In this document: positions 1-55,667 of the stretch, in pieces | How the letters are laid out: each line of letters begins with the position of its first letter | Numbering within the stretch: position 1 is the first letter of the stretch | IMG/VR virus record: IMGVR_UViG_3300009163_000042 | Location: 1-55,667 of that record | Length of the DNA: 55,667 bases | Strand: one strand, 5' to 3' | Source of the DNA: a virus | Taxonomy: Duplodnaviria > Caudoviricetes | Program-made: the position numbers and the translations under genes | Notes under the pieces: model-generated | Databases searched by the model: none | Told to the model about the DNA's origin: nothing | Seen by the model: the letters and a program-made list of their open reading frames with translations, nothing else

Positions 1-302
1 AATGTAATACCACCACCATCGGCTGTGGCATTCGTAGGACTATCAACGGCACCTAATTCAATGTTCTTATCATCAACGTTTAGAGTAGCAGTATTAATGG
101 TAGTACTAGAACCAGTAATAGTAAGATCACCGGTGATAGTAACGTTACCACTAATCGTACCGCCAGCTGTTTCAAACTTTTTATAATCGAGCGTGGCAAA
201 GTTCAAGTCAATATCATCATTCGACAATTGACTTCCACTTACATCTGCGCTTCTTACGCTACCTACAGCTGGTTTTGAAACTCTGTATTTTAGAAATGCC
301 AT
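1..302 (-). CDS. tail fibre/virion structural protein, N-terminal part (runs off the window edge)
   Basis: Not in the ORF track. Manual translation from ATG at 302: MAFLKYRVSKPAVGSVRSADVSGSQLSNDDIDLNFATLDYKKFETAGGTISGNVTITGDLTITGSSTTINTATLNVDDKNIELG...; fibre-like GDLTITG/TLNVDDKNIELG motifs; AAGGA SD upstream. Confidence 0.75.
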   Translation of the reverse strand, partial: MAFLKYRVSKPAVGSVRSADVSGSQLSNDDIDLNFATLDYKKFETAGGTISGNVTITGDLTITGSSTTINTATLNVDDKNIELGAVDSPTNATADGGGIT

Positions 303-329
303 TTCTTTTTTCCTTAAATTTCTATACTA

Positions 330-337
330 TATTTATT
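330..337 (-). promoter_or_regulatory. T4-type late promoter-like element (AATAAATA)
   Basis: One mismatch to the gp55 consensus TATAAATA, intergenic, upstream of a structural gene. Confidence 0.5.
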
Positions 338-341
338 GACA

Positions 342-1793
342 TTAGAATACATCTGAACTGCCATAGCCAGTAGCATTACCTTGATAATTATATTCAACAT
401 CTGGAATTGGAGGAGGGGCAAACGGTGGATACATAGCACCAGAAGTATTATTCATCGATCCACTTATAGAAGTATATGTCGGTGTTTCATTTCCAAACAC
501 TTTAACCCAGGCAGAATTTCTCTTAACGTAGACATTAGGAATTGTAAGCCATTGACCATTTCGTTTTACTTTAACTTCTTCAATAGGTTTCCATTCATTA
601 ATTCCTGTTACTGTTTCAACTGAGTTTACATTATAATTATCTCTTGTAGTCCAAAGGGGAATTCCTGTTGCAGTGCTACCACTATAAATTCTAGCAGCAA
701 CTCCGCCAAGGCCTCCAAGATTCGTATTCTGTATAGTTATAGTATGATAACCTGCTGTAAGCTTTACTGTTCTAGAATTAATTGAATTCCAATTACTTAC
801 TTGAGACTTAGATAAATCTATCATTGTAAAATTATCTATTTTCATAATACCATAATCATTTAGTGTTAATTGTATATGATAATTTCCGCTTGTGGGAAAA
901 TACACATTCCAAGTAAACGTGTCACTTCCAATAGTATTTTTTACTGGAGTATAAAAATCATATGCATATGCCCAATCCCATTCACTGTCATCTGACATAA
1001 CTCGAGAAGCATATACATATTGTCCGCTGTATGGTTGAGCTTTAGCTATAGAATCTGGTGGAGGCGATGAGCTTGGTCCATATACTTTTACACCATCGAT
1101 AACTACGCAATACGATTCTGGATAAAAGTAAAAATATCTAAGTTTTCCCAATACGTAATACCCTGATGCTCCAGCTGGTATCGTATTAAAATCAGTACCA
1201 GTCCATCCTCTTGTAGTTGGAGCTGGTCCAGCAAATGGATTAGTCCATTGATTACTAGTGTATGCTCTAATATTGCTACTAATTGCAAGTTTATAAGATA
1301 GATTTAATAATCCACTAGAATATGATAGCTGATCCAAATCGTTTAATGGAGTATAATACTTAGGTTCTGATAATGGATTAATTTCACTAAGAGTGGTCCA
1401 AATCTCAGTAATTTCTGATGTGAATGTTTCAGAAACTGAAGTAACAGAAGTTAAGATTTGTTTTAGATATGTTATTCTTCCGCCAACGCCAGCAGGACCA
1501 CCATAATTTCTGGCATACGCTGTTACTGTATGCCAACCAATAGTAATACGTTTCGTAACAGTCGTAGTTAATAACCATGAACTAAAGTCACCATCGCTAG
1601 TGTATACTATGCGCGTGTCATCTACCAATAACTCTCCATAATTATCTGCAGTTAATTCAAAAGTATAGTCCTGAGTAACTGGAAAATATACTTTCCATGT
1701 TAGTTTACACGATATATCGCTGCCTATACTTCCAGTTCCTGGAACATCTCTTAAAGGCCCAGACCATACAGCATAGGTATTCATAAAACTCAT
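342..1793 (-). CDS. virion/tail protein with two PA14-like beta-sandwich domains
   Basis: Two copies of WxVYFP..YxFxLxxDxYG..xDx...GxHTxT...NxGGxxGV; fibre-like C-terminal VKRNGQW repeat. Confidence 0.65.
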   Translation of the reverse strand: MSFMNTYAVWSGPLRDVPGTGSIGSDISCKLTWKVYFPVTQDYTFELTADNYGELLVDDTRIVYTSDGDFSSWLLTTTVTKRITIGWHTVTAYARNYGGPAGVGGRITYLKQILTSVTSVSETFTSEITEIWTTLSEINPLSEPKYYTPLNDLDQLSYSSGLLNLSYKLAISSNIRAYTSNQWTNPFAGPAPTTRGWTGTDFNTIPAGASGYYVLGKLRYFYFYPESYCVVIDGVKVYGPSSSPPPDSIAKAQPYSGQYVYASRVMSDDSEWDWAYAYDFYTPVKNTIGSDTFTWNVYFPTSGNYHIQLTLNDYGIMKIDNFTMIDLSKSQVSNWNSINSRTVKLTAGYHTITIQNTNLGGLGGVAARIYSGSTATGIPLWTTRDNYNVNSVETVTGINEWKPIEEVKVKRNGQWLTIPNVYVKRNSAWVKVFGNETPTYTSISGSMNNTSGAMYPPFAPPPIPDVEYNYQGNATGYGSSDVF

Positions 1794-1823
1794 AGTTTTT
1801 CTCCTAAATACTTTACTATATAA

Positions 1824-3434
1824 TTAACCATTGTAGTATGATGGTGGCATAGCGTTATCTTCAACTTGGATATATTCCCAGTCTTGTAGATATGGAGCTT
1901 TTGGATAATATGCTGGAGTATTTACTTTAGTGTATTCCACTCCATTTACGCTTTTCGTATATACGAATGCGTTAGTTTGCAATGAATCGAAGGCTGCATA
2001 TCCATTTGTATCATTGTCATATACATTAACATCCCAATTGCCTCCATATGAACCAGCTTGTCCTACATTAATATCATATACAGGAGTTACTTCTGGTGAA
2101 AGGTATGACATACCATTAGAACCAGCTTGTCCTCCAGTATCACCGCCTGGAGCAGTTCCGCCAGATCCGCCACGATATCCACCACCGCCGCCGCCAGCAC
2201 CGCCGCCGTCTCCACGATGATATTGACCAGCTGCACCGCGCGTATCATATAATCCATTCGCTGATTGCGAATACGCATAAGCTCTCCTAGGAACTAAATC
2301 AATATCAAATGTAGATCTAAAACTAAAACACTGAACTACGTTTCTTTGAAAATAACCATCTGATTCACTAAAAACCTCTCCCATATATTCAGTTGGGACA
2401 GCAAGTTTTGGAGAAATATTAACATTGTTTGTTACGCCCTGAACTATCTTTCCATTTATAACAACGATAACCATCGAGCCATTAAAGAGCTCTACAGAGC
2501 CTTCATTAGCACCATCATAATATGCTCGACCAAAAACATAATATCCAGACTGCCCAGGAGCAAGTATACCATGCCAAGGATCCTGACTCATTGATCCAAC
2601 ATATGTTTTTTCTACTATAGGATTTGCACTTATATATCCAGGACCGAAACAACCGCCACCGCCACCGCCACCACCGCCAGCAGCAATTGCAACAATATTA
2701 TTACTGCCATAATTAGGCGTCTGTATTCTTTCTTCTACATCATAAATTGTAATAAAATCGCCACCGCCGGGCCAAGTTTCCCAAAGTGCATATTCAGATG
2801 ATATGAATTTATTAGCCAAATATTCAATTGGAGGATAAGTTGTACTATGATATACTATAGCGCCATTAATAACTACCCACCATTCGCGCAAATCACGCTG
2901 ATTATTAATACTATTGTTTCTAGTTAAAGCTTCAGCGCTTCTAACGAAAAATCCATTACTGGTTGCAAGTGGACGTATTAAATAAAATGGAGAAAAATTA
3001 CCAGTGATGTATGAAGATTTATGAATGACAGATGTATAAGTATATGTCACTTCTCCAAGAGTTGGCGTTAAAGAATTTTTCCATAGCACAGTGGCACCAC
3101 CGCCACCACCGCCAGAACCACTAGCGCCACTAGGCCCAGAGTTTCCTCCTCTGCCTCCAGAGAAACCGTCTATTGAAGTTCCTCCTACACCTCCAGGTTG
3201 AGTATACCAACCTCCAACCCCTTGGAGGCCTCTACTAGCCACAGCACAATAGAGAATATCTCCCTTTTTTAATGATACTTTTCCATTTAAAGTATCACCA
3301 CTTATACCTGTAGATGGGCCATATCTATCATAGCCTCCAGGTGCACCTCCAGCGCCAACTAATACAAACGACAAAACGCAATCAGCGATCGCGGTCAATT
3401 TTTTAATTGTGCCATCAAATGTAAATTCAATCAT
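1824..3434 (-). CDS. glycine-rich adhesin/receptor-binding protein (gp38-like glycine-rich architecture)
   Basis: Poly-Gly segments (GAGGAPG, GGGGGAT, AAGGGGGGGGG, GGGGGGYRGG) separated by aromatic-rich variable segments; follows a tail-fibre gene. Confidence 0.65.
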   Translation of the reverse strand: MIEFTFDGTIKKLTAIADCVLSFVLVGAGGAPGGYDRYGPSTGISGDTLNGKVSLKKGDILYCAVASRGLQGVGGWYTQPGGVGGTSIDGFSGGRGGNSGPSGASGSGGGGGGATVLWKNSLTPTLGEVTYTYTSVIHKSSYITGNFSPFYLIRPLATSNGFFVRSAEALTRNNSINNQRDLREWWVVINGAIVYHSTTYPPIEYLANKFISSEYALWETWPGGGDFITIYDVEERIQTPNYGSNNIVAIAAGGGGGGGGGCFGPGYISANPIVEKTYVGSMSQDPWHGILAPGQSGYYVFGRAYYDGANEGSVELFNGSMVIVVINGKIVQGVTNNVNISPKLAVPTEYMGEVFSESDGYFQRNVVQCFSFRSTFDIDLVPRRAYAYSQSANGLYDTRGAAGQYHRGDGGGAGGGGGGYRGGSGGTAPGGDTGGQAGSNGMSYLSPEVTPVYDINVGQAGSYGGNWDVNVYDNDTNGYAAFDSLQTNAFVYTKSVNGVEYTKVNTPAYYPKAPYLQDWEYIQVEDNAMPPSYYNG

Positions 3435-3436
3435 AT

Positions 3437-5059
3437 TTAGACTTTAAACCAGAAGTCACCTTCTACCGCTGTTGTTGGCTCGGTGGTTTGAATAAATTTG
3501 CGAGAGGTTCCCCACATCGGTTGCTGCTCGTCAACATAAACTTTTGACGCTCTTGTAGAAACTGCATTAGAAATTGCATTATTCATACCTGTAGTTGTGG
3601 TATAATTAGTGAACGTAGTATCAGTTGCTGTCTTAGTATAATAACTAGTTAGTGCTGTAGTTATTTTACCATCTACTTGAGTAGAAGTAGAATAAGAAAC
3701 CAGCGCGGCTGCAATCGCAGCATCAGTAGCTACGCCAGTATAATAATCTAATAAAGTTTTACTAATTCTATTAACTACATATTGAGTATTAGCTATTTTC
3801 GTAGAACCAACTTCAATAAAAACAGGTGCTACAAGCGCATTATATCCAGGATCACCTTGAACTCTAAATCTTCCATCAGTTGTTACTGGTGTTGGAGTAG
3901 TTGGGAAAACATCATTTGCATCTTTTGTTAAAGCAGGAGCTGCAAGAGGTGCTTTTAAATTTAACGCAGTATTAATTTCTGTTCTATGTAACCAAACAAA
4001 TTTTGTGTTTGCAATTGTTGCGCTATTGCTAGAGATTAATGCATCAGGAGTTTGAGCGCTTCCAGTAAATACTGGATTTTCTAATGGCGCGAATGTAGAA
4101 GTTACACTATTTAAGCGATAAAATAAATTTGTAGTATTAGCCCAAACATCTCCATTTTCTGGAGTAGTAGGTTGAACGTTATATGGAGGAATTCTTAAAG
4201 AAGCATAATTAGCTGCACCAGGAGCTAATCTTAGTCTACCTGTCATTTGCTCTCCGCCGCCAATACCAACTACTGCAAGGTTAGTACGAGCACCTACTGC
4301 ATCAGTAGAACCAGTTCCACCATTAGTAATTTGAACTACACCATCGACATCAGTTGCAACGTCGGCGTGATCAGCATTATATGCATCATCGGCGTATCCA
4401 GTTAAGTGACCAATAAAATTAATTGCAGTTAAACTACTATCGCCGTCTCTTACTGCGATAGTATTTGGTGCAGATGAAAAAGAAGGTAGCTTATCTTGGA
4501 GTTTCCAAGAGTTTAAATTTGCTTGAGCAGCACTTAATGCATTGATTTTATCTCTTACAGAGGTTGAATTAAAATCAATTGTGTTTAGTTTTTGAGTTAA
4601 TGAAACTCCAAGATATTTAAAGTTGTTATCTAGTTCTTCAATGGTTAATGGATAACCCTTTTCAGCACGAAGAATAATAGAAGATGGAATGCTTGCACCT
4701 TGAATCTTTAAGTTAATAGAGAACTTTTCAAATTCTATATTTCCACTTCCTACTGTAGTACTTCCATTAGTACTAATCACCCAACCAGTATCTGCTAGGT
4801 TATCGCCTTCTTGAACGAATACAATCGTACCACCATCTACACTAGATGCTGCTGCAAAATCAGAAGCTCTAGTCCAACTTCCATTAGAACCAATTGTGTA
4901 TATGCCGTTCTGAGATCTATCAGTTTGTGCTTTAACTAAAATTCTATTACCAGATACGACAATGACTCCATCAATCCTACTTGTGCCTAATGTAAGATTG
5001 GTAGATAAGTTTACATACTCTAAAGTACCTAAACGTACAGGATTAAACGTTGTTGCCAT
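3437..5059 (-). CDS. tail fibre protein
   Basis: RILVKAQTDRSQNGIY...WTRASD N-terminal module, NGGTG, KAPLAAP, IANTQYV fibre motifs and C-terminal EPTTAVEGDFWFKV. Confidence 0.8.
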   Translation of the reverse strand: MATTFNPVRLGTLEYVNLSTNLTLGTSRIDGVIVVSGNRILVKAQTDRSQNGIYTIGSNGSWTRASDFAAASSVDGGTIVFVQEGDNLADTGWVISTNGSTTVGSGNIEFEKFSINLKIQGASIPSSIILRAEKGYPLTIEELDNNFKYLGVSLTQKLNTIDFNSTSVRDKINALSAAQANLNSWKLQDKLPSFSSAPNTIAVRDGDSSLTAINFIGHLTGYADDAYNADHADVATDVDGVVQITNGGTGSTDAVGARTNLAVVGIGGGEQMTGRLRLAPGAANYASLRIPPYNVQPTTPENGDVWANTTNLFYRLNSVTSTFAPLENPVFTGSAQTPDALISSNSATIANTKFVWLHRTEINTALNLKAPLAAPALTKDANDVFPTTPTPVTTDGRFRVQGDPGYNALVAPVFIEVGSTKIANTQYVVNRISKTLLDYYTGVATDAAIAAALVSYSTSTQVDGKITTALTSYYTKTATDTTFTNYTTTTGMNNAISNAVSTRASKVYVDEQQPMWGTSRKFIQTTEPTTAVEGDFWFKV

Positions 5060-5062
5060 TGA

Positions 5063-5302
5063 TTATTTTCCTCTAAGAACTTGGCTAAGCATTTGCTTTA
5101 TTTCTTCTATATCAGACTTTAGAGAAGCAATTTCTTGCGACTGTTGTTCTACTATTTGTTTTTGTTTTTTTTCTGAGAATCTTTTTCTCTGATATGCAGT
5201 AAATTCATCATCATTAGTAGAAACTATAGCATGAGAAGACATGTCTCTTACAAAAGATTCATGCCCTTCTACTTTTGCGAATTGTGGAATTACGCGGCGC
5301 AT
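5063..5302 (-). CDS. small coiled-coil protein
   Basis: KVEGHESFVRDMSSHAIVS...LKSDIEEIKQML; this type of gene commonly follows the DUF4815 gene in T4-like phages. Confidence 0.75.
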   Translation of the reverse strand: MRRVIPQFAKVEGHESFVRDMSSHAIVSTNDDEFTAYQRKRFSEKKQKQIVEQQSQEIASLKSDIEEIKQMLSQVLRGK

Positions 5303-8300
5303 GCAATTACTCTAAAATCTTTAATACGTGGTACCTGAGATTTATTTATGGATTTCATAACTAGTTTAACCATCACACTATCAAATGCATCTAATCCTTC
5401 AATATCACATGTGATATCAGTGAATTCAGTTAAAGACTTAGTATAGCCAGATTTTGGTTCAACTTTATTATAAGAAGATGCAATAAAGTCTCCGCTTACG
5501 CTTAAACCTGTTTTATAATATACTTCAACATTTGCATCTGGTGGAATAACTGCTGCAAACATAATTTTAAGCATCTCGGAAGGACGTGAGAAATTAATTT
5601 TCTTAGTCACATATTTACTATGAGTAGAACCTCCAGATGGAGCATAATCTGATTTAAAGTGAGATAACCAGAATATCTGTGCACCTATTGCATTAACAGT
5701 ATCTTGAATAGTGGTAACTCCATCAAATCCAACTAATGTGATATACAACACCGGAGTGCTTCCATTTAAAACTACTGATATGCTCTTAATAACCATATCG
5801 CGAGTGGCATTAGTAATTCCATTATACGTAAATCTTAGAACATGACCAGCTAATAAATTATTAGAGCAATGATTATATAGCGCAGTTTGAGCTAATGAGT
5901 CAACTGTTAATGATTTGCTGTCATCAGCATTAGTTACTAGAACAAATGGTTTGCCGCTTCCAATCTCTGCATTATGAGAATTTACAGTACCGCCACCAGT
6001 CAATCCACTACCAGAAGCTGATGCAGTAAATGTAATTCCAATTGATGCAGCTGTAGTATTAGACGGTCCTCCTACAGTAGAATAATTGGTACCGGCTGTT
6101 GCAATAGTGTAAGTTACACCCTGAATAATAGAAGTTGCAGCAACTCCATTTGCACCAGAAATTCTAAAATAATCTAACTCAGTGTCATTAACTGATAATG
6201 TTGGATCATCAATTTTATTACTTACGAGAGTCATTGCTAGTCTTCCTAGATCAATAACTGGAGAAACAGAATTTAAAGATGAAGAAGGATATAAGGTAGC
6301 AATAACACTTAATCCAGATGGGAATGTAGTGCTAGTATAATTCATAGAAGAAGGATATACTTTCGTTTCTGGGAAAGTATAATTTTCTTTTGGAATCATT
6401 GGAAATTCGCTTGAAACATCGCTATGGTTAATTACTTTAGCGCTATAAGAAATGCTTGTTCCAGGTGGAACGATTTCTGCAATCTCAATCATCGATGTCT
6501 GGAATTCATAGTTTTCAGTCGCAGTAATATACGAACCTCCAACTTGTCCACTTGCATTAGATGCAGTTGGGAACTCTACGATATAATAATCTAATTCTAC
6601 ATTTGAAATTGTATATCCAGTATTTCTGAATATTTCAGTTGCTGGAATTCCATTAATACTATCAATGACTTGACGAGAAGTAAATTTAACAACTTCGCCA
6701 TCGATCATACCATGATTTGAATGATTAACTCTACACTTCTTACTTCCACTAATAAAGTTAAATGGGTTAAAATCTAAAGTTTTAGCAGATAGTTTTGGAG
6801 GAATCAATTCAATTGATCTAGACTGAGAAGTATCAAATACTGCTCTACGAATTACAAACTTCATATCCTGCGTTTGATCAGCAGTCCATGTAGAACCATT
6901 CTGCGATTTGAATAGTACGCCATTATATGGCTGAGAACTAATTCTCACCTTTGTTGCTACATCAAGAGTATCTGTTTGTGAGATCCAAATTTTGTATATG
7001 TTAGAATCAGATAGCGCAACTAATGCGTATTCAACACCATTTTGTAAAAATACTGGAGAAGGGAATGTAAACGTTGTAGCTATTGTGCTATCTGTACTAG
7101 TAGCAATAGAAGCTGCTTTCTTCTCAACTCGTGAGAATGGAATAACAGCACTTCCTGGATAGCCATTTACAACTTCACGAATTTCGATTCTCATAGGAAT
7201 CTTTTCGTCTTTACTTTCAAAGAATAAATCAATTGAAGTAATAAATGCTCCACCTTCTTGTTGAACTAAGAAAGTTTGTGCTAGTGGATCGAACCAACCA
7301 GTATCACGCGTTACTCTATCGCTTGTGCTAACGATTGTATTTTGATCAGAAACTTGCGTAGAAGTAACTGAAGCTGTTCTTGTAGAAAGAATTGTACGTT
7401 GTTTAATTTCTACTAAACCATTTGCCTCATAAATCATTCCTCCACTCGTAGATTCTTGATCTCCGCGTGTTGCTGGATTTGTAGAAGAACTATCAGAGAA
7501 GCGAAGTTCACGCTTACCTGTTCTAAATTTAACTAATGGACTACTTGGAATTCTAAAAATACCAGTGATTAGACCAGTTAGCGAAGACACTAAACTTGTG
7601 TAATCTGTTCTTCCACCAGATACAAACTTTGCTCTTGGTTTTAAACCATTTGTTGAAAGATATTCGCCTTCAAAGTATGCATTACTTGCAGTCGAGAATT
7701 GACCGTTACCCTTAATGTTTAACACATGAAGATAATAATCAGTTCCATAAACTTCTTGTCCTACTACAATAGCAGTATTGCCAGTAGCAGTACCATTCAC
7801 GTATTCTTTAATTACTTCACCGTGGTTGAATGCTACTTCAACTTCTTCAGTAGTATGTTTAGGACCAATAACCTTAGCAGATACGCCAGATTCTGTTGCT
7901 GCTGTCCATGCTGGAGAAATTACTAAAGTATCATTATCAGTAATAGCAGTTACGGTGTATTTAGTCGGAGTTCCAACGTTTAGAATATCACCAACTTCAA
8001 CCTGTTGAGTAAATGCAGTTGCAAGTCCTTCAACGCTAGTGCTATTTAATGTTAGAGTGATTGTGCCAGAAATAGCCGTACCGTCACTATAGTATACAGT
8101 ACGTGTTGGTTCAGAAACTGCTGAGCCTGCATTACGCACTGTATCAAACTTAGCTTCATATCCATCTATTTTAGCAACTTTTAATCTAGTTGCTGGAGTA
8201 ATATAATCTTCTACAGATGTATTATCGAAATATGAATACATTCTTGTAGATGGTTTAAATCCATACCCCGTAAACAATACTGCTCGTGGACGAATATATG

Positions 8301-11300
8301 GAACAATCTGTGTATCAACTACACGATCATCAAGAATTTTAGAATCAACTTTATCGACTATAAAGCTTCTTACGCCCGCACGTGCTTGGGTTGTTTCTGT
8401 TGCAGATGTTTCAACTGTGACTACACGTGAACCAGCAACACTACTTGCTTGAGCAGACCAAACATCACGATTAGTATTACCAATTAAGTCTAGTTCTTCT
8501 GCAGTAAACGTAGAACGACTACGCCAGAAAGTACCACCGTTATTAGAGGCATTAAGAACTTCATTATCAGCTGTCGACCATTGACCAAGATTTGATTTTC
8601 TTTCTGCAAGAGACTTAGTAGAAGAGAATACTGTTTGCCAAGCATTCCATACTGTACCTAGAACTCCATCTTTTTCAGCTTTAGTCTTAACAGCAATATA
8701 TTGGCTTTCATCAGTAAGAATAATATCAGGACGATATTGAGTTGCAAACCAAGTGTCAGACCAAGGATTAATATCCACAATTCCTTTCCAGCTATAAAGA
8801 GCATACGGATTTAAGAATTCTGATATAGAAGCTTTACGCTGTGCAATAAGTTCAGTTTCAGTATACGGCAATGTAACTAAGTCACCAGAAACTTTATATG
8901 TTCTGCTTGCAGCAGATACGTTTTCAAGTAGCGAAACCTGTTTTTGCGAGAAGAATGGGCGAAGTTCTTTGTTCTTCGTATCAACAGAAGCATTCCAATC
9001 TTCAGATCCAGTATTACCAACGCCCTGTCCATCAAAAGAATCAACTAAGAATCCATTTTGATAACGTTCATTACCGTCTGCGTCAACAATTCTCATGTTT
9101 TTGGTTTCTAACTCAGTTAAAGTTAGAGACGTGTAATACTCAAGATCTTGAATACGACGCTCAAGAGAACCAATATCACGCATAGTATAGCGTTTATTTT
9201 CTACTCTATCAACTAAGATACCATTATTACGGCTTCCTTTAAATGTATACGGTTCTACACTTAGTCTTGCCAATTTCATAGAATTGGCTGGAATAGTTGG
9301 TTCAGATGGAAAATCTGATGGAACTCCGCGATTAAGAATAAATTGTCCAGTATTAGTTAAAGAAACATTATCGATTCTAGAATAGTAATGTGTATATTTA
9401 AATGATGCAGTAGTTCCATATTTTGGGAAGTACTTTAATGCAAATCCAGCTCCACTGGCCATTGCACGGAAGTCGACAGAATCACGAAGAGATAGATTAG
9501 ATACTGAATAAATCTGATCATACGTCATACGTGAATCATCAGAATACGTATATGAATTTACGCCAAAGAATCCACCTGGATCTTGAGAACCAGTGGCAAG
9601 ATATTCATATGAAATTCTAATAGGACCAGTTGGAGCAGATTGACCAGGTGCTAGTGTAATGCTAGCTAAATCCATATGACTACTCTTTTGTGAAGAGTTG
9701 AAATTATATCTAGAAGTAATATTAAGACTATAAACTGGATTTGCTGCAGTCTGAGTAGTAAATCCACGTGCATCCATCAATATAGATGTAATGCGAGTAA
9801 CATATGGATGTCCTAATGTTATAGTAGTTGCAGTAGCTGCAGCTTGAGCTGTAAGTTGAAGCGGTGACGCTAAATCAGTTACTGTAAAATTAACTTCTGC
9901 ATTAACTGCGTCTGATCTTTTCATTGCAGCAAATACTGTATAAGATTGAGTGTTAGTCAATCCAGTGATAGTAAGTTTATTATTAGTTGCAGTTAAATTG
10001 CTTCCTGCTACTAATGCCACAGCAACACCAGTAGTATTATTCATTAGAACATAATTGTCAGAATCAAATATACTTTCGAATGTATATCCAGTTGGCGCAT
10101 CCTGTTCAATCTTTGAGCTAGATGCAACTTTAGTAAATGGTATTACCACAGAATAAGTTGCTTCTAGTATACTGCTTACTGCATAATCTGGAAGAGCATA
10201 AATTAATGAATCTCCTACTGGATTATTCATCGCTGTAATGCCATTTTGTAATACGGTATTACATCTAAATGCAGTTGCAGAATTAGCGTTATTAGTAATA
10301 GATAAAACGTTCTTAAAATCCTTAGCAACATTCATCTTGACATCAAACAAAAATAAATTGTAAGTCCATAACGCTGGGCTGACATTACTAGTGTCAAGCT
10401 TTTCTAGTGCGCGAACTCTTGCAGTACCAATAACAGTACCAGTTGAAATGCTACCTTTAACTGCACTATGTAGATTTACAGTCGGTAAATCAACTAAGTT
10501 TGGAAAATAATCAAGTCCAGTTACCTGTACGTATGATCCACTTGAGACATCAATATCAACAGTTTTACTAGGAGAAATTGAATCCTGTATAGCTGGTAAA
10601 GAATTTGCTGCAAAGAAAGTTGCTAAAGCTGCACTACCAACTGGAAGATTTCTAGATTTTTGAATAGGTAAGAATTCTGTAGAAAGTTTTTCAATTTCGT
10701 AACCACGAACATAAGCTTTTCCACTTTCTACACCAATACAAGAATGACCAGCCAAACGGATGTGGTCATTTAATGTAAATGTAGAATATTCAGAATCGCC
10801 TGCTGTGAATGTGTATACGCCCTGATTAAAGTCAGGATATAAAACATATTCCCAAGTAATATCATTATCCGTTATAGAATCTATAGTTTGAAGACTAAAT
10901 CCAGTTGGCTTATTAGTTTTAAATGCAGCGGGTTTAGAAGATAAGTTCGAACTAGTACCATTAGTTACTGCAACGAAATACCAGAATCCAGTAGATCCAT
11001 CGGTAACTTTGATGATATCTCCTTGAATGAATTTCTCACCTGCAGCCCAATCTCCACGTAAATTATTACGTAACTCGCGCACTTGCATATTAAATGGTGA
11101 TAATGAGTAATCTCCGGATTCATCATATGTACGACGAGCAAGAGTCTTCTCTAATTCTGCGTATTGTGTACGATCAACTTTAAATATAACTCTGCCTTCT
11201 TGTAAAGCTAATAGATCAATAAAGTCTTCATCATTTGACGTATTGAAATCTGAGAATGGGCTTGCACTAACTCTTAGGTCTATTTTACTAAGCACTAAAT

Positions 11301-12030
11301 CCATGAAATAACGAGCTGCTCCTGGAGCAGAATAATTAGGTGAGCCTAAAGCGTTATCTAATAAGTTTTCATCGTCTTCTGGATAAATAACTTCTTCATT
11401 TAATTTCAAACCAACTCTATAACTTGGAGTTGTAGTATACTTGTCAAGAATAATAGTTTGATCTGTAACTAAAACAAAATTCTTTTTGATGTAATATACA
11501 CCACGTTGAATTGTCGCAGAACATCCTTTACCAGTTGGAAGAGCGATATCAGCAACAGTAACATTATAGCCAGTGCTTCCATCAACCGGAGTCAATATAT
11601 CATTTGGAGCAAACGCAGATACGTTGATGCCAGTAATAGTTTGAACAGAATTTTGATACTTGACAAAGATAGTGTCTAAATCATTATTTTCTTTTAACGT
11701 ATAAGTTACAACTTTAGCAATTAATCCAAGAGAATTCCTAATTTCTTTACCGACGATTCCAGATAAAATGTTTTCAGCTTTAACTCCTGCACTAAAAGAA
11801 AGCTTAACATAATTAAGATTTAAATCATAAGAGATTTGCCCTGGAATGACCATTGCACCTTCTTTGAAGATGTGATCACCGTGACGACGAACTTGCTCTT
11901 GAAGAATTGTTTGAAGTTGCGTTAACTCTCTTGCCTGAACCGCATAACCAGGTCTAAATAAAATTTTATAAAATTTATTGTCTTCTGAATAATCGTCAAA
12001 GAATGGTTCAATTGAAAAATCTAGTGCCAT
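5290..12030 (-). CDS. large baseplate/virion structural protein (DUF4815, VrlC-like)
   Basis: N-terminal PFFDDY...KILFRPGYAVQARELTQLQTILQ, LARRTYDESGDY, RYTMRDIGSLERRI, DPLAQTF, C-terminal VPRIKDFRVIA. Confidence 0.85.
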   Translation of the reverse strand: MALDFSIEPFFDDYSEDNKFYKILFRPGYAVQARELTQLQTILQEQVRRHGDHIFKEGAMVIPGQISYDLNLNYVKLSFSAGVKAENILSGIVGKEIRNSLGLIAKVVTYTLKENNDLDTIFVKYQNSVQTITGINVSAFAPNDILTPVDGSTGYNVTVADIALPTGKGCSATIQRGVYYIKKNFVLVTDQTIILDKYTTTPSYRVGLKLNEEVIYPEDDENLLDNALGSPNYSAPGAARYFMDLVLSKIDLRVSASPFSDFNTSNDEDFIDLLALQEGRVIFKVDRTQYAELEKTLARRTYDESGDYSLSPFNMQVRELRNNLRGDWAAGEKFIQGDIIKVTDGSTGFWYFVAVTNGTSSNLSSKPAAFKTNKPTGFSLQTIDSITDNDITWEYVLYPDFNQGVYTFTAGDSEYSTFTLNDHIRLAGHSCIGVESGKAYVRGYEIEKLSTEFLPIQKSRNLPVGSAALATFFAANSLPAIQDSISPSKTVDIDVSSGSYVQVTGLDYFPNLVDLPTVNLHSAVKGSISTGTVIGTARVRALEKLDTSNVSPALWTYNLFLFDVKMNVAKDFKNVLSITNNANSATAFRCNTVLQNGITAMNNPVGDSLIYALPDYAVSSILEATYSVVIPFTKVASSSKIEQDAPTGYTFESIFDSDNYVLMNNTTGVAVALVAGSNLTATNNKLTITGLTNTQSYTVFAAMKRSDAVNAEVNFTVTDLASPLQLTAQAAATATTITLGHPYVTRITSILMDARGFTTQTAANPVYSLNITSRYNFNSSQKSSHMDLASITLAPGQSAPTGPIRISYEYLATGSQDPGGFFGVNSYTYSDDSRMTYDQIYSVSNLSLRDSVDFRAMASGAGFALKYFPKYGTTASFKYTHYYSRIDNVSLTNTGQFILNRGVPSDFPSEPTIPANSMKLARLSVEPYTFKGSRNNGILVDRVENKRYTMRDIGSLERRIQDLEYYTSLTLTELETKNMRIVDADGNERYQNGFLVDSFDGQGVGNTGSEDWNASVDTKNKELRPFFSQKQVSLLENVSAASRTYKVSGDLVTLPYTETELIAQRKASISEFLNPYALYSWKGIVDINPWSDTWFATQYRPDIILTDESQYIAVKTKAEKDGVLGTVWNAWQTVFSSTKSLAERKSNLGQWSTADNEVLNASNNGGTFWRSRSTFTAEELDLIGNTNRDVWSAQASSVAGSRVVTVETSATETTQARAGVRSFIVDKVDSKILDDRVVDTQIVPYIRPRAVLFTGYGFKPSTRMYSYFDNTSVEDYITPATRLKVAKIDGYEAKFDTVRNAGSAVSEPTRTVYYSDGTAISGTITLTLNSTSVEGLATAFTQQVEVGDILNVGTPTKYTVTAITDNDTLVISPAWTAATESGVSAKVIGPKHTTEEVEVAFNHGEVIKEYVNGTATGNTAIVVGQEVYGTDYYLHVLNIKGNGQFSTASNAYFEGEYLSTNGLKPRAKFVSGGRTDYTSLVSSLTGLITGIFRIPSSPLVKFRTGKRELRFSDSSSTNPATRGDQESTSGGMIYEANGLVEIKQRTILSTRTASVTSTQVSDQNTIVSTSDRVTRDTGWFDPLAQTFLVQQEGGAFITSIDLFFESKDEKIPMRIEIREVVNGYPGSAVIPFSRVEKKAASIATSTDSTIATTFTFPSPVFLQNGVEYALVALSDSNIYKIWISQTDTLDVATKVRISSQPYNGVLFKSQNGSTWTADQTQDMKFVIRRAVFDTSQSRSIELIPPKLSAKTLDFNPFNFISGSKKCRVNHSNHGMIDGEVVKFTSRQVIDSINGIPATEIFRNTGYTISNVELDYYIVEFPTASNASGQVGGSYITATENYEFQTSMIEIAEIVPPGTSISYSAKVINHSDVSSEFPMIPKENYTFPETKVYPSSMNYTSTTFPSGLSVIATLYPSSSLNSVSPVIDLGRLAMTLVSNKIDDPTLSVNDTELDYFRISGANGVAATSIIQGVTYTIATAGTNYSTVGGPSNTTAASIGITFTASASGSGLTGGGTVNSHNAEIGSGKPFVLVTNADDSKSLTVDSLAQTALYNHCSNNLLAGHVLRFTYNGITNATRDMVIKSISVVLNGSTPVLYITLVGFDGVTTIQDTVNAIGAQIFWLSHFKSDYAPSGGSTHSKYVTKKINFSRPSEMLKIMFAAVIPPDANVEVYYKTGLSVSGDFIASSYNKVEPKSGYTKSLTEFTDITCDIEGLDAFDSVMVKLVMKSINKSQVPRIKDFRVIACAA

Positions 12031-12043
12031 ATTTTTTTCTCTG

Positions 12044-14449
12044 TTAGAATGAAATTAGAGTAGATACCGCAACAGTTTGATCTTCCGAAGATACAAACTT
12101 AACTCTATTGTCTATGTATAATAGTTCTCCGGAGTACTTATTATAATCTGGAACTTCGACCGAAGTCACGCTAATACTAGCTGTTGAATTGCCTACATTT
12201 TTATAAAGAGTAGAGCCTTGGGATGGAAGTTGTTTAAAATTATTATTAATTTGCGCAACTAAATAGTATTTATTATCTATTTGTGTCTTCTCTATTAAAG
12301 TAAATGTTTTAACTGAGTCACTACTTAAATATAAAATATCATCCTTTACCAATAAGGAATATGTAGCAGTATTAGTAGCATTAACTTCAGATGTGAATAC
12401 TAAACAAGAAGAACCTACTGCTTTTCTAAAGAATGAATCTGATGAATATTCTTTAGGGTTTTTAATGATAGCAATTTGTCTAAAGTCATTAGTGATTGGA
12501 ACGCCTTTATTTTCTTCTTTTACTAAACGCGTTTGTAACATAATAGTCTTAGCATAAAGTTCTCCAATAGCATCTTTACCATGTCCTCCCTTTGGAGAAA
12601 TGATTGCTCTTAATTGAGCTCGCGATAAACCAGATTGATCAGGGCCATCGCCAATATTAATTATCACAGTTGCGTTAGTGTAATTTTGTCCTGGGTTAGT
12701 AACTATCACTCTGGTAATCTTACCTGATACGATTACAGGTTCTGCAGTACAACCAGACCCATCGCCAATAACTGTTAAACGAGTACCAGTGTATGTTACA
12801 ATACCATTAGAATCAATCGTCTTATTGAATGCTGGATAACCGTTCCCACCAAAATCAACTTTAATAACTGGAATAGATCCATCAACTGCCAATAGCTCAA
12901 CGTTAGATTGTTTAGTTTCAATATCGCCAATGCCAAAATTTAACAAGATACTAGCATCTAAGAATCCAGTAAGACCTATGTCGGGATTACTAGCATTTTC
13001 TGGAGTTATAGTTATAAGAGGGCTTGCTAAATTTCCTGGTACAAGTCTTTTCTTACATACGACTTTTACAGAAGCAAATGTATAACCAATTCCAGGAGAA
13101 GCAATTGTAAGAGATTCAACCTCTCCACTTGCATTAATTAATGGAAGAAGCTCTGCTTCATTCTTTTGCGTGGTTTCATCGAAATTACATGTAAATCCAC
13201 CAGTTGATAATACTGTAGAACTTACATTAGCTGTACCAACTGTAGATCCAGAAAATAATAATCTTTCAGTGTATCCATAACCACCATCCACTACAGTTAC
13301 CGTATCTACTTCAAACTTAGAAGCATTAGGAGCAGCTTTGTTTCTAAATGCAACAGTGATTGTTGGTCTGCGACCATAAGACTTTCCAGGAGGAGGGAAG
13401 ATGAATAAATCACCACTAGGCTGAGTGTCAAATGTTCCTCTGTTGAGAATGTTGACTCTCTTTAGCGAATAAGGATTCAATACATTATATCCATCACCGG
13501 TTATTTGAATTTCAGTAAAACCATTTGCATCATCTCTTTCATACTCAATGATATAATCAAATCCTCTTGCAGTAGTTAGTGGACTAGTTACTGTAAACTT
13601 AGGTTGATTAATATATCCAGAACCTTGATTAGTAATAGTAATTGTGGCAATACCGCCATTAGAATCATAACTTGTGATAGTGCCTGTAGCACGAACTCCG
13701 CCAGCTGATGCTGCATCAAAGGTAATAGTAGAACCAGTGTAATTAATACCACCACTAAGAACAGTAACTCGTTTTACTTTCCATAGTGACTTGATGTATT
13801 TTAAACCTCTATTCTCAATAGCAAATCCAGTGATGGATCCATTTGAATAGAATTGATTAGTCAACGCCGTTAACACTGGCATATAACTTGTTGTTAAGAA
13901 TTTATTACGAAGATATAATGGAACAGTATACATGAACTTCCATAGATATCCGTCATCCATTAAAATGGCTTCAGTGCTAGTGCTTATAGGCTTACTAGTA
14001 GAAGCGGAATCGTTATTATTAAATAGACACTTATAAACGTTGAATTCATCAGTGATCGCATAAAACAATGAATCTGCAGTAGAAGTAGCACCAGTATATG
14101 ATGGTGCATCAGACGTATAGTCGTCATACATATCATATACTGTGCCAGGTTGCCAATTAACTCTATTAACAACTACAGCAACGTCATTAGAGTCGATATA
14201 TTTAGAATAAATCATGTTTCTGCGAGTTTCTAATTCATAAGGATATGAATCAGACACTGCTGGTGGATCCTCTTCGCTAGAAACAGTATAAACTTGATTT
14301 TGATTATCTATTGCTGTGACGGTAGGCCACACAGAACTTCTCCCAAAGGTGTAATAGTATCTTGACACCTTTGAGATAATTTCAAAGAAAATCGACTTAA
14401 CGATATTCGTCTTTAACGAATATTTAAGTAAGGTCGTTCCAGTTGCCAT
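12044..14449 (-). CDS. gp8: baseplate wedge subunit gp8-like
   Basis: RVNWQPGTVYDMY, FNVYKCLFN, DGYLWKFMYTV, PKGGHGKDAIGEL, NDFRQIAIIKNP, SGELLYIDNR. Confidence 0.85.
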   Translation of the reverse strand: MATGTTLLKYSLKTNIVKSIFFEIISKVSRYYYTFGRSSVWPTVTAIDNQNQVYTVSSEEDPPAVSDSYPYELETRRNMIYSKYIDSNDVAVVVNRVNWQPGTVYDMYDDYTSDAPSYTGATSTADSLFYAITDEFNVYKCLFNNNDSASTSKPISTSTEAILMDDGYLWKFMYTVPLYLRNKFLTTSYMPVLTALTNQFYSNGSITGFAIENRGLKYIKSLWKVKRVTVLSGGINYTGSTITFDAASAGGVRATGTITSYDSNGGIATITITNQGSGYINQPKFTVTSPLTTARGFDYIIEYERDDANGFTEIQITGDGYNVLNPYSLKRVNILNRGTFDTQPSGDLFIFPPPGKSYGRRPTITVAFRNKAAPNASKFEVDTVTVVDGGYGYTERLLFSGSTVGTANVSSTVLSTGGFTCNFDETTQKNEAELLPLINASGEVESLTIASPGIGYTFASVKVVCKKRLVPGNLASPLITITPENASNPDIGLTGFLDASILLNFGIGDIETKQSNVELLAVDGSIPVIKVDFGGNGYPAFNKTIDSNGIVTYTGTRLTVIGDGSGCTAEPVIVSGKITRVIVTNPGQNYTNATVIINIGDGPDQSGLSRAQLRAIISPKGGHGKDAIGELYAKTIMLQTRLVKEENKGVPITNDFRQIAIIKNPKEYSSDSFFRKAVGSSCLVFTSEVNATNTATYSLLVKDDILYLSSDSVKTFTLIEKTQIDNKYYLVAQINNNFKQLPSQGSTLYKNVGNSTASISVTSVEVPDYNKYSGELLYIDNRVKFVSSEDQTVAVSTLISF

Positions 14450-14473
14450 TGTAGCCCCGTAAAATTAAACTGA

Positions 14474-14995
14474 TTAGCTAATTGTGATTGTCCAAGTAAC
14501 TGTTAATGCGTCAGCTGGAAGCTTAGTAACAGTTGGGAAAGTAGTACGGCAAAGCATTGTACCTGCTGTTGCTGCGTTAAAGATAGCGGCTTCGCGTAGA
14601 ATAGCGCCGCCTGCAGGAGCAGATGGATTATTTGCTGGGAAGTTAGCAGAATAAGTTACAGTATTATTTGTAGCAGTTGCAACAGTCAAAGCTGCTCTTG
14701 AATAAGAAGTATAGCCACCACCAACTGTCAATTCGGCGCCAAGTGCTGTATCACCTGCACCAATACCAGGACCGCCAGCTACTTCAGCTGTTGCACTAGT
14801 ACCAATACCAATGTGAGACATAACTGCAAATGTAGTACCTAACATACGAGAAGCGATAAACTTCTTGCCGTCATAAACTACAATGTTTGGAACATACACT
14901 TCTTGCTTAACGATGTTTTGCTCTGTATCTGTAAGAATAAGAGATAGTGCACCTTCAATTTCGATAGTGTTCTTATATTTTGGAATTAAAATCAT
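14474..14995 (-). CDS. baseplate/tail-associated protein
   Basis: 173-aa ORF with SD in the baseplate operon; HIGIGT, LREAAIFNA and LTVTWTITI motifs of tail-associated proteins. Confidence 0.6.
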   Translation of the reverse strand: MILIPKYKNTIEIEGALSLILTDTEQNIVKQEVYVPNIVVYDGKKFIASRMLGTTFAVMSHIGIGTSATAEVAGGPGIGAGDTALGAELTVGGGYTSYSRAALTVATATNNTVTYSANFPANNPSAPAGGAILREAAIFNAATAGTMLCRTTFPTVTKLPADALTVTWTITIS

Positions 14996-15015
14996 TTGTT
15001 TCTCCTAATAGGATT

Positions 15016-17958
15016 TTAAGTTATTGCCGTGAAGGCGTTATAATCCGACAATAGAACGAAATAACCTGTAGATGGATCGTCATTGCCGTATGGATTTTGT
15101 CTAATTAAACCAGGACTCAATATATTTATTGAATCGCTAAGACCCTTTGTATAATCTTTAGTATATGATGCTTCTTGAGCAAGAATACTATCAATTAAGT
15201 TTTTAGTAAATTCCCCTACCTGATATGCATCAATTAGGCTTAATAATTCTTCTGGAAGATTTTTAGTCAATTGTGGGGCGTATGCATCAGTTGATACTAA
15301 TGATTCAACATGATTTTTAGTAATATCATGTCCAAGTAAAGGATTACTTAACGTTAACGTTTCAGTGTGATTCTTATCATATAAGTTTTGATATACGTCA
15401 GTAGCAAATAGTTCAACGATATCAAGTTTAGTAAGAACGGGTTTACCATCATCTATTAAAGTTACAATATTAGATTTAATAAGTTCTGGAGTATTAAAAT
15501 ACGTATCCGATGTACTTACTGTATCTTCTGGAAGATTTTTAGTCGTAAAGTTAGATAATGGATCTGTTACAATCAATGTCTCTAAAGGCATATCCTTAAA
15601 ATAATCTTTATTGATTACTTCGTTAGTGATGCTTAGAATTTCCTCTGGCATATTCTTAGTGAAAGCTTTTGGATACGTATCTGACGTACTTAGAATTTCC
15701 TCTGGCATATTCTTAGTGAAAGCTTTTGGAATTAGCAATCCAGTTGTAGCATCTAATTCAGTTAATGATACTGAATCAACATGAAGTTTAGAAACAATTA
15801 ACGCTGGTCTTCCAGAATCAGAAACAATTAAATTGCCACTTGGAGTATGAGTAACGACTGTTCCAGTTAAGCTAATAGTATATGCATCATAATTAAAACC
15901 AGCATCTTGTGGAATAGCTAAATCACCGATTCTTTGTCCATCGCCATCAAGACTAATACTGCCAGATATATTAACTGGAACTACTTTACTTACAAATTTT
16001 GGTGGTGTAACGTTACCTGTGCTTGGCAATAGTGAACCAGCATTAGTTCCATCTTGATAAGTATATGGAGTGGAAACTGCATCAACTAATAAATTCTTAG
16101 TAAAAGCTTTTGGTGGTGTAACGTTACCTGTGCTTGGCAATAGTGAACCAGCATTAGTTCCATCTTGATAAATGTAAGGCTGAGTTAAACTTTCAAAAAG
16201 ATTCTTTGTAGCAAAATATGCTAACTTGCCTTGACTTGAGAATACTTGATTTGCGCCTTCAACTAAAGAAATGCTTACATCAGAAAATAATTTATTTGAA
16301 CCATCAATCGAATATAATCCGTTAAATGTTACGCCATAATTATCATATCCATAACCTCCATCATACACAGGTTCTGTATCAGAAAACTGTAGAAGTCGTA
16401 ATGGATTACTCTCAACAAGAGATAGTTGTAAAATATTAAAAATAGCGTATTCTGAATATCCTCGCATACCTGCAGGATGTAATAGTGATTTTACGATATC
16501 TGCGTATTTGCGAAGCTCTTCTTCAACTTTAATGACATATGAAAAAGCCTGATAATACTTACCATCATGAATATACATTTCATCTGAAATGAATCCATCA
16601 GCTTTTAAATAATATCCTGGATACTTAGCAACAGCACCAAGATTAATTTCAATAATTGCTAAATCTTCATCAATTACTTTTGTTGTCGTGTCAGCATAAA
16701 ATTGCTGAACAATTTCGCCGACATAAGATGGATCAGCGAAGAAACGATCTGCTCTATTTTCAGGTGCACCAACTGGAATACTCTCGTCATAAAAGAAATA
16801 TGTTTGCTTACTTGCAAAACCATAATCGACAAAACCACCAGAATTTTCTATATATGATGGATTTGATAATCCACGAAGAGTAACGACGTCTCCATTTTGA
16901 AGATCATAGATATTAACATTAAATCCAGTCGTAGCTGCATATCTTTTTGGAACAAATGTTACCCCAGAACGCGTCACTTTAACGTCAAGCGATGGAACAT
17001 CTTGATTGATAGCATAATTTACATTAAATGTTTGATATACTGTATTACCGACAATTCCAGTAACAGTGTATGTCTTATTATCAGTCGTTCCAGTAACTTG
17101 CAATGGATGAATATATTCCCAAGCTAAAATATCTTTACTTGAAAGATACGAATAGAATGTTGATTTATAATCTAACCCAAATCTAATAATCTGAAAGGCC
17201 TTAATACCACCATCAGAATTAATTTTAGTAATTTTAATAACGCAACCGCGGCCTAAATTAGTTTTAAGCGCGTACAAATCGCCAATCTTAAATCCTTTTC
17301 CTGCTTTAAATATTTTAATTTTAGAAGGGCATGGAAGAATCTTACCAGTGTACGTAACTCCATTAATAGTAGCAGTGACAATCGATCCTATTTCAATTTC
17401 ATTTAGATAATCACGCTGAATAAAAATTTCAAATACAGTTATAGAATATTCTAAAACATTCTCTACGTAGGTCTGAATCTTCTTTTTTGGAGTTTGTATT
17501 GTTATGAATGTGCCATTAACTGGTGTCAACGTAGTTGTATTACCTGTCATCTCAACAAAAATCGAAACATCCTGTTTCCATTTGCCATCAGAAACACGAA
17601 GAACTTGAGTTGAAGGATAAAATAAAGAAGCTTCTTTATTAAATAATGTTCTAAATAAAAACTTAAAAGAATCTTCACTGCCGCGTGAAAGATAGAATTC
17701 TCTTAAGTGCTTTAATAATTTACGCGGATCTTCAGCAAATTCAATTGGTAAGTTTTTAGCTAATTCACTTTTAAAATTATTGATAAATTCGTCAAGAGTA
17801 GTATCAACATCTCGAATACTTTCAAGATTTTGTGATTGTGTATCCTCTAGCCATCCGTAATAAACTTTTACGAATTCTACGAAAGCTGGATATGTTTCTC
17901 TAACATGTTCAGGTATTTGTCTCTGAACTGCTATCGATTGACTTAATTTGCTGCTCAT
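15016..17958 (-). CDS. gp7: baseplate wedge initiator gp7-like with repetitive C-terminal extension
   Basis: QIPEHVRETYPAFVEFVKVYY, FYLSRGSEDSFKFLFRTLF, YYQAFSYVIK...LLHPAGM; lies between gp6 and gp8. Confidence 0.75.
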   Translation of the reverse strand: MSSKLSQSIAVQRQIPEHVRETYPAFVEFVKVYYGWLEDTQSQNLESIRDVDTTLDEFINNFKSELAKNLPIEFAEDPRKLLKHLREFYLSRGSEDSFKFLFRTLFNKEASLFYPSTQVLRVSDGKWKQDVSIFVEMTGNTTTLTPVNGTFITIQTPKKKIQTYVENVLEYSITVFEIFIQRDYLNEIEIGSIVTATINGVTYTGKILPCPSKIKIFKAGKGFKIGDLYALKTNLGRGCVIKITKINSDGGIKAFQIIRFGLDYKSTFYSYLSSKDILAWEYIHPLQVTGTTDNKTYTVTGIVGNTVYQTFNVNYAINQDVPSLDVKVTRSGVTFVPKRYAATTGFNVNIYDLQNGDVVTLRGLSNPSYIENSGGFVDYGFASKQTYFFYDESIPVGAPENRADRFFADPSYVGEIVQQFYADTTTKVIDEDLAIIEINLGAVAKYPGYYLKADGFISDEMYIHDGKYYQAFSYVIKVEEELRKYADIVKSLLHPAGMRGYSEYAIFNILQLSLVESNPLRLLQFSDTEPVYDGGYGYDNYGVTFNGLYSIDGSNKLFSDVSISLVEGANQVFSSQGKLAYFATKNLFESLTQPYIYQDGTNAGSLLPSTGNVTPPKAFTKNLLVDAVSTPYTYQDGTNAGSLLPSTGNVTPPKFVSKVVPVNISGSISLDGDGQRIGDLAIPQDAGFNYDAYTISLTGTVVTHTPSGNLIVSDSGRPALIVSKLHVDSVSLTELDATTGLLIPKAFTKNMPEEILSTSDTYPKAFTKNMPEEILSITNEVINKDYFKDMPLETLIVTDPLSNFTTKNLPEDTVSTSDTYFNTPELIKSNIVTLIDDGKPVLTKLDIVELFATDVYQNLYDKNHTETLTLSNPLLGHDITKNHVESLVSTDAYAPQLTKNLPEELLSLIDAYQVGEFTKNLIDSILAQEASYTKDYTKGLSDSINILSPGLIRQNPYGNDDPSTGYFVLLSDYNAFTAIT
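15632..15730. repeat. 42-bp exact direct repeat x2 (57-bp period) in gp7
   Basis: cttagaatttcctctggcatattcttagtgaaagcttttgga at 15632-15673 and 15689-15730 (PKAFTKNMPEEILS). Confidence 0.9.
15997..16171. repeat. 64-bp exact direct repeat x2 (111-bp period) in gp7
   Basis: 15997-16060 equals 16108-16171 (YQDGTNAGSLLPSTGNVTPPK). Confidence 0.9.
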
Positions 17959-19799
17959 TAATTTCTACTTGACGTAAATGTATAATTGTTTGCTGTTGTA
18001 GTAATACCTGATAAACTAGTATCAGGTATTACGCTAATACTAATTCTAGAATCTGGTATATTTACAATGTAATTACGCAATGAAACTACGTCAAAACTTT
18101 GTGTTTTAATAATGAAATAGAAATTAGCGTCAACTAAGTTCACAATTTTTAATCCTGAAATTTTAACAACACCGTTGGCATAATCAATTGTGCCGATTTT
18201 AGGATTTTTAACAATTTTAGTTCCTGTGCCTTCAACAATACTATACGTACGCACATTACCAGAACCATCATCGTCCATATAATATACCGTATCACTATTA
18301 TCTAAATAAAAGCCAGTAGACGTAAATGATTCTTCTGGCACACTTTCATTATAAATTGGATTGACAATGTTTAATCTATATTCTGCTGCAATGTTATATT
18401 TCGGAGTAACTTCAGCATAAATTTTAAAGGTAGTAATATTACTTAAAATTGATTGATCTGCTGCGTCTATTGCAGCAGAAAATTTTGACATTCTAAATAT
18501 GCCATCAAATTTTCTAAGATTATCATTTCTATAATTCTGAATGCTAATTAGTACAGCATTTTTTATCTCATCCATAGAACGAGTTGTTTTATTTTTATTA
18601 TAATAAATTGAAGTCGTAATCTCTAAATCTAAATAAGATGGATCTACAATTTCAGGCGTAATCGAAACTACGTTACGAGACTTTAGTAACGATTCAGTAA
18701 TATAACTTTTTTCTGGAGGAGTTAAATAAGGTCCATTAGTAGGCTTAAGCGAAAGATACACTTTACCATATTGAGGAGGATCATTATCTTCACCTCCCCA
18801 AACGCTAATAGAATCTAAATTTGGATAAAGTTTCTTTAATAGCGATGTATAGTCGCCCGTAGTAACAGCTCTATTCTGATTAAAAAATGAATGAGAAACG
18901 TTAGAGCGAATTTGATCAACTGTTTCCGATTCTCTTCCGCCATAAGACGTAGCTGTTAATTCGATTGCAATGCCACCGCCAAGTCCAGTTCCAGTGTACG
19001 TAAATACTTTTGCTCCATTACCAGCAGCTTTACTAGTAATTACAAATTGTGCAGTAATTACATTACCAGTTTGAATAGGAATTCCTAAATCGTTTGAACC
19101 AAATGATATTTGGTATGTTCCATCATCTAACTCTTTCACGTAATACACTTTGCTAGTTGGAGTTAGTTGTAAAACATCTACTGCTCTTTCATATCTTTCA
19201 TAATCTGGTTGTTCTCCTGTAGGCTGAACTGTGATAGTAAGAGTAGAAATATCAATGTTCTTATTATTAAGAATAAATTTTTGATATGGCTCGGTACAAA
19301 CAAATAATAAAGTTTGTGGAGTGCCTTCGTAAATATCGATTCCGCTAAATGAATATGCTAAACCATTTCTTTCAGCTGCATAATCCTGTAACGTATAAAA
19401 TGCATAAGGGACTTTATCAATAACTGTAGTAAAACTACTTAGTTTTGGAATATACTTAATTTGAGGAGGGTTTGCAGTACTAACTGGAATAGTCACAGTT
19501 AAATTAAGTTTTGCTCTTGCGGCAAGACATGATTCTGGAGTATAACCAAAATTATTAGCAATAGAAACAACGCTGCTTCTCTTACTTGCAGAATCCAAGA
19601 ACATTTCATTAATTGCTAAGTTTGTATACAGAGCATTGTAATGGGTGTTATAAGCAAGTAAATCTATTAACGTAGAAAGAGCAGATCCTTCAAAGTCATA
19701 ATCGCTAAACTGACTTTGACCTCTCATGAAGGTCTTTAAATTTTCTCTAATCTGATTATAATCTAAATCAGATACTTTAATTCTATTATTCGTAGTCAT
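17958..19799 (-). CDS. gp6: baseplate wedge subunit gp6
   Basis: FSDYDFEGSALSTLIDLLAYNTHYNA, EMFLDSA, QNRAVTTGDY, VWGGEDNDPPQYGKVY. Confidence 0.95.
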   Translation of the reverse strand: MTTNNRIKVSDLDYNQIRENLKTFMRGQSQFSDYDFEGSALSTLIDLLAYNTHYNALYTNLAINEMFLDSASKRSSVVSIANNFGYTPESCLAARAKLNLTVTIPVSTANPPQIKYIPKLSSFTTVIDKVPYAFYTLQDYAAERNGLAYSFSGIDIYEGTPQTLLFVCTEPYQKFILNNKNIDISTLTITVQPTGEQPDYERYERAVDVLQLTPTSKVYYVKELDDGTYQISFGSNDLGIPIQTGNVITAQFVITSKAAGNGAKVFTYTGTGLGGGIAIELTATSYGGRESETVDQIRSNVSHSFFNQNRAVTTGDYTSLLKKLYPNLDSISVWGGEDNDPPQYGKVYLSLKPTNGPYLTPPEKSYITESLLKSRNVVSITPEIVDPSYLDLEITTSIYYNKNKTTRSMDEIKNAVLISIQNYRNDNLRKFDGIFRMSKFSAAIDAADQSILSNITTFKIYAEVTPKYNIAAEYRLNIVNPIYNESVPEESFTSTGFYLDNSDTVYYMDDDGSGNVRTYSIVEGTGTKIVKNPKIGTIDYANGVVKISGLKIVNLVDANFYFIIKTQSFDVVSLRNYIVNIPDSRISISVIPDTSLSGITTTANNYTFTSSRN

Positions 19800-20188
19800 C
19801 TAGTTCTCTCTAAGATTAAATTGACTGACACTGGAGTTTGTGTATTCTTTATTTTAAACATAACAGTTATATACGCGTCATTATTTTCTGGACTAAATCT
19901 AACTGCAACTCCAAGAAGATCTACGCGAGGTTCAAAATTAGTAATAGTGTCGCCTATAGTTCTCTCAATCATAGCAGTTAAGATTGGAGTAATTGGTTCA
20001 AATAGTAAAGCCTTTACTTGACATCCAATATTACTTCTAAATGGTCTTTCAAAATTTCTAGTTAGAACTAAATTTCTTATAGATTGTTTAACTGCGTTTT
20101 CGTCATAGCGCACTGCCACATCTTTTGTTGCAGGATGTGGTAAGAAGTTAAAATCTAAATCTGTGAATGTTCTAGTATTACGTGCCAT
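19796..20188 (-). CDS. gp25: baseplate wedge subunit gp25
   Basis: DLDFNF, AVKQSIRNLVLT..FERPF, ITNFEPRV. Confidence 0.95.
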   Translation of the reverse strand: MARNTRTFTDLDFNFLPHPATKDVAVRYDENAVKQSIRNLVLTRNFERPFRSNIGCQVKALLFEPITPILTAMIERTIGDTITNFEPRVDLLGVAVRFSPENNDAYITVMFKIKNTQTPVSVNLILERTR

Positions 20189-20193
20189 ATTGT

Positions 20194-20201
20194 TATTTAT
20201 T
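20194..20201 (-). promoter_or_regulatory. late promoter-like element (AATAAATA) upstream of gp25
   Basis: Intergenic near-consensus TATAAATA directly upstream of the gp25 ATG. Confidence 0.5.
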
Positions 20202-20211
20202 TGATTTTACG

Positions 20212-20523
20212 TCATCCGGAAAAAACTCGTGCAGCACCTGAAATAATAGTGTTATTTCCATAAGTATCTCCGATTCTTCCAATTTTCCCGCCAGTTGCAG
20301 AAACTCTACTGGAATAACTATCTAAAGTACTCATATCTGGAGTGCATCCTCCTCTTGGATGTGCTCCAACTAAATCTCCAGCAATGACTACTAAAGTTTT
20401 CATAGCAGAAACTTTACGTTGAGTGGGAGGTCCAGTATTAGTGGTCATTGGAAATTGGCATTTCCATCCAGCACCATCTGGTGAAAATACGGAATCAGTT
20501 CCGCTTCTAGCAACTGCTGGCAT
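20212..20523 (-). CDS. PAAR spike-tip protein (gp5.4-like)
   Basis: MPAVARSG, VVIAGD, IGRIGD PAAR-like repeats; downstream of gp5. Confidence 0.85.
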   Translation of the reverse strand: MPAVARSGTDSVFSPDGAGWKCQFPMTTNTGPPTQRKVSAMKTLVVIAGDLVGAHPRGGCTPDMSTLDSYSSRVSATGGKIGRIGDTYGNNTIISGAARVFSG

Positions 20524-21107
20524 TATATAGTTCCTTTAGCCAATAAAGCTTTAAATCCAGCTACAGCTGGAGGATAAGACCAATATATGTCTTGCAATAT
20601 TGTCACAGTTTCTTCAGTTTCAGTTAAAATACTTGTAGAAGTATATTTTATTTTAATATTATATGGCACATCCAATTTTTGCTTTATTGAAGGTGGTGAC
20701 CACTTAACAATAGAAAGATATGGTTCTTCAGTGTCAACTGGAAGTATCTTCAAAGACTTATCTTTCATAATAAATTGATAATATGAATCAGTGAATACTC
20801 CTGTTGCACTACCAGAAATTCTGATAATATCGCCAACTTTTGTAAAAGTGATACCCGCAATATCAGATTCGACTGATACTAATTTTGTTATAGTTGCTGG
20901 CTCATACGTGGGTTCACCTTCACCTCCACCTATTGGAGGTACCGGTGCTAAAAAGCCAATATCAATTGAGAATACGTCACCACCCTCGTATACTCCATCT
21001 ATAACATTTTGAGGAGGACCTGCTCCTTCGGGGTCGCTATACTTGCTTTGAATTGCAATTGTAGGGAATCCGCTTTTATTACTTTTCGCTATTTTAAGCA
21101 GTGCCAA
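20523..21107 (-). CDS. hypothetical protein between gp5 and PAAR (gp5.1 position)
   Basis: 194-aa ORF tightly coupled to its neighbours; position only. Confidence 0.6.
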   Translation of the reverse strand: MALLKIAKSNKSGFPTIAIQSKYSDPEGAGPPQNVIDGVYEGGDVFSIDIGFLAPVPPIGGGEGEPTYEPATITKLVSVESDIAGITFTKVGDIIRISGSATGVFTDSYYQFIMKDKSLKILPVDTEEPYLSIVKWSPPSIKQKLDVPYNIKIKYTSTSILTETEETVTILQDIYWSYPPAVAGFKALLAKGTI

Positions 21108-23802
21108 GATTCGTTAATCCTTGAGAGTGTGTCTTATCATTTAAGAATGTTAAAACTTGTTTCTTACCACTTCCACCGTTATTATATGATAAATGAATCC
21201 AATTAATACGCTTTGAGTTCTTATTACCATTAATCCCAGGATCACGATATTCTAATAGCAATTGATCAATTGGTAATGATGATGCAAATTTAGTTGCCCA
21301 ATCATAATTAATCTTATATCCAAAATTGCCACCTATGGATACGTCGGCTGCACTTCCAGTTAAATGCTGAGAAGTAGCAGATCCTCCTGCAGGAATATAA
21401 TTTCTATAGCATGAAGTAATTTGCCAAGCTTTTCCTACTTGTCCCACTTGTTCATTAATAGGTCCAAGAATATTAACGCATAGAGCTTTAAGATTACATA
21501 CGATTTCTTGAGTAGTGTAATTTCTAGCAGGTTTGCCGAATCTACCTCCAGAAATATTATTGCCTTTTGTGACTACGCCAATAGTCCATTTATATCCTGT
21601 TCTATCTGTGTGTAATACGTATGAATCTGGGAATGATGCCATTCCAAAAATCACATCGCAATCAACATTCGTTGAAGCTTTTTTATTTTCTGGAGGAGGA
21701 GTATTTTCAACTACTACTGCTTTATCACTAGTTTTTGGAGTTTCTCTTTCTTCATGGAATTTTTTAGCGCCATCTTCTTGATTTTCTTCAGGAGTTTCGT
21801 ATCCTAATTCTTCTTCAAGATTTCGTGGAGGTGTTTTCAATTGTTCAAACTTATCAGTGTTCTTCGTACCTTGAGAAACAGCAGCTGCTAAGTCAGCTGA
21901 AGATGCTCTGTCAGCTCCTTCGGCAAGATGCACAGTGGCACCTTCAATCTTAGCTTCACCGCTAGCATTTGCGTGGAATCCTCCAGAAGAAGTAAGCTTG
22001 TTAGATCCTTGAGCAAGAACGTTAAAGTCAGATTCAGAATCCATCTTTATATTAGCAGCTCTTAATCTAAATTCGCCTCCAACACGCATCGATAAGTCAT
22101 TAGCAACACTAATGTCTGCATCACCTGCCATATTAATCGTCGTATCGCCTGTAACATCAATGAAAGCATCTGCTTGAACTAATACGCGAGCAGTTCCATT
22201 AATAGTCACATTGCAATCACCGCCGATAAATACGTACCCATTTCTTTCCATTATGTAATAGCCGTCGCCAACTATACGATTAACTTGTGAGCCATTGGCA
22301 TCAATTTCAGTGTATGTACCTTTACGATGGTACATATGAATACGCTCATTTTCAGGCGTATCATCAAATTCCATTAAATGACCTGACTCAGTTTCCATAA
22401 CTTTATTGTATGGATACTTAGCGTTAAATGGAATATCAGGTTGATCCCATTCAAATTGATCAGCTGTAACTATTCCGTCAAGACGCTTTTCATCTTTATA
22501 TTCAACAATAGTTCCTGCAATTTTTCCGCGAGCTAATCTATTAGTATCTGGCTCTCCAATATAACTACGAAGAGGATACTTCATATTTGGATCGCTAAAT
22601 CCATTTACTAAATTCTTTTGACGATCTTCAGGTAATCCATTCTCAGCAATCGGAACTGGTTGAACGTCTTCTCCCTTTTTAGTAGATTTGTCAGTCTGTT
22701 CTGGAGGTGGAGTATCATCTCCTAAAAAATAATGATAATACGCTTCTTTTTTCGCAAATCCACTCGAAGCACCGCCTACAGCTTTTAATGCTGCTTGAAA
22801 ATATCCAGGATCGGAATCAGAAACTTTTACTCTATCTCTAAAATATTCTACAGCAACTTGAGCAGATACTGCATAATCTACGCTCAATAAACTTGGAACT
22901 GTAAGTATATCTATTCCAGCTAATTTGCCATATCGCGAATAATTAGCACGTCCAGTTATTTGAATAAATCCTCTTCCATAATACCTACCACCATCACCTA
23001 CTTGCGTATTTCCAAGTTGTGATCCGTTGTTTTCTGGAGCATAAAGATAGTTAAAGAATGTTTCTTTAGATCCTTTCCATCTAGCATATTTTGCAACCAT
23101 ATCTGGCTTATTGCTAAATGTTTTAGGGAATACTTTTAATAAAGCTTCACCAGAATAACTAGAACCTTCATCTTGTGGTATCCATCCACATTCGCCGCCA
23201 GCGATTCCTAATATGGCTGCCCTACCATATTTGCCAGTAACTCCTGCTTTATTCATTGCTGCTTTTAACGCATCTATTCCAGGTTTAGCATTTGCTGGTG
23301 GAGCCTTTCCAGGTTTACTTTGCACTGCAGCTTTATCAGTTGCAGAATTTGGCGAAGGATTAGATTCTGTTCCAGTCGTAATTGGATTACCGCTTCCATC
23401 AGTAACTATAGCGCCAGATCCGTCAGTAACAACATTTCCTGCAGGAGTAGATTCTACTTTTGGAGGTTTAATATCAATTGAAATGCTATCATCTTCATCT
23501 TCATCAATTGCTTTACTTTCATCTTGAGGTATGCCGCCAATACTGCCTAGTATAATTGGTTGCTGCTGTTCAATGTCTCTAAACATAATAACAACCCAAG
23601 TACCTTCTACGACTCCAAGTGGCGTAGTGCCAATTCCATTCATTGCAGCAGAAGTTATTGGCTGAAGAGGATAGGCCCAAGGTAAATCTTCAGTTGGCAA
23701 TAAAGTCTTATCATGCGTATGCAGACCAACAACTCTAACTTGGCATCTACCAAGTTTTAATGGATCATTTCTATTTTCTATGCAACCAGTATATAAATTC
23801 AT
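21094..23802 (-). CDS. gp5: baseplate hub/spike gp5 with GH19 lysozyme-like domain and C-terminal peptidase M15-like domain
   Basis: OB-fold DPLKLGRCQVRVVGLHT...LPWA; GH19 RYYGRGFIQITGRANY; YPYNKVMETESGHLMEFDDTP beta-helix; C-terminal SCYR...SQHLTGSAAD...WIHLS. Confidence 0.92.
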   Translation of the reverse strand: MNLYTGCIENRNDPLKLGRCQVRVVGLHTHDKTLLPTEDLPWAYPLQPITSAAMNGIGTTPLGVVEGTWVVIMFRDIEQQQPIILGSIGGIPQDESKAIDEDEDDSISIDIKPPKVESTPAGNVVTDGSGAIVTDGSGNPITTGTESNPSPNSATDKAAVQSKPGKAPPANAKPGIDALKAAMNKAGVTGKYGRAAILGIAGGECGWIPQDEGSSYSGEALLKVFPKTFSNKPDMVAKYARWKGSKETFFNYLYAPENNGSQLGNTQVGDGGRYYGRGFIQITGRANYSRYGKLAGIDILTVPSLLSVDYAVSAQVAVEYFRDRVKVSDSDPGYFQAALKAVGGASSGFAKKEAYYHYFLGDDTPPPEQTDKSTKKGEDVQPVPIAENGLPEDRQKNLVNGFSDPNMKYPLRSYIGEPDTNRLARGKIAGTIVEYKDEKRLDGIVTADQFEWDQPDIPFNAKYPYNKVMETESGHLMEFDDTPENERIHMYHRKGTYTEIDANGSQVNRIVGDGYYIMERNGYVFIGGDCNVTINGTARVLVQADAFIDVTGDTTINMAGDADISVANDLSMRVGGEFRLRAANIKMDSESDFNVLAQGSNKLTSSGGFHANASGEAKIEGATVHLAEGADRASSADLAAAVSQGTKNTDKFEQLKTPPRNLEEELGYETPEENQEDGAKKFHEERETPKTSDKAVVVENTPPPENKKASTNVDCDVIFGMASFPDSYVLHTDRTGYKWTIGVVTKGNNISGGRFGKPARNYTTQEIVCNLKALCVNILGPINEQVGQVGKAWQITSCYRNYIPAGGSATSQHLTGSAADVSIGGNFGYKINYDWATKFASSLPIDQLLLEYRDPGINGNKNSKRINWIHLSYNNGGSGKKQVLTFLNDKTHSQGLTNLGTA

Positions 23803-23803
23803 C

Positions 23804-25063
23804 TTATGCGCTCAGGTTAACTAATACGGAATTCTTAACAATTTCCATATTACATATATGATTTTCACGTGTAATCGTATGACTTATAGCAGATATTAAA
23901 TATTTGCCAGAAAGAATCTTATCTCTTGGATCTAGATCATCTTTAGTTATTTGTGTAGCTCTTGGTAAATATAAGTCAATTACTCTTCCTACAGTATAGT
24001 CTGTTCTTCCATATACTTGTAAGTTCACTTTATACTTAGAAAGATTTTGAAAGAACGAAATTCTTTTTTGCTGAAACTTAAAAGAAGTGGTATCACCATA
24101 GTTATTAAAATTCCCATAATACTTTGGCATAAGCATTTGAGCACTTTGAGCATTTGCTATAGTGTATTTAGAATATGCTGGATTAGGATTTAATAAAGTA
24201 TCTGGTTTAGGATCTTTCTTTATACTATAATCTTTTACTGTATATTTTTTAGTAGTAATATCGTGCGTAATAAGTCTAGATTTAATTCTACCAGATTGAA
24301 TATCATTCATATAATCAGTTAATACTGGAACACTAATATCAAGAATTCTCTTAAAATCTTCTTGTGGATCTTTAGTACTACCGCCAGACGCAAGCATTGT
24401 TCGTGTATAATTATCTTTAACGAATTTATGAGAAGGTTTAGATTTTAATATTTCATTAATTGAACGAAAATTAAGACCATCTCGATTTTCATAAAATAGA
24501 TACGATGGAGAATAATTAACACTTAAAGCATTTTCACATAAGTAATTTAGACATTTTACTGGTGACCAAAAGTTAGCAACAAATTTAATAGAATTAGAAG
24601 TTGGTTCTATATTAACCTTTTTAGTAGTAGCTAATCCTTTTTCGCCAATAATACTAAAAGCCAATTCATTTACTTTGCCATCGTATGTTTTGCTAATCTT
24701 TTTATTAGCATCAATTAGAAAATCTGAAGATATACACTTGAGCGCATAAACTACTTCTCGTTCTTTAGTGTATTCGCGATCAGTAATCTTATACACATAA
24801 AAACGGCCTTTAATAGGAACATCTAATGATGGAGTCACTATATCAATGTCGACGAACTCTTCTCCCACAAATGGAAATATATTAATGTAATCAACGGATT
24901 CTCTTAATACGATTGTCATTGTCGTAAAAGGCGAAAACATATCTTCATAAATTTCAATCATTGAAACTTGATTAGTTATGTTTGCGGCTTGGCCGTTCAA
25001 CGAATTAAGTTGAACTTCTCTTATCTGTATATCGCCAGCAAATTTTAGAGCTGTAGTTGCCAT
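23804..25063 (-). CDS. baseplate hub protein (gp27-like position)
   Basis: IEIYEDMFSPF, PFVGEE, YLFYENRDG, SGKYLISAISH; between gp53 and gp5. Confidence 0.7.
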   Translation of the reverse strand: MATTALKFAGDIQIREVQLNSLNGQAANITNQVSMIEIYEDMFSPFTTMTIVLRESVDYINIFPFVGEEFVDIDIVTPSLDVPIKGRFYVYKITDREYTKEREVVYALKCISSDFLIDANKKISKTYDGKVNELAFSIIGEKGLATTKKVNIEPTSNSIKFVANFWSPVKCLNYLCENALSVNYSPSYLFYENRDGLNFRSINEILKSKPSHKFVKDNYTRTMLASGGSTKDPQEDFKRILDISVPVLTDYMNDIQSGRIKSRLITHDITTKKYTVKDYSIKKDPKPDTLLNPNPAYSKYTIANAQSAQMLMPKYYGNFNNYGDTTSFKFQQKRISFFQNLSKYKVNLQVYGRTDYTVGRVIDLYLPRATQITKDDLDPRDKILSGKYLISAISHTITRENHICNMEIVKNSVLVNLSA

Positions 25064-25064
25064 C

Positions 25065-25856
25065 TTATGGAGTTATTAAATCTTGGAATTCTTTGACGAA
25101 TTGATCGATTAAATTCTTTGAAATTAATTTAATTCTGCGTTTACTTTCGTTTTCTCTTATTTCGTATTCTTCGTTAGTAACAGGATGGTATTCGTCATTT
25201 AGTCTAAAACCATTTGTTGGAACAGTAAAATTAGTTATAGTGGTATAGACATTTTTACCAAGAGATTCGTCATAGCGTATACCATTTAGCGAAACTAAAT
25301 CGCCTGGAGAAAATCTTCCATAGTCTAATAGTATTACAACTGTATTAGTTACAGAATCCACAGATTCTATTCTAGCATTTGCGTATGGATACTTAGTAAT
25401 AAAATCATGCGTTATTTCACGCTGATTTTCTAAGAGATTAGTCGTATATCCAAACTTAATCAGAGGCGTTACAGTAGAAGGAAGTTTTAATGTAGCAACT
25501 CCCTCTACGGTTATGCCATTGCGTTCATAGTGATGAACATATTCTGGATTTTCATATTTGTCTTCGATGTATATGCGTAACTCGTATTCAGTCATTGGAA
25601 AATCGCGCAGATAATCATAACGCTGATTTGCTAGCATTATAACCCAATGAAGTTCTGGGTCACCATATATTTTCTCAGCAATAATTTCAGGAGTTTCTCC
25701 CTCTTGAATATCATATTCATCATAGATAGTAACGTTCTCTAGAATCTCTTTTCTTATTCTAACATTAGTTGTAATATCAGTTAAGATCTGAAGAGTAGTA
25801 GACGTACTATCTTGCGGAAAATCGTAAAATATTTTTGGAAATTGTTTAAAATACAT
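25065..25856 (-). CDS. gp53: baseplate wedge subunit gp53
   Basis: MYFKQFPKIFY, GETPEIIAEKIYGDPELHWVIMLAN, YEIRENESKRRIKLI. Confidence 0.92.
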   Translation of the reverse strand: MYFKQFPKIFYDFPQDSTSTTLQILTDITTNVRIRKEILENVTIYDEYDIQEGETPEIIAEKIYGDPELHWVIMLANQRYDYLRDFPMTEYELRIYIEDKYENPEYVHHYERNGITVEGVATLKLPSTVTPLIKFGYTTNLLENQREITHDFITKYPYANARIESVDSVTNTVVILLDYGRFSPGDLVSLNGIRYDESLGKNVYTTITNFTVPTNGFRLNDEYHPVTNEEYEIRENESKRRIKLISKNLIDQFVKEFQDLITP

Positions 25857-25857
25857 T

Positions 25858-27075
25858 TTAAGTAAATTTCTCGATAAGTTCCTTTGACAAAAGCATAAGC
25901 TCTTTGAATGTCAAGGTAATGTTAATCTGAGTTGGCATACCATTTGCAAATGTACTGAATATTCCATTTGGAGTATAATTAACATTCATTTCTGTTAATA
26001 CACATGATGTATGACGATGAATATTCAAATTTTCTTGAGTGCCTTTATAATATACGATATCAAATTCAGATGGATAAATGTATAGGAATCCAGTCGTATC
26101 TTTAAATTCTGGATGCATATGATATTTAAATGATCGAATAATGTTCAATACATTTTCTGCTTCAGTTGCTGATTTTGGAGCAAATTGATAATCAAACGAG
26201 AATGTTCTAAAATCCACATTCTTAAATGCTTGTTCTTTCTTTGGGTTTGCAGCTAATCCAGTTGCAATTCCCATCTCTTTACCCATTGGACCCGAATTAA
26301 GTGCCATTGCAGTTACTATATCTCGCACTAAACCACCACTACGTTTAATATCACCATCTTTACCTAAAGCGCGTCCGATTTCTTCAGCGCCTTTTGCTAG
26401 TGCAGAAAATGCTGCAGTATCTTCTTCTCCCCAAGAAGCAGAATATCTTGCACTAAGTTGATTAGGAATATATAATGCGATTGCTGTCTTCAATCTTTTT
26501 TGAGGACGCGTAAACGTAACGTCCTTTTCATCTCCAGGAGGCACTTCATTATTATTCGCATTAGATGAAATTACTGATGCACCGACAGCTCCAACAGCAG
26601 CACCTGCAACTCCACCTCCACCTGCACTTCCTCCCAGCGCGCCTATTACCACACCACTAGCACCACCAGCTACTGTACTTGCCGTAATTGCTTGAAGACT
26701 AGTAATATTTTGTCCAACCAAAGCGCCTCTTTCATTTCGTTGAACTCCTTCAACTACTTGAGCACCTTCACCGCCATTTGCAAGTACTCGAGAATCTACA
26801 GAAACATTTATATAGAAAACTACTCGATTGTTGCCATATTCTTTGCTTGTCATTAGATTTTCTGGATACGACATACCCTTCAAATCATATTGAGAAGATA
26901 ATTTCGATGCTGTGTAATTTGGCTGAAATGCCTGTATAGACTTTCCAGTTTGAGGAGTGCTATCAGCATATGATCCTAGGACTCCTCCGGTAGCTGAATT
27001 ACCGGATAATCCACTAGGGAAAGCACCAGCTATAGCATCTGTGCCTGTATTTGAGAAGTCGTCTGGATATTCCAT
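25858..27075 (-). CDS. gp48: baseplate tail-tube cap gp48
   Basis: IALYIP, NPKKEQAFKNVDFRTFSFDYQFAPKS, CVLTEMNVNYTPNG, ITLTFKE. Confidence 0.9.
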   Translation of the reverse strand: MEYPDDFSNTGTDAIAGAFPSGLSGNSATGGVLGSYADSTPQTGKSIQAFQPNYTASKLSSQYDLKGMSYPENLMTSKEYGNNRVVFYINVSVDSRVLANGGEGAQVVEGVQRNERGALVGQNITSLQAITASTVAGGASGVVIGALGGSAGGGGVAGAAVGAVGASVISSNANNNEVPPGDEKDVTFTRPQKRLKTAIALYIPNQLSARYSASWGEEDTAAFSALAKGAEEIGRALGKDGDIKRSGGLVRDIVTAMALNSGPMGKEMGIATGLAANPKKEQAFKNVDFRTFSFDYQFAPKSATEAENVLNIIRSFKYHMHPEFKDTTGFLYIYPSEFDIVYYKGTQENLNIHRHTSCVLTEMNVNYTPNGIFSTFANGMPTQINITLTFKELMLLSKELIEKFT

Positions 27076-27083
27076 AATGGTGG

Positions 27084-27091
27084 TATAAATA
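27084..27091 (+). promoter_or_regulatory. T4-type late promoter TATAAATA (gp4 operon)
   Basis: Perfect consensus about 30 nt upstream of the gp4 ATG. Confidence 0.8.
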
Positions 27092-27111
27092 TAAGAGGGT
27101 TATAGTATATT

Positions 27112-27119
27112 TATTTATA
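27112..27119 (-). promoter_or_regulatory. T4-type late promoter TATAAATA (gp48/baseplate operon)
   Basis: Perfect consensus on the minus strand upstream of gp48. Confidence 0.8.
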
Positions 27120-27120
27120 G

Positions 27121-27555
27121 ATGTTTCATAAGAGAAAATATGTTCCGCTATTTCCAGAAAAATACGCTGGTGACCCATCAAACGTGATCATGAGATCAAG
27201 TTGGGAAACCAGATTTGCTATCTGGTGTGATAAGAATCCACAAATAATAAAATGGAGTTCTGAAGAAACAGTCGTACCTTATGTTTCACCTATAGACGGT
27301 AGAATGCATAGATATTTTGTAGATTTTAAAATACAAACGTCAAACAATAAAACGTATCTCGTGGAAATAAAACCAAAGAAACAAACACTTCCACCTGAAG
27401 GCACTAAGAAGACTAAAAAGTTTTTGCTTGAAGCTAGTAACTATTTAGTAAATCAAGCGAAGTGGGAATATGCTAGAAGATATGCTAAAGATAGAAACTG
27501 GGAATTTATAGTTATAACTGAACACGAATTAGGATTAACGTATGGCAAAGGATAG
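27121..27555 (+). CDS. gp4: head completion nuclease gp4
   Basis: KYAGDPSNVIMRSSWE, WSSEE, HRYFVDF, LVEIKP, NQAKW. Confidence 0.95.
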   Translation: MFHKRKYVPLFPEKYAGDPSNVIMRSSWETRFAIWCDKNPQIIKWSSEETVVPYVSPIDGRMHRYFVDFKIQTSNNKTYLVEIKPKKQTLPPEGTKKTKKFLLEASNYLVNQAKWEYARRYAKDRNWEFIVITEHELGLTYGKG

Positions 27556-28114
27556 CCTACAAACAATTTTCGAGAAGAATAAGTTCGATAAATCTATCGC
27601 GCTAAAGTCACAGACGTGGTTTCAACAGCAAACCACTCTTTTAGCAAGAAAGAGAATCGATCATAAAAAGCTATTCTCTCAAGAAAAGATAACTAGTAAT
27701 ATAGTTCCTGGAAAACTCTATATGTTTTTATATGATGCAAAATATAAAGATACACTTCCATATTACGATAGATTCCCATTAGTATTCCCCTATCAAAAAG
27801 TAGAAGGTGGGTTTATGGGATTAAACATGCACTATCTTCCTTATTATTATAGAGTTCAGTTGATGACAAGATTAATGCAATTTTCTTCTAATAAAGCTTT
27901 AGATGAAAATACTAGAATAAGATATTCGTGGGCTTTAATTGCTGGTGTGTCAAAATTCCAGCTTGCCGAATCCTGTATTAAACATTACTTAGCAGATCAT
28001 GTGCGTTCAATGTTTATTGAAATTCCCGGAGATAATTGGCATACCGCAATGATGCTACCAGTAGAAAAATTCACAGTAAATAAGACTAGAGTGTGGGGAG
28101 ATTCTCTTAGATGA
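27542..28114 (+). CDS. gp2: DNA end protector protein gp2
   Basis: GKLYMFLYDAKYKDTLPYYDRFPLV, GLNMHYLP, IKHYL. Confidence 0.93.
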   Translation: MAKDSLQTIFEKNKFDKSIALKSQTWFQQQTTLLARKRIDHKKLFSQEKITSNIVPGKLYMFLYDAKYKDTLPYYDRFPLVFPYQKVEGGFMGLNMHYLPYYYRVQLMTRLMQFSSNKALDENTRIRYSWALIAGVSKFQLAESCIKHYLADHVRSMFIEIPGDNWHTAMMLPVEKFTVNKTRVWGDSLR

Positions 28115-28881
28115 GTAAATTAAACGAATTCATATCAAACGTAAAGATAGGAATGGCGAAGACGTCATTCTTCTCGGTAATGTTAACTCTTCCTACAGCG
28201 TTGAGCAATTACGAACCTGCTAGATCGAACATGAATAAGATTCTTTTGTTCTGTGATCAGGCGCAGATTCCAGGAATATCTTTTTCAACAAACCAAGTAA
28301 GATCTTATGGTGAATTTAGAGAAATACCATACGAAAAATTATATGAACCAATTCAATTGAGTTTTTACGTTGACGTAGATATGAACGTGAAAAGATTATT
28401 TGATGCGTGGATAGCAATAGTGCAAGATTCTACTACTCGCGATTTTAATTATCCAGATCAATACACTACTAATAAGTTTGAAATTACAGTGCAAGACAGT
28501 ATGGATTCTCCAAAATATAATGTTACTTTATTCAAAGCATATCCAAAAATTATTGCGCCAATTCAATTAGATTATGCCTCTAAAGATATAATGAAAATGC
28601 AAGTAACAATGGTTTATCAATATTATGAAGTTAGTCAAACCTATAGTCCTTCAGCTATTGGTAGCACTTCTATGATAGGAATAGAACAGCAAATGTATGA
28701 ATCAACTGAAAATACTTCAATGGCAAATATGGATGCATTCTCTATACCAGATCAGTACTTCAATAATTTCGACGAATTCCAAGGGGAATTTAATAATTAC
28801 GATTTTAGTTATGGCGTTAAGTCAATCGACTCTATAGAAAATATGGGCGAAGACTTAGGTTTAGGAGGAATTTTCGTGTGA
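28111..28881 (+). CDS. tail-tube initiator gp54 / gp19-like protein
   Basis: FCDQAQIPG, LSFYVD, FDAW, LFKAYPKIIAPIQLDY. Confidence 0.75.
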   Translation: MSKLNEFISNVKIGMAKTSFFSVMLTLPTALSNYEPARSNMNKILLFCDQAQIPGISFSTNQVRSYGEFREIPYEKLYEPIQLSFYVDVDMNVKRLFDAWIAIVQDSTTRDFNYPDQYTTNKFEITVQDSMDSPKYNVTLFKAYPKIIAPIQLDYASKDIMKMQVTMVYQYYEVSQTYSPSAIGSTSMIGIEQQMYESTENTSMANMDAFSIPDQYFNNFDEFQGEFNNYDFSYGVKSIDSIENMGEDLGLGGIFV

Positions 28882-29285
28882 TTATAGATGATAAATTGAG
28901 TCAGGTCTTTGACGTGACACCGATTGGTAATACAGAGGTATTTCCTCAAGTGGCGGCACGACAAATTAAGAATGATCAATTGGATGATGATTATGAAACT
29001 ACTCGTTCTAATCTTCATACAATTTTACAGCAAGGGCAAGATGCGTTATATCATGCACTTGAAGTAGCTAAGGCTAGTGAACACCCTCGTGCATTCGAGG
29101 TTGTAGGTGGTTTAATGAAACACCTTTCGGATATCAATACTCAATTGCTAGATCTTCATAAGAAAAAACAATCTATTGAAGCTCCAACAAAAGAGGAAAG
29201 AAAGAGTGTTACTAATAACGCTATATTTGTTGGTAGCACCAATGAACTTAGTAAAATGTTAAATGATTTGAGAAAAGGAAAATAA
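28878..29285 (+). CDS. gp16: terminase small subunit gp16
   Basis: DDYETTRSNL, EVAKASEHPRAFEV, NNAIFVGSTNELSKML. Confidence 0.9.
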   Translation: MIIDDKLSQVFDVTPIGNTEVFPQVAARQIKNDQLDDDYETTRSNLHTILQQGQDALYHALEVAKASEHPRAFEVVGGLMKHLSDINTQLLDLHKKKQSIEAPTKEERKSVTNNAIFVGSTNELSKMLNDLRKGK

Positions 29286-29286
29286 T

Positions 29287-30000
29287 ATGGCTTTACCAGT
29301 AATGTCAACTCCGACATATGAATTGACTGTCCCATCTTCAAAGCAAAAGGTTAAATTTAGACCTTTCCTTGTTAAAGAAGAAAAAGCATTGTTAATTGCT
29401 CAACAGAGCGAAGATCAAAGTGTTATGCTTGACACGTTAAAGAATGTCATTAAAGCATGTACATCTAATAAATTGGATGTAGAGAAATTAGCAATGTTTG
29501 ACATTGAATATATCTTTACTCAGTTAAGAGCAAGATCTGTTGGCGAAATGTCTGAACTAATTTTTAGTTGTTTAGAATGCAATGATCCTAAAGCTAAGAT
29601 GAATGTTAATATTGATTTAACTACATTAGAAGTTAAGTTTAACGAAGAACATACTAATATTATTAAGCTATTTAATGACGTTGGTATCAAAATGAAGTAT
29701 CCAGGATTATCTATTATTAATAAAATGAAAGATGTTCCTAAAGGAGATGTAGCTTTAGTGTTTGATGTAGTAATAGAATGTATAGATTCTATCTTTGACG
29801 AAGAAAATGTATATCCAGCGCATGAGCAAACTAAAGAAGAGCTTGAAGATTTTATCAATAACCTTACTCAAGAACAATTCGTTAAAGTTCAAAAGTTCTT
29901 TGAAACTATGCCAAAGCTTGAGAAAGATATAGAGTTTGATTGCCCTGTTTGTAATCACCATCATAAACATACAATACAAGGGCTCGACAGTTTTTTTTAA
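29287..30000 (+). CDS. gp26: baseplate hub assembly protein gp26
   Basis: MALP...PTYEL, FRPFLVKEEKALLIA, FDIEYIFTQLRARSVGE, FFETMPKL, CPVC, C-terminal GLDSFF. Confidence 0.9.
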   Translation: MALPVMSTPTYELTVPSSKQKVKFRPFLVKEEKALLIAQQSEDQSVMLDTLKNVIKACTSNKLDVEKLAMFDIEYIFTQLRARSVGEMSELIFSCLECNDPKAKMNVNIDLTTLEVKFNEEHTNIIKLFNDVGIKMKYPGLSIINKMKDVPKGDVALVFDVVIECIDSIFDEENVYPAHEQTKEELEDFINNLTQEQFVKVQKFFETMPKLEKDIEFDCPVCNHHHKHTIQGLDSFF

Positions 30001-30038
30001 TTAATTTTTGTCATGAAAATTTAGCTAATTACTATAAA

Positions 30039-30182
30039 ATGAATTTTGCTTTAATGCAATATCATAAATATAATTTAGCAGACCTTGAGAATATGATTCC
30101 CTTTGAACGTGAAATATACGTTGCTATGCTCATTAATTATCTTGAAGAAGAAAAACAACGATTAGAGAGACAGAAAGCATGA
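30039..30182 (+). CDS. gp51: gp51-like hub assembly protein (47 aa from ATG; frame open back to the gp26 T8 run)
   Basis: Not in the ORF track. MNFALMQYHKYNLADLENMIPFEREIYVAMLINYLEEEKQRLERQKA*; the stop overlaps the next ATG (ATGA). Confidence 0.88.
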   Translation: MNFALMQYHKYNLADLENMIPFEREIYVAMLINYLEEEKQRLERQKA

Positions 30183-32029
30183 AAGCAATCTTAGAAAAAC
30201 AAACAGCTATTCTTGAAAGTGTCGAGAAGAATCTGACACAAGATAAATTAATCCAATTAAGCCAAGTTGCAGAACAAGCTAAGTTAGATCGAGATCTCAA
30301 TAAACAAGACAATATGATGAACTCCAATATGGAGAAAATCTATAAAGAGATGAAAGATCTAAACAAGGGATTAACTAAACGCGACAAAGAAATTCGTGGT
30401 AAGAAAGCTGAAGAAGTAACACAAAAAGCTGATAAGATAAAGACGTATGATACTATTGGAGATAAGTTCCAAGCAAAGAAAGAAAAGGCTAAAGATTTCT
30501 TTACAGCTCGTGGATTCTTAGATCAAACTGGAATAGCAAAACGTGGTGGTGCTGGAATGCTAAGTAAGATAGCAGATCGTGCTGAAGCTAAAAAAACTTT
30601 TGTTCAACAACAATTAGAAGTAACGAAGAACACCTTTGTTAAGGGATCTCCAGAAGAAAAGACTCGTGCTAAAGCTGCTGGTAAACAATTCGAACAATCG
30701 CAATCTCTTCTTAAAGAAAATAAAAAGAATGAGAGTAAGATTGAAAAAATGAAAGAAGGCGGTTGGGGCGAAGATCAAATTAAAAAGACTGGATTGCTTG
30801 ATACCCGTGAAGACTTAACATCAAAACTGAAAAAAGTCGATAAGAGATTTTCAGATGTCGGCAATGATAAAAAAGAAGAGCCAACTGCTAAACGTGCTTC
30901 TAATATCAGTGAAGAAAAGGGCAAAAAAGAAACTGTTAAACTTTCTAAGAAGAAAGAAGAATCGAAAGACACAAGTCAAGAATCAAATTTAGAATCTCAA
31001 CGTGCATTAGATCATCAGATTGAACTATTAGCTAAGATTGAAGAAAACACTCGCTCAGAAACTGGCGCTGAACCCTTGAAAGAACAAAAACCCAAAAGTA
31101 GTGGTGGTTTCTTAGATTCAATTATGAGTTTCCTCGGTGAAGGATTTATGAGTGCGATTAAGACTATGTTTAGTCCTAAAAACATACTTAAATTCTTGGG
31201 TAAAGCATTTGCAATCACTATGATTATTGGGTCATTAGTAAATGGTATTATGGATGGTTGGAAAGAATTTGCTGAAACCGGCGATATTGGTCAAGCTCTA
31301 ATCAAAGGTCTTGGCGGAGTTTTAGAATTCTTAACATTTGGACTATTTGATGCTAGCACAGTTCAAAACATTGTTGATAGTGTAAGCGAATTTGTTGACG
31401 AGTATATTATTCAGCCAGTAACTGCATTTACGGAAATGCTAGGTGAAGCATTTGACAAATATATTAAGACTCCATTTACAGAATTTATGGAACCTATTGG
31501 TGAATTATTTAACACTATTAAAGATGGTATTGAAAACACTATCACTGGATTCGTCAACGACTACATCATTCAACCAGTAACTGCATTTGCGCAATTGCTA
31601 GGTGAATCATTTGACAAATATATCAAACAGCCATTCACGCAATTTATGGAACCTATTGGTGCGTTCTTTAAAGCCATTAAAGATAGTGTTGTAAATTTTG
31701 TCACTGGATTTGAGATTCCAAAGGTCGCTTTTAAAATTCCTGTGATAGATAAAGAAGTTTCATTTGGCCCATTTAGACCATTTGGATCTGATGCTAAATC
31801 TTCTTCTTCTCCTGAAGCTCCTGCTGCAAAAGCAGCAAATGTTGTAACTGAAAAATCAGCATCTAATGCTGAAGCTGCAGGTAAACCTACTCAATCATCT
31901 GGAGCAGTAGTTGTTAATGCTCCAACCAATGTTAGCAATAGCAAGCAAAATATTACAATGCCAACGCCAGTTCGTAATAATGATAGTGGGTTCCAACGAT
32001 ACACTTCATCTCGCTTTATCTACGGATAA
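30179..32029 (+). CDS. tape-measure/hub protein (gp29-like)
   Basis: 616 aa; helical K/E-rich N-half, hydrophobic segment, amphipathic repeats, VVVNAPTNV C-terminus; directly after gp26/gp51. Confidence 0.7.
   Translation: MKAILEKQTAILESVEKNLTQDKLIQLSQVAEQAKLDRDLNKQDNMMNSNMEKIYKEMKDLNKGLTKRDKEIRGKKAEEVTQKADKIKTYDTIGDKFQAKKEKAKDFFTARGFLDQTGIAKRGGAGMLSKIADRAEAKKTFVQQQLEVTKNTFVKGSPEEKTRAKAAGKQFEQSQSLLKENKKNESKIEKMKEGGWGEDQIKKTGLLDTREDLTSKLKKVDKRFSDVGNDKKEEPTAKRASNISEEKGKKETVKLSKKKEESKDTSQESNLESQRALDHQIELLAKIEENTRSETGAEPLKEQKPKSSGGFLDSIMSFLGEGFMSAIKTMFSPKNILKFLGKAFAITMIIGSLVNGIMDGWKEFAETGDIGQALIKGLGGVLEFLTFGLFDASTVQNIVDSVSEFVDEYIIQPVTAFTEMLGEAFDKYIKTPFTEFMEPIGELFNTIKDGIENTITGFVNDYIIQPVTAFAQLLGESFDKYIKQPFTQFMEPIGAFFKAIKDSVVNFVTGFEIPKVAFKIPVIDKEVSFGPFRPFGSDAKSSSSPEAPAAKAANVVTEKSASNAEAAGKPTQSSGAVVVNAPTNVSNSKQNITMPTPVRNNDSGFQRYTSSRFIYG
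31385..31670 (+). repeat. imperfect internal duplication (159-bp/53-aa period) in the tape-measure gene
   Basis: FVDEYIIQPVTAFTEMLGEAFDKYIKTPFTEFMEPIG vs FVNDYIIQPVTAFAQLLGESFDKYIKQPFTQFMEPIG. Confidence 0.85.
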
Positions 32030-32052
32030 AAAAAGGAGGACCTAAGTCCTCC
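32028..32052 (-). terminator. Rho-independent terminator between the convergent gp32 and tape-measure genes
   Basis: Minus strand GGAGGAC-TTAG-GTCCTCC followed by T7. Confidence 0.85.
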
Positions 32053-32082
32053 CCACTATCTATCCACGCTTACGTAGATACA

Positions 32083-32982
32083 TCACTCTTCCATAGCAAT
32101 CTTTTTAAAGTAACTCATTGCCTCATCGTCTTCGCCACCAGTTGCGATTTTGACAGCTTTCAATTGAGTACGTGCTGGAGGTACGTACTCATCATCATTT
32201 GACATAGATGCTGCACTTGGAGATGGAGCTGCCATCTCACTATTCAAAACAGACACCATTTTACGTGAAAGTTCTTCATAAGTTTTAAAGTTCTTACGAT
32301 CTAAGAATTCGCTAAGCTTATATTGACTATTGACAATAGCCAAAATTTCGTCTTCGCTATCAGCGACAGCACTAGGTTCTTGGAATGCAGATTGATCGTA
32401 GTTAGGATAGCCATCAACCTTACGCATACGAAGTTTAAAATCAGCACCTTCCCAAAGATCAAAAACATTCACTGGAGTTTCATCTTCAAATGTAGGCTTC
32501 GCTTTATCCATAAGCTTATCAAAGATTTTCTTGCCAAACTTAAAGAGTTTAACCTTACCTTCATTTTCTGGATGCTTAGAATCAGAAACAATAAGAACAT
32601 TTGCGAAATAAGAAAGCTTACGCTTTTGCTTACGAGCAGTTTCCTTGTCAGCGTCAGAACCAGTGTTCCACAAACGTGAATTTAGTTCGCCAACTGGATC
32701 ATTTTCGCCAATTGTAGTTAGAGAGTTTTCGATGTACCATTTTCCAGTAGGACCTTGGAAACCGTGCGAGAAAATTTTAACCCAAGGTAGTTCATCACCT
32801 TCTGCACGTGGGAGGAATCGAATAGTTGCCGTACCATTACCAGCTTTGTCAGCTTCTAGCTTCCAAAAGCGATCGTCTTGGTAGGATTTGGTTTCAGATT
32901 GCGGATTAGCAATCTTGTCGAATTCAGCAGAGATTTTGCCGAAGTCTTGATTACGCATTTTACGAAGTGTATTAATATCCAT
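32083..32982 (-). CDS. gp32: single-stranded DNA-binding protein gp32
   Basis: DDRFWKL, GNGTATIRFLP, HGFQGPTGKWYIENSLTT, FKFGKKIFDK, acidic tail; start moved to MDINTLRK (AAGGAAA SD). Confidence 0.97.
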   Translation of the reverse strand: MDINTLRKMRNQDFGKISAEFDKIANPQSETKSYQDDRFWKLEADKAGNGTATIRFLPRAEGDELPWVKIFSHGFQGPTGKWYIENSLTTIGENDPVGELNSRLWNTGSDADKETARKQKRKLSYFANVLIVSDSKHPENEGKVKLFKFGKKIFDKLMDKAKPTFEDETPVNVFDLWEGADFKLRMRKVDGYPNYDQSAFQEPSAVADSEDEILAIVNSQYKLSEFLDRKNFKTYEELSRKMVSVLNSEMAAPSPSAASMSNDDEYVPPARTQLKAVKIATGGEDDEAMSYFKKIAMEE

Positions 32983-33205
32983 TTGTATTTCCTTTTTGTT
33001 TACGTTGTGTTTGCGAAGTATTGTCGTTATATTCATAATCTAAATCATCAGAATCTTCATACTCATCGTAATCATTTTCCTCTGACCAACTATTTATAAC
33101 GCGCATTCCTCTTCCGGGAATGTTTCTAGAATGTTTTACAGGTTTTATTTTGCGACGATCCTCTTCGTCATACTTATTAATAGTGCGGCCCATATTGAAG
33201 CTCAA
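32972..33205 (-). CDS. hypothetical basic/acidic small protein overlapping the gp32 start
   Basis: ORF coupled to the gp59 stop (ATGA). Confidence 0.55.
   Translation of the reverse strand: MSFNMGRTINKYDEEDRRKIKPVKHSRNIPGRGMRVINSWSEENDYDEYEDSDDLDYEYNDNTSQTQRKQKGNTNGY
33091..33098 (-). promoter_or_regulatory. late promoter TATAAATA upstream of gp32
   Basis: Perfect consensus about 110 nt upstream of gp32; T4 gene 32 also has late promoters. Confidence 0.5.
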
Positions 33206-33798
33206 AGAATTTCATTCCTAAAATTGTTATAGATTGATTGTATCTTAGTTTTGTCGTACTTTACAAATTTTTTTATCTTATTTAAAATTCTAAGTTGATC
33301 GCCCCAAACTAAAACTAGTGGCTCCCACTTCGGGAGAAAGTTTTCAAAATCATTTAGAATAACAATTGTTTCTAAATGAATATGACCTCCTACGTACATC
33401 TTAAGTAATTCTGGTACGTAGTTATCTATACAAAATAATTCTTCATATTTTTTATTGTTGTCTTCAATGTATTCACGAATATTATCTAATTGACGTTCAA
33501 ATATGTAGGAACGAGATTCTTTTCGTTTTTGCCACGTTTCATAGTTATCATCTGATTCACCAGAGTATATGACATTCTTATTTCCATAGCCAATATTAGA
33601 AACAAAATATTCAATCAGCTCTCTTGGAGTATTAAATTTGTTCCCAAGTTTCTCAAAGAGAAACCTATCATTACGCTTATCAAATGTTTCGCGTGAACCA
33701 CTTACTCTTCCATTCGTTTCAAACACGTCATATCGATCTGTGGTCAAATGCAATTTGATTGCCATAAAATACTTGTAAGTTTCAAAAGCACCGATCAT
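33202..33798 (-). CDS. gp59: helicase loader gp59
   Basis: FETYKYFMAIKLHLT...YDVF, FDKRNDRFLFEKL, IHLETIVIL; upstream of gp32. Confidence 0.9.
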   Translation of the reverse strand: MIGAFETYKYFMAIKLHLTTDRYDVFETNGRVSGSRETFDKRNDRFLFEKLGNKFNTPRELIEYFVSNIGYGNKNVIYSGESDDNYETWQKRKESRSYIFERQLDNIREYIEDNNKKYEELFCIDNYVPELLKMYVGGHIHLETIVILNDFENFLPKWEPLVLVWGDQLRILNKIKKFVKYDKTKIQSIYNNFRNEIL

Positions 33799-33962
33799 GC
33801 TTTCCAGTCTTTGATTGATATGAGACTAATAACCTGATCACAAATTCTATCATACCATTGTATAGCATCTTCTTCATAATCAAATCGAGGACTCAATTCA
33901 CTTCCATCCTCTTCGTCTATCCAATAATAAATTTGATTCACATCATCGATTGATAGTTTCAT
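33795..33962 (-). CDS. hypothetical protein
   Basis: Probable start MKLSIDDV; LSPRFDYEEDAIQW; coupled to neighbours. Confidence 0.6.
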   Translation of the reverse strand: MKLSIDDVNQIYYWIDEEDGSELSPRFDYEEDAIQWYDRICDQVISLISIKDWKA

Positions 33963-33963
33963 T

Positions 33964-34383
33964 TTATTTGTCCAGTTTTTCCACAATAACTTTATCGCCC
34001 ATATCGTCACCAAAAGACATATTCTTATGATGAACTTTCACTAAGCCTTTTCGCGATAATGATTCTATTGCAATAAGAGTTATGAGATGGTTAGTGCGCT
34101 GATGAATTGTATCTAATGTTCCAGATTCTAAACCTTCTGCTGCTGATAACATTTCTGCAATCAGGAGTAGTTCTTCGAAATGAGTGTGGTTCTGATCATT
34201 GCATACTTCAATCAATTCAGCTAAGGAAGCATCAGATAGACCAGCAATAAAATCACCGACTGGCATATATGGATTACTTAATAAATCAGCTGCAAGTAAT
34301 CTAGTAACTGGAAGCATATCCTTTTGATCTAGAACTTTAGCATAGTTTATATGAAATGTAGTATCTTTATCTTCTTCATTCAT
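33964..34383 (-). CDS. hypothetical protein
   Basis: 139-aa ORF in a tightly packed operon. Confidence 0.7.
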   Translation of the reverse strand: MNEEDKDTTFHINYAKVLDQKDMLPVTRLLAADLLSNPYMPVGDFIAGLSDASLAELIEVCNDQNHTHFEELLLIAEMLSAAEGLESGTLDTIHQRTNHLITLIAIESLSRKGLVKVHHKNMSFGDDMGDKVIVEKLDK

Positions 34384-34624
34384 TCCAATTCTCCGTTTGT
34401 ATGAATTTCTTTTCTTGTATGGTTACTTCTTTAAATATTTTTCGAGGACTAGAACACATTACACACTTCGGGTTTCCGCAATCTAGTGCATGATGTTTAT
34501 GCAATTTATGGGGTTCTTTAATAGGAACTCCATGTGCTTTAGCAATCTTCATCTGTTTGGCAATTGCCGATTCTTCTTGATGAAGACGTTTGCTATGCTT
34601 TTCTTTTGAAAATTCGTCACTCAT
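34376..34624 (-). CDS. hypothetical protein with CGNPKCVMC metal-binding motif
   Basis: HKHHALDCGNPKCVMCSSPRK. Confidence 0.7.
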   Translation of the reverse strand: MSDEFSKEKHSKRLHQEESAIAKQMKIAKAHGVPIKEPHKLHKHHALDCGNPKCVMCSSPRKIFKEVTIQEKKFIQTENWNE

Positions 34625-34632
34625 ATTATTTT

Positions 34633-34848
34633 CTAAACGTCTAAAGCTGCTTGCTTGGGTAATAGGTTTGCCTCTCGCATATCTCTTTCTATTTTATCCT
34701 TAAGTGTTTTATTAATAAGACTCTTGATATCATCTGGTTCTAGAAAATTCTCTTCACAATACTTTAATACTGCGTCCATATGAGAGATACGATGTTTCTT
34801 TGATAAGTCTTCTATATGAAGAGAAAATGCTGATGCGCCTTTGAACAT
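34633..34848 (-). CDS. gp33: late-transcription coactivator gp33
   Basis: FSLHIE, SHMDAVLKYCEEN, LINKTLKDKIE...NLL; near gp59/gp32. Confidence 0.88.
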   Translation of the reverse strand: MFKGASAFSLHIEDLSKKHRISHMDAVLKYCEENFLEPDDIKSLINKTLKDKIERDMREANLLPKQAALDV

Positions 34849-35115
34849 TTAAGCCTTTTTTAAGTAATATTCTGCTGTTCTAATTGTTTGGCTGATATCG
34901 CTATATTCTTCATGTTTAATATGATAAAGCTTCCACAATGGATCTTGTCTAGTTGATTTAGACATTTTTTCATCAAACATATCTAAGTATTTGTTAAACC
35001 AACGATCGAGCTTAGATCGAGAATTTACAAGTTCGACATAAATTCCATATAGCTTATCATAATCATTAAATGTATGTGCTATTACGATATCTGATTCAGT
35101 TTGTTTGCGATTCAT
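34849..35115 (-). CDS. hypothetical protein
   Basis: 88-aa ORF just below a sigma70-type promoter. Confidence 0.7.
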   Translation of the reverse strand: MNRKQTESDIVIAHTFNDYDKLYGIYVELVNSRSKLDRWFNKYLDMFDEKMSKSTRQDPLWKLYHIKHEEYSDISQTIRTAEYYLKKA

Positions 35116-35120
35116 AGTTT

Positions 35121-35149
35121 ATTATATACCATTCATGTTTAAAAGTAAA
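35121..35149 (-). promoter_or_regulatory. sigma70-type early/middle promoter
   Basis: TTTACT-N17-TATAAT. Confidence 0.7.
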
Positions 35150-35485
35150 TTAACCTCGGCGCATGCGCGCCATTTCTTTAGCTTCATCAGTGCTAAACAC
35201 TGGTACTGCATTTGATTTATGTAGAGTACCAATACCTAACATTTTATCGCCAGTGTATTGCATACGTGGCTTTGAAGAAGCAACTCCATCGCCAGTATTC
35301 AAACTTGGAATCTTAGGTGTTTCACGAACAAATGGTTTTGAAACTATAAGTGAAGACACTATAGCGCCGCTAAGCTTTTTAGTAGGAGCATATTTTTTTA
35401 CAAGAGCATCCCATTCAGCAGCAAGTTCGCGCTGTTTAGCATTTGGCTTTTGGGGTTTACGTTTTGGAATAGAAGTATAAATCAT
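35150..35485 (-). CDS. conserved T4-like hypothetical protein
   Basis: YTGDKMLGIGTLHKSNAVPVFS...MARMRR. Confidence 0.8.
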   Translation of the reverse strand: MIYTSIPKRKPQKPNAKQRELAAEWDALVKKYAPTKKLSGAIVSSLIVSKPFVRETPKIPSLNTGDGVASSKPRMQYTGDKMLGIGTLHKSNAVPVFSTDEAKEMARMRRG

Positions 35486-35709
35486 CGAATGAGTTCCTGT
35501 ATAGTATACTTGGCTTCAGACACTGAACGACATACATCACCATTTACAGTAATGTGTTTAAAGTGTTTTATTTTTACTTCAAATTCTGGGACACGCAGAG
35601 TTACGAATTCTGGAGATCTGATTTTTTCGACACGGTTACCCGTAGCAAAAAAGAGGGTTTCGCGTAGTTCGTCACCAGCGATTTTTCGTTGAAATTGTAC
35701 ATTTACCAT
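35482..35709 (-). CDS. hypothetical protein
   Basis: Start moved to MVNVQFQRK; the track start lies inside the promoter. Confidence 0.65.
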   Translation of the reverse strand: MVNVQFQRKIAGDELRETLFFATGNRVEKIRSPEFVTLRVPEFEVKIKHFKHITVNGDVCRSVSEAKYTIQELIR

Positions 35710-35715
35710 AGGTAT

Positions 35716-35744
35716 ATTATACCACAATTACGAATTAATGTAAA
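35716..35744 (-). promoter_or_regulatory. sigma70-type promoter with conserved spacer
   Basis: TTTACA-TTAATTCGT-AATTGTGG-TATAAT. Confidence 0.85.
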
Positions 35745-35754
35745 CAGTTATTTT

Positions 35755-35829
35755 TGGTCCGGCGTAGAGGAATCGAACCTCTATAATGACTTTAGAAGAA
35801 TCATGTCCTATCCGTTGAACGAACGCCAG
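35755..35829 (-). tRNA. tRNA-Arg (anticodon UCU)
   Basis: CTGGCGT/ACGCCGG acceptor stem, GTTC-AACGGATA-GGAC D arm, TGATT-CT TCT AA-AGTCA anticodon arm, AGAGG-TTCGATT-CCTCT T arm, encoded CCA. Confidence 0.95.
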
Positions 35830-35837
35830 ATAGATCT

Positions 35838-35866
35838 ATTATATCAAATAGACGATTTATTGTACA
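35838..35866 (-). promoter_or_regulatory. promoter of tRNA-Arg(UCU)
   Basis: TGTACA-ATAAATCGT-CTATTTGA-TATAAT, 8 nt above the tRNA 5' end. Confidence 0.85.
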
Positions 35867-36486
35867 GGCTTTTTTCTTGCTTTTTTTACTGCTGGCTTTT
35901 TGGCTCTAGGCTTAGGCGTGGGCTTATTTGACATTTCTATCTTATTATTTAAACGTTTGACTACTTCTTCACCATCCATCCACATATCTTTATTTTCAAG
36001 CATAGCTTTTATCTCTACTTCTGTCATAAAGTCTTTATAGACTTCATTCATTAGACGCTCTGACCATTTACGTTCATGCTTAAGTTGATCTATCATTTCT
36101 CCACCTTTTCCAAATACTCCACCAGAATAATTGTGGAACATAAAGATAGAATGAGGAGTAACCTCAAATTTATGGCCGCATAAAAAAATCATAGTTGCAG
36201 CTGACATGCATGCACCTTCTACTGAACATACTACAGTAGCTTGGGTATCCGCAAGAACTCTCATAAATTGTATTGCAGTAAAAAGATCTCCGCCCGGACT
36301 ATTGATATAAATCTTAATTAAATCTGTCTCGTCAGCATGTCGAATAGTATCAAACCATTCAACATAATTATCTGCAGTATCAATCTCTTCCGTCAAATAA
36401 AATTCATAAAGATTAGCGATTGGTTTACCCGGAAAAAATCCATTCGAGTGAACTTTAGGTCTTCCAATTTCAAGTGTATCAGCCAT
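35857..36486 (-). CDS. clpP: ClpP-like serine protease
   Basis: IYINSPGG, GACMSAA (nucleophile Ser), FMFHN, KDMWM; basic C-terminal tail; start 36486 (GGAG SD) or 36498. Confidence 0.85.
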   Translation of the reverse strand: MADTLEIGRPKVHSNGFFPGKPIANLYEFYLTEEIDTADNYVEWFDTIRHADETDLIKIYINSPGGDLFTAIQFMRVLADTQATVVCSVEGACMSAATMIFLCGHKFEVTPHSIFMFHNYSGGVFGKGGEMIDQLKHERKWSERLMNEVYKDFMTEVEIKAMLENKDMWMDGEEVVKRLNNKIEMSNKPTPKPRAKKPAVKKARKKPVQ

Positions 36487-36507
36487 TATATCTCCCATTA
36501 ATATACA

Positions 36508-36536
36508 ATTATATATCGATCACGAATTAATGTAAA
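36508..36536 (-). promoter_or_regulatory. promoter of the clpP-like gene
   Basis: TTTACA-TTAATTCGT-GATCGATA-TATAAT. Confidence 0.85.
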
Positions 36537-36538
36537 AA

Positions 36539-36781
36539 TTATTTACTGGAAACTGGAGTTCTTGTTGAAAATGAATATGCTACACACACTGCGTCATCTG
36601 TTTTTGCGTAAGAGCAACGCACTGACATTGGATTAATTCCAGATGAAATAGCATCTTTTATATTAGACGCCATTAAATTTCTATCATTAACATGATAATG
36701 AGTAAAACCACCAATTCCAATAATCACAATCAGTGATACACATATAACAAAGATCGAATCAATTTTAAAAAAATCTTTCAT
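36539..36781 (-). CDS. single-TM membrane protein with a Cys pair
   Basis: N-terminal hydrophobic helix; GINPMSVRCSY...CVAY. Confidence 0.7.
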   Translation of the reverse strand: MKDFFKIDSIFVICVSLIVIIGIGGFTHYHVNDRNLMASNIKDAISSGINPMSVRCSYAKTDDAVCVAYSFSTRTPVSSK

Positions 36782-37329
36782 ATTTCTCTATCTTTCTTTA
36801 TGTAAAAAATATGTCTTCCAATCGTAGCAGTATGTTCTACATTCTTCCATCTTGGATTGACGTAATCGGCATGATAAAATAACGCTCCATTAGTTGGATC
36901 GCTAATTCTTTCATAATTAACATATACGAAAGAAGCAATGCTAAGAATATTCTCATAGACGTTATCTCTTCTTTCATGAAGCGCATTGCTTAAAAACATT
37001 TGCTTTTGTTTTTCCTGACAATACCAAGAAAATTGGCATGTAGTATGAGTCTTCTGTGTAACTACATCGCAAATAGAACTTGGAAAGTTTGAAGATTTAG
37101 TTCTATTTAAAGTCACAAATGCTACTGCAACTTTACCAACATCTGGTTCATACGCAGATTCGTAATAAATGTTTTCAGCAAGACATCTCACTTGTTTTTG
37201 GACAGAAGGCGTGAATGAATCGAATGATACTTGAATTTCATTTGATTGTTCATGCTGAATAAAGTAATTATACATTACTGCAATGAATGGCATTAATACC
37301 AAAGACAACAGTATTAGTCTTTTCTTCAT
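36778..37329 (-). CDS. cell-wall hydrolase, SleB/Hydrolase_2 family
   Basis: CLAENIYYES, GKVAVAFVTLNR, FPSSICDVV, CQFSW, DPTNGALFYHADYVNPRW, IGRHIFY; N-terminal TM/signal. Confidence 0.92.
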   Translation of the reverse strand: MKKRLILLSLVLMPFIAVMYNYFIQHEQSNEIQVSFDSFTPSVQKQVRCLAENIYYESAYEPDVGKVAVAFVTLNRTKSSNFPSSICDVVTQKTHTTCQFSWYCQEKQKQMFLSNALHERRDNVYENILSIASFVYVNYERISDPTNGALFYHADYVNPRWKNVEHTATIGRHIFYIKKDREI

Positions 37330-37349
37330 TAGATCTCCTTATTAATAAG

Positions 37350-37372
37350 GAGAGACGGCGATGCCGTCTCTC
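37350..37372 (-). terminator. GC-rich hairpin (terminator-like) after the 91-aa gene
   Basis: GAGAGACGGC-ATC-GCCGTCTCTC followed by CTTATT (weak U tract). Confidence 0.6.
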
Positions 37373-37382
37373 TAATCCCAGA

Positions 37383-37658
37383 TTAGGTCGACTTTTTGCT
37401 AGTCTTTATATCTTGTTGCGGGATGTTTGAAACGAAACCATTTAAGACTTGTGCCTTTGTAATGATGTCGGTTTCGACAGGATAAGCAGGGAATCCTGGA
37501 TGATCAGGAATCGTGCCTCCATTGATTTTAGCAGATTCGACTTTAGTTTGCCAGTCGTTGCTAATTACTTCACGCTTACCGTAATATTCCTCGGAAAGCA
37601 TATCCTTCGCCATTTTTAAAAGTTCTAGGCGAATCTCGAACGGGGTTAAATTACTCAT
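37383..37658 (-). CDS. conserved phage hypothetical protein
   Basis: MSNLTPFEIRLELLKMAKDML...IITKAQVLNGFVS; strong AAGGAG SD. Confidence 0.85.
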   Translation of the reverse strand: MSNLTPFEIRLELLKMAKDMLSEEYYGKREVISNDWQTKVESAKINGGTIPDHPGFPAYPVETDIITKAQVLNGFVSNIPQQDIKTSKKST

Positions 37659-37690
37659 GTTTACTCCTTGTGTGTTATGAGTTGTGTGTA

Positions 37691-37718
37691 TGGTGATTTT
37701 GTAAGGTTCACCAACCTT
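37691..37718 (-). promoter_or_regulatory. H-type RNA pseudoknot in a 5' leader
   Basis: AAGG-T-TGGTGA-A-CCTT-ACAAAA-TCACCA: S1 AAGG/CCTT, S2 TGGTGA/TCACCA. Confidence 0.6.
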
Positions 37719-37722
37719 CTAT

Positions 37723-37730
37723 TATTTATT
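37723..37730 (-). promoter_or_regulatory. late promoter-like element (AATAAATA)
   Basis: Near-consensus element 4 nt upstream of the pseudoknot. Confidence 0.55.
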
Positions 37731-37733
37731 AGA

Positions 37734-38168
37734 TTAGAATTTTACAGCTAAACCCAAAGATCCAGTATTACCATTGTATTGGTTAATTCTATCTTGACCA
37801 TAGAAGCGCTCTACGCCTGCAATAAGATCTACACTCTTATTAAGAGCGAGTGTTGCCTTACCACCGACAGTAACACCATAGCCATTAGTCTTATCTGCTG
37901 CTACTAGCGTATCTTGATATACCAGTGAGCCGCCAGCGCTAAATACTACTGGTCCTAATTTAGTAATTTCAAACTGTTTGCCAACTGCATAGCGATTATA
38001 GCGATCTTCGATACGAGTATAGCTTAAACCAATTCCCTGATAAGTAGTGCCAATACGTACGCCAGACTTATCAGTTCCAGTGTAATCAGTTACACCAGAA
38101 ACTGTAACTTCTGCTGCGCTGGCAGCAAGTGATAAAGTTGCCAAAACAGCAATTGTAAATTTCTTCAT
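37734..38168 (-). CDS. small outer-membrane beta-barrel protein (OmpA/Ail/Lom-like)
   Basis: Sec signal MKKFTIAVLATLSLAASA-A, alternating amphipathic strands, C-terminal BAM-type motif GLAVKF. Confidence 0.75.
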   Translation of the reverse strand: MKKFTIAVLATLSLAASAAEVTVSGVTDYTGTDKSGVRIGTTYQGIGLSYTRIEDRYNRYAVGKQFEITKLGPVVFSAGGSLVYQDTLVAADKTNGYGVTVGGKATLALNKSVDLIAGVERFYGQDRINQYNGNTGSLGLAVKF

Positions 38169-38192
38169 ATTTTCTCCAAAAGTTAAAACAAA

Positions 38193-38232
38193 TAGTAGGT
38201 TATTCTTTTAAGGAAACCTACTAAAACCTTAG
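38193..38232 (-). other. RNA pseudoknot, near copy of the tmRNA post-tag pseudoknot
   Basis: CTAAGGTTTTAGTAGGTTTCCTTAAAAGAATAACCTACTA: AAGG/CCTT and AGTAGGTT/AACCTACT. Confidence 0.7.
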
Positions 38233-38238
38233 AAAAGA

Positions 38239-38430
38239 TTACTTCTTAGCTTCAGCTTTCTTTTCTACTTTCTTCTCATCTTTCTTCACTTCTGCTTTAG
38301 CAGGTGCTGCAGCAGAAACTGCTTTAGCAGGTGCAGAAGCAGGTGCAGCTGGTGCAGTAGCTTTTGCTGGCTCAGCAGCGAAAGATGTTAATGCAAATGC
38401 AGACAAAATTGTAGCGATCAATGTTTTCAT
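38239..38430 (-). CDS. small secreted Ala/Pro/Lys-rich disordered protein
   Basis: Signal peptide MKTLIATILSAFALTSFA-A, then APAKA repeats and a K/E tail; AAGGA SD. Confidence 0.8.
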   Translation of the reverse strand: MKTLIATILSAFALTSFAAEPAKATAPAAPASAPAKAVSAAAPAKAEVKKDEKKVEKKAEAKK

Positions 38431-38552
38431 TTTAATTTCCTTAGAAAAAGTTTTTAAATAATACTATCAACTTGTCAGATTTGTCGCAATGTGTTCAGTA
38501 CGAGATATGTAATGGTATCGGTTGCTGGCATCAAGCATAGACTAACTAACAT

Positions 38553-38743
38553 TGGTAGGTTATTCTGTTACGAGGAAACCTACCGAAACCCTAAGCCGAG
38601 TTTAGGCGGCTAATGCGAACTGTGAGTCGTTTGCTTTTACTTTTTTTTGCTTCTACGACCGGGTTACTCCCAATCCTACGGGTTTCACATTCCCGTGCTG
38701 TCCACTCATTTACTTGTTGCCCTGTCGAATCTAGATCACCCCC
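38553..38743 (-). ncRNA. ssrA: tmRNA coding piece of a permuted two-piece tmRNA; tag ANDSQFALAA* at 38634-38602
   Basis: 5' GGGGGTGATCTAGATTCGACAGGG, A-rich run before resume codon GCA, GCA AAC GAC TCA CAG TTC GCA TTA GCC GCC TAA, hairpin over the stop, downstream pseudoknot; 3' end approximate. Confidence 0.92.
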
Positions 38744-38778
38744 AACTAATTGCTTTCTTTGTGCCAACCATTTTAAAA

Positions 38779-38852
38779 TGGTGGATATAACGAGAATCGA
38801 CCTCGTATTTTACAAATTCGGAGTTTGCATGTCCTACTTGGACGATATACCC
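38779..38852 (-). tRNA. non-canonical tRNA-Arg (anticodon CCG) inside the tmRNA intervening segment
   Basis: GGGTATA TC GTCC-AAGTA-GGAC A TGCAAA-CTCCGAA-TTTGTA AAAT ACGAG-GTCGATT-CTCGT TATATCC ACCA (74 nt). Confidence 0.8.
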
Positions 38853-38863
38853 GAAAACAATTA

Positions 38864-38926
38864 GGTGGAGGTGGGGGGATTCGCACCCCCGTCCAGAACA
38901 CTTTTCTCTTTGCTTCATACAGCAAT
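38864..38926 (-). ncRNA. ssrA: tmRNA acceptor piece (T arm + 3' acceptor strand), upstream of the coding piece
   Basis: TGCTGT...GTGTTCTGGAC GGGGG-TGCGAAT-CCCCC CACCTCC A CC; CACCTCC pairs with GGGGGTG giving G3-U70; TGTTCT pairs with AGGGCA and TGCTGT with ACAGCA; 5' end approximate. Confidence 0.9.
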
Positions 38927-39499
38927 TCAATAACTAACTAACTTTCTATCTGCTAATGTGAATTCGCTATCTCTCACAAAAGCAGTTAAAATATATTTCG
39001 ATCCACTAATTATACTATCACCTCGATGATACATTGGTTCTTGCATATTATACTTAATAGTAAGACAGCTTCCACGTTTTGGCTTAATTCTCATATTAGA
39101 TTTATGAAAGATTGTATGCCCACCTTCAAAATCATCATTAAGATACATAATCATCGTAGCAATTCTTTGAGATTTAAACCCTGATGTTAGATCTGTGTGA
39201 AAGTCAACATAATCTCCAACATCATATCTTATGAGAAGAAGAGGCTCAATTTTCATAAAGTTTTCAACATTAAAAAAATCAGCTACTCGTTTTAACATAG
39301 AATCGAAGTATTCGTTATTACCATATTCGATTCTATGAATCTTACATTTTCTAGTATCATTAAATATTAGTTCACCATCAACACGAACTTTTGCATCTTT
39401 CCAATTATAATCTTTAGATAAGATCTCTTCAATATCTTTTTCACTTAACCAATTATCGTATTCGGTGATTAATGGATTTAAGCTATGGTATGTTACCAT
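38927..39499 (-). CDS. 2OG-Fe(II) oxygenase, prolyl-4-hydroxylase-like
   Basis: RYDVGDYVDFHTD, RIATMIMYLNDDFEGGHTIF, YHRGDSIISGSKY. Confidence 0.9.
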   Translation of the reverse strand: MVTYHSLNPLITEYDNWLSEKDIEEILSKDYNWKDAKVRVDGELIFNDTRKCKIHRIEYGNNEYFDSMLKRVADFFNVENFMKIEPLLLIRYDVGDYVDFHTDLTSGFKSQRIATMIMYLNDDFEGGHTIFHKSNMRIKPKRGSCLTIKYNMQEPMYHRGDSIISGSKYILTAFVRDSEFTLADRKLVSY

Positions 39500-39526
39500 T
39501 ATATACTAATCGTGATTATTTGTACA
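39498..39526 (-). promoter_or_regulatory. sigma70-type promoter overlapping the P4H start codon
   Basis: TGTACA-N17-TATAAT; the AT of TATAAT is the AT of the ATG. Confidence 0.7.
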
Positions 39527-39527
39527 A

Positions 39528-39929
39528 TTATTTTAGAACATCAAAGATATCATTCGTATCAATAGAAGTTGATTCCACCATCAACGTTTGATTCTTCAAC
39601 ATTCCATCCCAAACAGTCAATTTGCTTTCACGCTCTAACTTTTCTATGACGGGCGTATGTATAGCCTTAAGATGAGATAAGAAATTTTCTCTAGTAACAC
39701 CGTGAGATGAAAACGCCCAATCTAATACCGTATTAGCGTCCAAATCGTCTATTTCAATGAAGTTTTTAAGTTGAGTAAACTTTATAGTTGATTCTCCACC
39801 AGCTACACTAGTATGATCACCTCTATTGAACACCACTGACCATGTAACTTTATTGATTACGTTTTTATGTAAATCAGTATTAGTTACAAAGATTTCGTTT
39901 ATATATGCTTCGTGTTTAATATCATTCAT
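39528..39929 (-). CDS. hypothetical protein
   Basis: VINKVTWSV...FIEIDDLDANTVLDW resembles small proteins often seen near phage fibre genes. Confidence 0.6.
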   Translation of the reverse strand: MNDIKHEAYINEIFVTNTDLHKNVINKVTWSVVFNRGDHTSVAGGESTIKFTQLKNFIEIDDLDANTVLDWAFSSHGVTRENFLSHLKAIHTPVIEKLERESKLTVWDGMLKNQTLMVESTSIDTNDIFDVLK

Positions 39930-40791
39930 GATTATTTCCAGTTAGTCTTTGTGTAATTTGTTTTACAGTTTCAATTTTAGCTATATGCTTTATAGCATGA
40001 CCCATATACACTAATCCCTTAGTTCCAGTTTCAATACCTTCTATAAGAAAATTGGTATAATTAGAATCTATATGATGATTTGTTCTTATGTTCTTATTAA
40101 AGACAATACAGTTATGAAAATAAGGACTATTAATCTTTTTTAGCATTGATAGTTTATTTTTATTTGCTATAAGATTATTTTTAACATCATTTGTTATTTT
40201 ACTCTCATTACTTAAAGCAAATAGCGTGCCTATAGAAACTCCATCTGCACCATCCTTAATCATTTCATCTATATCATTCTTATCATATACTCCACCACTA
40301 GCAATTATACGAATATCACTATAATGTTCTCTTATGACTTTAACTTGTTCATTTAAAGTTTTAGTTTGAGGACAATTTAATCCTGCGCTTTTTTCATTCT
40401 TTAAAATTATAGCATACAAAGTATGTGCTATATCTTTTATAGAGGAAACGTTTTCAATGTATACTTGCTTAAGGATAATTTTTATATTATTACGTTTAAG
40501 CTTTTCAAAAGTGCTAATTTGCCTTCTATCATCATAACCAAGTATTTCGACATATGCAGGATTCATAGCAATAATTTTATCAATATTAATAATATCATCT
40601 ATACAAGTTGAAATTACAATATCGTTTGAATTAGTAATCGATTTAAATTTAATCATATCATCACTTAATTCATTGTACAAACTTTTATAATTAAAAACAG
40701 ATAATGATGGCAATACCCCTACATTATATGTAGCAATTGCTAAATTTAAATCTGACACTCTATTCATTGCTGCGCATAATATAAAATACAT
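39922..40791 (-). CDS. nitronate monooxygenase/FabK-like FMN-dependent TIM-barrel oxidoreductase
   Basis: AAMNRVSD.NLAIA, IIASGGV, GADGVSIGTLFALSNES, LVYMGHAI. Confidence 0.8.
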   Translation of the reverse strand: MYFILCAAMNRVSDLNLAIATYNVGVLPSLSVFNYKSLYNELSDDMIKFKSITNSNDIVISTCIDDIINIDKIIAMNPAYVEILGYDDRRQISTFEKLKRNNIKIILKQVYIENVSSIKDIAHTLYAIILKNEKSAGLNCPQTKTLNEQVKVIREHYSDIRIIASGGVYDKNDIDEMIKDGADGVSIGTLFALSNESKITNDVKNNLIANKNKLSMLKKINSPYFHNCIVFNKNIRTNHHIDSNYTNFLIEGIETGTKGLVYMGHAIKHIAKIETVKQITQRLTGNNHE

Positions 40792-40800
40792 ATGAATTAT

Positions 40801-41124
40801 TTAAACTACCGCATTCTCTAATAGATATGTATCGTATTCTTCTGGCGCACAATATTCAATTGCTCTATTAAGTTTAATATAATTTTCCGCATTGTATTTC
40901 ACTCTAGCATCAGAAGCTATTTTGATATCTGGAATATCTGCAAATGCTATTAATTCATCAATTGTAGAAAACCAGACAGTTAATGTTTTAGTTGTCATAT
41001 TATCATAGAAGCGAATTCCAGTTCCAGGTAAAGGCGATTTATACTTATCTACGTGTCCTTCTGGAAATTCATAAAATGGAGTCGCTATGCTTCCTCTTTT
41101 TTCTGTTATAGTGCTTTTAATCAT
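40801..41124 (-). CDS. hypothetical protein
   Basis: 107-aa ORF in the island operon. Confidence 0.6.
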   Translation of the reverse strand: MIKSTITEKRGSIATPFYEFPEGHVDKYKSPLPGTGIRFYDNMTTKTLTVWFSTIDELIAFADIPDIKIASDARVKYNAENYIKLNRAIEYCAPEEYDTYLLENAVV

Positions 41125-41983
41125 TAATTTTTCTCCTATTTAACCATGCTAATGCTTGCTGTTTAGATCCTATATTTAGATTTTTACATTTAACATATTT
41201 CATAAGATCCGAATAGTATTTTTTCCATTCAGGTATATCATTGAATGTATCTACCTTTTCTCTAATTTCTATGTCAAATAACATAGATTTAGCCAATTGT
41301 TCTTCTTCTTTATCGTTTAAGCAATACATATAACTATGCACTGTATTTGGAAAATATGAAAAAGCAGATCTTGGATGCTTACCATTTCTAGTAATTTGTA
41401 AGATAAAATCTACATCCCAATAATTAAATGTTTGTTCTAAATTCTTATTTATGGATGAGCCGGTTTTGTTATATCCCCAAGTTCCTCCTGGATCTCCATC
41501 ACCGGTTAACAATACTCCATTATGCTTCTTTTCTACATAATCTGCAAGAAACATATTAACATAGCAACCGATATTATTTGTCAAATATTCTTTATGGTAA
41601 TTAGTAACACTATATTGTAAAAATTTAGATGGGGAAACATTAACTACGTATTGAGTATATCCATTCTTCTTACACCAACGCTCGGCCCACTTCAATTCTT
41701 CATTATTATAATCGTCAAATTTTAGGGATATTGGAACAAATTGTATTTTATTACGTTTTAGCACGTTAGCAACATACTCAGAATCTAATCCGCCAGAAAG
41801 AGCAAGATATATAGGACTTGCGTATGTGTTAGCCATATGACACATAGCCCTATCCATTTCTAAATGAAAATCAATAGCAGTTGAATCAGCATAATCTACA
41901 AGCTCTAATTCAAACTTTATTTCATTTCCTTTGATAGTTTGTTTTGGATTAGCCCAACCAAGATATTCTATATTATAAATCAT
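41117..41983 (-). CDS. PP-loop (adenine nucleotide alpha-hydrolase) enzyme, asparagine-synthase C-domain-like
   Basis: YLALSGGLDSE and LLTGDGDP. Confidence 0.75.
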   Translation of the reverse strand: MIYNIEYLGWANPKQTIKGNEIKFELELVDYADSTAIDFHLEMDRAMCHMANTYASPIYLALSGGLDSEYVANVLKRNKIQFVPISLKFDDYNNEELKWAERWCKKNGYTQYVVNVSPSKFLQYSVTNYHKEYLTNNIGCYVNMFLADYVEKKHNGVLLTGDGDPGGTWGYNKTGSSINKNLEQTFNYWDVDFILQITRNGKHPRSAFSYFPNTVHSYMYCLNDKEEEQLAKSMLFDIEIREKVDTFNDIPEWKKYYSDLMKYVKCKNLNIGSKQQALAWLNRRKIND

Positions 41984-43038
41984 ATCACCTTTGCAAACGA
42001 TATCATATTTTCTTTTGCTTTTTCGTATGTTTCAGCTGCAGTAATAAAAAGAAATTTTCTTTGTGCATCTTTATTATTTTTCGCAAATGGTATACTCACA
42101 ATATTATGTTTGTTCATCATTGAATTTACATGTGACTTATCTAATACGCTTACTTTAACATAACTCTGATAATATTTAAGTTTAGTAATAGATTCAACTT
42201 TATTTATTTGATCAGACATAAACTTAACACAGTCACTGCAATAATTAGGTTCAAAATGAATTCTTCCCCAAAGACTATTATAGCTAAGACGGTATTGCCA
42301 GTCTGTAGGATACCATATGCGTTCTTTAAAGTTACGTAAGAATTGCAATAAGAATAAAGTGTTTCTAACGCCAGAATTCTTTATAAGTTTTCTTAGATTT
42401 TCTTTAATCTTATCTATTTGAGAATCATCATCTTTATCCCACTCAAGTTGTGCAATCCATCTACCATCTACGAATTCTATTTCATGTATAGATGAAAAGA
42501 ATACTTCGCCTTCACCATTTACAAAACCTTCAACATATAATTGACCATAAGATTCGCCGGCTTTTGCAATTGCATCTTGTATAATATAACCTCTATTAAA
42601 TAACTTCTCAGAAGTTAACATAGCAGCTTGACCTCTTACATTAAGAACATCATCGTAAATTTTATAACAGAATGCATCTCCACTAGAACCAGCAGATAAT
42701 CTAGGTTTTATAATAATAGAATTATCTAAATGATTATTAAACGAGTGTAATGAAGTTAAAAGACTAGTATATAACACATTCATACCAGCATCCTTAAATA
42801 AAGATACATTATCAGCCTTATCGCATAAGGATTTTGGAAAATGAGTTATATTATGTTGCTTAAAATAAGGATCATAAACATCCCAAGATTCATAATGAGA
42901 TACAGTAAATTCACATTTTTTCTCGGTATCGTGTGTTACAATCAGATTTCCATTTTCAGCAAATCTTTTATAAGCTAAAAAATGTCTTTTCATTGCACCT
43001 TTTATTTCAGTGCATTTTGGCATAAAGATATATTTCAT
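41980..43038 (-). CDS. ATP-grasp ligase-like protein
   Basis: LCDKA, IIIKPRLSAGSSG, YIIQDAI, YVEGFV, DWQYRLS. Confidence 0.65.
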   Translation of the reverse strand: MKYIFMPKCTEIKGAMKRHFLAYKRFAENGNLIVTHDTEKKCEFTVSHYESWDVYDPYFKQHNITHFPKSLCDKADNVSLFKDAGMNVLYTSLLTSLHSFNNHLDNSIIIKPRLSAGSSGDAFCYKIYDDVLNVRGQAAMLTSEKLFNRGYIIQDAIAKAGESYGQLYVEGFVNGEGEVFFSSIHEIEFVDGRWIAQLEWDKDDDSQIDKIKENLRKLIKNSGVRNTLFLLQFLRNFKERIWYPTDWQYRLSYNSLWGRIHFEPNYCSDCVKFMSDQINKVESITKLKYYQSYVKVSVLDKSHVNSMMNKHNIVSIPFAKNNKDAQRKFLFITAAETYEKAKENMISFAKVI

Positions 43039-43469
43039 TTTACGTCTTTACCAAAACCAATCTTATTCCAAACTCTTTCATGAGTATAATAAATTACTAT
43101 ATTCATAATAGTTGCAATAGTTAAGAATGCTATTGCTGATTTCCAAGAACCAGTTGTAAGATATGGAATCATAAAATTATTAAATGTAATCAATGCACGC
43201 CACGTAATCGATTTACTAATAGTTCTTGGTTGTCCGTCAAGAAACATTAAATTGTCTTCCGGTTTTCTATTCCATTGAGCATAATTCCAAGCTCTTTCAT
43301 GAACCCAATGAAGACCCATATTAATTACTGCAGCAATTCCAACAATCTGAGCTCCAATAATCCAAGAGCCTGAAACTATAAAACCATTAATAAAATGACT
43401 AAGCGAAAATAATACTCTAATAGTTAGAGTCTTAAATATACTTCTTAATTGTGTTTCTGTGTATTTCAT
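43035..43469 (-). CDS. DUF2061 membrane protein (two tandem domains)
   Basis: RSIFKTLTIR...HERAWN and RTISKSITWR...YYTHERVWNKIGFG. Confidence 0.85.
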   Translation of the reverse strand: MKYTETQLRSIFKTLTIRVLFSLSHFINGFIVSGSWIIGAQIVGIAAVINMGLHWVHERAWNYAQWNRKPEDNLMFLDGQPRTISKSITWRALITFNNFMIPYLTTGSWKSAIAFLTIATIMNIVIYYTHERVWNKIGFGKDVK

Positions 43470-44359
43470 TCGTTCACCTTAATGTTTTTAGTAATAGATT
43501 TCCAATATTGTTCTTGCTGTTTATACCAAGCATCTGATATATTATATTCAGTACAAAAATCTAATGTATAGTTATTTTGTACATGTGTTCCTCGTTTTGC
43601 TTTAGAAAATATTTCTTTAAACTTTTCGTGCATTTCATTAGTAACATATGTGTTACTTAACAAAAAGAATGGTTGAACAATTCCTTCTGTTCCATCAATT
43701 CCTTGAGACTTTAAAGTTGGGGTATTAAAAAGAATCTTATTACCACTAAGACCAACGCCATTTAGTGCACCACTTTCTATATGTTGACGAACATCTCCAA
43801 TAAAAGCAATTCCCATATCTAATCTTCCGGCTGTTGCATCAATAATAGATTGAATAGATCCTTGATAAGGCACTATATTAACATTCTTATATTTCTTCTG
43901 AATCTCTAGCGCAACTAAGTGTGTATTAGCTCCAAGCCCAGTTACACCAATATTAATATTTGCATCAACTGGAACATCTTTAAATGTACTATATTTTTTA
44001 CTATAAACTATAGGTGGACTATAGCAAAGACCAACTAATGGTTTAAATGTATTAATATCATATGGGTTATTTGAAAATAATCCTAATCTAATAAAATAAT
44101 TACTTCCAGTTGCAAGAATAGCTGGTGCATTTCTATTTGAAACATACCCTGCAGAAATTGCTCCAGCAGCTCCAGGTTTATTAACAAAAATAAACTTATA
44201 ATCTGATTGTATCACATTAGCTTCATCAACCAAAAATCTAATGTGATTAGCTGTAACTCCACTTGAATTAAATGGCCATACTACTTCAATTACTTGAGAA
44301 GCAGATACTGATGCGTATATCGCAATAAAACTTGCAATTAAAAATTTCATAAATCTCAT
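43466..44359 (-). CDS. tripartite tricarboxylate transporter substrate-binding protein (TctC/Bug family)
   Basis: Signal peptide, IEVVWPF..SG, VNKPGAAGAI, HLVAL, IVPYQG, PTLKSQGI. Confidence 0.85.
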   Translation of the reverse strand: MRFMKFLIASFIAIYASVSASQVIEVVWPFNSSGVTANHIRFLVDEANVIQSDYKFIFVNKPGAAGAISAGYVSNRNAPAILATGSNYFIRLGLFSNNPYDINTFKPLVGLCYSPPIVYSKKYSTFKDVPVDANINIGVTGLGANTHLVALEIQKKYKNVNIVPYQGSIQSIIDATAGRLDMGIAFIGDVRQHIESGALNGVGLSGNKILFNTPTLKSQGIDGTEGIVQPFFLLSNTYVTNEMHEKFKEIFSKAKRGTHVQNNYTLDFCTEYNISDAWYKQQEQYWKSITKNIKVNE

Positions 44360-45504
44360 TATATAAATCCTTTCATTTCACCTAAGCAATATGTTTGTTT
44401 GAACTGTTTAAGACCATCAGGCATTCCCAATTCATTATATTGAATATAATCTTTGGCATGTGTTATCAAATAGTCTATACCTCTATTCCAAAGAAGATAT
44501 TCACGAGTGTCTTTCTTTTGATTAAAAAACCAATTTTCAAATTGGTTATTATGAAATAGACCTGTAGACTTATCGGCTTGATACCATTCTTTATTCCATG
44601 TAGTATATAGTATGTCTCTTAAAAGAGGTTCTATAATTAACCTAGATTTTTTATAGTCAGCGCTCTTCCATAATCTTTGTAAAGAAGGCACATATTCTAT
44701 CCACTTTTTTATAATATGACCTTGTTTACAAATTAACTTTGCAGCAGTCTTATCCCAATAAAAGAACTCTACATGAAGATTTGGATACTTGTTATAATCG
44801 TATATTGGTGTTATATTAGCAGTGGTATCATTAAGAAACAAATAGAATTTATTATGCGAAATAAAACTCTTAGGTTTATCCACGCCTGAAACAAATGCAT
44901 ATCTTTTATTTTTATCTAGAGTTTTATTAATGTCTATAAAATCAAAATAATCATATCTAAAAGTTTGACCTATAGATAAATTATCAGTTTTATTTAAGAT
45001 CCAATCTGCATCGTCTTCTTTGCTAAGTGCATTAAATATTTTATCACTTAAATCAAGTATTGTTATCTTAGTTCTTGGTAACTTATCGTACAATTCTTTT
45101 AGACGAGGAATTGCTTGTAATTGATGTTCAGCTGCAAAATTTGTAGAATCTCGATTATTGTGATTCAAAATTGTAACACTCTTAGTTGCATCTGTTACAT
45201 GATTAGTTATAATTTCATCAACATGCAATCCTTGTCGAATAAATGATTGCAACATATTATGACTATCAGCTCCTCCACTATAGCTTAACATTATATAATC
45301 ATATTTTTCACGAAGTTCACGAGCTCTTTTATCGTAAAGTTCATCTAAAGTTTCTTGTGGTTCTATCCACCAAGGATATGTAGAAAATACATCTTGATGA
45401 AACATCCATTGAATAGGCTTCTTAAATTGAGTCGAATATATGCATGCTCTTATTTTAGAATCGAACCTTTTGCCATCGCAGATGTAATAACCACTAGAAG
45501 ACAT
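44359..45504 (-). CDS. PP-loop (adenine nucleotide alpha-hydrolase) enzyme
   Basis: LREKYDYIMLSYSGGADSHNML, GVDKP, EFFYW. Confidence 0.75.
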   Translation of the reverse strand: MSSSGYYICDGKRFDSKIRACIYSTQFKKPIQWMFHQDVFSTYPWWIEPQETLDELYDKRARELREKYDYIMLSYSGGADSHNMLQSFIRQGLHVDEIITNHVTDATKSVTILNHNNRDSTNFAAEHQLQAIPRLKELYDKLPRTKITILDLSDKIFNALSKEDDADWILNKTDNLSIGQTFRYDYFDFIDINKTLDKNKRYAFVSGVDKPKSFISHNKFYLFLNDTTANITPIYDYNKYPNLHVEFFYWDKTAAKLICKQGHIIKKWIEYVPSLQRLWKSADYKKSRLIIEPLLRDILYTTWNKEWYQADKSTGLFHNNQFENWFFNQKKDTREYLLWNRGIDYLITHAKDYIQYNELGMPDGLKQFKQTYCLGEMKGFI

Positions 45505-46166
45505 TAATGACCTTTTAACTTTGAATAGGTTTCACGAAGTTCTAAGAACTCGCCAATCCAATCATCGCGTTTTTCAATGAACACAGAACAATTCGGTTGT
45601 TCATCTACAGCTATTAAAATTACAAGTCTATCTACAGGAATTCCCGTACGTTCTTCAAACATAACTGCATAAGCTGATGTTTGCATGAAGTAGCTATGTA
45701 TATTATTTCGATGTTTTTCTTTCGAAGAAGTTTTAAAATCAATGATCGATAGTCGGCCATCGTATTCTGCAATGCAGTCTACTGTGCCGGCTACTTGAAG
45801 ATGATCGGAATAGAGTTGAGTCTCGAGACAATGTATATTATTGATTTTCTCGAGTTGAGGTCGTATAGACTTGAATGTGTCTAAATCAAATATGTCAGGG
45901 TTGACTTCTTGATTGAGGAGATGATGCTCGCAGAGCGTGTGTATACGAGTACCTCGTCTTGAGGCACGGCTTGATACTCGGTTCGCTTCTTCTTCTCCAA
46001 CTCTTTGGCGCCATTCGCGTATTTGTGCTTGTGAGTGGAGTCCGAGGATTGATGTGACGGAAGGATAGGCGTTACCAGTGGGAGTCTCGTAACGACGTCC
46101 TGATGGCGTATCGATTCTATTGAGTTTGGGTATATCATGTTCGATATGTTTAAACAGAGTCTTCAT
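45504..46166 (-). CDS. PD-(D/E)xK Cas4-like exonuclease
   Basis: YPSVTSIL, RGTRIHTLCE, AGTVDCIAEYDGRLSIIDFKTS, YFMQTSAYA. Confidence 0.92.
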   Translation of the reverse strand: MKTLFKHIEHDIPKLNRIDTPSGRRYETPTGNAYPSVTSILGLHSQAQIREWRQRVGEEEANRVSSRASRRGTRIHTLCEHHLLNQEVNPDIFDLDTFKSIRPQLEKINNIHCLETQLYSDHLQVAGTVDCIAEYDGRLSIIDFKTSSKEKHRNNIHSYFMQTSAYAVMFEERTGIPVDRLVILIAVDEQPNCSVFIEKRDDWIGEFLELRETYSKLKGH

Positions 46167-46899
46167 AGCGTAGTTTAGCCAAAATATAATCCTTCACTAA
46201 AGAGCTACGGACAATATCATCAGGCGTAAATTCAATCTTTGTAAAAGCATTCATATGGTATGCAATGTCAAAGAATTTTAAAATTCCTGACATGTCATTC
46301 TTTTTCTTATTTAGGTCTGTCTGACGATAATCACCACACCATAAGATCTTTGAACGATAACCAACACGAGTCATTACTGTGTCAATTTCTTCAAAGGTTA
46401 GATTTTGCATTTCATCGACAATAATGATTGCATCATCAAAAGACATTCCTCGAATAAACGAAGTAGAGATAAACTCAACATGTCCTTGTTCTTCTAATCT
46501 ATCCCAAGCATCTTTGCGACTAAATAATGTATCACAGATTTGTCGATATGGTTGTTGATAAATGTCCATTTTCTCAGATACATCACCTGGAAGATGTCCT
46601 ATTTCACGTGATTGTACTGCTGAGCGTACAACAATAATTTTATTGAAAGGGTTGCTTTTATCAAGTACTTCTTCTAGAGCTTTATATAAAGCACAAAATG
46701 TTTTACCCGTTCCTGCAACTCCATGTAGCGCTACGAAATAATCTCCTCTTTTATATGCATCAAAAAATAATTTTTGATTATCTGTAAGAGGGGCAAAGGT
46801 TTTTAAATCATCAGCTCTTATCCTTAAAGAGTTGTTTATCGGCTTAAACTTTTCAGGTGTTTCATTATCAACTGATTTCAGCGCTGCTTTTCTGACCAT
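46150..46899 (-). CDS. phoH: PhoH-family ATPase
   Basis: GVAGTGKT, IGHLPG, FIRGMSFD, IIVDEMQN, GDYRQTDL, DIVRSSLV. Confidence 0.95.
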   Translation of the reverse strand: MVRKAALKSVDNETPEKFKPINNSLRIRADDLKTFAPLTDNQKLFFDAYKRGDYFVALHGVAGTGKTFCALYKALEEVLDKSNPFNKIIVVRSAVQSREIGHLPGDVSEKMDIYQQPYRQICDTLFSRKDAWDRLEEQGHVEFISTSFIRGMSFDDAIIIVDEMQNLTFEEIDTVMTRVGYRSKILWCGDYRQTDLNKKKNDMSGILKFFDIAYHMNAFTKIEFTPDDIVRSSLVKDYILAKLRYEDSV

Positions 46900-46911
46900 T
46901 AGTACTCCTAG

Positions 46912-47157
46912 TTAAAATGCATTCATTTTCTTTAGATCGCTACCTGGCGCTCTTTCATGGATCTTCTGTAATACTTCTTTAAAGCCAGTATCTTTTTTAC
47001 GCACTCCAACGCGAACAGGATCGCATATCATAGGCGCTCCTGCTATCATCGATTCTAATTGGGGGTTTTCTTTTAGAAATTCTTCGCGTGTAGAGATTGA
47101 CATAAATTTTTCAATCTCATCGCCTGTCGTAGTATCACGGAATTTATAAGTTGGCAT
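46912..47157 (-). CDS. FmdB-like small protein
   Basis: Start moved to MPTYKFRDTTTG; GFKEVLQKIH; typical upstream of phoH. Confidence 0.75.
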   Translation of the reverse strand: MPTYKFRDTTTGDEIEKFMSISTREEFLKENPQLESMIAGAPMICDPVRVGVRKKDTGFKEVLQKIHERAPGSDLKKMNAF

Positions 47158-47773
47158 ATTGTAGTGGCATTGAAATAATACGGTTAAGTTTCGGCTTGTG
47201 TTCAATATAACAAGCATCATCATATAAAGTATTTATACCATCAGCAAACCAAAGAGGCATTGGAGAGTTAGTCCAACGAGACATTTTCGTCTTATCTCCA
47301 AGATAATAATTACGATAAGACTGAAGACTATCACCAGCTACTTTGTAAATATCAGGCATTGCAGGCGTAGGTTGAGTAAATTGATCATTTGAAATATTAT
47401 TAGGGCTATGGCATAAAGCATTATAAAGTCGAGTAGTTGCATGCTGCTTATCGTAACGATAAGAATATTCGTTTAAGCACTCGCTAAACAATGAAAATAG
47501 CCAGTAGTAATTTTGTCGAGACTTACGACACCAAACTGCTGAAGGATGATTGATATGAGTAGCAGAATAAAGCACAGATTCACGGCCGTCAGGAAGAACA
47601 TATCGAGTTTGTTTTCGACCAGTTTTAGAGAGGCCAATAGATTCAGTACCATCAAGAAAACGATGAGCAGTAGAAAGTAATTGAGCATATTCGAGAATCA
47701 TTTTAACAACATGTTTATCATTGTGCATTTGAGCACAAGTCTTAGGATCATTGTCGAGATAAAAAATATTCAT
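47144..47773 (-). CDS. pyrimidine-dimer DNA glycosylase-like (DenV superfamily) protein
   Basis: MNIFYLDNDP..CAQMHNDKHVVKMILEYAQLLSTAH, THINHPSAVW, EYSYRYDKQH, YRNYY. Confidence 0.8.
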   Translation of the reverse strand: MNIFYLDNDPKTCAQMHNDKHVVKMILEYAQLLSTAHRFLDGTESIGLSKTGRKQTRYVLPDGRESVLYSATHINHPSAVWCRKSRQNYYWLFSLFSECLNEYSYRYDKQHATTRLYNALCHSPNNISNDQFTQPTPAMPDIYKVAGDSLQSYRNYYLGDKTKMSRWTNSPMPLWFADGINTLYDDACYIEHKPKLNRIISMPLQYANL

Positions 47774-48012
47774 TTTGAATGTTCAACGTAAGGAAGTTGA
47801 ATACGAGGGATTGGTATAAATCCACTGCTGCGAAGTATGTTGCCATTATTATCATGAGTAGTAGCTTGTGATTGAAGTTCTACTTTCATGACTTTATCGT
47901 CTTTAGTATATTCTACCACTTGGAACTGATAAGTTACAACTTGACTTGACGAAATAGTCAATATTGATTGAGCATCGAGTTTTTGTGGAATTGCAGGTGA
48001 ATAGTTATGCAT
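47770..48012 (-). CDS. hypothetical protein (paralog of 48012-48413)
   Basis: FQVVEY...KVELQ...IPRIQL. Confidence 0.65.
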   Translation of the reverse strand: MHNYSPAIPQKLDAQSILTISSSQVVTYQFQVVEYTKDDKVMKVELQSQATTHDNNGNILRSSGFIPIPRIQLPYVEHSK

Positions 48013-48413
48013 TATAGTTCCTCAATTTTAACGCGTGGAATAGTAGACCATCCATCTTCTTGAAGACGTTGAAGTTCTACTCGGGTGATGTTTCCATTTT
48101 TGCTAACGTATTCAGCAACTCTGAATTCTTCATTTTTTCTAATGATACTACCACCGCTAATAGTAGCAGAATTAATTCCATTACTAGTAATTGTGCCATA
48201 CATAGGATGATTGTGATTAGCACCTATAGTTATAGTACCACTATAACGAGTAGTATCATTTATATGATCTGTAGTTTCTTCAATTTCCATATGCTTTATA
48301 ACCTCATTACTAATTTCACGTGCTATTGAATTTAAAACATAATCTTCTATTTCGTTTTTATCCATTTGCATTATCATAGAATGATTAAGCGTAACTGCAG
48401 CAACTAGTTTCAT
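48012..48413 (-). CDS. hypothetical protein
   Basis: Start MKLVAAV (ATGA coupling); C-terminal FRVAEY...RVELQ...IPRVKI. Confidence 0.65.
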   Translation of the reverse strand: MKLVAAVTLNHSMIMQMDKNEIEDYVLNSIAREISNEVIKHMEIEETTDHINDTTRYSGTITIGANHNHPMYGTITSNGINSATISGGSIIRKNEEFRVAEYVSKNGNITRVELQRLQEDGWSTIPRVKIEEL

Positions 48414-48907
48414 TGGCCACCTTGCCACTCCAAGTGTAAACGTGATAATTCGCTTAGTGTGAAGTTAATGTCTTTATGCAAGATAGCAGTGCCGCCTGCA
48501 GCACGATAGTTCTCAACGACTTGTTCTGTATCATCGACTAAGATATGCCAAGGGTGAGCTAATTCAGCTTTTTTCTTTCCGCCTGGAACTACATTAGCTT
48601 TATATGGAATTCCATGATTACACAACCAAACGGTCTTTTGCCAAGTTACTTCTGAATGAAATTTATCTCCACCCGAAGAAGATAAAATTTCTACAGGCAC
48701 GCGTAATTCGTGTACATAATGTAATAGTGTATCTGCATCCTTATGTTTATCTAACGTACTAAAATTAGCACCTTGAATAAACTTTTCCCAATTGGCCCAG
48801 AAATGTTTTGCACGACCTTGAACGTCAGTTGGTCTTTCACCAAAGAGTTCAGTATATCGTTTATCAAAATCTGCTAAGACTCCATCCATATCGAGATAGA
48901 TTTTCAC
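48410..48907 (-). CDS. HAD-family 5'(3')-deoxyribonucleotidase
   Basis: IYLDMDGVLADF, ILSS, K..WL, ILVDD, AAGGTAILH. Confidence 0.88.
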   Translation of the reverse strand: MKIYLDMDGVLADFDKRYTELFGERPTDVQGRAKHFWANWEKFIQGANFSTLDKHKDADTLLHYVHELRVPVEILSSSGGDKFHSEVTWQKTVWLCNHGIPYKANVVPGGKKKAELAHPWHILVDDTEQVVENYRAAGGTAILHKDINFTLSELSRLHLEWQGGQ

Positions 48908-49389
48908 TTGTTTCTCTCTGTATCGTAATAATGTTTTGAATGTTCAACTTCGCTAGTTGGTGCTTCTTCTTCCCAGCGTTTGATGTATTTACGCTTATCT
49001 TCATCATTCCAAGAATTAAGATAGTTATTATCTTCATTAAACACACGAAGATATTCTTGATCTGTGATTACACGATGAGAAACGATTTGTTCGCCAAGAT
49101 GTTCTTGAGAGATCTCTTCTGCATCATTCATAACAACAGTATCAAGTGCGTATTCTTTTTTGCCAATAGGTACTTCTACTACATAACGTATACGAAATGT
49201 AGAAACACAGTCAACTAATACTAATTCAGTTTCAAGCTTTGTCATACTATAAGTTCCATTGTTATTGTCAGTCCATTTAATAGTATCTCCTTCTTTCCAG
49301 CCGGCTTCTTCTAGAAGTTCAGCAGGAAGAGGAAGAATCGAATCACCAGTTTCTGGATCTTCTTCCAGAGTAATAGTATACTTAGACAT
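48904..49389 (-). CDS. AbrB/MazE-like N-terminal domain protein
   Basis: MSKYTITLEEDPETGDSILPLPAELLEEAGWKEGDTIKW; start moved to 49389. Confidence 0.7.
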   Translation of the reverse strand: MSKYTITLEEDPETGDSILPLPAELLEEAGWKEGDTIKWTDNNNGTYSMTKLETELVLVDCVSTFRIRYVVEVPIGKKEYALDTVVMNDAEEISQEHLGEQIVSHRVITDQEYLRVFNEDNNYLNSWNDEDKRKYIKRWEEEAPTSEVEHSKHYYDTERNK

Positions 49390-50248
49390 CAAAGTACTCC
49401 AATTTAAAATCATTTGCACGCTGTTCATGATTGATGTAACCACGAGGATTGCACACAATACGAGTTGAACCAATCATATAATCAAACACTTCGTGAGTGT
49501 GACCATGTGTCCATAACTTGATTTGTGGATGGTCAAGAATAAACTCGGATAACTCAGAAGAGTAACCACCATTCATCAGTACTTCTTTTTTATAACGAGG
49601 ATGAGTAGATTGTTTGCTTGGAGCATGATGCCCCACAACAACGAACTTTTCATTCTTACCTTCGATTATAATACGAATATACTCCAGCATTTTCTTATGA
49701 TCTTCAACTGCATCTTCAGGTGAAAAGCGAGCAGGACGAGTTCTAAACTTTACGTTATCATTTTCGTCAAAAGTTCTATACGTAACTTCACGATTGCTAT
49801 TTTCGACAGTGCGAAAGTCATTCATCATTCCTGTCATACTATGCAAAGTCATTGGATCTTCTTTATTCATATCAGTCCAAAGAGTACCACCAATAAATGT
49901 TACGTCATTGATGACTTTAATTTCTTTGTCAAGAAAATACACATTACTTAGCATATGCGATGCTAGCATTGATCGAATCTTTGAAGAGGTTTGAGCAAAG
50001 TCGCCGTGATAGTGTTCATGATTACCCATAATGTAAACTACATGAGGGAATTGGAACGAGCAACGTTTGAAGAAGTCAGCGATGCGAGTGCTGCGTGCGC
50101 CTTCCATAAAATTGTGAGGATCTGGCTTGCCAATATCGGCAGCAACACAGATGTCACCACTGAGAATGAGGACGTCTGCATTGTCAGTATTTTGTAAGTT
50201 GATATCACCGAATTCTAGGTGAAGATCTGAAGCGACTGCAATTTTCAT
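49382..50248 (-). CDS. calcineurin-like metallophosphoesterase
   Basis: SDLHLE, LSGDI, MGNHEHY, VGHHAPS, WTHGHTH, NPRGY. Confidence 0.93.
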   Translation of the reverse strand: MKIAVASDLHLEFGDINLQNTDNADVLILSGDICVAADIGKPDPHNFMEGARSTRIADFFKRCSFQFPHVVYIMGNHEHYHGDFAQTSSKIRSMLASHMLSNVYFLDKEIKVINDVTFIGGTLWTDMNKEDPMTLHSMTGMMNDFRTVENSNREVTYRTFDENDNVKFRTRPARFSPEDAVEDHKKMLEYIRIIIEGKNEKFVVVGHHAPSKQSTHPRYKKEVLMNGGYSSELSEFILDHPQIKLWTHGHTHEVFDYMIGSTRIVCNPRGYINHEQRANDFKLEYFDV

Positions 50249-50267
50249 ATTTTTTCTCCTATAGTTT

Positions 50268-50296
50268 ATTATACCATAAAGACGAATTAATGTACA
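50268..50296 (-). promoter_or_regulatory. sigma70-type promoter with conserved spacer
   Basis: TGTACA-TTAATTCGT-CTTTATGG-TATAAT. Confidence 0.85.
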
Positions 50297-50577
50297 ATCA
50301 TGCGAATTAAGCCGATTGTGTCAATTGTTGTTAACAGTATATAGTTAGCGAGCATGCCAAAAGATTTCCTAGTCCAAGAAGCCCAAGCATACAAGGCACA
50401 ACCAGTAATCCAAACAGGATAAAGAGCAAGAAGCGGAGGATGGGGGACTGTGATCGCCATAGTAATACTACAACCAATGCTAATAGCCCAAGCAAGAAGC
50501 TCAATAATAAAGCGAATCCTGTTAGACTTAAAGTCATCGCGAATCCAATCAAATGTAGGTCTTAGTAAATTAAGCAT
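50287..50577 (-). CDS. three-TM membrane protein
   Basis: Three hydrophobic helices; probable start MLNLLRPT. Confidence 0.7.
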   Translation of the reverse strand: MLNLLRPTFDWIRDDFKSNRIRFIIELLAWAISIGCSITMAITVPHPPLLALYPVWITGCALYAWASWTRKSFGMLANYILLTTIDTIGLIRMIVH

Positions 50578-51260
50578 TAATCCCAAAGACCTTGGTAGTA
50601 TTTCCCAAAGAGGCGAAAGCCGTTTTGCATACGATCATGAACTTTTTGCATTCCATCATAATCACATTTGTATGTATGATTAGGACCATCTTCCATACGA
50701 GTAAGTTGTTGACCATTATAAGTTTTTGCTTCTTTAACCCACACAATATCCATTACACCAGTACGGAAAGCATCTTCCCAAGAGTCATCGACCTTGTGTT
50801 CGAACGCAAAGATCATTTCGTCCATAACCCAATCCCAACGTTTATGAGTTAGTTCATAATCGACGTCTTTTTCTTGGCGAGCTTCATCATAAAAGTCAAA
50901 AGTAAGCTGTTGATCATAATCTGGAGTAGAAGTACCACGAAGTTCTTCGGGAACGTCTTCAATATCAACTAAAGCCGATCCATGTTTCACTGATTTTAGC
51001 TGTTTTAGCATCGGGAGGACGATATCAGCCAAAGTATGGTCCATTGACCAAGTATCCCAATAGTCAATCTTCACATAATTGATTTTTGGATTAACTATGT
51101 CCAAAATTTTCTTCAAACCAACTGAAAATGGCTTAAGGCGGTCCGACCATTTTTCAATAATCGGCTCGTCGTAGTCAATTTCACGCCAAAAGAAGACTTT
51201 TTCCAAAATTGTATATGGAGAAAGCCAATGGTCGCGGTAGTTGTTGATATAAATCTTCAT
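50577..51260 (-). CDS. conserved phage hypothetical protein
   Basis: KIDYWDTWSMDHTLADIVLPMLKQLK, RWDWVMDEMIFAFE, GFRLFGKYYQGLWD. Confidence 0.85.
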   Translation of the reverse strand: MKIYINNYRDHWLSPYTILEKVFFWREIDYDEPIIEKWSDRLKPFSVGLKKILDIVNPKINYVKIDYWDTWSMDHTLADIVLPMLKQLKSVKHGSALVDIEDVPEELRGTSTPDYDQQLTFDFYDEARQEKDVDYELTHKRWDWVMDEMIFAFEHKVDDSWEDAFRTGVMDIVWVKEAKTYNGQQLTRMEDGPNHTYKCDYDGMQKVHDRMQNGFRLFGKYYQGLWD

Positions 51261-51266
51261 AATTTT

Positions 51267-51761
51267 TTATTTTTTTTCAATAAATTGACGTAAAAGTTGT
51301 TCGACAAACTGATTTAGAGTCATATCGCTTTCATGAGCACATCTCATGAGCAAAAGCATTTCGCTATCGTCAAGAGTAAGAGGTATACTTATACGAGTAT
51401 CATAAGTTTCACCAGAAAAGATAGCTCGTGATTTTTGCAAGAAGTCTTCATATACTTCTAGATCAATGAAGTCGACATCGTCCCAAGCCTCATCACCAAG
51501 CAATGACTTGATAAATTCAAGACTATTAATGTCAGACCATTCTGGGTTAATGTATCGATAAGCACGTTCATTTTTATAATCGCATGCTTCCATTACATAA
51601 ACTTCTTGAGTTTTAGTATTGAAAACTATATTAAAGCTACTTCCGTCATGATTTCCATCCCAGCTACTAAGACTGTAACAATCAGGAAAATCATATAAGT
51701 TGTAGTCACTGCCTTCAGTGATACGGTAATCTACAAGTTCAAACCAATCTTTCAAATTCAT
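51267..51761 (-). CDS. hypothetical protein with C-terminal ribbon-helix-helix-like motif
   Basis: YRITEGSDY; AHESDMTLNQFVEQLLR. Confidence 0.75.
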   Translation of the reverse strand: MNLKDWFELVDYRITEGSDYNLYDFPDCYSLSSWDGNHDGSSFNIVFNTKTQEVYVMEACDYKNERAYRYINPEWSDINSLEFIKSLLGDEAWDDVDFIDLEVYEDFLQKSRAIFSGETYDTRISIPLTLDDSEMLLLMRCAHESDMTLNQFVEQLLRQFIEKK

Positions 51762-51782
51762 AACATAACTCCTTATGATACT

Positions 51783-51811
51783 ATTATAACACAGTTACGA
51801 TTTATTGTACA
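51783..51811 (-). promoter_or_regulatory. sigma70-type promoter with conserved spacer
   Basis: TGTACA-ATAAATCGT-AACTGTGT-TATAAT. Confidence 0.85.
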
Positions 51812-52194
51812 TTAGCATGCTCATCACATAGAGTTCTAATCCATCCGCCACTACGTGATTTTCCAACATTGCCGCACGTTTCACATGAGTGTATAGCCCA
51901 AGATTCTGCCATACGAACCATACCGTCAATCTTGTCATCGCCACCAGAGTAATAAAAGCGAAGACCTCCAAACTTTTCTTTAATCTGATTTACAGTAACT
52001 TGAATTACAACAGGATTCTTCTCGTGATTTTTGTTCCACCAATCAGTATGACTTTGAATATTAGCACATAGTGCTTGAATAATAGGCCACCAACCAGGAC
52101 CGGTAGAAACTCCGCCATACGGTTCTGCAAACATCTTAGGATACTTAGTCTCAAGATCTTTGATGAACTCATCATATTTTGCTTCATCCCACAT
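51802..52194 (-). CDS. conserved phage protein with C-terminal Zn motif
   Basis: GPGWWPII, QIKEKFGGLRFYY, CETCG...WIRTLCDEH. Confidence 0.85.
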   Translation of the reverse strand: MWDEAKYDEFIKDLETKYPKMFAEPYGGVSTGPGWWPIIQALCANIQSHTDWWNKNHEKNPVVIQVTVNQIKEKFGGLRFYYSGGDDKIDGMVRMAESWAIHSCETCGNVGKSRSGGWIRTLCDEHANVQ

Positions 52195-52195
52195 A

Positions 52196-52393
52196 TCAAC
52201 CTCCGAAATAGGGAATTATTTTTTCAAGGCAATAAATCAATTGATGATTGTTTGTTACATCATCCTCATGAAGATATTGGCCATCTTCAATGTGAGCACG
52301 AAGTTCTTCTTTTAGATAACCACAATGATCCTGAAGACTAAGAAGAGTAATCTTCTCAGCAGTGTCCATATCGATTTCTAGTTTTCTAGACAT
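52196..52393 (-). CDS. hypothetical protein
   Basis: 65-aa ORF in the operon. Confidence 0.6.
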   Translation of the reverse strand: MSRKLEIDMDTAEKITLLSLQDHCGYLKEELRAHIEDGQYLHEDDVTNNHQLIYCLEKIIPYFGG

Positions 52394-52400
52394 TTTTTTA

Positions 52401-53195
52401 TCACTTCATCATTAGTGCGTTAAAGTTGCTAGGTACAACAATAGTTTGTACTTTACCCGATTTAATACCTTCAGAGATATTCAGCATAGCTTGTGCCTGC
52501 ATGAAGGCGATTGAAGAACCAGAGTTATTAGCCAATGCAGCCATACGGCGTGATTCAGCTTCAGCAGTCTTAACTTCGACTTCCTTTTGCTTCAATTCGT
52601 TCTTAGCTTTGACTAGTTCATTAGCGCTGGCAACGACTGAGTCAGCTGGAACTACGTTACGAATCAACACTTGACTGATGGTGATGCTACCGTCTAGCTT
52701 TTCTTCTGCAAGGTTACGAACGATTTCTTCTTTGATAAAGTTCTCCATATCAGAACGAGCGTCTGCCATATCCAAAGCTTCGTACTTACGAGCTGCTTTG
52801 TAGATAGAGTTACGAGCATTCTGTACGATGTAGTTGTACATTACATAAGTATCACCCTTGAACTCGGCATGGAAGCTTTTGTTCTTAGTGGAATATAGTT
52901 CAGCCACTTGCTGTGGATTGATGTTATAGACCACGACTGCATCGAAGTCTTTCATAGTCGAGTTATCTTTAGCGACTGGAGTCATGTCGTTAAGAGTTAC
53001 GTTTACATCCTTGATGGGAAATGTCAAAATATTACCAATCAAAGATTGATTGAACGAACCTGGAAGCAGTTCACCAGATTGAACTTGTTTATCAAAACCT
53101 ACACGTACACCAACCTCACCGGTTTCAATACGAGTACATGCAGCCATAGAAGCAACTGCGCCGGCGATCAAAGATAGTTTAACAAAGCGATTCAT
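52401..53195 (-). CDS. SPFH/band-7 family lipoprotein
   Basis: Lipobox MAA-C, RIETGEVGVRV, C-terminal coiled coil, TIVVP. Confidence 0.88.
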   Translation of the reverse strand: MNRFVKLSLIAGAVASMAACTRIETGEVGVRVGFDKQVQSGELLPGSFNQSLIGNILTFPIKDVNVTLNDMTPVAKDNSTMKDFDAVVVYNINPQQVAELYSTKNKSFHAEFKGDTYVMYNYIVQNARNSIYKAARKYEALDMADARSDMENFIKEEIVRNLAEEKLDGSITISQVLIRNVVPADSVVASANELVKAKNELKQKEVEVKTAEAESRRMAALANNSGSSIAFMQAQAMLNISEGIKSGKVQTIVVPSNFNALMMK

Positions 53196-53202
53196 ATATT
53201 TC

Positions 53203-53379
53203 CTAGAAGATTAACACAATTGCAGCCAAGATGGTGGCTGTTACCAGAGATAAAATTATACCATAAAAAAGAATTTTCGTAAACTCCCACTTTTCAATAC
53301 GAGTAAGAGAGCTAAATTTGTGTATGCTAAGAGCTACGATTAACAGTGTAACTAAAAATACTAAAAGCATGTGTATCAT
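53203..53379 (-). CDS. small two-TM membrane protein (58 aa)
   Basis: Not in the ORF track. MIHMLLVFLVTLLIVALSIHKFSSLTRIEKWEFTKILFYGIILSLVTATILAAIVLIF*; GGAG SD. Confidence 0.7.
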   Translation of the reverse strand: MIHMLLVFLVTLLIVALSIHKFSSLTRIEKWEFTKILFYGIILSLVTATILAAIVLIF

Positions 53380-53612
53380 GTAATATCTCCAAATATAGGT
53401 TTACCAAACTCGTTAGTTTCAATTGCCCAGTGTACTACAACCCAATCATCAATTGCGGTTTGATTATCTTCAAGTAGTTCTACGCGTCGATCTTCAATTA
53501 CTCTCATGACCCAGTTCTTATACCAAGCGCTTGATAGGATTTGTTTCTCGGACCAAGTCTCCTGAACATGCTGTCCACACTCGCCGGGAAATACGATTGT
53601 CCAGTACTTCAT
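53376..53612 (-). CDS. hypothetical protein
   Basis: Start MKYWTIVFPGE; IDDWVVVHWA. Confidence 0.7.
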   Translation of the reverse strand: MKYWTIVFPGECGQHVQETWSEKQILSSAWYKNWVMRVIEDRRVELLEDNQTAIDDWVVVHWAIETNEFGKPIFGDIT

Positions 53613-53950
53613 CGTGATATCCTTACTTCCGAATCCGGATACTTCAAGCAAGCTCGCCAGTAATTATAAACAAACTTAACGAGTCCTTCATACGAACCCC
53701 ATCCATTCTCAGGATTGAACTTCCTAAACTTTTCAGCATGAGAGTCCAAGTTCATGTAACCTTCCTCGAGATACTTTGTCAAGTCGCGAGCAAATTTCAG
53801 ACCATGTTCGTCGGGTCGCCAAAGCACGTCATAGAGTGTAAGGCCATCACCGACATGACACTCGCCTGCCATCGTATTAAGGTTGTGCGTGATGTTATAG
53901 TTCCACTGTGATACAGGTTCTACTACCATCAGATCTACATCTAGACTCAT
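53609..53950 (-). CDS. conserved phage hypothetical protein
   Basis: MSLDVDL, NITHNLNTMA, LWRP, FNPENGWGSYEG. Confidence 0.8.
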   Translation of the reverse strand: MSLDVDLMVVEPVSQWNYNITHNLNTMAGECHVGDGLTLYDVLWRPDEHGLKFARDLTKYLEEGYMNLDSHAEKFRKFNPENGWGSYEGLVKFVYNYWRACLKYPDSEVRISR

Positions 53951-54213
53951 TCTTCTTCTCCATAAAAAAATTCACGAATCGCTACATAACTGTCAAGACC
54001 GCACTGAACATAACCATCCCAATGTGGGTCCTTCATCATAACTTCATCTTCCAGAACAGGTCTATATTGCTCTTGAACCTGTCGCATACATTCTTGTATA
54101 ATCAACTTAGCAAAAGCTTTCTCGTACATTTCCTTAGTTACGAGAAAGCTAGGAGTGTTCTCGATAACATCCTCGTAAGCCTGTTTTGCAAGTTCTTTAA
54201 TTTTATCGTTCAT
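53947..54213 (-). CDS. MNERI-family small protein, copy 3
   Basis: MNDKIKELAKQA...AFAKLIIQEC...IREFFYGEEE. Confidence 0.75.
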   Translation of the reverse strand: MNDKIKELAKQAYEDVIENTPSFLVTKEMYEKAFAKLIIQECMRQVQEQYRPVLEDEVMMKDPHWDGYVQCGLDSYVAIREFFYGEEE

Positions 54214-54423
54214 ACGTAATACTCCACACGATGTCCACAATCTTTACATAACAACAGGTAGTACGCATAGAAGTGTACAGCATGCTGGAAGGTGCTCTTC
54301 TTACTAGATTCCACTAGTTCTGTCATAGTCACGTGCTCCTCTTGAACCCTCTTGAACTGGTCGGCGAAGGGGCTCGTGGAGTACGTTATTCGAGTTACAC
54401 TTATCGCAATAAATGATTTTCAT
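54210..54423 (-). pseudogene. zinc-ribbon gene frameshifted by a 10-bp tandem duplication
   Basis: cctcttgaac x2 at 54338-54357; removing one copy fuses MKIIYCDKC... to ...LCKDCGHRVEYYV* (67 aa). Confidence 0.75.
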
Positions 54424-54529
54424 AAATTCCCCATATAATAAATCCCAACACTCCAAGCTCTACTATGCTAGTAAGCAGGACGGCTAGAGAACTAGCCGGA
54501 TTATTCCGTATGTCTTCTAGTATATTCAT
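54401..54529 (-). CDS. small single-TM protein (42 aa)
   Basis: MNILEDIRNNPASSLAVLLTSIVELGVLGFIIWGIYENHLLR*; TAATG coupling to the upstream gene. Confidence 0.6.
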   Translation of the reverse strand: MNILEDIRNNPASSLAVLLTSIVELGVLGFIIWGIYENHLLR

Positions 54530-54738
54530 TATAATCCGTATTGTCTTGCTATAGCCAATGCAGCCCAAGAAGCGCCGAGGGCTTCCTTATGAGCTTCGTC
54601 CTTTTCTAGAGAATCAGCCATTCTATCAGCACAAGCCAAGCATTCATTGATGATCAACTCGGCGAACTTTTGACGATCCAACCAACCGGTCTTAGGATCT
54701 GATGCCTGTAATGCTAACAATGTGATTCGTTCGTTCAT
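54529..54738 (-). CDS. MNERI-family small protein, copy 2
   Basis: MNERITLLALQA...KFAELIINEC...IARQYGL. Confidence 0.75.
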   Translation of the reverse strand: MNERITLLALQASDPKTGWLDRQKFAELIINECLACADRMADSLEKDEAHKEALGASWAALAIARQYGL

Positions 54739-55019
54739 TACATACTCCAATATGTTTCAGAAGCTGGATTGCAGCACCAAGGCGTATCAGCAGGAATCTG
54801 TACATCCTTGCCGGTCATCAGGCTCTTAACCGTTTTCATAGTAGGATGATACTCGAACCGCCAGCCTTTTGTTGCAGGATACATGTCATAGACTTCGTTA
54901 CTTTCGCGACGCATACCTGCCTCATCGCGATTAGCCCAGACAGTAGTACTATAAAGGCGCTCGCCGGTTTTACACCGACCGTCACGCTTATAAATGTACA
55001 TAGTATAATCTTGCTTCAT
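54738..55019 (-). CDS. conserved phage hypothetical protein
   Basis: IYKRDGRCKTGERL, TVKSLMTGKDV, TPWCCNPASETYWSM. Confidence 0.8.
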   Translation of the reverse strand: MKQDYTMYIYKRDGRCKTGERLYSTTVWANRDEAGMRRESNEVYDMYPATKGWRFEYHPTMKTVKSLMTGKDVQIPADTPWCCNPASETYWSM

Positions 55020-55045
55020 GATATTCTCTCCGTTTTGATAGATCT

Positions 55046-55074
55046 ATTATATCAAATTGACGAATTGTTGTACA
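55046..55074 (-). promoter_or_regulatory. sigma70-type promoter with conserved spacer
   Basis: TGTACA-ACAATTCGT-CAATTTGA-TATAAT. Confidence 0.85.
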
Positions 55075-55083
55075 CCGTTATTG

Positions 55084-55305
55084 TCATAGTTTCTCTCCAC
55101 AATGCGGACACAGTTTGGTACTAGCTTTACGCATTTCTTTCAGTGTCTTGTTTAGTTTCTTAGCATCAGTCAGCTGACTTTTAATTTTCTTACGATCTCG
55201 TTCGTGTTTGGCCTTGCCGAGTTCAGCTTTAAGATGCAGTTTCATTTTCTGAAGACGACCTTCAAAGATCTCTATAAAGCCTGTTATGCCAGTTGACTCA
55301 CTCAT
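55084..55305 (-). CDS. coiled-coil protein with C-terminal CPHCG
   Basis: 73-aa ORF; LCPHCGEKL. Confidence 0.7.
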   Translation of the reverse strand: MSESTGITGFIEIFEGRLQKMKLHLKAELGKAKHERDRKKIKSQLTDAKKLNKTLKEMRKASTKLCPHCGEKL

Positions 55306-55526
55306 TCTTCAACTCCGAAATGTCCTTTAATCAACTTGCCAAAGGTTACGTATGGTAGTGAAATATCGTTTTCATCTACGAGCCGGGCGCATTCCCGCAC
55401 AATCAACTCGGCGAACTTTGCTAAATCTGTTTGAGTGGTATAATAGATTGGTTCAGGTTCTAATGCCAAATCGTCATCAAATTCTAAACCAGCCTGTTCA
55501 GCAAGTTCTCGAATTCGTTCGTTCAT
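55302..55526 (-). CDS. MNERI-family small protein, copy 1
   Basis: MNERIRELAEQAG...KFAELIVRECA...IKGHFGVEE. Confidence 0.78.
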   Translation of the reverse strand: MNERIRELAEQAGLEFDDDLALEPEPIYYTTQTDLAKFAELIVRECARLVDENDISLPYVTFGKLIKGHFGVEE

Positions 55527-55667
55527 ACCGTTTTTCCTCTTCTTCTGATTGCTGCTTGCAACGAACAAAAATCGTCATGTGCTTTACGGGTTGTCTCCGC
55601 GTGTTTGTTGCTATGGCAATGAATAGACCACCACTTTCGTGCAAATTCTTCAACCTCCCTAGCACAC
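55523..55667 (-). CDS. 3' end of a small hypothetical gene (truncated by the window)
   Basis: ...CAREVEEFARKWW...QAAIRRRGKTV*; ATGA overlap with the next gene. Confidence 0.55.
   Translation of the reverse strand, partial: CAREVEEFARKWWSIHCHSNKHAETTRKAHDDFCSLQAAIRRRGKTV

What the first reader, a model, noticed from the sequence alone, without database searches (positions are those of the whole stretch)
38553..38926. Phage-encoded circularly permuted two-piece tmRNA with a tRNA gene nested in its intervening segment
Seen: on the minus strand the tmRNA 3' module (T arm GGGGG-TGCGAAT-CCCCC, CACCTCC-A-CC; ~38926-38864) comes first. A 120-nt spacer follows, then the 5' module (GGGGGTGATCTAGATTCGAC from 38743), the tag ANDSQFALAA*, and a pseudoknot. 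No T arm or acceptor strand follows the tag. The halves pair into a 7-bp acceptor stem with the alanine identity pair G3-U70, plus helix-2 pairings. The spacer holds a complete 74-nt cloverleaf with CCA. Established: permuted two-piece tmRNAs occur in alphaproteobacteria, marine picocyanobacteria and a betaproteobacterial lineage (Dechloromonas), where the intervening segment is excised during maturation. Inference: here the excised piece is itself a tRNA, so one precursor yields three RNAs, and tRNA processing cuts (RNase P, 3' trimming) could also open the tmRNA. I know of no described example of this nested layout, but cannot confirm novelty without a search.
Basis: partly seen in the sequence, partly recalled or inferred. 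Interest (0 to 1): 0.93.

Follow-up and report, generated by a model that had tools for sequence, protein, structure and literature searches.

The report
Phage split tmRNA gene carrying a tRNA
A freshwater T4-like phage carries a two-piece ribosome-rescue RNA (tmRNA) gene whose discarded middle segment holds a complete, conserved tRNA gene; this is real, recurs in other phages, and has been noted once in print, so it is a new example rather than a new kind of thing.

Summary
ARAGORN calls a permuted tmRNA at 38511-38955(-), tag ANDSQFALAA, with a tRNA (anticodon CCG) at 38779-38852(-) inside it. Rfam gives tmRNA_permuted 119 bits, beta_tmRNA 95.9 bits and tRNA 46.8 bits. No second acceptor half lies downstream.

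Two other assemblies (L158, L205) carry the same layout between different neighbouring genes. The tRNA is the best conserved segment (96%; flanks 41-42%), and compensatory changes support the tmRNA T stem, the tRNA T stem and a 12-bp stalk that closes the spacer.

Nesting recurs independently: cyano-type phage tmRNAs with tRNA-Asn (7 contigs) and an alpha-type one with tRNA-Arg(TCT).

The novelty claim fails in part. A 2025 tmRNA database paper notes one tRNA-Ala inside a permuted tmRNA spacer, and phage two-piece tmRNAs are well known. Processing into three RNAs is plausible but untested.

Two twists. The nested tRNA has the alanine identity pair G3-U70 with A73. CGG is also the phage's rarest codon (0 in 46 ORFs of at least 100 aa), and two of its few uses sit at invariant arginines.

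The parts
38864..38926 (-). tmRNA acceptor piece: helix-2 5' strand, T arm, acceptor 3' strand CACCTCC, A73, CC. The terminal A is not encoded.
   Evidence: Rfam RF04321 and RF01850 alignments; ARAGORN tmRNA*. The T stem changes from GGGGG/CCCCC to GGGAG/CTCCC in L158, a compensatory change. 90% identical to L158.
38853..38863 (-). IVS 5' linker; 5' strand of the stalk that closes the spacer
   Evidence: MFE fold and RNAalifold: 12 pairs between 38864-38853 and 38757-38746. Two pairs changed on both sides and one on one side between the window and L158.
38779..38852 (-). Nested tRNA: anticodon CCG, encoded CCA, acceptor stem with G3-U70 and A73, 5-nt D loop, T loop GUCGAUU
   Evidence: ARAGORN; Rfam tRNA 46.8 bits. 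71 of 74 bases identical to L158, with a compensatory A-U to G-C change in the T stem. G3-U70 seen in the pair table and in the tRNA survey.
38744..38778 (-). IVS 3' linker; its last part (38757-38746) is the 3' strand of the stalk
   Evidence: Only 46% identical to L158, with a 12-nt indel outside the stalk.
38553..38743 (-). tmRNA coding piece: acceptor 5' strand GGGGGTG from 38743, helix 2, first hairpin, tag frame 38634-38602 (ANDSQFALAA, stop), stop-codon hairpin, terminal hairpin ending at 38554
   Evidence: ARAGORN tag; Rfam alignments. Paired changes between the window and L158 in the first hairpin, the stop-codon hairpin and the terminal hairpin. The Rfam beta model match ends at 38547.
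38927..39499 (-). Upstream neighbour, a 2OG-Fe(II) oxygenase ORF whose stop codon ends 1 nt before the acceptor piece; context only
   Evidence: Pfam PF13640, 43.5 bits; ORF list.

Best explanation
This is a working phage copy of a beta-type, circularly permuted (two-piece) tmRNA gene. Its 120-nt intervening segment carries a selected, structurally intact tRNA (anticodon CCG) on a 12-bp stalk.

**Inferred mechanism**
1. The three parts are transcribed as one precursor.
2. The stalk and the tmRNA acceptor stem bring the two tmRNA halves together while the tRNA folds on its own.
3. Host RNase P cuts 5' of the tRNA (G38852) and 5' of the coding piece (G38743).
4. Exonucleases trim the 11-nt trailer left on the acceptor piece back to ..ACC, and the CCA-adding enzyme supplies the missing A.
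5. The tRNA's 3' end is trimmed to its encoded CCA.

The products would be an acceptor piece of about 63 nt, a 74-nt tRNA and a coding piece of about 190 nt.

**Roles**
- The tmRNA works with host SmpB and host AlaRS.
- The tRNA most likely supplies decoding of CGG as arginine. CGG is the rarest codon of this phage, yet it sits at invariant arginines of a conserved small phage protein.
- The spacer of such phage tmRNA genes is a tolerant cargo slot, and the tRNA is one kind of cargo.

**Shown:** anatomy, conservation, covariation, recurrence, codon facts.
**Inferred:** co-transcription, every cleavage, charging and decoding.
For: - **Calls and scores:** ARAGORN and Rfam.
- **Independent assemblies:** L158 (viral contig) and L205 (metagenome contig) have the same order, but with a PD-(D/E)XK nuclease ORF upstream and a Cpn10 ORF downstream instead of the window's neighbours.
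- **Identity to L158 by segment:** tRNA 96%, acceptor piece 90%, tag region 92%, flanks 41-42%.
- **Covariation:** 3 of 43 predicted pairs in the acceptor-IVS segment changed on both sides with pairing kept, and none are broken. There are further paired changes in the tmRNA T stem and three coding-piece hairpins.
- **Precursor fold:** -50.6 kcal/mol, z = -5.4, 0 of 200 shuffles as good.
- **No second acceptor half downstream**.
- **No terminator-like site on the minus strand** in 38100-39700 and no strong promoter between the parts.
- **CGG usage:** 0 of 15,679 codons in 46 ORFs of at least 100 aa; the next rarest codon is AGG with 15. CGG occurs 41 and 134 times in the other two frames.
- **Where CGG is used:** the 4 CGG codons in real small ORFs include two at positions that are Arg in 120 of 120 homologues.
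- **Recurrence:** cyano-type with tRNA-Asn in 7 viral loci and alpha-type with tRNA-Arg(TCT) in 1.
- **Variable spacer:** the closest tmRNA relatives (L074 and L078, acceptor piece 98% identical) have an unrelated 89-nt spacer.
- **Published basis:** permuted tmRNA transcripts are cleaved by tRNA-processing enzymes (PMC11915505, passage).
Against: - **No RNA evidence.** In four runs no contig covers 38754-38848, and contigs cannot show RNA ends anyway.
- **Thin comparative base.** Lineage A has only two distinct sequences, so covariation rests on one comparison.
- **The tRNA is atypical.** It scores 46.8 bits against 68.7 and 73.4 for the nested tRNAs of the other lineages. It has a 5-nt D loop with one G, and G instead of U at the first T-loop position.
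- **Mixed identity signals.** It carries G3-U70 with A73, G1-C72 and G2-C71, the alanine identity set (recalled knowledge). Among the other 124 unique non-Ala tRNAs of all fetched loci, 0 have G3-U70. By the Rfam alignment, position 20 of the D loop is deleted; A20 is recalled as a main ArgRS determinant in E. coli. Arginine charging is therefore not assured.
- **Little apparent need.** CGG is so rare that demand for the tRNA looks small.
- **No SmpB in the window.** The record is only about 35% complete.
- **Start of the precursor is open.** The window has no convincing promoter just upstream of the acceptor piece, whereas L158 has a TATAAT there.
Confidence: 0.6

Rival explanations
1. The cloverleaf is kept mainly as a processing or folding module for the tmRNA. 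It would act as an RNase P entry site that frees the acceptor piece's 3' side, not as a decoder.
For: - CGG is absent from 46 ORFs of at least 100 aa.
- The D and T loops are atypical.
- The tRNA sits on a conserved stalk stacked on the tmRNA acceptor stem.
- Other phage spacers hold T-arm-like minihelices instead of a full tRNA, for example L068 and L002.
Against: - The anticodon stem and loop are fully conserved between the two lineage-A sequences and canonical, with U33 and a purine at 37.
- Most related phage tmRNAs mature without any tRNA in the spacer: 2 of 164 tmRNA calls in 182 loci had one.
- CGG codons do occur at invariant Arg sites, so a decoder has a use.
Confidence: 0.15
2. The nested tRNA is charged with alanine through G3-U70 and A73, fully or partly, and reads CGG. 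It would then be a mistranslating or dual-identity tRNA made together with the alanine-charged tmRNA.
For: - G1-C72, G2-C71, G3-U70 and A73 are present and identical in both lineage-A sequences.
- G3-U70 occurs in 2 of 3 tRNA-Ala calls and in 0 of the 124 other non-Ala tRNAs among 129 unique tRNAs from the fetched loci.
- Position 20 is deleted in the Rfam alignment.
- CGG is the only sense codon absent from the larger ORFs.
- That G3-U70 suffices for AlaRS recognition is recalled textbook knowledge, not a call.
Against: - Two of the four CGG codons in real ORFs of the window lie at positions that are Arg in 120 of 120 homologues, so Ala insertion would damage the phage's own conserved protein.
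- C35 and G36, recalled as Arg determinants, are present.
- The D-arm 3' half resembles that of the phage's tRNA-Arg(TCT).
- No charging data exist.
Confidence: 0.1
3. The tRNA is a recent passenger, an insertion into a tolerant spacer, with no selected role and on its way to decay.
For: - The spacer is hypervariable among related phage tmRNAs.
- The tRNA score is low and its loops are atypical.
- Only two distinct sequences were found in 8 viral scans and 1 metagenome scan.
Against: - The tRNA is the most conserved segment (96%), while the adjacent 3' linker is 46% and the flanks 41-42%.
- The only stem change is compensatory.
- The module is kept intact between different neighbouring genes.
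Confidence: 0.1
4. Assembly artefact: a tRNA-bearing fragment was joined into a tmRNA gene by misassembly.
For: In run X1, exact-match contigs stop inside the tmRNA gene (records 1 and 8), and no contig of the four runs covers 38754-38848. Conserved tmRNA parts are repeats in metagenomes.
Against: - The same order and junctions are present in two other assemblies from different samples, L158 and L205, with sequence differences that keep base pairing.
- The stalk pairs the two spacer ends across the tRNA.
Confidence: 0.02

Closest known systems
Permuted tmRNA gene with a tRNA-Ala gene in its intervening sequence (entry GCA-2688965__sp002688965.2 of the 2025 tmRNA database paper, PMC11915505; passage seen)
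   Same: An intact tRNA gene lies between the acceptor piece and the coding piece of a permuted tmRNA gene.
   Different: - That case is a tRNA-Ala in a nominally archaeal MAG; the authors suspect misbinning.
- It was described in one sentence as unique.
- This case is in a T4-like phage, is of the beta type, has anticodon CCG, and has a covarying stalk.
- I could not see that entry's sequence (supplements are closed, and my one genome-contig scan did not hit it), so no direct comparison was made.
Phage-encoded two-piece tmRNAs, e.g. OM43 phage Melnitz and pelagimyophages (PMC9004378; passages seen)
   Same: A T4-like aquatic myophage carries a complete permuted ssrA. It is embedded among co-directional genes, with no SmpB seen here.
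   Different: - Melnitz's tmRNA is alpha-type and is reported with a glutamine riboswitch.
- No tRNA inside the spacer is mentioned in the passages I read.
- Its Table S1, listing 53 two-piece phage tmRNAs, could not be opened.
Betaproteobacterial two-piece tmRNA (Rfam RF01850)
   Same: - Order of the pieces.
- Acceptor stem with G3-U70.
- T arm, helix 2 and tag ending in ALAA.
- Score above the curated cut-off.
   Different: - The model's consensus spacer is about 30 nt; here it is 120 nt (109 nt inserted relative to the model).
- The window's match, 95.9 bits, is weaker than L158's 132 bits.
- The terminal model hairpin is missing.
Cyanomyophage tRNA arrays with a cyano-type permuted tmRNA (S-SSM7 GU071098, Sf-FS3 PV340856)
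   Same: The tmRNA pieces sit among tRNA genes and are presumably released by the same enzymes. Uncultured relatives (L184, L187, L188, L190, L194-L196) have tRNA-Asn inside the spacer.
   Different: - The tmRNA class, host group and nested tRNA differ.
- Linkers are very short and there is no stalk.
- The two cultured phages have no nested tRNA.

Membership tests
Permuted (two-piece) tmRNA, Rfam RF04321 / RF01850 | Score above the curated cut-off of the family model | tested here: met
   RF04321 scores 119 bits (cut-off 47) and RF01850 scores 95.9 bits (cut-off 84). ARAGORN calls tmRNA*.
Permuted (two-piece) tmRNA, Rfam RF04321 / RF01850 | Gene order: 3' half of the tRNA-like domain (T arm, acceptor 3' strand, ACC) upstream of the 5' half and tag frame, with no acceptor half after the tag | tested here: met
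   Sequence and model alignment. No CACCYCCA on the minus strand downstream. The sensitive Rfam scan of 37600-38760 finds only the coding piece.
Permuted (two-piece) tmRNA, Rfam RF04321 / RF01850 | 7-bp acceptor stem formed between the two pieces, with G3-U70 and A73 | tested here: met
   CACCTCC pairs with GGGGGTG, including a U-G pair at 3-70. The stem is invariant between the window and L158, so it has no covariation of its own.
Permuted (two-piece) tmRNA, Rfam RF04321 / RF01850 | Tag reading frame with an alanine resume codon and a hydrophobic ..LAA end | tested here: met
   ANDSQFALAA plus stop at 38634-38602. L158 has ANDAQFALAA.
Permuted (two-piece) tmRNA, Rfam RF04321 / RF01850 | Pseudoknot(s) flanking the tag | tested here: inconclusive
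   Hairpins before and after the tag keep pairing through paired changes. Pseudoknot pairings were not modelled. L158 lacks 24 nt of the region before the tag.
Permuted (two-piece) tmRNA, Rfam RF04321 / RF01850 | Maturation into two RNAs, alanylation, SmpB-dependent tagging | not testable with these tools
   No SmpB in the window, which is 35% complete. No RNA ends are obtainable.
tRNA (Rfam RF00005) | Cloverleaf scoring above the cut-off, with a 7-bp acceptor stem, a 7-nt anticodon loop, U33 and a purine at 37 | tested here: met
   46.8 bits (cut-off 29); ARAGORN. The MFE fold and the alignment fold both give the cloverleaf.
tRNA (Rfam RF00005) | Canonical elbow elements (G18 G19 in the D loop; T54 in the T loop). 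The list of elements is recalled. | tested here: not met
   The D loop has 5 nt with a single G. The T loop is GUCGAUU in the window and GUCAAUU in L158.
tRNA-Arg isoacceptor | Arg anticodon with C35; A20 in the D loop (identity rules recalled for E. coli) | tested here: inconclusive
   The anticodon CCG has C35 and G36. Position 20 is a deletion in the Rfam alignment. The G3-U70 and A73 alanine determinants are present. No isotype-specific model was on hand.
Permuted tmRNA gene with a tRNA in its intervening sequence (PMC11915505) | An intact tRNA gene on the same strand between the acceptor piece's 3' end and the coding piece's 5' end | tested here: met
   The tRNA at 38852-38779 lies within the spacer 38863-38744.

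The most novel reading that the evidence does not exclude
The nested RNA would be a hybrid-identity tRNA. It has an arginine anticodon (CCG) on a body that carries the alanine identity set (G1-C72, G2-C71, G3-U70, A73) and lacks position 20.

It would be released from the same precursor as the alanine-charged tmRNA and, at least partly, alanylated. The phage would then deliver an Arg-to-Ala reader of CGG, a codon it has almost purged from its own genes.

More broadly, the spacer of phage permuted tmRNA genes would be a dedicated slot from which tRNA-processing enzymes release extra functional RNAs: tRNAs here, and mini-mRNAs for small peptides in relatives.
Probability: 0.1. Interest if true: 0.8.

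Novelty: new member of a known kind. Interest (0 to 1): 0.45.

Why it matters
This shows that the 'waste' segment of a permuted tmRNA gene can carry a selected, functional-looking gene. It has happened several times in phages, in all three permuted tmRNA classes.

That fits a view of the two tmRNA halves as independent units of a tRNA-style processing array. It also gives a natural system for asking how RNase P and 3' trimming define the ends of two-piece tmRNA.

For annotation, tmRNA and tRNA finders that discard overlapping calls will lose one of the two genes. The cultured cyanophages S-SSM7 and Sf-FS3 have their tmRNA unannotated in the records.

The G3-U70 pair on a CGG-reading tRNA gives a concrete, cheap charging experiment.

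Tried and rejected
**Dead ends and uninformative results**
- Phage isolate genomes: blastn of the whole locus and of the tRNA alone found no match.
- Read laying on 4 runs (X1, X2 DNA; X15, X16 RNA): many contigs from relatives cover only the conserved tmRNA parts. None covers 38754-38848. Exact-match contigs of X1 stop inside the gene. This says nothing about the tRNA, its expression or its ends.
- The look-up of sequencing runs: no run holds half of the sampled words or more. Labels are freshwater or lake, but I draw no habitat claim beyond that.
- Lineage-specific scans found only L158 and L205. No free-standing copy of this tRNA was found.
- Two-gap scan with a longer second gap: 0 hits.
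- Genome-contig scan: 5 loci. Four are chance matches without a tmRNA. L199 is a tRNA array with a TLD-only mini-tmRNA, not a nested layout. The published tRNA-Ala example was not hit, so it could not be compared.
- The ARAGORN 'tRNA-Val(gac)' inside the spacers of L207, L224 and L228 has no Rfam tRNA match at E up to 1. I did not count it.
- The ARAGORN 'tRNA-Tyr' overlapping the start of the L191 tmRNA lies on the acceptor piece. I dropped it as a likely miscall.
- 'No cognate codon at all': rejected. ORFs of at least 50 aa hold 5 CGG codons. One is in a spurious ORF antisense to the tmRNA. Four are in two real small ORFs.
- Other Rfam families in the spacers of L002-L007 and L010: none.
- Literature searches behind the novelty statement. 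Papers read by passages only: PMC9004378, PMC4131195, PMC11915505, PMC3037559. Supplements are closed. The supplementary tables of PMC11915505 and Table S1 of PMC9004378 may list further nested cases that I could not see.
Full report
**What is there**

- An acceptor piece at about 38926-38864 holds a T arm, the acceptor 3' strand CACCTCC, A73 and CC. The next base is T, so the last A of CCA is not encoded.
- A 120-nt spacer follows (38863-38744).
- The coding piece starts at G38743 with GGGGGTG.
- The tag frame is at 38634-38602, and the last hairpin ends at 38554.

ARAGORN calls a permuted tmRNA (tag ANDSQFALAA) at 38511-38955 and a 74-nt tRNA with anticodon CCG at 38779-38852 inside it. Rfam gives tmRNA_permuted 119 bits (cut-off 47) and beta_tmRNA 95.9 bits (cut-off 84). 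The overlapping tRNA hit is hidden there by clan competition. Scanned alone, it scores 46.8 bits (cut-off 29).

Nothing like a second acceptor half follows the tag.

The window is an IMG/VR virus record of 55,667 bases, estimated 35% complete. It encodes T4-like baseplate and tail proteins. It has 35% G+C.

**It is not an artefact, and it is under selection**

Pattern scans found the same layout in viral contig L158 and in metagenome contig L205. L205 is identical to L158 over the locus. Rfam scores L158 at 132 bits on beta_tmRNA.

The neighbours differ. The window has a 2OG-Fe(II) oxygenase ORF upstream and a small secreted-looking ORF downstream. L158 has a PD-(D/E)XK nuclease-like ORF upstream and Cpn10 downstream.

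Identity between the window and L158, by segment:

| Segment | Identity |
|---|---|
| Flanks | 41-42% |
| Acceptor piece | 90% |
| Nested tRNA (71 of 74) | 96% |
| 3' linker (with a 12-nt indel) | 46% |
| Tag region | 92% |
| Post-tag hairpins | 92% |

The differences keep the structure.
- The tmRNA T stem changes on both sides.
- The tRNA T stem changes from A-U to G-C.
- Three coding-piece hairpins change in pairs.
- In the RNAalifold table of the acceptor-spacer segment, 3 of 43 pairs changed on both sides and none is broken.

With only two distinct sequences this is suggestive, not a statistical proof.

**Shape of the precursor**

The MFE fold of 38874-38736 gives three stacked elements: the tmRNA acceptor stem, then a 12-bp stalk made of the two ends of the spacer (38864-38853 with 38757-38746), then the cloverleaf on top. 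The energy is -50.6 kcal/mol, z = -5.4.

The stalk holds two of the three both-side changes. Related phage tmRNA spacers also have complementary ends. A closing stem therefore looks like a general feature of these spacers.

**The tRNA itself**

It has a canonical anticodon stem-loop. Its D loop has 5 nt with one G, and its T loop starts with G. By anticodon it is tRNA-Arg(CCG).

Its acceptor stem reads G1-C72, G2-C71, G3-U70, followed by A73. That is the alanine identity set, which I cite from memory of the AlaRS literature. Among 129 unique ARAGORN tRNAs from all fetched loci, G3-U70 occurs in:
- 2 of 3 tRNA-Ala calls,
- the two versions of this tRNA,
- 0 of the other 124.

Codon use adds to the picture.
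- CGG is the only sense codon with no occurrence in 46 non-overlapping ORFs of at least 100 aa (15,679 codons; the next rarest is AGG with 15).
- The trinucleotide occurs 41 and 134 times in the other two frames of the ORFs of at least 100 aa (47 ORFs as selected).
- Position-specific base frequencies predict about 35 CGG codons.
- With ORFs of at least 50 aa there are five CGG codons. One lies in a spurious ORF antisense to the tmRNA. Two lie in each of 54738-55019 and 55302-55526.
- Both of those small ORFs have hundreds of homologues.
- In the first, both CGG positions are Arg in 120 of 120 listed homologues. In the second, the positions are variable (Arg in 69 and 11 of 120).

So the phage does need CGG read as arginine, but rarely. 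That favours an ordinary arginine decoder for a codon that the host probably reads poorly. It argues against an alanine-inserting tRNA. The G3-U70 pair stays unexplained.

**The layout recurs**

- **Group A, beta-type, anticodon CCG:** the window and L158.
- **Group B, cyano-type, tRNA-Asn(GTT):** L184, L187, L188, L190, L194, L195 and L196. tRNA-Thr lies just upstream. Scores are cyano_tmRNA 121-125 bits and tRNA 68.7 bits.
- **Group C, alpha-type, tRNA-Arg(TCT):** L185. Scores are alpha_tmRNA 96.8 bits and tRNA 73.4 bits. ARAGORN itself made no tmRNA call there.

The unbiased scans found nesting in 2 of 164 tmRNA calls, so it is rare. The two-gap scan was designed to find it and cannot give a frequency.

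The cultured cyanophages S-SSM7 and Sf-FS3 have the cyano-type tmRNA without a nested tRNA. In Sf-FS3 the order is tRNA-Thr, tmRNA, tRNA-Asn, tRNA-Ala. Group B thus looks like a rearrangement within a tRNA array.

The nearest tmRNA relatives of the window have unrelated spacers. Different tmRNA classes and different tRNAs point to independent origins.

**What is in print**

- PMC11915505 (2025; passages only) states that permuted tmRNA transcripts are cleaved by tRNA-processing enzymes. It also reports, as a 'unique feature' of one nominally archaeal entry, an intact tRNA-Ala gene within the intervening sequence.
- PMC9004378 (passages only) reports 53 two-piece tmRNAs among phage isolates, mostly aquatic.
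- PMC4131195 (passages) lists only one-piece phage tmRNAs.
- My searches found no paper that describes nested tRNAs in phage tmRNA genes, a stalk, or a G3-U70 tRNA with an Arg anticodon in a phage.
- Supplements were closed, and the library lacks most subscription journals.

**Mechanism and rivals**

Most likely (0.6) the locus makes one precursor that host RNase P, 3' exonucleases and the CCA-adding enzyme turn into a two-piece tmRNA plus a CGG-reading tRNA. The tRNA is cargo in a tolerant slot. Its 5' cut also shortens the trailer of the acceptor piece. All cleavage and charging steps are inferred.

Rivals:
- a processing-handle role without decoding (0.15);
- an alanine-charged CGG reader (0.1);
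- a decaying passenger (0.1);
- misassembly (0.02).

**Verdict**

The novelty claim is overstated: this is a new, phage-borne member of a layout that has one published precedent. It has extra points of interest in its recurrence, its stalk and its mixed identity signals.

Noticed in passing
L209, L212, L219, L223, L225, L226, L229, L213, L220, L221, L214, L208, L215 (spacers listed); L031, L025, L164, L087, L106, L095, L062, L046, L016, L020, L005, L007: Many spacers of phage beta-type permuted tmRNA genes hold a Shine-Dalgarno-like AAGGA, an ATG and a closed mini-ORF of about 22-47 codons. Several encode hydrophobic peptides. Some form families that differ in DNA but keep the peptide, for example L209 versus L223 and L213 versus L220. 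In spacers of 75-135 nt, 58 of 115 unique sequences have an ATG-ORF of at least 18 codons, against 43.9 +/- 5.1 in shuffles. Literature search found nothing on this. It may be more novel than the nested tRNA.
   Followed up: partly
L184, L187, L188, L190, L194, L195, L196; L203 (S-SSM7), L204 (Sf-FS3): Uncultured cyanomyophage contigs carry the order tRNA-Thr, tmRNA acceptor piece, tRNA-Asn, tmRNA coding piece. The GenBank records of S-SSM7 and Sf-FS3 do not annotate their permuted tmRNA and place hypothetical-protein CDSs over it.
   Followed up: partly
L185:4030-4405: An alpha-type permuted tmRNA (Rfam 96.8 bits) has tRNA-Arg(TCT) at 4162-4238 on a stalk in its spacer. ARAGORN misses the tmRNA. 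Its T loop looks unusual.
   Followed up: partly
L199 (contig of a MAG labelled Candidatus Iainarchaeum), 3731-7806: The contig holds 22 tRNA genes, a 66-nt TLD-only mini-tmRNA (RF00023, 75 bits, 6308-6373) directly after tRNA-Thr(GGT), and a ROOL RNA (298 bits). This looks like a phage or mobile tRNA array binned into an archaeal MAG.
   Followed up: no
window 38852-38779: The nested tRNA carries G3-U70 with A73, which is otherwise seen only in tRNA-Ala among 129 unique tRNAs of the fetched loci.
   Followed up: partly
window 53947-55568 (-): A higher-G+C stretch (42-46%) holds small ORFs. It includes three paralogues of one small protein family (53947-54240, 54529-54750, 55302-55568) and a widespread 93-aa protein (54738-55019; 557 homologues). 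All four genuine CGG codons of the window lie here.
   Followed up: partly
window 35857-36498 (-): A ClpP-like ATP-dependent protease ORF (Pfam CLP_protease 54.7 bits; phrog_1827 222 bits) lies 2 kb from the tmRNA. tmRNA tags are classic ClpXP degrons (recalled). It could instead be a head maturation protease.
   Followed up: no
L068, L002, L041 spacers: Some spacers hold T-arm-like minihelices (GGTTCGA-type loops) without a full cloverleaf. These may be remnants of nested tRNAs or processing signals.
   Followed up: no
L158:10395-10440 (-) versus window 38927-38990 (-): L158 has a TATAAT hexamer a few bases upstream of the acceptor piece. The window has no comparable promoter there, and the upstream ORF's stop codon abuts the tmRNA.
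   Followed up: no
window 35755-35829 (-): A second tRNA, Arg(TCT), has a canonical shape and an encoded CCA. The 3' half of its D arm resembles that of the nested tRNA.
   Followed up: no

Follow-up and report, generated by a model that had tools for sequence, protein, structure and literature searches.

The window, by which we mean the whole stretch of DNA analyzed, is a 55.7-kb piece of an uncultured lake-phage record estimated to be 35% complete. Its G+C content is 35%, and its genes include those for tail, baseplate, endolysin, and ClpP-like proteins. On the minus strand, ARAGORN reports a permuted tmRNA gene (38955-38511) with the tag ANDSQFALAA, and the locus is detected with 119 bits by the Rfam tmRNA_permuted model over 38924-38602 and with 95.9 bits by the beta_tmRNA model over 38976-38547; RF04321 and RF01850 are thus both matched. 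The gene order is acceptor piece, spacer, and coding piece, with a G3:U70 tRNA-like domain and a tag that ends in ALAA followed by a stop codon. The features of the locus are as follows.

38547..38976, minus strand: whole permuted two-piece tmRNA gene, tag peptide ANDSQFALAA (Rfam and ARAGORN)
38864..38924, minus strand: tmRNA acceptor piece, with T arm GGGGG-UGCGAAU-CCCCC and 3' acceptor strand CACCUCC, ending in ACC (Rfam alignment and sequence)
38744..38863, minus strand: intervening segment of 120 nt between ACC (38866-38864) and G1 of the coding piece (38743) (Rfam and sequence)
38858..38863, minus strand: 5' arm UAAUUG of the extended spacer stem, which prolongs the tmRNA acceptor helix (pairs with CAAUUA)
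38779..38852, minus strand: nested tRNA of 74 nt with encoded CCA (ARAGORN, Rfam, covariation, and its own covariance model)
38819..38821, minus strand: anticodon CCG, reading CGG, in the loop C-U-CCG-A-A (ARAGORN and sequence; invariant in 9/9)
38767..38782, minus strand: palindrome or hairpin ACCAUUUUAAAAUGGU sequestering A73-CCA (sequence and tail folds)
38747..38752, minus strand: 3' arm CAAUUA of the extended spacer stem (sequence, homologues, and MFE fold)
38547..38743, minus strand: tmRNA coding piece, starting GGGGGUG, whose G3 pairs with U70 of the acceptor piece (ARAGORN, Rfam, and sequence)
38634-38602, minus strand: tag ORF (ARAGORN, Rfam, and sequence)

In the acceptor piece, ACC is followed by T, and the gene therefore does not encode the terminal A. 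The intervening segment is predicted to be missing from the mature two-piece tmRNA, and 74 of its 120 nt are taken up by the nested tRNA, which lies entirely within it. Metatranscriptome contigs from four runs, matched at 85% likeness, cover only 38552-38744 and 38864-38926, although contigs cannot prove absence or transcript ends. Most of those on the tmRNA pieces are 90-95% alike and so derive from relatives; one contig skips 38738-38864. A scan for sigma-70 promoters and terminators gave nothing informative for the tmRNA unit.

ARAGORN calls the nested gene (38779-38852, minus strand) as tRNA-Arg(ccg) inside the permuted tmRNA. Scored separately, so that the overlapping tmRNA would not mask it, it reaches 46.8 bits on the Rfam tRNA model RF00005 (gathering threshold 29); the other tRNA of the window, a canonical tRNA-Arg(TCT), scores 49.6 bits. 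Its acceptor stem GGGUAUA/UAUAUCC has 7 bp including G3:U70 and is followed by U8 C9, the D stem GUCC/GGAC encloses the loop AAGUA and is followed by A, and the anticodon stem UGCAAA/UUUGUA closes the 7-nt loop CUCCGAA. A variable loop of 4 nt (AAAU) leads to the T stem ACGAG/CUCGU with the loop GUCGAUU, and the 3' end consists of A73 and an encoded CCA. The four paired stems, the 5-nt D loop lacking GG, the T loop starting with G, and the 6-bp anticodon stem that an earlier note on this DNA had listed can all be read in the sequence.

The canonical elbow is missing: there is no G18G19 and no U54-U55, with C56 and A58 retained. The comparison set was 237 distinct other tRNAs from related phage loci (~1.7 Mb): G at T-loop position 54 occurs in none of them, the D loop is without GG in four, and in three it measures 5 nt or less. 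Three points go beyond the earlier note, namely the combination of G3:U70 with A73, the apparent lack of A20, and the relation of the palindrome to a shorter, conserved hairpin of which it is the form found in the window.

Homologues of the nested tRNA and its CCA hairpin

A search with the tRNA D arm retrieved six viral and seven metagenome contigs, which together with the window give nine distinct sequences. All nine are nested in permuted phage tmRNA genes, and these belong to two divergent types: one with the acceptor strand GGGGGUG and the tags ANDSQFALAA or ANDAQFALAA, the other with GGGCCUG and tags of 26-27 residues. The family spans divergent phages from several collections. In a cultured-phage database the tmRNA region was unmatched and the nested tRNA yielded chance fragments only; bacterial genomes (one per species) gave 0 matches to a D-arm 21-mer or a tag-coding 26-mer and hence no clue to the host; and an exact 23-mer of the T arm gave 0 matches. 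Two loci found with a 3'-strand pattern (L131 and L132) were discarded as chance matches that are not tRNAs.

Across the nine homologues, 98.5% of the 198 cells formed by 22 cloverleaf pairs are paired, leaving 3/198 unpaired and no broken stem. Six pairs are altered on both sides, and the observed covariation score was reached by 0/500 shuffles; in control structures shifted by 1-3 columns, just 34-52% of cells pair. All six pairs of the anticodon stem vary, the sixth being U-A in four sequences, A-U in two, G-C in one, and G.A in two, and the anticodon they enclose is CCG in 9/9. A37, C56, and A58 are likewise constant, U33 is present in 8/9 (C in L136), the T loop is GUCRAUU in 7/9 and UGCRAUU in 2/9, and the D loop is AAGUA throughout. 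The acceptor stem, the D arm, and the 3' ACCA do not vary, a uniformity that is partly ascertainment because the search patterns covered positions 2-22 or the 3' strand. U70 lay outside the D-arm search patterns, yet is never C in the homologues. A covariance model built from the nine sequences scores family members at 96-105 bits and ordinary phage tRNAs at no more than 46 bits.

These patterns argue that the nested tRNA is genuine and kept by selection, not decaying. The suggestion in the earlier note that its shape is under selection is borne out by the pairing and the two-sided changes, and the alignment it had proposed as a check on the anticodon returned an invariant CCG. It had named random decay of stems and anticodon as the pattern that would speak against a selected role; the stems instead covary.

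The same note had placed the ACCA end in a perfect 16-nt palindrome at 38767-38782, which is indeed present (ACCATTTTAAAATGGT, 38782-38767), and a hairpin occupies the same spot in the homologues. On its own the palindrome is unremarkable: the window has five perfect palindromes of 16 nt, where simulation gives a mean of 1.4. In folds of the tail only, a hairpin forms over (C)CACCA in 9/9 sequences with -5.6 to -7.7 kcal/mol, the (C)CACCA pairing with a downstream UGGUG or similar; in L076 the hairpin is kept with a shifted register. The palindrome of the window is the longest version of this conserved hairpin, which covers the CCA.

The two ends of the spacer are complementary in all nine sequences and prolong the tmRNA acceptor helix. 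Their arms are UAAUUG/CAAUUA in the window, UAAUUAGU/ACUAAUUA in L129, and UAAUUACU/AGUAAUUA in L135; the extended stem has 8 bp in homologues and includes a compensatory exchange of G-C (L129) for C-G (L135). In MFE folds of the precursor, from the 3' acceptor strand of the tmRNA to the 5' strand of the coding piece, the tmRNA acceptor helix and the extended stem are kept, the four-arm tRNA appears in 7/9, and the CCA hairpin in 8/9. When the tRNA sequences are folded in isolation, the cloverleaf is the MFE structure in 1/9, with z = -1.85 for a 101-nt stretch; single-sequence folding misses the cloverleaf of this AT-rich tRNA, and these values were therefore left out of the evidence.

A more distant relative (L117, 266-339; 74 nt) is free-standing, in a tRNA cluster; eight contigs from a single phage population, one of them a complete 128-kb genome, carry it in identical form. 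It was overlooked by ARAGORN, scores 60.8 bits on the Rfam tRNA model, and with 60.7 bits on the nine-sequence model falls between the family and ordinary phage tRNAs. Its anticodon is CCG, its T stem and 3' end are nearly those of the nested form, and its elbow is again non-canonical, with the D loop AAUGAUA and the T loop UCUGAUU. The acceptor stem GGGGAUA/UAUCUCC carries G3:U70, G4-C69, and A73. No hairpin follows its CCA. This type of tRNA hence exists outside tmRNA genes, and the hairpin is tied to the nested setting.

The tmRNA spacer in relatives lacking the nested tRNA

The neighboring 2OG-oxygenase gene led to four phage contigs with an adjoining permuted tmRNA gene, none of which carries a nested tRNA. 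Two of these (L003 and L004) have spacers of about 24 nt, close relatives having either 22-24 nt or other cargo there, and in the other two (L001 and L002) the spacer is filled by ORFs of 64 and 54 aa, respectively, after a ribosome-binding-like AAGGAAG. A 23-nt motif from the T arm of the window tmRNA fetched at least 120 further viral loci. Among the matches listed, two of 123 tmRNA segments (the window and L076) have a tRNA in the spacer; spacer length ranges from 21 to 383 nt in 83 distinct sequences from 112 loci, and the long spacers often contain an ORF, of up to 122 aa.

The nested tRNA is missing from nearly all of the relatives listed, so the tmRNA does not depend on it; that it occurs in two divergent types of tmRNA, whose acceptor stems differ and whose tags are 10 to 27 aa long, marks it as cargo and not as part of the tmRNA. 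From this distribution, the tRNA would be an optional cargo in the spacer, with tmRNA maturation independent of it.

Codon use, charging identity, and possible roles

The codon CGG is absent from the window (0/16,073 codons in ORFs of at least 100 aa) and occurs 14 times in 35,740 codons (0.39 per 1000) in a complete genome with the free-standing form (G009). In the jumbo carriers G001-G003, its frequency is 0.7-1.05 per 1000, as in non-carrier controls of like G+C (G005, G007, and G008), and non-carrier relatives of similar GC use it about 0.7-1.3 times per 1000. An apparent avoidance of CGG by carriers (16/37,895 versus 469/264,985 codons) was dropped, because the larger samples G001-G003 match the like-GC controls. 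As CGG is hardly used by these phages, codon supply is a weak motive for keeping the tRNA. At 15 CGG sites in carrier genes, each with at least three homologues, the mean aligned proportion is 0.58 for Arg and 0.02 for Ala; CGU, CGA, CGC, and AGG sites behave like CGG, and Ala codons align with Ala at 0.55-0.59. We therefore rejected the possibility that CGG is recoded to alanine, given that the carrier sites align with arginine.

The anticodon loop CUCCGAA differs from that of the phages' own tRNA-Arg(UCG), CUUCGAA, at position 34 only. In the jumbo carriers G001 and G002, which have 30-33 tRNAs, the nested tRNA completes an arginine set of ACG, UCG, and UCU (and CCU in one of them). The bacterial arginine identity set comprises A20, C35, G/U36, A/G73, and C3-G70, with A20 the main determinant for E. 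coli ArgRS, and the bacterial alanine set comprises G3.U70, A73, G2-C71, G4-C69, and G20, according to the available text of PMC9976931. The nested tRNA has C35 and G36 (CCG in 9/9) and A73 from the arginine set, and position 3-70 is G:U where that set lists C3-G70. A20 seems to be absent from its D loop: compared with the phages' Arg-type D loop AAUGGAUA, AAGUA lacks U, G, and A, although the numbering of a 5-nt loop is uncertain. The D loop of the free-standing homologue keeps the A and has one G fewer than the Arg-type loop. Of the alanine determinants and their surroundings, G1-C72, G2-C71, G3:U70, and A73 are present in 9/9 nested copies; position 4-69 is U-A, not the Ala-type G4-C69, a G20 has no sure place in the 5-nt D loop, and the anticodon is CCG, not NGC. 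G3:U70 is also found in six distinct non-Ala tRNAs of these phages, one being a canonical tRNA-Arg(ACG) with A73, which weakens this pair as proof of alanine identity. No Pfam match to a phage ArgRS or AlaRS was found in G000-G003, records that are only 9-35% complete. On sequence grounds, either AlaRS or ArgRS could charge the nested tRNA, or both enzymes could.

The reading that we favor, and hold to be somewhat better than an even bet, is that a selected phage tRNA travels as optional cargo in the stem-closed spacer of the tmRNA gene, is released by RNase P and exonucleases, and reads CGG, probably as arginine. Taken singly, decoding of the rare codon CGG is the most likely function of the released tRNA, and the amino acid inserted is probably arginine. 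The 5' end of the coding piece of a two-piece tmRNA is made by RNase P, and bacterial tRNA 3' ends are finished by exonucleases. One precursor would be transcribed across the tmRNA pieces and the nested tRNA, in which the small hairpin over the ACCA would close a three-way junction and mask the CCA. RNase P would then cleave at two sites: a cut at G1 of the nested tRNA (38852) would give the acceptor piece a trailer of 11 nt, and one at G1 of the coding piece (38743) would give the tRNA a trailer of 35 nt. Host 3'-5' exonucleases would remove both trailers, so that the acceptor piece ends in ACC and the tRNA in CCA. Three RNAs would thus arise from one transcript with no enzymes beyond those that mature any two-piece tmRNA. 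The reduced elbow could impair use by RNase P, EF-Tu, or the ribosome.

AlaRS disregards anticodons, and an alternative that we regard as improbable is that it charges the nested tRNA through G3:U70, A73, and G2-C71, as it would the surrounding tmRNA, so that alanine is inserted at CGG. Such a tRNA would, together with the tmRNA, relieve ribosomes starved at the host's rarest arginine codon, or it would mistranslate host proteins and spare the CGG-poor phage. The acceptor determinants are present in every nested copy, where U70C variants would have been findable, and the free-standing homologue shares them and adds G4-C69. The A20 of the arginine set is seemingly missing from the 5-nt D loop, CGG is absent from the window as against about 0.7-1.3 per 1000 in like-GC non-carriers, and the other tRNAs of the phage read mostly A/U-ending codons. 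A tRNA-Tyr given G3.U70 accepts both amino acids (PMC9976931, available text). However, CGG avoidance is not general, since G001-G003 resemble the controls; carrier CGG sites align with Arg and scarcely with Ala; G3:U70 is tolerated in six distinct phage tRNAs that presumably keep their own non-Ala identity; and C35 and G36 would still draw ArgRS. We give slightly less credence still to the broader proposal of a natural hybrid-identity tRNA, charged by AlaRS and reading CGG, that forms one alanine-based module with the phage tmRNA. If it were true, the module would clear ribosomes stalled at the host's scarcest arginine codon or mistranslate host proteins while phage genes stay CGG-free.

It is also possible, with a similarly small chance of being correct, that the RNA does not decode at all and serves against host defense, as a decoy or resistant stand-in for a nuclease or other factor that targets tRNA-Arg, its altered elbow escaping or trapping that factor. 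The anticodon loop is conserved despite the scant use of CGG by the phages, the core is unlike that of any of the 237 other phage tRNAs, and phage tRNAs that evade or neutralize tRNA-targeting defenses are described in the available texts of PMC10264068, PMC11464382, and PMC11555353. The escape variants published there nevertheless alter the anticodon loop, and here the loop is ordinary and the elbow odd. No defense directed at tRNA-Arg is known for the host, a replacement tRNA would be pointless with almost no CGG in the phage, and the retention of G3:U70, A73, and an encoded CCA in every copy would serve no purpose in a sponge. The sequence evidence fits a decoder or a decoy, and the two cannot be separated on it. 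The earlier note had further raised an RNase P-recruiting mimic that matures the tmRNA, and we disfavor this idea; in its purely cis-acting version the element would, by its tRNA shape, attract RNase P and keep the two ends of the tmRNA joined, with no role after excision, which we consider very unlikely. The tRNA does sit exactly in the loop of the extended stem, its acceptor stem draws its own two ends together, a cut at its G1 would leave no more than 11 nt as a trailer on the acceptor piece, and the ACCA hairpin is limited to the nested context. Against this, 121/123 related tmRNA segments among the matches listed lack a tRNA, the homologue stands free in a tRNA cluster in eight contigs of one phage population, and a processing handle needs no conserved anticodon, let alone one that is invariant amid covarying stems. 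A decaying pseudogene or a chance cloverleaf would agree with the non-canonical loops, the weak thermodynamic signal, and the rarity of the cloverleaf among the MFE folds of isolated sequences; it is already contradicted by the compensatory changes, the near-complete pairing, and the occurrence of the family across divergent phages, and we give it almost no weight.

Charging of the favored CGG-reading tRNA with arginine would reveal to what extent the bacterial tRNA core and the ArgRS identity set can be done without; charging with alanine would make it a natural mistranslating tRNA linked to ribosome rescue. In either case it is an outlier under selection, with a minimal elbow, an Ala-type acceptor stem, and an arginine anticodon for a scarcely used codon.

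Comparison with known systems

Two-piece tmRNAs of Alpha- and Betaproteobacteria and of cyanobacteria were reportedly described by Keiler, Shapiro and Williams in 2000 and by Sharkady and Williams in 2004. Among phages, Melnitz has a two-piece tmRNA, and 53/133 unique phage tmRNA structures were called two-piece (PMC9004378, available text). The window gene resembles these bacterial and phage tmRNAs in its gene order, G3:U70 tRNA-like domain, and ALAA-ending tag. The two-piece genes described in the accessible sources have short non-coding spacers, whereas the spacer in the window holds a second, independent RNA gene.

The closest precedent is a permuted tmRNA gene whose intervening sequence harbors an intact tRNA-Ala gene; it was found in one nominally archaeal MAG and called "a unique feature" (PMC11915505). 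In the pipeline of that study, a strong tRNA match overlapping a tmRNA call led in most cases to rejection of the call, except where a permuted gene coincided with a strong match. In both cases a complete tRNA gene lies wholly in the excised spacer of a permuted tmRNA gene. The published case, as far as its available text goes, is a single, high-scoring, canonical tRNA-Ala, whereas the present one concerns phages and at least nine distinct tmRNA genes of two types, and differs in its anticodon CCG, its reduced elbow, and the conserved hairpin covering the CCA. The printed precedent is thus a single curiosity (PMC11915505, available text), and here there is a conserved family. Further reports of a tRNA nested in a tmRNA spacer were not found in a literature search covering main article texts.

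The tRNAs embedded in the spacers of rRNA operons and in the tRNA clusters of phage T4 are released by RNase P. The likeness would be that general tRNA-processing enzymes excise the tRNA and also make the ends of the flanking RNAs; the difference is that here the RNA around the insert mimics a tRNA and relies on these enzymes too, and that the insert lies in a discarded segment. Reduced elbows are known from tRNA-Pyl, animal mitochondrial tRNAs, and the cell-wall tRNA-Gly isoacceptors of Staphylococcus aureus. The nested tRNA resembles these in its short D loop without G18G19, its non-UU start of the T loop, and its extra anticodon-stem pair, but has a standard U8 C9 linker and a 4-nt variable loop, and at the sequence level neither a dedicated synthetase nor a non-ribosomal acceptor is indicated for it. 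Double-identity tRNAs made by transplanting G3:U70 (PMC9976931, available text) likewise combine an alanine acceptor with the anticodon determinants of another isotype, here C35 and G36; those were engineered, whereas the nested tRNA is natural and known here from its sequence.

What is new relative to these systems is a conserved nested family with an intact anticodon, a reduced elbow, an Ala-type acceptor stem, a context-specific CCA hairpin, and a free-standing relative. The discarded spacer of phage two-piece tmRNA genes appears as a cargo slot for a working-looking RNA gene, and through it three RNAs could come from one transcript and one set of host enzymes.

CGG in coding sequence and at the nested tRNA leader

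The codon CGG is absent from the 16,073 codons of the window (1-55667) contained in ORFs of at least 100 amino acids, where 10-20 occurrences would be expected at the rate of related phages of like G+C that do not carry the nested CCG tRNA. In-frame CGG codons of the window are confined to an ORF antisense to the tmRNA and to two short ORFs of doubtful status, 54738-55019 and 55302-55568. A CGG is also formed by the last leader base together with G1 and G2 of the nested tRNA in eight of the nine distinct homologues (38853-38851 in the window). This junction triplet and the CCG anticodon of the same tRNA are complementary; in single-sequence folds the leader UUCGG pairs with CCGAA of the anticodon loop, a complementarity that is probably due to chance.

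Neighbors and spacers of the tmRNA genes

Approximately 2.5 kb from the window tmRNA lie a protease gene and a tRNA gene:

35857-36498, minus strand: ClpP-like ATP-dependent protease gene
35755-35829, minus strand: tRNA-Arg(TCT), adjoining the ClpP-like gene

The phage thus encodes both the RNA that adds a degradation tag and a ClpP-family protease.

In the phage population with a diverged, free-standing CCG tRNA, tRNAs lie close on the flanks of the tmRNA. One of them, a tRNA-Trp, directly adjoins the 5' end of the tmRNA as called by ARAGORN, or overlaps it:

L180 (complete genome G009) 4473-4938: tmRNA and tRNA-Trp locus
L117 2904-3369: tmRNA and tRNA-Trp locus

In many related phage tmRNA genes, small ORFs occupy nearly the whole intervening segment. 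Two tmRNA-bearing relatives without the nested tRNA have spacer ORFs preceded by AAGGAAG:

L001 3644-3838: spacer ORF, 64 amino acids
L002 4035-4199: spacer ORF, 54 amino acids

Spacers of 285-383 nt in other related loci (L099/L109, L031, and L013/L033) are likewise filled, and spacer ORFs beyond those of L001 and L002 reach 86-122 amino acids. Because the ORFs run almost from end to end, the excised spacer may also be a carrier of protein-coding cargo.

Identity elements and elbows of other phage tRNAs

The alanine determinant G3:U70 is present in several non-alanine tRNAs of related loci (the L080-type tRNA-Arg(acg), three tRNA-Gln(ttg), one tRNA-Trp, and one tRNA-His), one being a canonical tRNA-Arg(ACG) with A73. 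Among the tRNAs of related loci are also two initiator-like tRNA-Met(cat) genes, with C1 opposite A72, a D loop without GG, and the T loop UGCGAAU. The same T loop is found in the window tmRNA and in two nested-tRNA variants, and these phages may thus make repeated use of a different type of elbow.

Follow-up and report, generated by a model that had tools for sequence, protein, structure and literature searches.

The question raised by this locus is whether nine closely packed phage genes, which an earlier note on the same DNA had read as one biosynthetic or modification cluster, work in a single pathway, and on what kind of substrate. The window, i.e., the whole stretch of 55,667 nt that was analysed, has a T4-like backbone and comes from a T4-like freshwater phage that is uncultured and of the Melnitz/pelagimyophage/cyanomyophage type. 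The nine co-directional minus-strand open reading frames (g1 to g9, Table 1) were found at exactly the coordinates claimed earlier, 38927-45504. Of the eight junctions between them, two are gaps of 9 and 28 nt, and at the remaining six the neighbouring frames share 1-8 nt. The AT-richness that had been noticed relative to the flanks was also borne out: the GC content is 0.297 in the block versus 0.360 for the remainder of the window, none of 359 block-length non-overlapping segments fell below 0.331, and GC3 is 0.13-0.29 in the island genes versus 0.23-0.32 in four flanking genes. The neighbours described before as a Cas4-like exonuclease and a tmRNA were recovered as a PD-(D/E)XK nuclease gene and a permuted tmRNA; a tRNA-Arg gene abuts the island together with the tmRNA, and a PhoH gene adjoins it. 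The block is a low-GC flexible accessory island at a conserved hot-spot, with PhoH and the nuclease on one side and the tmRNA/tRNA on the other.

Table 1. Features of the island and its immediate flanks (positions in the window).
Feature	Position	Strand	Description
PD-(D/E)XK nuclease	45504-46166		flank of the block on the g1 side
g1	44359-45504	-	381 aa, PP-loop adenylating enzyme (SYSGGADS), predicted AsnB-type fold
g2	43466-44359	-	TctC/Bug-family solute-binding protein, hydrophobic N-terminal signal sequence
g3	43035-43469	-	membrane protein, two DUF2061 repeats
g4	41980-43038	-	352 aa, predicted ATP-grasp ligase, rare family without Pfam model
g5	41117-41983	-	288 aa, second PP-loop enzyme (SGGLDS...TGDGD), PF00733
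g6	40801-41124	-	107 aa, no family match
g7	39922-40791	-	NMO/FabK-like FMN TIM-barrel oxidoreductase
g8	39528-39929	-	133 aa, DUF7936 (PF25590, 33 bits vs cut-off 27)
g9	38927-39499	-	2OG-Fe(II) oxygenase, common cyanophage type
tmRNA (permuted, two-piece)	~38547-38976		flank on the g9 side, overlaps the final ~50 nt of g9

Proteins encoded by the island

All nine family calls of the earlier note agree with the Pfam scores and, for g1 and g4, with predicted structures, and where degenerate active sites were looked for, the active-site motifs were found intact instead. In g1, the PP-loop residues S76, G77, G78 and D80 are invariant across 25 aligned sequences, and the predicted model is confident (pLDDT 86.8). 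Compared with residues 141-516 of AsnB (1ct9_A), this model gave a VIA-align Z of 11.5 over 283 aligned residues (rmsd 5.1); the other AsnB-type matches were human ASNS (Z 11.3), beta-lactam synthetase (9.6), TsnB9 (8.9) and carbapenam synthetase (8.9), versus Z <=8.2 for non-AsnB PP-loop enzymes, and the Foldseek TMq was only 0.39. No Pfam, NCBIfam or PHROG model matched g1, its family profile found nothing among PDB sequences at E up to 10, and its only sequence link, by hhalign, was with the g5 family (probability 96%, E 2.7e-9). On the predicted fold, g1 appears to be a synthetase-domain-only relative of asparagine synthetase B belonging to a virus-restricted family, and the profile comparison suggests that g5 is a distant paralog of g1. 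The g1 family comprises 655 homologous protein clusters, none of them functionally named, and is present at no fewer than 265 IMG/VR loci, and no description of it was found in the literature searched.

The g5 protein scores 43.6 bits against PF00733 Asn_synthase (cut-off 21; 3.9e-11) and falls short of the equivalog TIGR01536 (35.6 bits versus a cut-off of 267.1), covering only model positions 253-428. In the PDB, MnmA, NAD synthetase and TtuA matched the g5-family profile at least as well as AsnB. AsnB and its glutaminase-dead relatives (beta-lactam synthetase, carbapenam synthetase and TsnB9) have in common with the phage proteins the SGGxDS PP-loop and, in g1, a match over the full length (Z 8.9-11.5), and the chemistry to be expected in g1 and g5 would be carboxylate adenylation followed by nitrogen attack. 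Unlike AsnB, however, neither g1 (which starts MSSSGYY) nor g5 (PP-loop from about residue 62 of 288 aa) has an N-terminal class-II (Ntn) glutaminase domain, and unlike the AsnB relatives, the g1 and g5 families are almost exclusively viral, and a single locus often carries two or three of their paralogs.

No Pfam, NCBIfam or PHROG match was obtained for g4 either, and its family has 34 representatives among 1.84 billion proteins. Its predicted model (pLDDT 90.8) retrieved PurK, L-amino-acid ligases and biotin carboxylases by Foldseek (E ~1e-11 to 3e-12, TMq 0.58-0.68), with a TMq of 0.67 for PurK 3eth (E 3e-12) and of 0.60-0.67 for solved L-amino-acid ligases, BacD, BesA and PGM1 being among the matches. 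The invariant residues of g4 are K111-P112, D246, Q248 and R250, which we take to be the ATP- and Mg-binding residues, and the model places g4 in the ATP-grasp superfamily. We infer a carboxylate-activating chemistry for g1, g4 and g5.

The g2 protein scores above the cut-off of PF03401 TctC (35.3 bits versus 27), and its family profile matches the solved TctC, BugD, Bug27 and terephthalate binders at E 1e-37 to 3e-46. A hydrophobic segment occupies residues 3-21 of g2, and a hydrophobic leader stands at the start of 20/20 aligned family members; g2 is presumably exported, with a ligand presumably of the carboxylate class. Nevertheless, a loop of g2 reads FNSSGVTAN versus PGGPSD in most family members, so it is not certain that g2 itself binds a carboxylate. 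The neighbouring g3 has hydrophobic segments and matches PF09834 over two stretches (1.3e-24). Among the remaining genes, g7 reaches 44.5 bits with PF03060 NMO (cut-off 28), and the best PDB match of its family profile is FabK 7l00 (E 2.2e-18, nearly full length), while its score for the FabK equivalog TIGR03151 is 43.6 bits versus a cut-off of 453.1. The g9 protein matches PF13640 (2OG-FeII_Oxy_3, 43.5 bits versus 27) and phrog_61 (2.6e-25); its translation carries H101-T-D103 and H158, presumably the HxD...H iron triad of 2OG-Fe(II) oxygenases, and its family is present in 339 GenBank phage records, 253 of them Synechococcus phages. Pfam, NCBIfam and PHROG searches gave no match for g6; in two related loci (L018 and L019) a protein 36% identical to it is encoded next to a g8 homologue, and the g8 homologue of L019 is 57% identical to g8.

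The analogy with lasso peptides and graspetides that had been drawn earlier is not supported. Neither a leader peptidase nor a precursor-like gene is found among the nine proteins: Pfam gave no match to a peptidase or transglutaminase-type family, the smallest open reading frames encode 107 and 133 aa (counting ORFs of at least 50 aa), and apart from the two short gaps there is almost no non-coding space.

Linkage of the genes across related loci

The comparison set consisted of 78 g1-anchored IMG/VR loci, drawn from the best 80 of 265 matches, and linkage was counted from crude ORF calls and single-linkage BLAST clusters over 52 dereplicated lineages. A PP-loop paralog lies directly beside g1 in 27/52 of these lineages, a TctC gene in 22/52 and a DUF2061 gene in 13/52 (87% of the DUF2061 genes), and an NMO gene is found within three genes of g1 in 17/52. 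All 32 TctC genes are located within three genes of a g1 gene, 75% of them directly adjacent versus 9% for all genes, and DUF2061 genes adjoin g1-family genes in 18/79 loci. Orientation and gene order vary widely among the g1 loci, and TctC, DUF2061 and the PP-loop paralog keep their adjacency to g1 over many such arrangements, with g1 identities of 41-59% between lineages. The fetched locus is without TctC in 23/52 lineages, some of these loci being truncated, which suggests that g1 does not require a phage-encoded binder. On an unrelated metagenome contig without g1 (L081), the DUF2061, ATP-grasp and PP-loop genes follow each other in the window's order with 41-44% identity. At an identical insertion site, L019 has different content, its flanks being 65-94% and its island proteins 28-57% identical to those of the window.

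Further transport and ligase genes occur in these loci. In L066 the order is TctC, a 63-aa membrane ORF, TctA (E 7e-139), a g1 paralog, NMO, g1 and an AMP-binding enzyme, with the complete TctC/TctA set directly upstream of the g1 paralog. DctP is present in 9/79 loci, a sodium:dicarboxylate symporter in L014 and an SSF symporter in L016, and a PurD-type ATP-grasp gene, unrelated to g4, comes directly after g1 in seven loci.

The idea of a single cluster or pathway is thus only partly upheld: the families of g1, g2, g3, g5 and g7 co-travel far above chance and the g3-g4-g5 order recurs, whereas g9 assorts independently and both g4 and g9 are absent from 78/78 g1-anchored loci. Since the linkage results are mixed, we regard the block as a patchwork of cassettes brought together at a flexible hot-spot and not as one fixed operon or pathway, composed of the mobile units A (g1 and g2), B (g3, g4 and g5), C (g7), D (g6 and g8) and E (g9). 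Hypervariable islands of T4-like cyanophages and pelagiphages are known to carry 2OG-Fe(II) oxygenases, PhoH and lipid desaturases. The present island resembles them in the T4-like backbone, the PhoH gene beside it, the g9 family and the desaturases of related islands, but differs in that tblastn of g1, g2, g4, g5 and g7 against 50,697 GenBank phage records gave no match.

Possible functions of the island

We hypothesize, with a probability of roughly 0.4, that the island serves the uptake of an organic carboxylate followed by its ATP-dependent amidation. In the periplasm, the exported TctC protein (g2) would bind an organic acid with one, two or three carboxyl groups and pass it to a TTT membrane transporter, in this phage the host's own. 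In the cytoplasm, g1 and g5 would adenylate a carboxyl group and g4 would activate one as an acyl-phosphate, and attack by ammonia or an amine would yield an amide, by which the imported acid is trapped or converted; g7, by reduction or oxidation, and g9, by hydroxylation, might tailor the same skeleton. The units A to E would in that case be functionally coupled. The carboxylate and amide-bond theme of the earlier note stands, as do its gene list and the AT-richness. Against the uptake reading, TctA was looked for and not found in the 55.7-kb window, from a record that is 35% complete, and a role in the envelope or in lipids fits the lipid-type oxygenases of related islands equally well. The TctAB subunits for g2 may be supplied by the host.

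The known systems nearest to this proposal are alike in some respects only. With the TctCBA/Bug proteins of Proteobacteria, g2 has in common the score above the Pfam TctC cut-off, the matches to solved binders and the signal-like N-terminus; unlike them, it comes from a lytic-type phage, the window has neither TctA nor TctB, and phage TctC is tightly paired with a cytoplasmic ligase and not with membrane subunits, TctA being found in 1/79 loci. Cyanophages encode PstS, a periplasmic binding protein that works with the transporter of the host. As in that case, the phage would supply the solute-binding component alone, for host uptake, as an auxiliary metabolic gene, but the ligand of g2 would be an organic acid instead of phosphate, and the binder has dedicated converting enzymes linked to it.

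Several other explanations have to be weighed against carboxylate uptake and amidation. One is that the PP-loop and ATP-grasp enzymes work on carboxyls of peptidoglycan, of LPS or capsule sugars or of membrane lipids, amidating or extending them, and thereby block superinfection or stabilise the envelope, where the exported g2 and the membrane protein g3 would act. Some AsnB-like amidotransferases are known to amidate peptidoglycan or uronic acids, YfaZ-like outer-membrane and cell-wall hydrolase genes lie just downstream of the island, and related islands hold genes for a fatty-acid desaturase, a fatty-acid hydroxylase, and GDSL lipase-like, GNAT and FabK-like proteins. We nonetheless consider remodelling of the envelope unlikely: these lipid-type genes are co-residents of the islands and not close neighbours of g1 (the desaturase is beside g1 in 2/52 lineages, and its median distance is five genes), scanning of the proteins turned up no glycosyltransferase, Mur-type ligase or lipid A gene, and TctC, DctP, TctA and SDF are uptake components. 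Modification of nucleic acids, in which the PP-loop enzymes would act on tRNA, tmRNA or DNA bases like TilS, MnmA and QueC, gives a meaning to the adjacent tmRNA and tRNA-Arg gene, and it draws on the weaker matches of g5 and its family to MnmA, QueC, TilS and TtuA models, on QueC falling on 13-38% of the members of atlas neighbour clusters and on the radical SAM, GNAT and dCMP deaminase genes of related islands. It is nevertheless highly improbable, for the full-length fold of g1 is nearest to AsnB, beta-lactam and carbapenam synthetases, which are small-molecule enzymes, the genes most closely tied to it encode secreted solute binders and a membrane protein, and in other phages the RNA genes are not always beside the island. 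The modification of tRNA or virion that had been offered earlier is hard to reconcile with the exported and membrane proteins of the block.

The enzymes might instead make an amide-linked carboxylate for release, e.g., a siderophore-like chelator, an antimetabolite or a signal, that is recaptured or sensed by a cognate secreted binding protein. The small-molecule amide-ligase pathways of dapdiamide, tabtoxin and bacilysin combine ATP-grasp, AsnB-like and 2OG enzymes. The same classes stand together here and the g4 model aligns with L-amino-acid ligases, but the phage block has no resistance or export genes, and its genes form a mosaic instead of a fixed cluster. A natural fusion (P0122) joins an HxD...H-looking domain to a g4-like ATP-grasp, and a five-gene set (G1, A3, T2, G0 and DUF2061) with specific subfamily pairings is kept in L005, L018/L019, L027 and L079; yet the g2 minor subfamily has four different TctC subfamilies as partners, and strict cognate pairing is therefore not general. 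Tables of three reports list bacterial DUF2061 genes of three species among iron-limitation/Fur-regulated genes (PMC3751524, PMC12442407, PMC12341060), although this iron link comes from bacterial homologues only. No exporter, carrier protein, NIS or NRPS genes were seen and the infection cycle of a lytic-type T4-like phage is short, so that a released product is a doubtful explanation. Its more elaborate form is less probable again, namely that the islands are matched producer and receptor sets, in which virus-only AsnB-like ligases and ATP-grasp enzymes build an amide-linked carboxylate (e.g., a siderophore-like chelator or diffusible signal) that, once outside the cell, binds to the secreted TctC or DctP encoded alongside; if true, such sets would be a phage-owned nutrient-scavenging or communication system, diversifying via cassette swaps at the hot-spot. 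Lastly, the genes might have no common function and be unrelated morons whose adjacency reflects only a shared insertion history at a recombination hot-spot. The different content of close relatives at the same site, the absence of g4 and g9, the latter a generic cyanophage gene, from all g1 loci and the variation in orientation and order speak in its favour, but chances for it are low: TctC, DUF2061 and the PP-loop paralog stay beside g1 where g1 identity is only 41-59%, the g3-g4-g5 order is kept on an unrelated contig, and several mechanistic classes of carboxylate-activating enzyme recur with three classes of carboxylate transport protein.

Returning to uptake and amidation of a carboxylate, phage PstS offers the closest parallel, with the difference that dedicated converting enzymes come with it here. 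The g1 family is large, almost exclusively viral and without a Pfam, NCBIfam or PHROG model, and the proteins are small and soluble, so that a function could be assigned quickly to a family of unknown function. Three ligase families would join the auxiliary-gene repertoire, and the tight pairing of g1 with secreted organic-acid binders points to an undescribed rewiring of host carbon or nitrogen acquisition by abundant freshwater phages.

An AT-rich island next to a permuted tmRNA

The island formed by genes g1 to g9 is a real, recurrent feature. All nine minus-strand ORFs described in the earlier note were recovered at exactly the coordinates it gave, six of the eight internal junctions overlapping by 1-8 nt and the remaining two being gaps of 9 and 28 nt, while g1 has one base in common with the upstream PD-(D/E)XK nuclease gene, itself preceded by PhoH. 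The AT-richness claimed for the island was borne out, since its GC content is 0.297 versus 0.360 in the remainder of the window, and none of the same-length non-overlapping windows (n = 359) had a GC content below 0.331. Third-position GC ranged from 0.13 to 0.29 among the island genes and from 0.23 to 0.32 among four flanking genes. Pieces of the island were found nearly unchanged in freshwater metagenome contigs from at least three other studies. Among the contigs listed from independent runs, which are short, none bridges a junction between island and flank by at least 31 letters; the only run that does so is a possible source of the record.

Within the island, scans for sigma-70 promoters (65 found versus 53.0 expected, sd 6.5) and terminators (4 found versus 3.4 expected) stayed at background level; across the window, the T4 late-promoter core TATAAATA was unenriched (4 found versus 10.6 expected). 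These scans therefore give no transcription-unit boundaries. Of the four TATAAATA sites, three precede the start of a minus-strand ORF by 7-55 nt, and transcription from the one at 47230 could cross PhoH and the nuclease gene and enter the island. None of the RNA datasets searched was listed as carrying the island.

The window record (55,667 bp, 35% complete according to CheckV) encodes, in its remainder, a T4-type baseplate hub-lysozyme, wedge and tube-cap proteins, a gp32-type SSB, PhoH and head proteins. In sequence, the SSB shares about 50% identity with its counterparts in Synechococcus myophages and in the Methylophilales phage Melnitz; one report describes two-piece tmRNAs as frequent in Melnitz-like phages (PMC9004378). 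A tmRNA of this two-piece type is the downstream neighbour of the island, and was matched by the Rfam models tmRNA_permuted (119 bits) and beta_tmRNA (95.9 bits). The best member of the Rfam clan is the betaproteobacterial model, which is a weak hint to the host. Given the ClpP-family gene about 2 kb downstream of the tmRNA, the phage may hold tagging RNA and protease together.

Table. Positions of the island, its neighbours and related loci, with Pfam assignments of the island genes
Feature	Position	Strand	Details
Island, g1 (high-coordinate end) to g9	window 38927-45504	-	nine genes
g1		-	PP-loop, SGGADS
g2		-	TctC family, 35.3 bits, cut-off 27 (Pfam)
g3		-	two DUF2061 repeats (Pfam)
g4		-	predicted ATP-grasp
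g5		-	PP-loop, Asn_synthase-type, SGGLDS, 43.6 bits, cut-off 21 (Pfam)
g6		-	
g7		-	NMO family, 44.5 bits, cut-off 28 (Pfam)
g8		-	DUF7936 (Pfam)
g9		-	2OG-FeII_Oxy_3, 43.5 bits, cut-off 27 (Pfam)
Two-piece (permuted) tmRNA	window 38511-38976	-	tag ANDSQFALAA (ARAGORN)
Predicted 5' end of tmRNA	window 38927-38976	-	overlaps final ~50 nt of g9
tRNA-Arg(ccg)	window 38779-38852		inside tmRNA (ARAGORN)
YfaZ-like outer-membrane protein and SleB-type cell-wall hydrolase genes	window 36778-38168	-	just downstream of tmRNA
ClpP-family protease gene	window 35857-36498	-	
2,246-aa ORF	window 5290-12030	-	one ORF amid structural genes
TATAAATA sites	window 27084-27119, 33091-33098, 47230-37		
ORFs downstream of three TATAAATA sites	tube-cap gene, SSB gene, ORF 46912-47223	-	
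Transport and activation run	L066 5353-12120		TctC, 63-aa membrane ORF, TctA (E 7e-139), g1 paralog, NMO, g1, AMP-binding (ANL-type) enzyme
Free-standing relatives of the P0122 domain	L024/L025 3429-4154, L060 15999-16718, L004 1416-2216		four g1 islands
Phage-like contig L080	NZ_JBBAKG010000090.1, 1-17399		binned into Haliscomenobacter MAG

Families and predicted folds of the island proteins

No match to g1, g4 or g6 was obtained in Pfam, NCBIfam or PHROGs. In the predicted model of g1 (pLDDT 86.8), 283 residues could be aligned with the synthetase domain of asparagine synthetase B from E. coli (Z 11.5, rmsd 5.1), followed by human ASNS (Z 11.3), beta-lactam synthetase (9.6), TsnB9 and carbapenam synthetase (8.9 each), versus a Z of at most 8.2 for every other PP-loop fold. 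Foldseek agreed weakly (carbapenam synthetase, E 6.7e-4, TMq 0.39), and the g1 family profile had no match in the PDB. By its predicted model, g1 has the fold of AsnB-type enzymes but stands outside every sequence family. Aligned with hhalign, the g1 and g5 families matched with a probability of 96% (E 2.7e-9), SGVDKP of g1 falling on TGDGDP of g5, which identifies the two as distant paralogs; both lack a glutaminase domain. Although g5 has the Asn_synthase domain in common with asparagine synthetase, it is classified as an Asn_synthase-domain protein and not as that enzyme, because its score stays under the equivalog cut-off and a glutaminase domain is missing. PDB matches of the g5 group profile were confined to generic PP-loop enzymes. 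A complex prediction for g1 and g5 (score 0.01, mark 0.32) gave no evidence for or against an association.

The predicted model of g4 (pLDDT 90.8) has a clear ATP-grasp fold; its matches include PurK (TMq 0.67, E 3e-12) as well as L-amino-acid ligases (BacD, BesA and PGM1), and the family profile found nothing in the PDB better than E 0.13 (BacD, GshAB). By its profile, g2 belongs to the TctC family: the group reached E 3e-46 against TTT binding proteins of solved structure, and a hydrophobic leader is present in each of the 20 aligned members. The best match of the NMO group profile was FabK (E 2.2e-18); g7 is assigned to the NMO/FabK family, but it fails as a FabK equivalog. A purine-pathway reading, raised by the likeness of g4 to PurK and by IMPDH-type phosphate-binding motifs in g7, was set aside, since the g7 family is FabK/NMO over its full length and aligns with IMPDH in a motif of about 40 residues alone. 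As for degenerate active sites, which the earlier note had considered, the motifs proved intact: the PP-loop is conserved in g1 and in g5, the g4 family shows no variation at K111-P112 or D246/Q248/R250, and H101-x-D103...H158 is present in the translation of g9. This last protein is predicted to be an ordinary phage 2OG oxygenase of the cyanophage kind, whose family occurs in 339 GenBank phage records.

Distribution, linkage and the hot-spot

GenBank phages gave no match to the island in a nucleotide search, nor to g1, g2, g4, g5 or g7 by tblastn. For g1, 655 homologues were found at E <=0.001, none bearing a functional name, and its atlas neighbour clusters are 99-100% viral. Relatives of g1 are encoded on 265 IMG/VR stretches, of which the best 80 yielded 78 distinct loci. 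Among prokaryotes, represented by one genome per species (185,579 species), the single match was L080, whose g1-family, TctC, AhpC, CMD and phosphatase genes are typical of phage islands with g1; this contig probably derives from a phage and has either been mis-binned or points to a host. The g4 family is rare (34 representatives among 1.84 billion proteins). Searching IMG/VR with the single g4 protein returned nothing. A wide alignment (A2) was dropped as too divergent for pattern building, and the narrower one used instead (A6) found no IMG/VR relative and one metagenome contig, L081.

For linkage, ORFs of at least 60 aa were called in all 79 loci (the 78 plus the window) and clustered by single-linkage BLASTP. 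Genes of the g5-type PP-loop occurred in 50 loci and directly adjoined g1 in 36; the corresponding figures were 38 and 31 for TctC, 25 and 11 for NMO, and 20 and 18 for DUF2061, and 23 loci held two or three g1 paralogs. When loci with g1 proteins at least 90% identical were merged, 52 lineages remained, in which the PP-loop paralog adjoined g1 in 27, TctC in 22 and DUF2061 in 13 (87% of DUF2061 genes), and NMO lay within three genes of g1 in 17. All 32 TctC genes of these lineages were within three genes of g1, and 75% were directly adjacent versus 9% for all 1,321 genes. Gene order and orientation around g1 vary widely between loci, a pattern that favours selection on proximity over the simple inheritance of one arrangement. 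On L081, a DUF2061 gene, an ATP-grasp (44% to g4), a PP-loop (41%), a second PP-loop (44% to g5) and a Rieske gene keep the g3-g4-g5 order of the window with g1 absent, and g3-g4-g5 therefore constitutes a second conserved unit. In both L018 and L019, homologues of g6 and g8 are immediate neighbours.

In L019, L005, L027, L079 and L021, the position downstream of PhoH and the nuclease is likewise taken by an island of this kind, with a GC of 0.26-0.35 in its ORFs. The phage of L019 is closely related to that of the window: nine upstream ORFs are 65-94% identical but the island proteins only 28-57%. The L019 island holds a g1 paralog, a PP-loop gene, TctC, g1, DUF2061, an unknown gene and g6-like and g8-like genes, with no ATP-grasp, NMO or 2OG gene. 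More loosely linked co-residents include a fatty-acid desaturase and hydroxylase, three radical SAM families, GNAT, Rieske, a dual-specificity phosphatase, AhpC, a CMD-family protein, dCMP deaminase and another PP-loop family.

Proposed function and alternatives

Carboxylate handling is a common theme of the closer neighbours, which are more informative than the loosely linked co-residents. DctP, a TRAP binding protein, is encoded in 9 loci, L066 has a complete-looking set of TctC, small membrane ORF and TctA, L014 has a sodium:dicarboxylate symporter, L016 an SSF symporter and L036 an amidohydrolase after TctC. In 7 loci, g1 is immediately followed by an ATP-grasp of the PurD type whose sequence has no detectable similarity to that of g4. 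Around g1, therefore, carboxylate transport proteins of three classes recur, as do carboxylate-activating enzymes of three mechanistic classes. The g4 homologue P0122 (613 aa) is a natural fusion of a g4-like ATP-grasp with a domain of about 250 aa that has no Pfam match and, from its HxD...H-like motif, looks like an oxygenase.

We therefore propose, with a probability of about 0.4, that organic carboxylates are taken up via g2 and then amidated in an ATP-dependent manner by g1, g5 and g4. The exported g2 would capture the carboxylate and hand it to a TTT transporter, taken here as the host's own because no TctA was found in the window, a record 35% complete. In the cytoplasm, g1 and g5 would adenylate a carboxyl group and g4 would phosphorylate one; attack by ammonia or an amine would then form an amide, converting or trapping the imported acid, and g7 and g9 might tailor the product. 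Whereas the genes, folds, motifs and linkage are results of the analysis, both the chemistry and its coupling to uptake are drawn by analogy from AsnB-type and ATP-grasp families, whose carboxyl adenylation and carboxyl phosphorylation, respectively, are established.

The likeness to lasso-peptide and graspetide clusters put forward in the earlier note fails, since neither a precursor nor a peptidase gene was found in the island. On whether the genes assort independently the answer is divided: TctC, the PP-loop paralog, DUF2061 and NMO are linked to g1, whereas g4 and g9 had no tblastn match in any of the 78 g1 loci; that the genes are unrelated morons we consider unlikely. Release of a chelator, antimetabolite or signal that is then bound by a cognate binder would be consistent with bacterial DUF2061 genes appearing among iron-limitation or Fur-regulated genes in reports on Caulobacter, Shewanella and Vibrio parahaemolyticus (PMC3751524, PMC12442407, PMC12341060), and is nonetheless improbable. 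Remodelling of the envelope or of lipids is a similarly doubtful role, and modification of nucleic acids a very unlikely one.

Amidation of imported carboxylates is our preferred reading. No description of phage TctC/PP-loop cassettes was found in the main texts searched, which covered few subscription journals. What the window brings out is the conserved DUF2061/ATP-grasp/PP-loop unit and the comparison of its hot-spot with that of a closely related phage, as well as ATP-grasp and AMP-binding enzymes recurring beside g1 and an apparent oxygenase/ATP-grasp fusion. The island is a phage auxiliary island whose enzymes come from known superfamilies, in a largely virus-restricted combination not named before.
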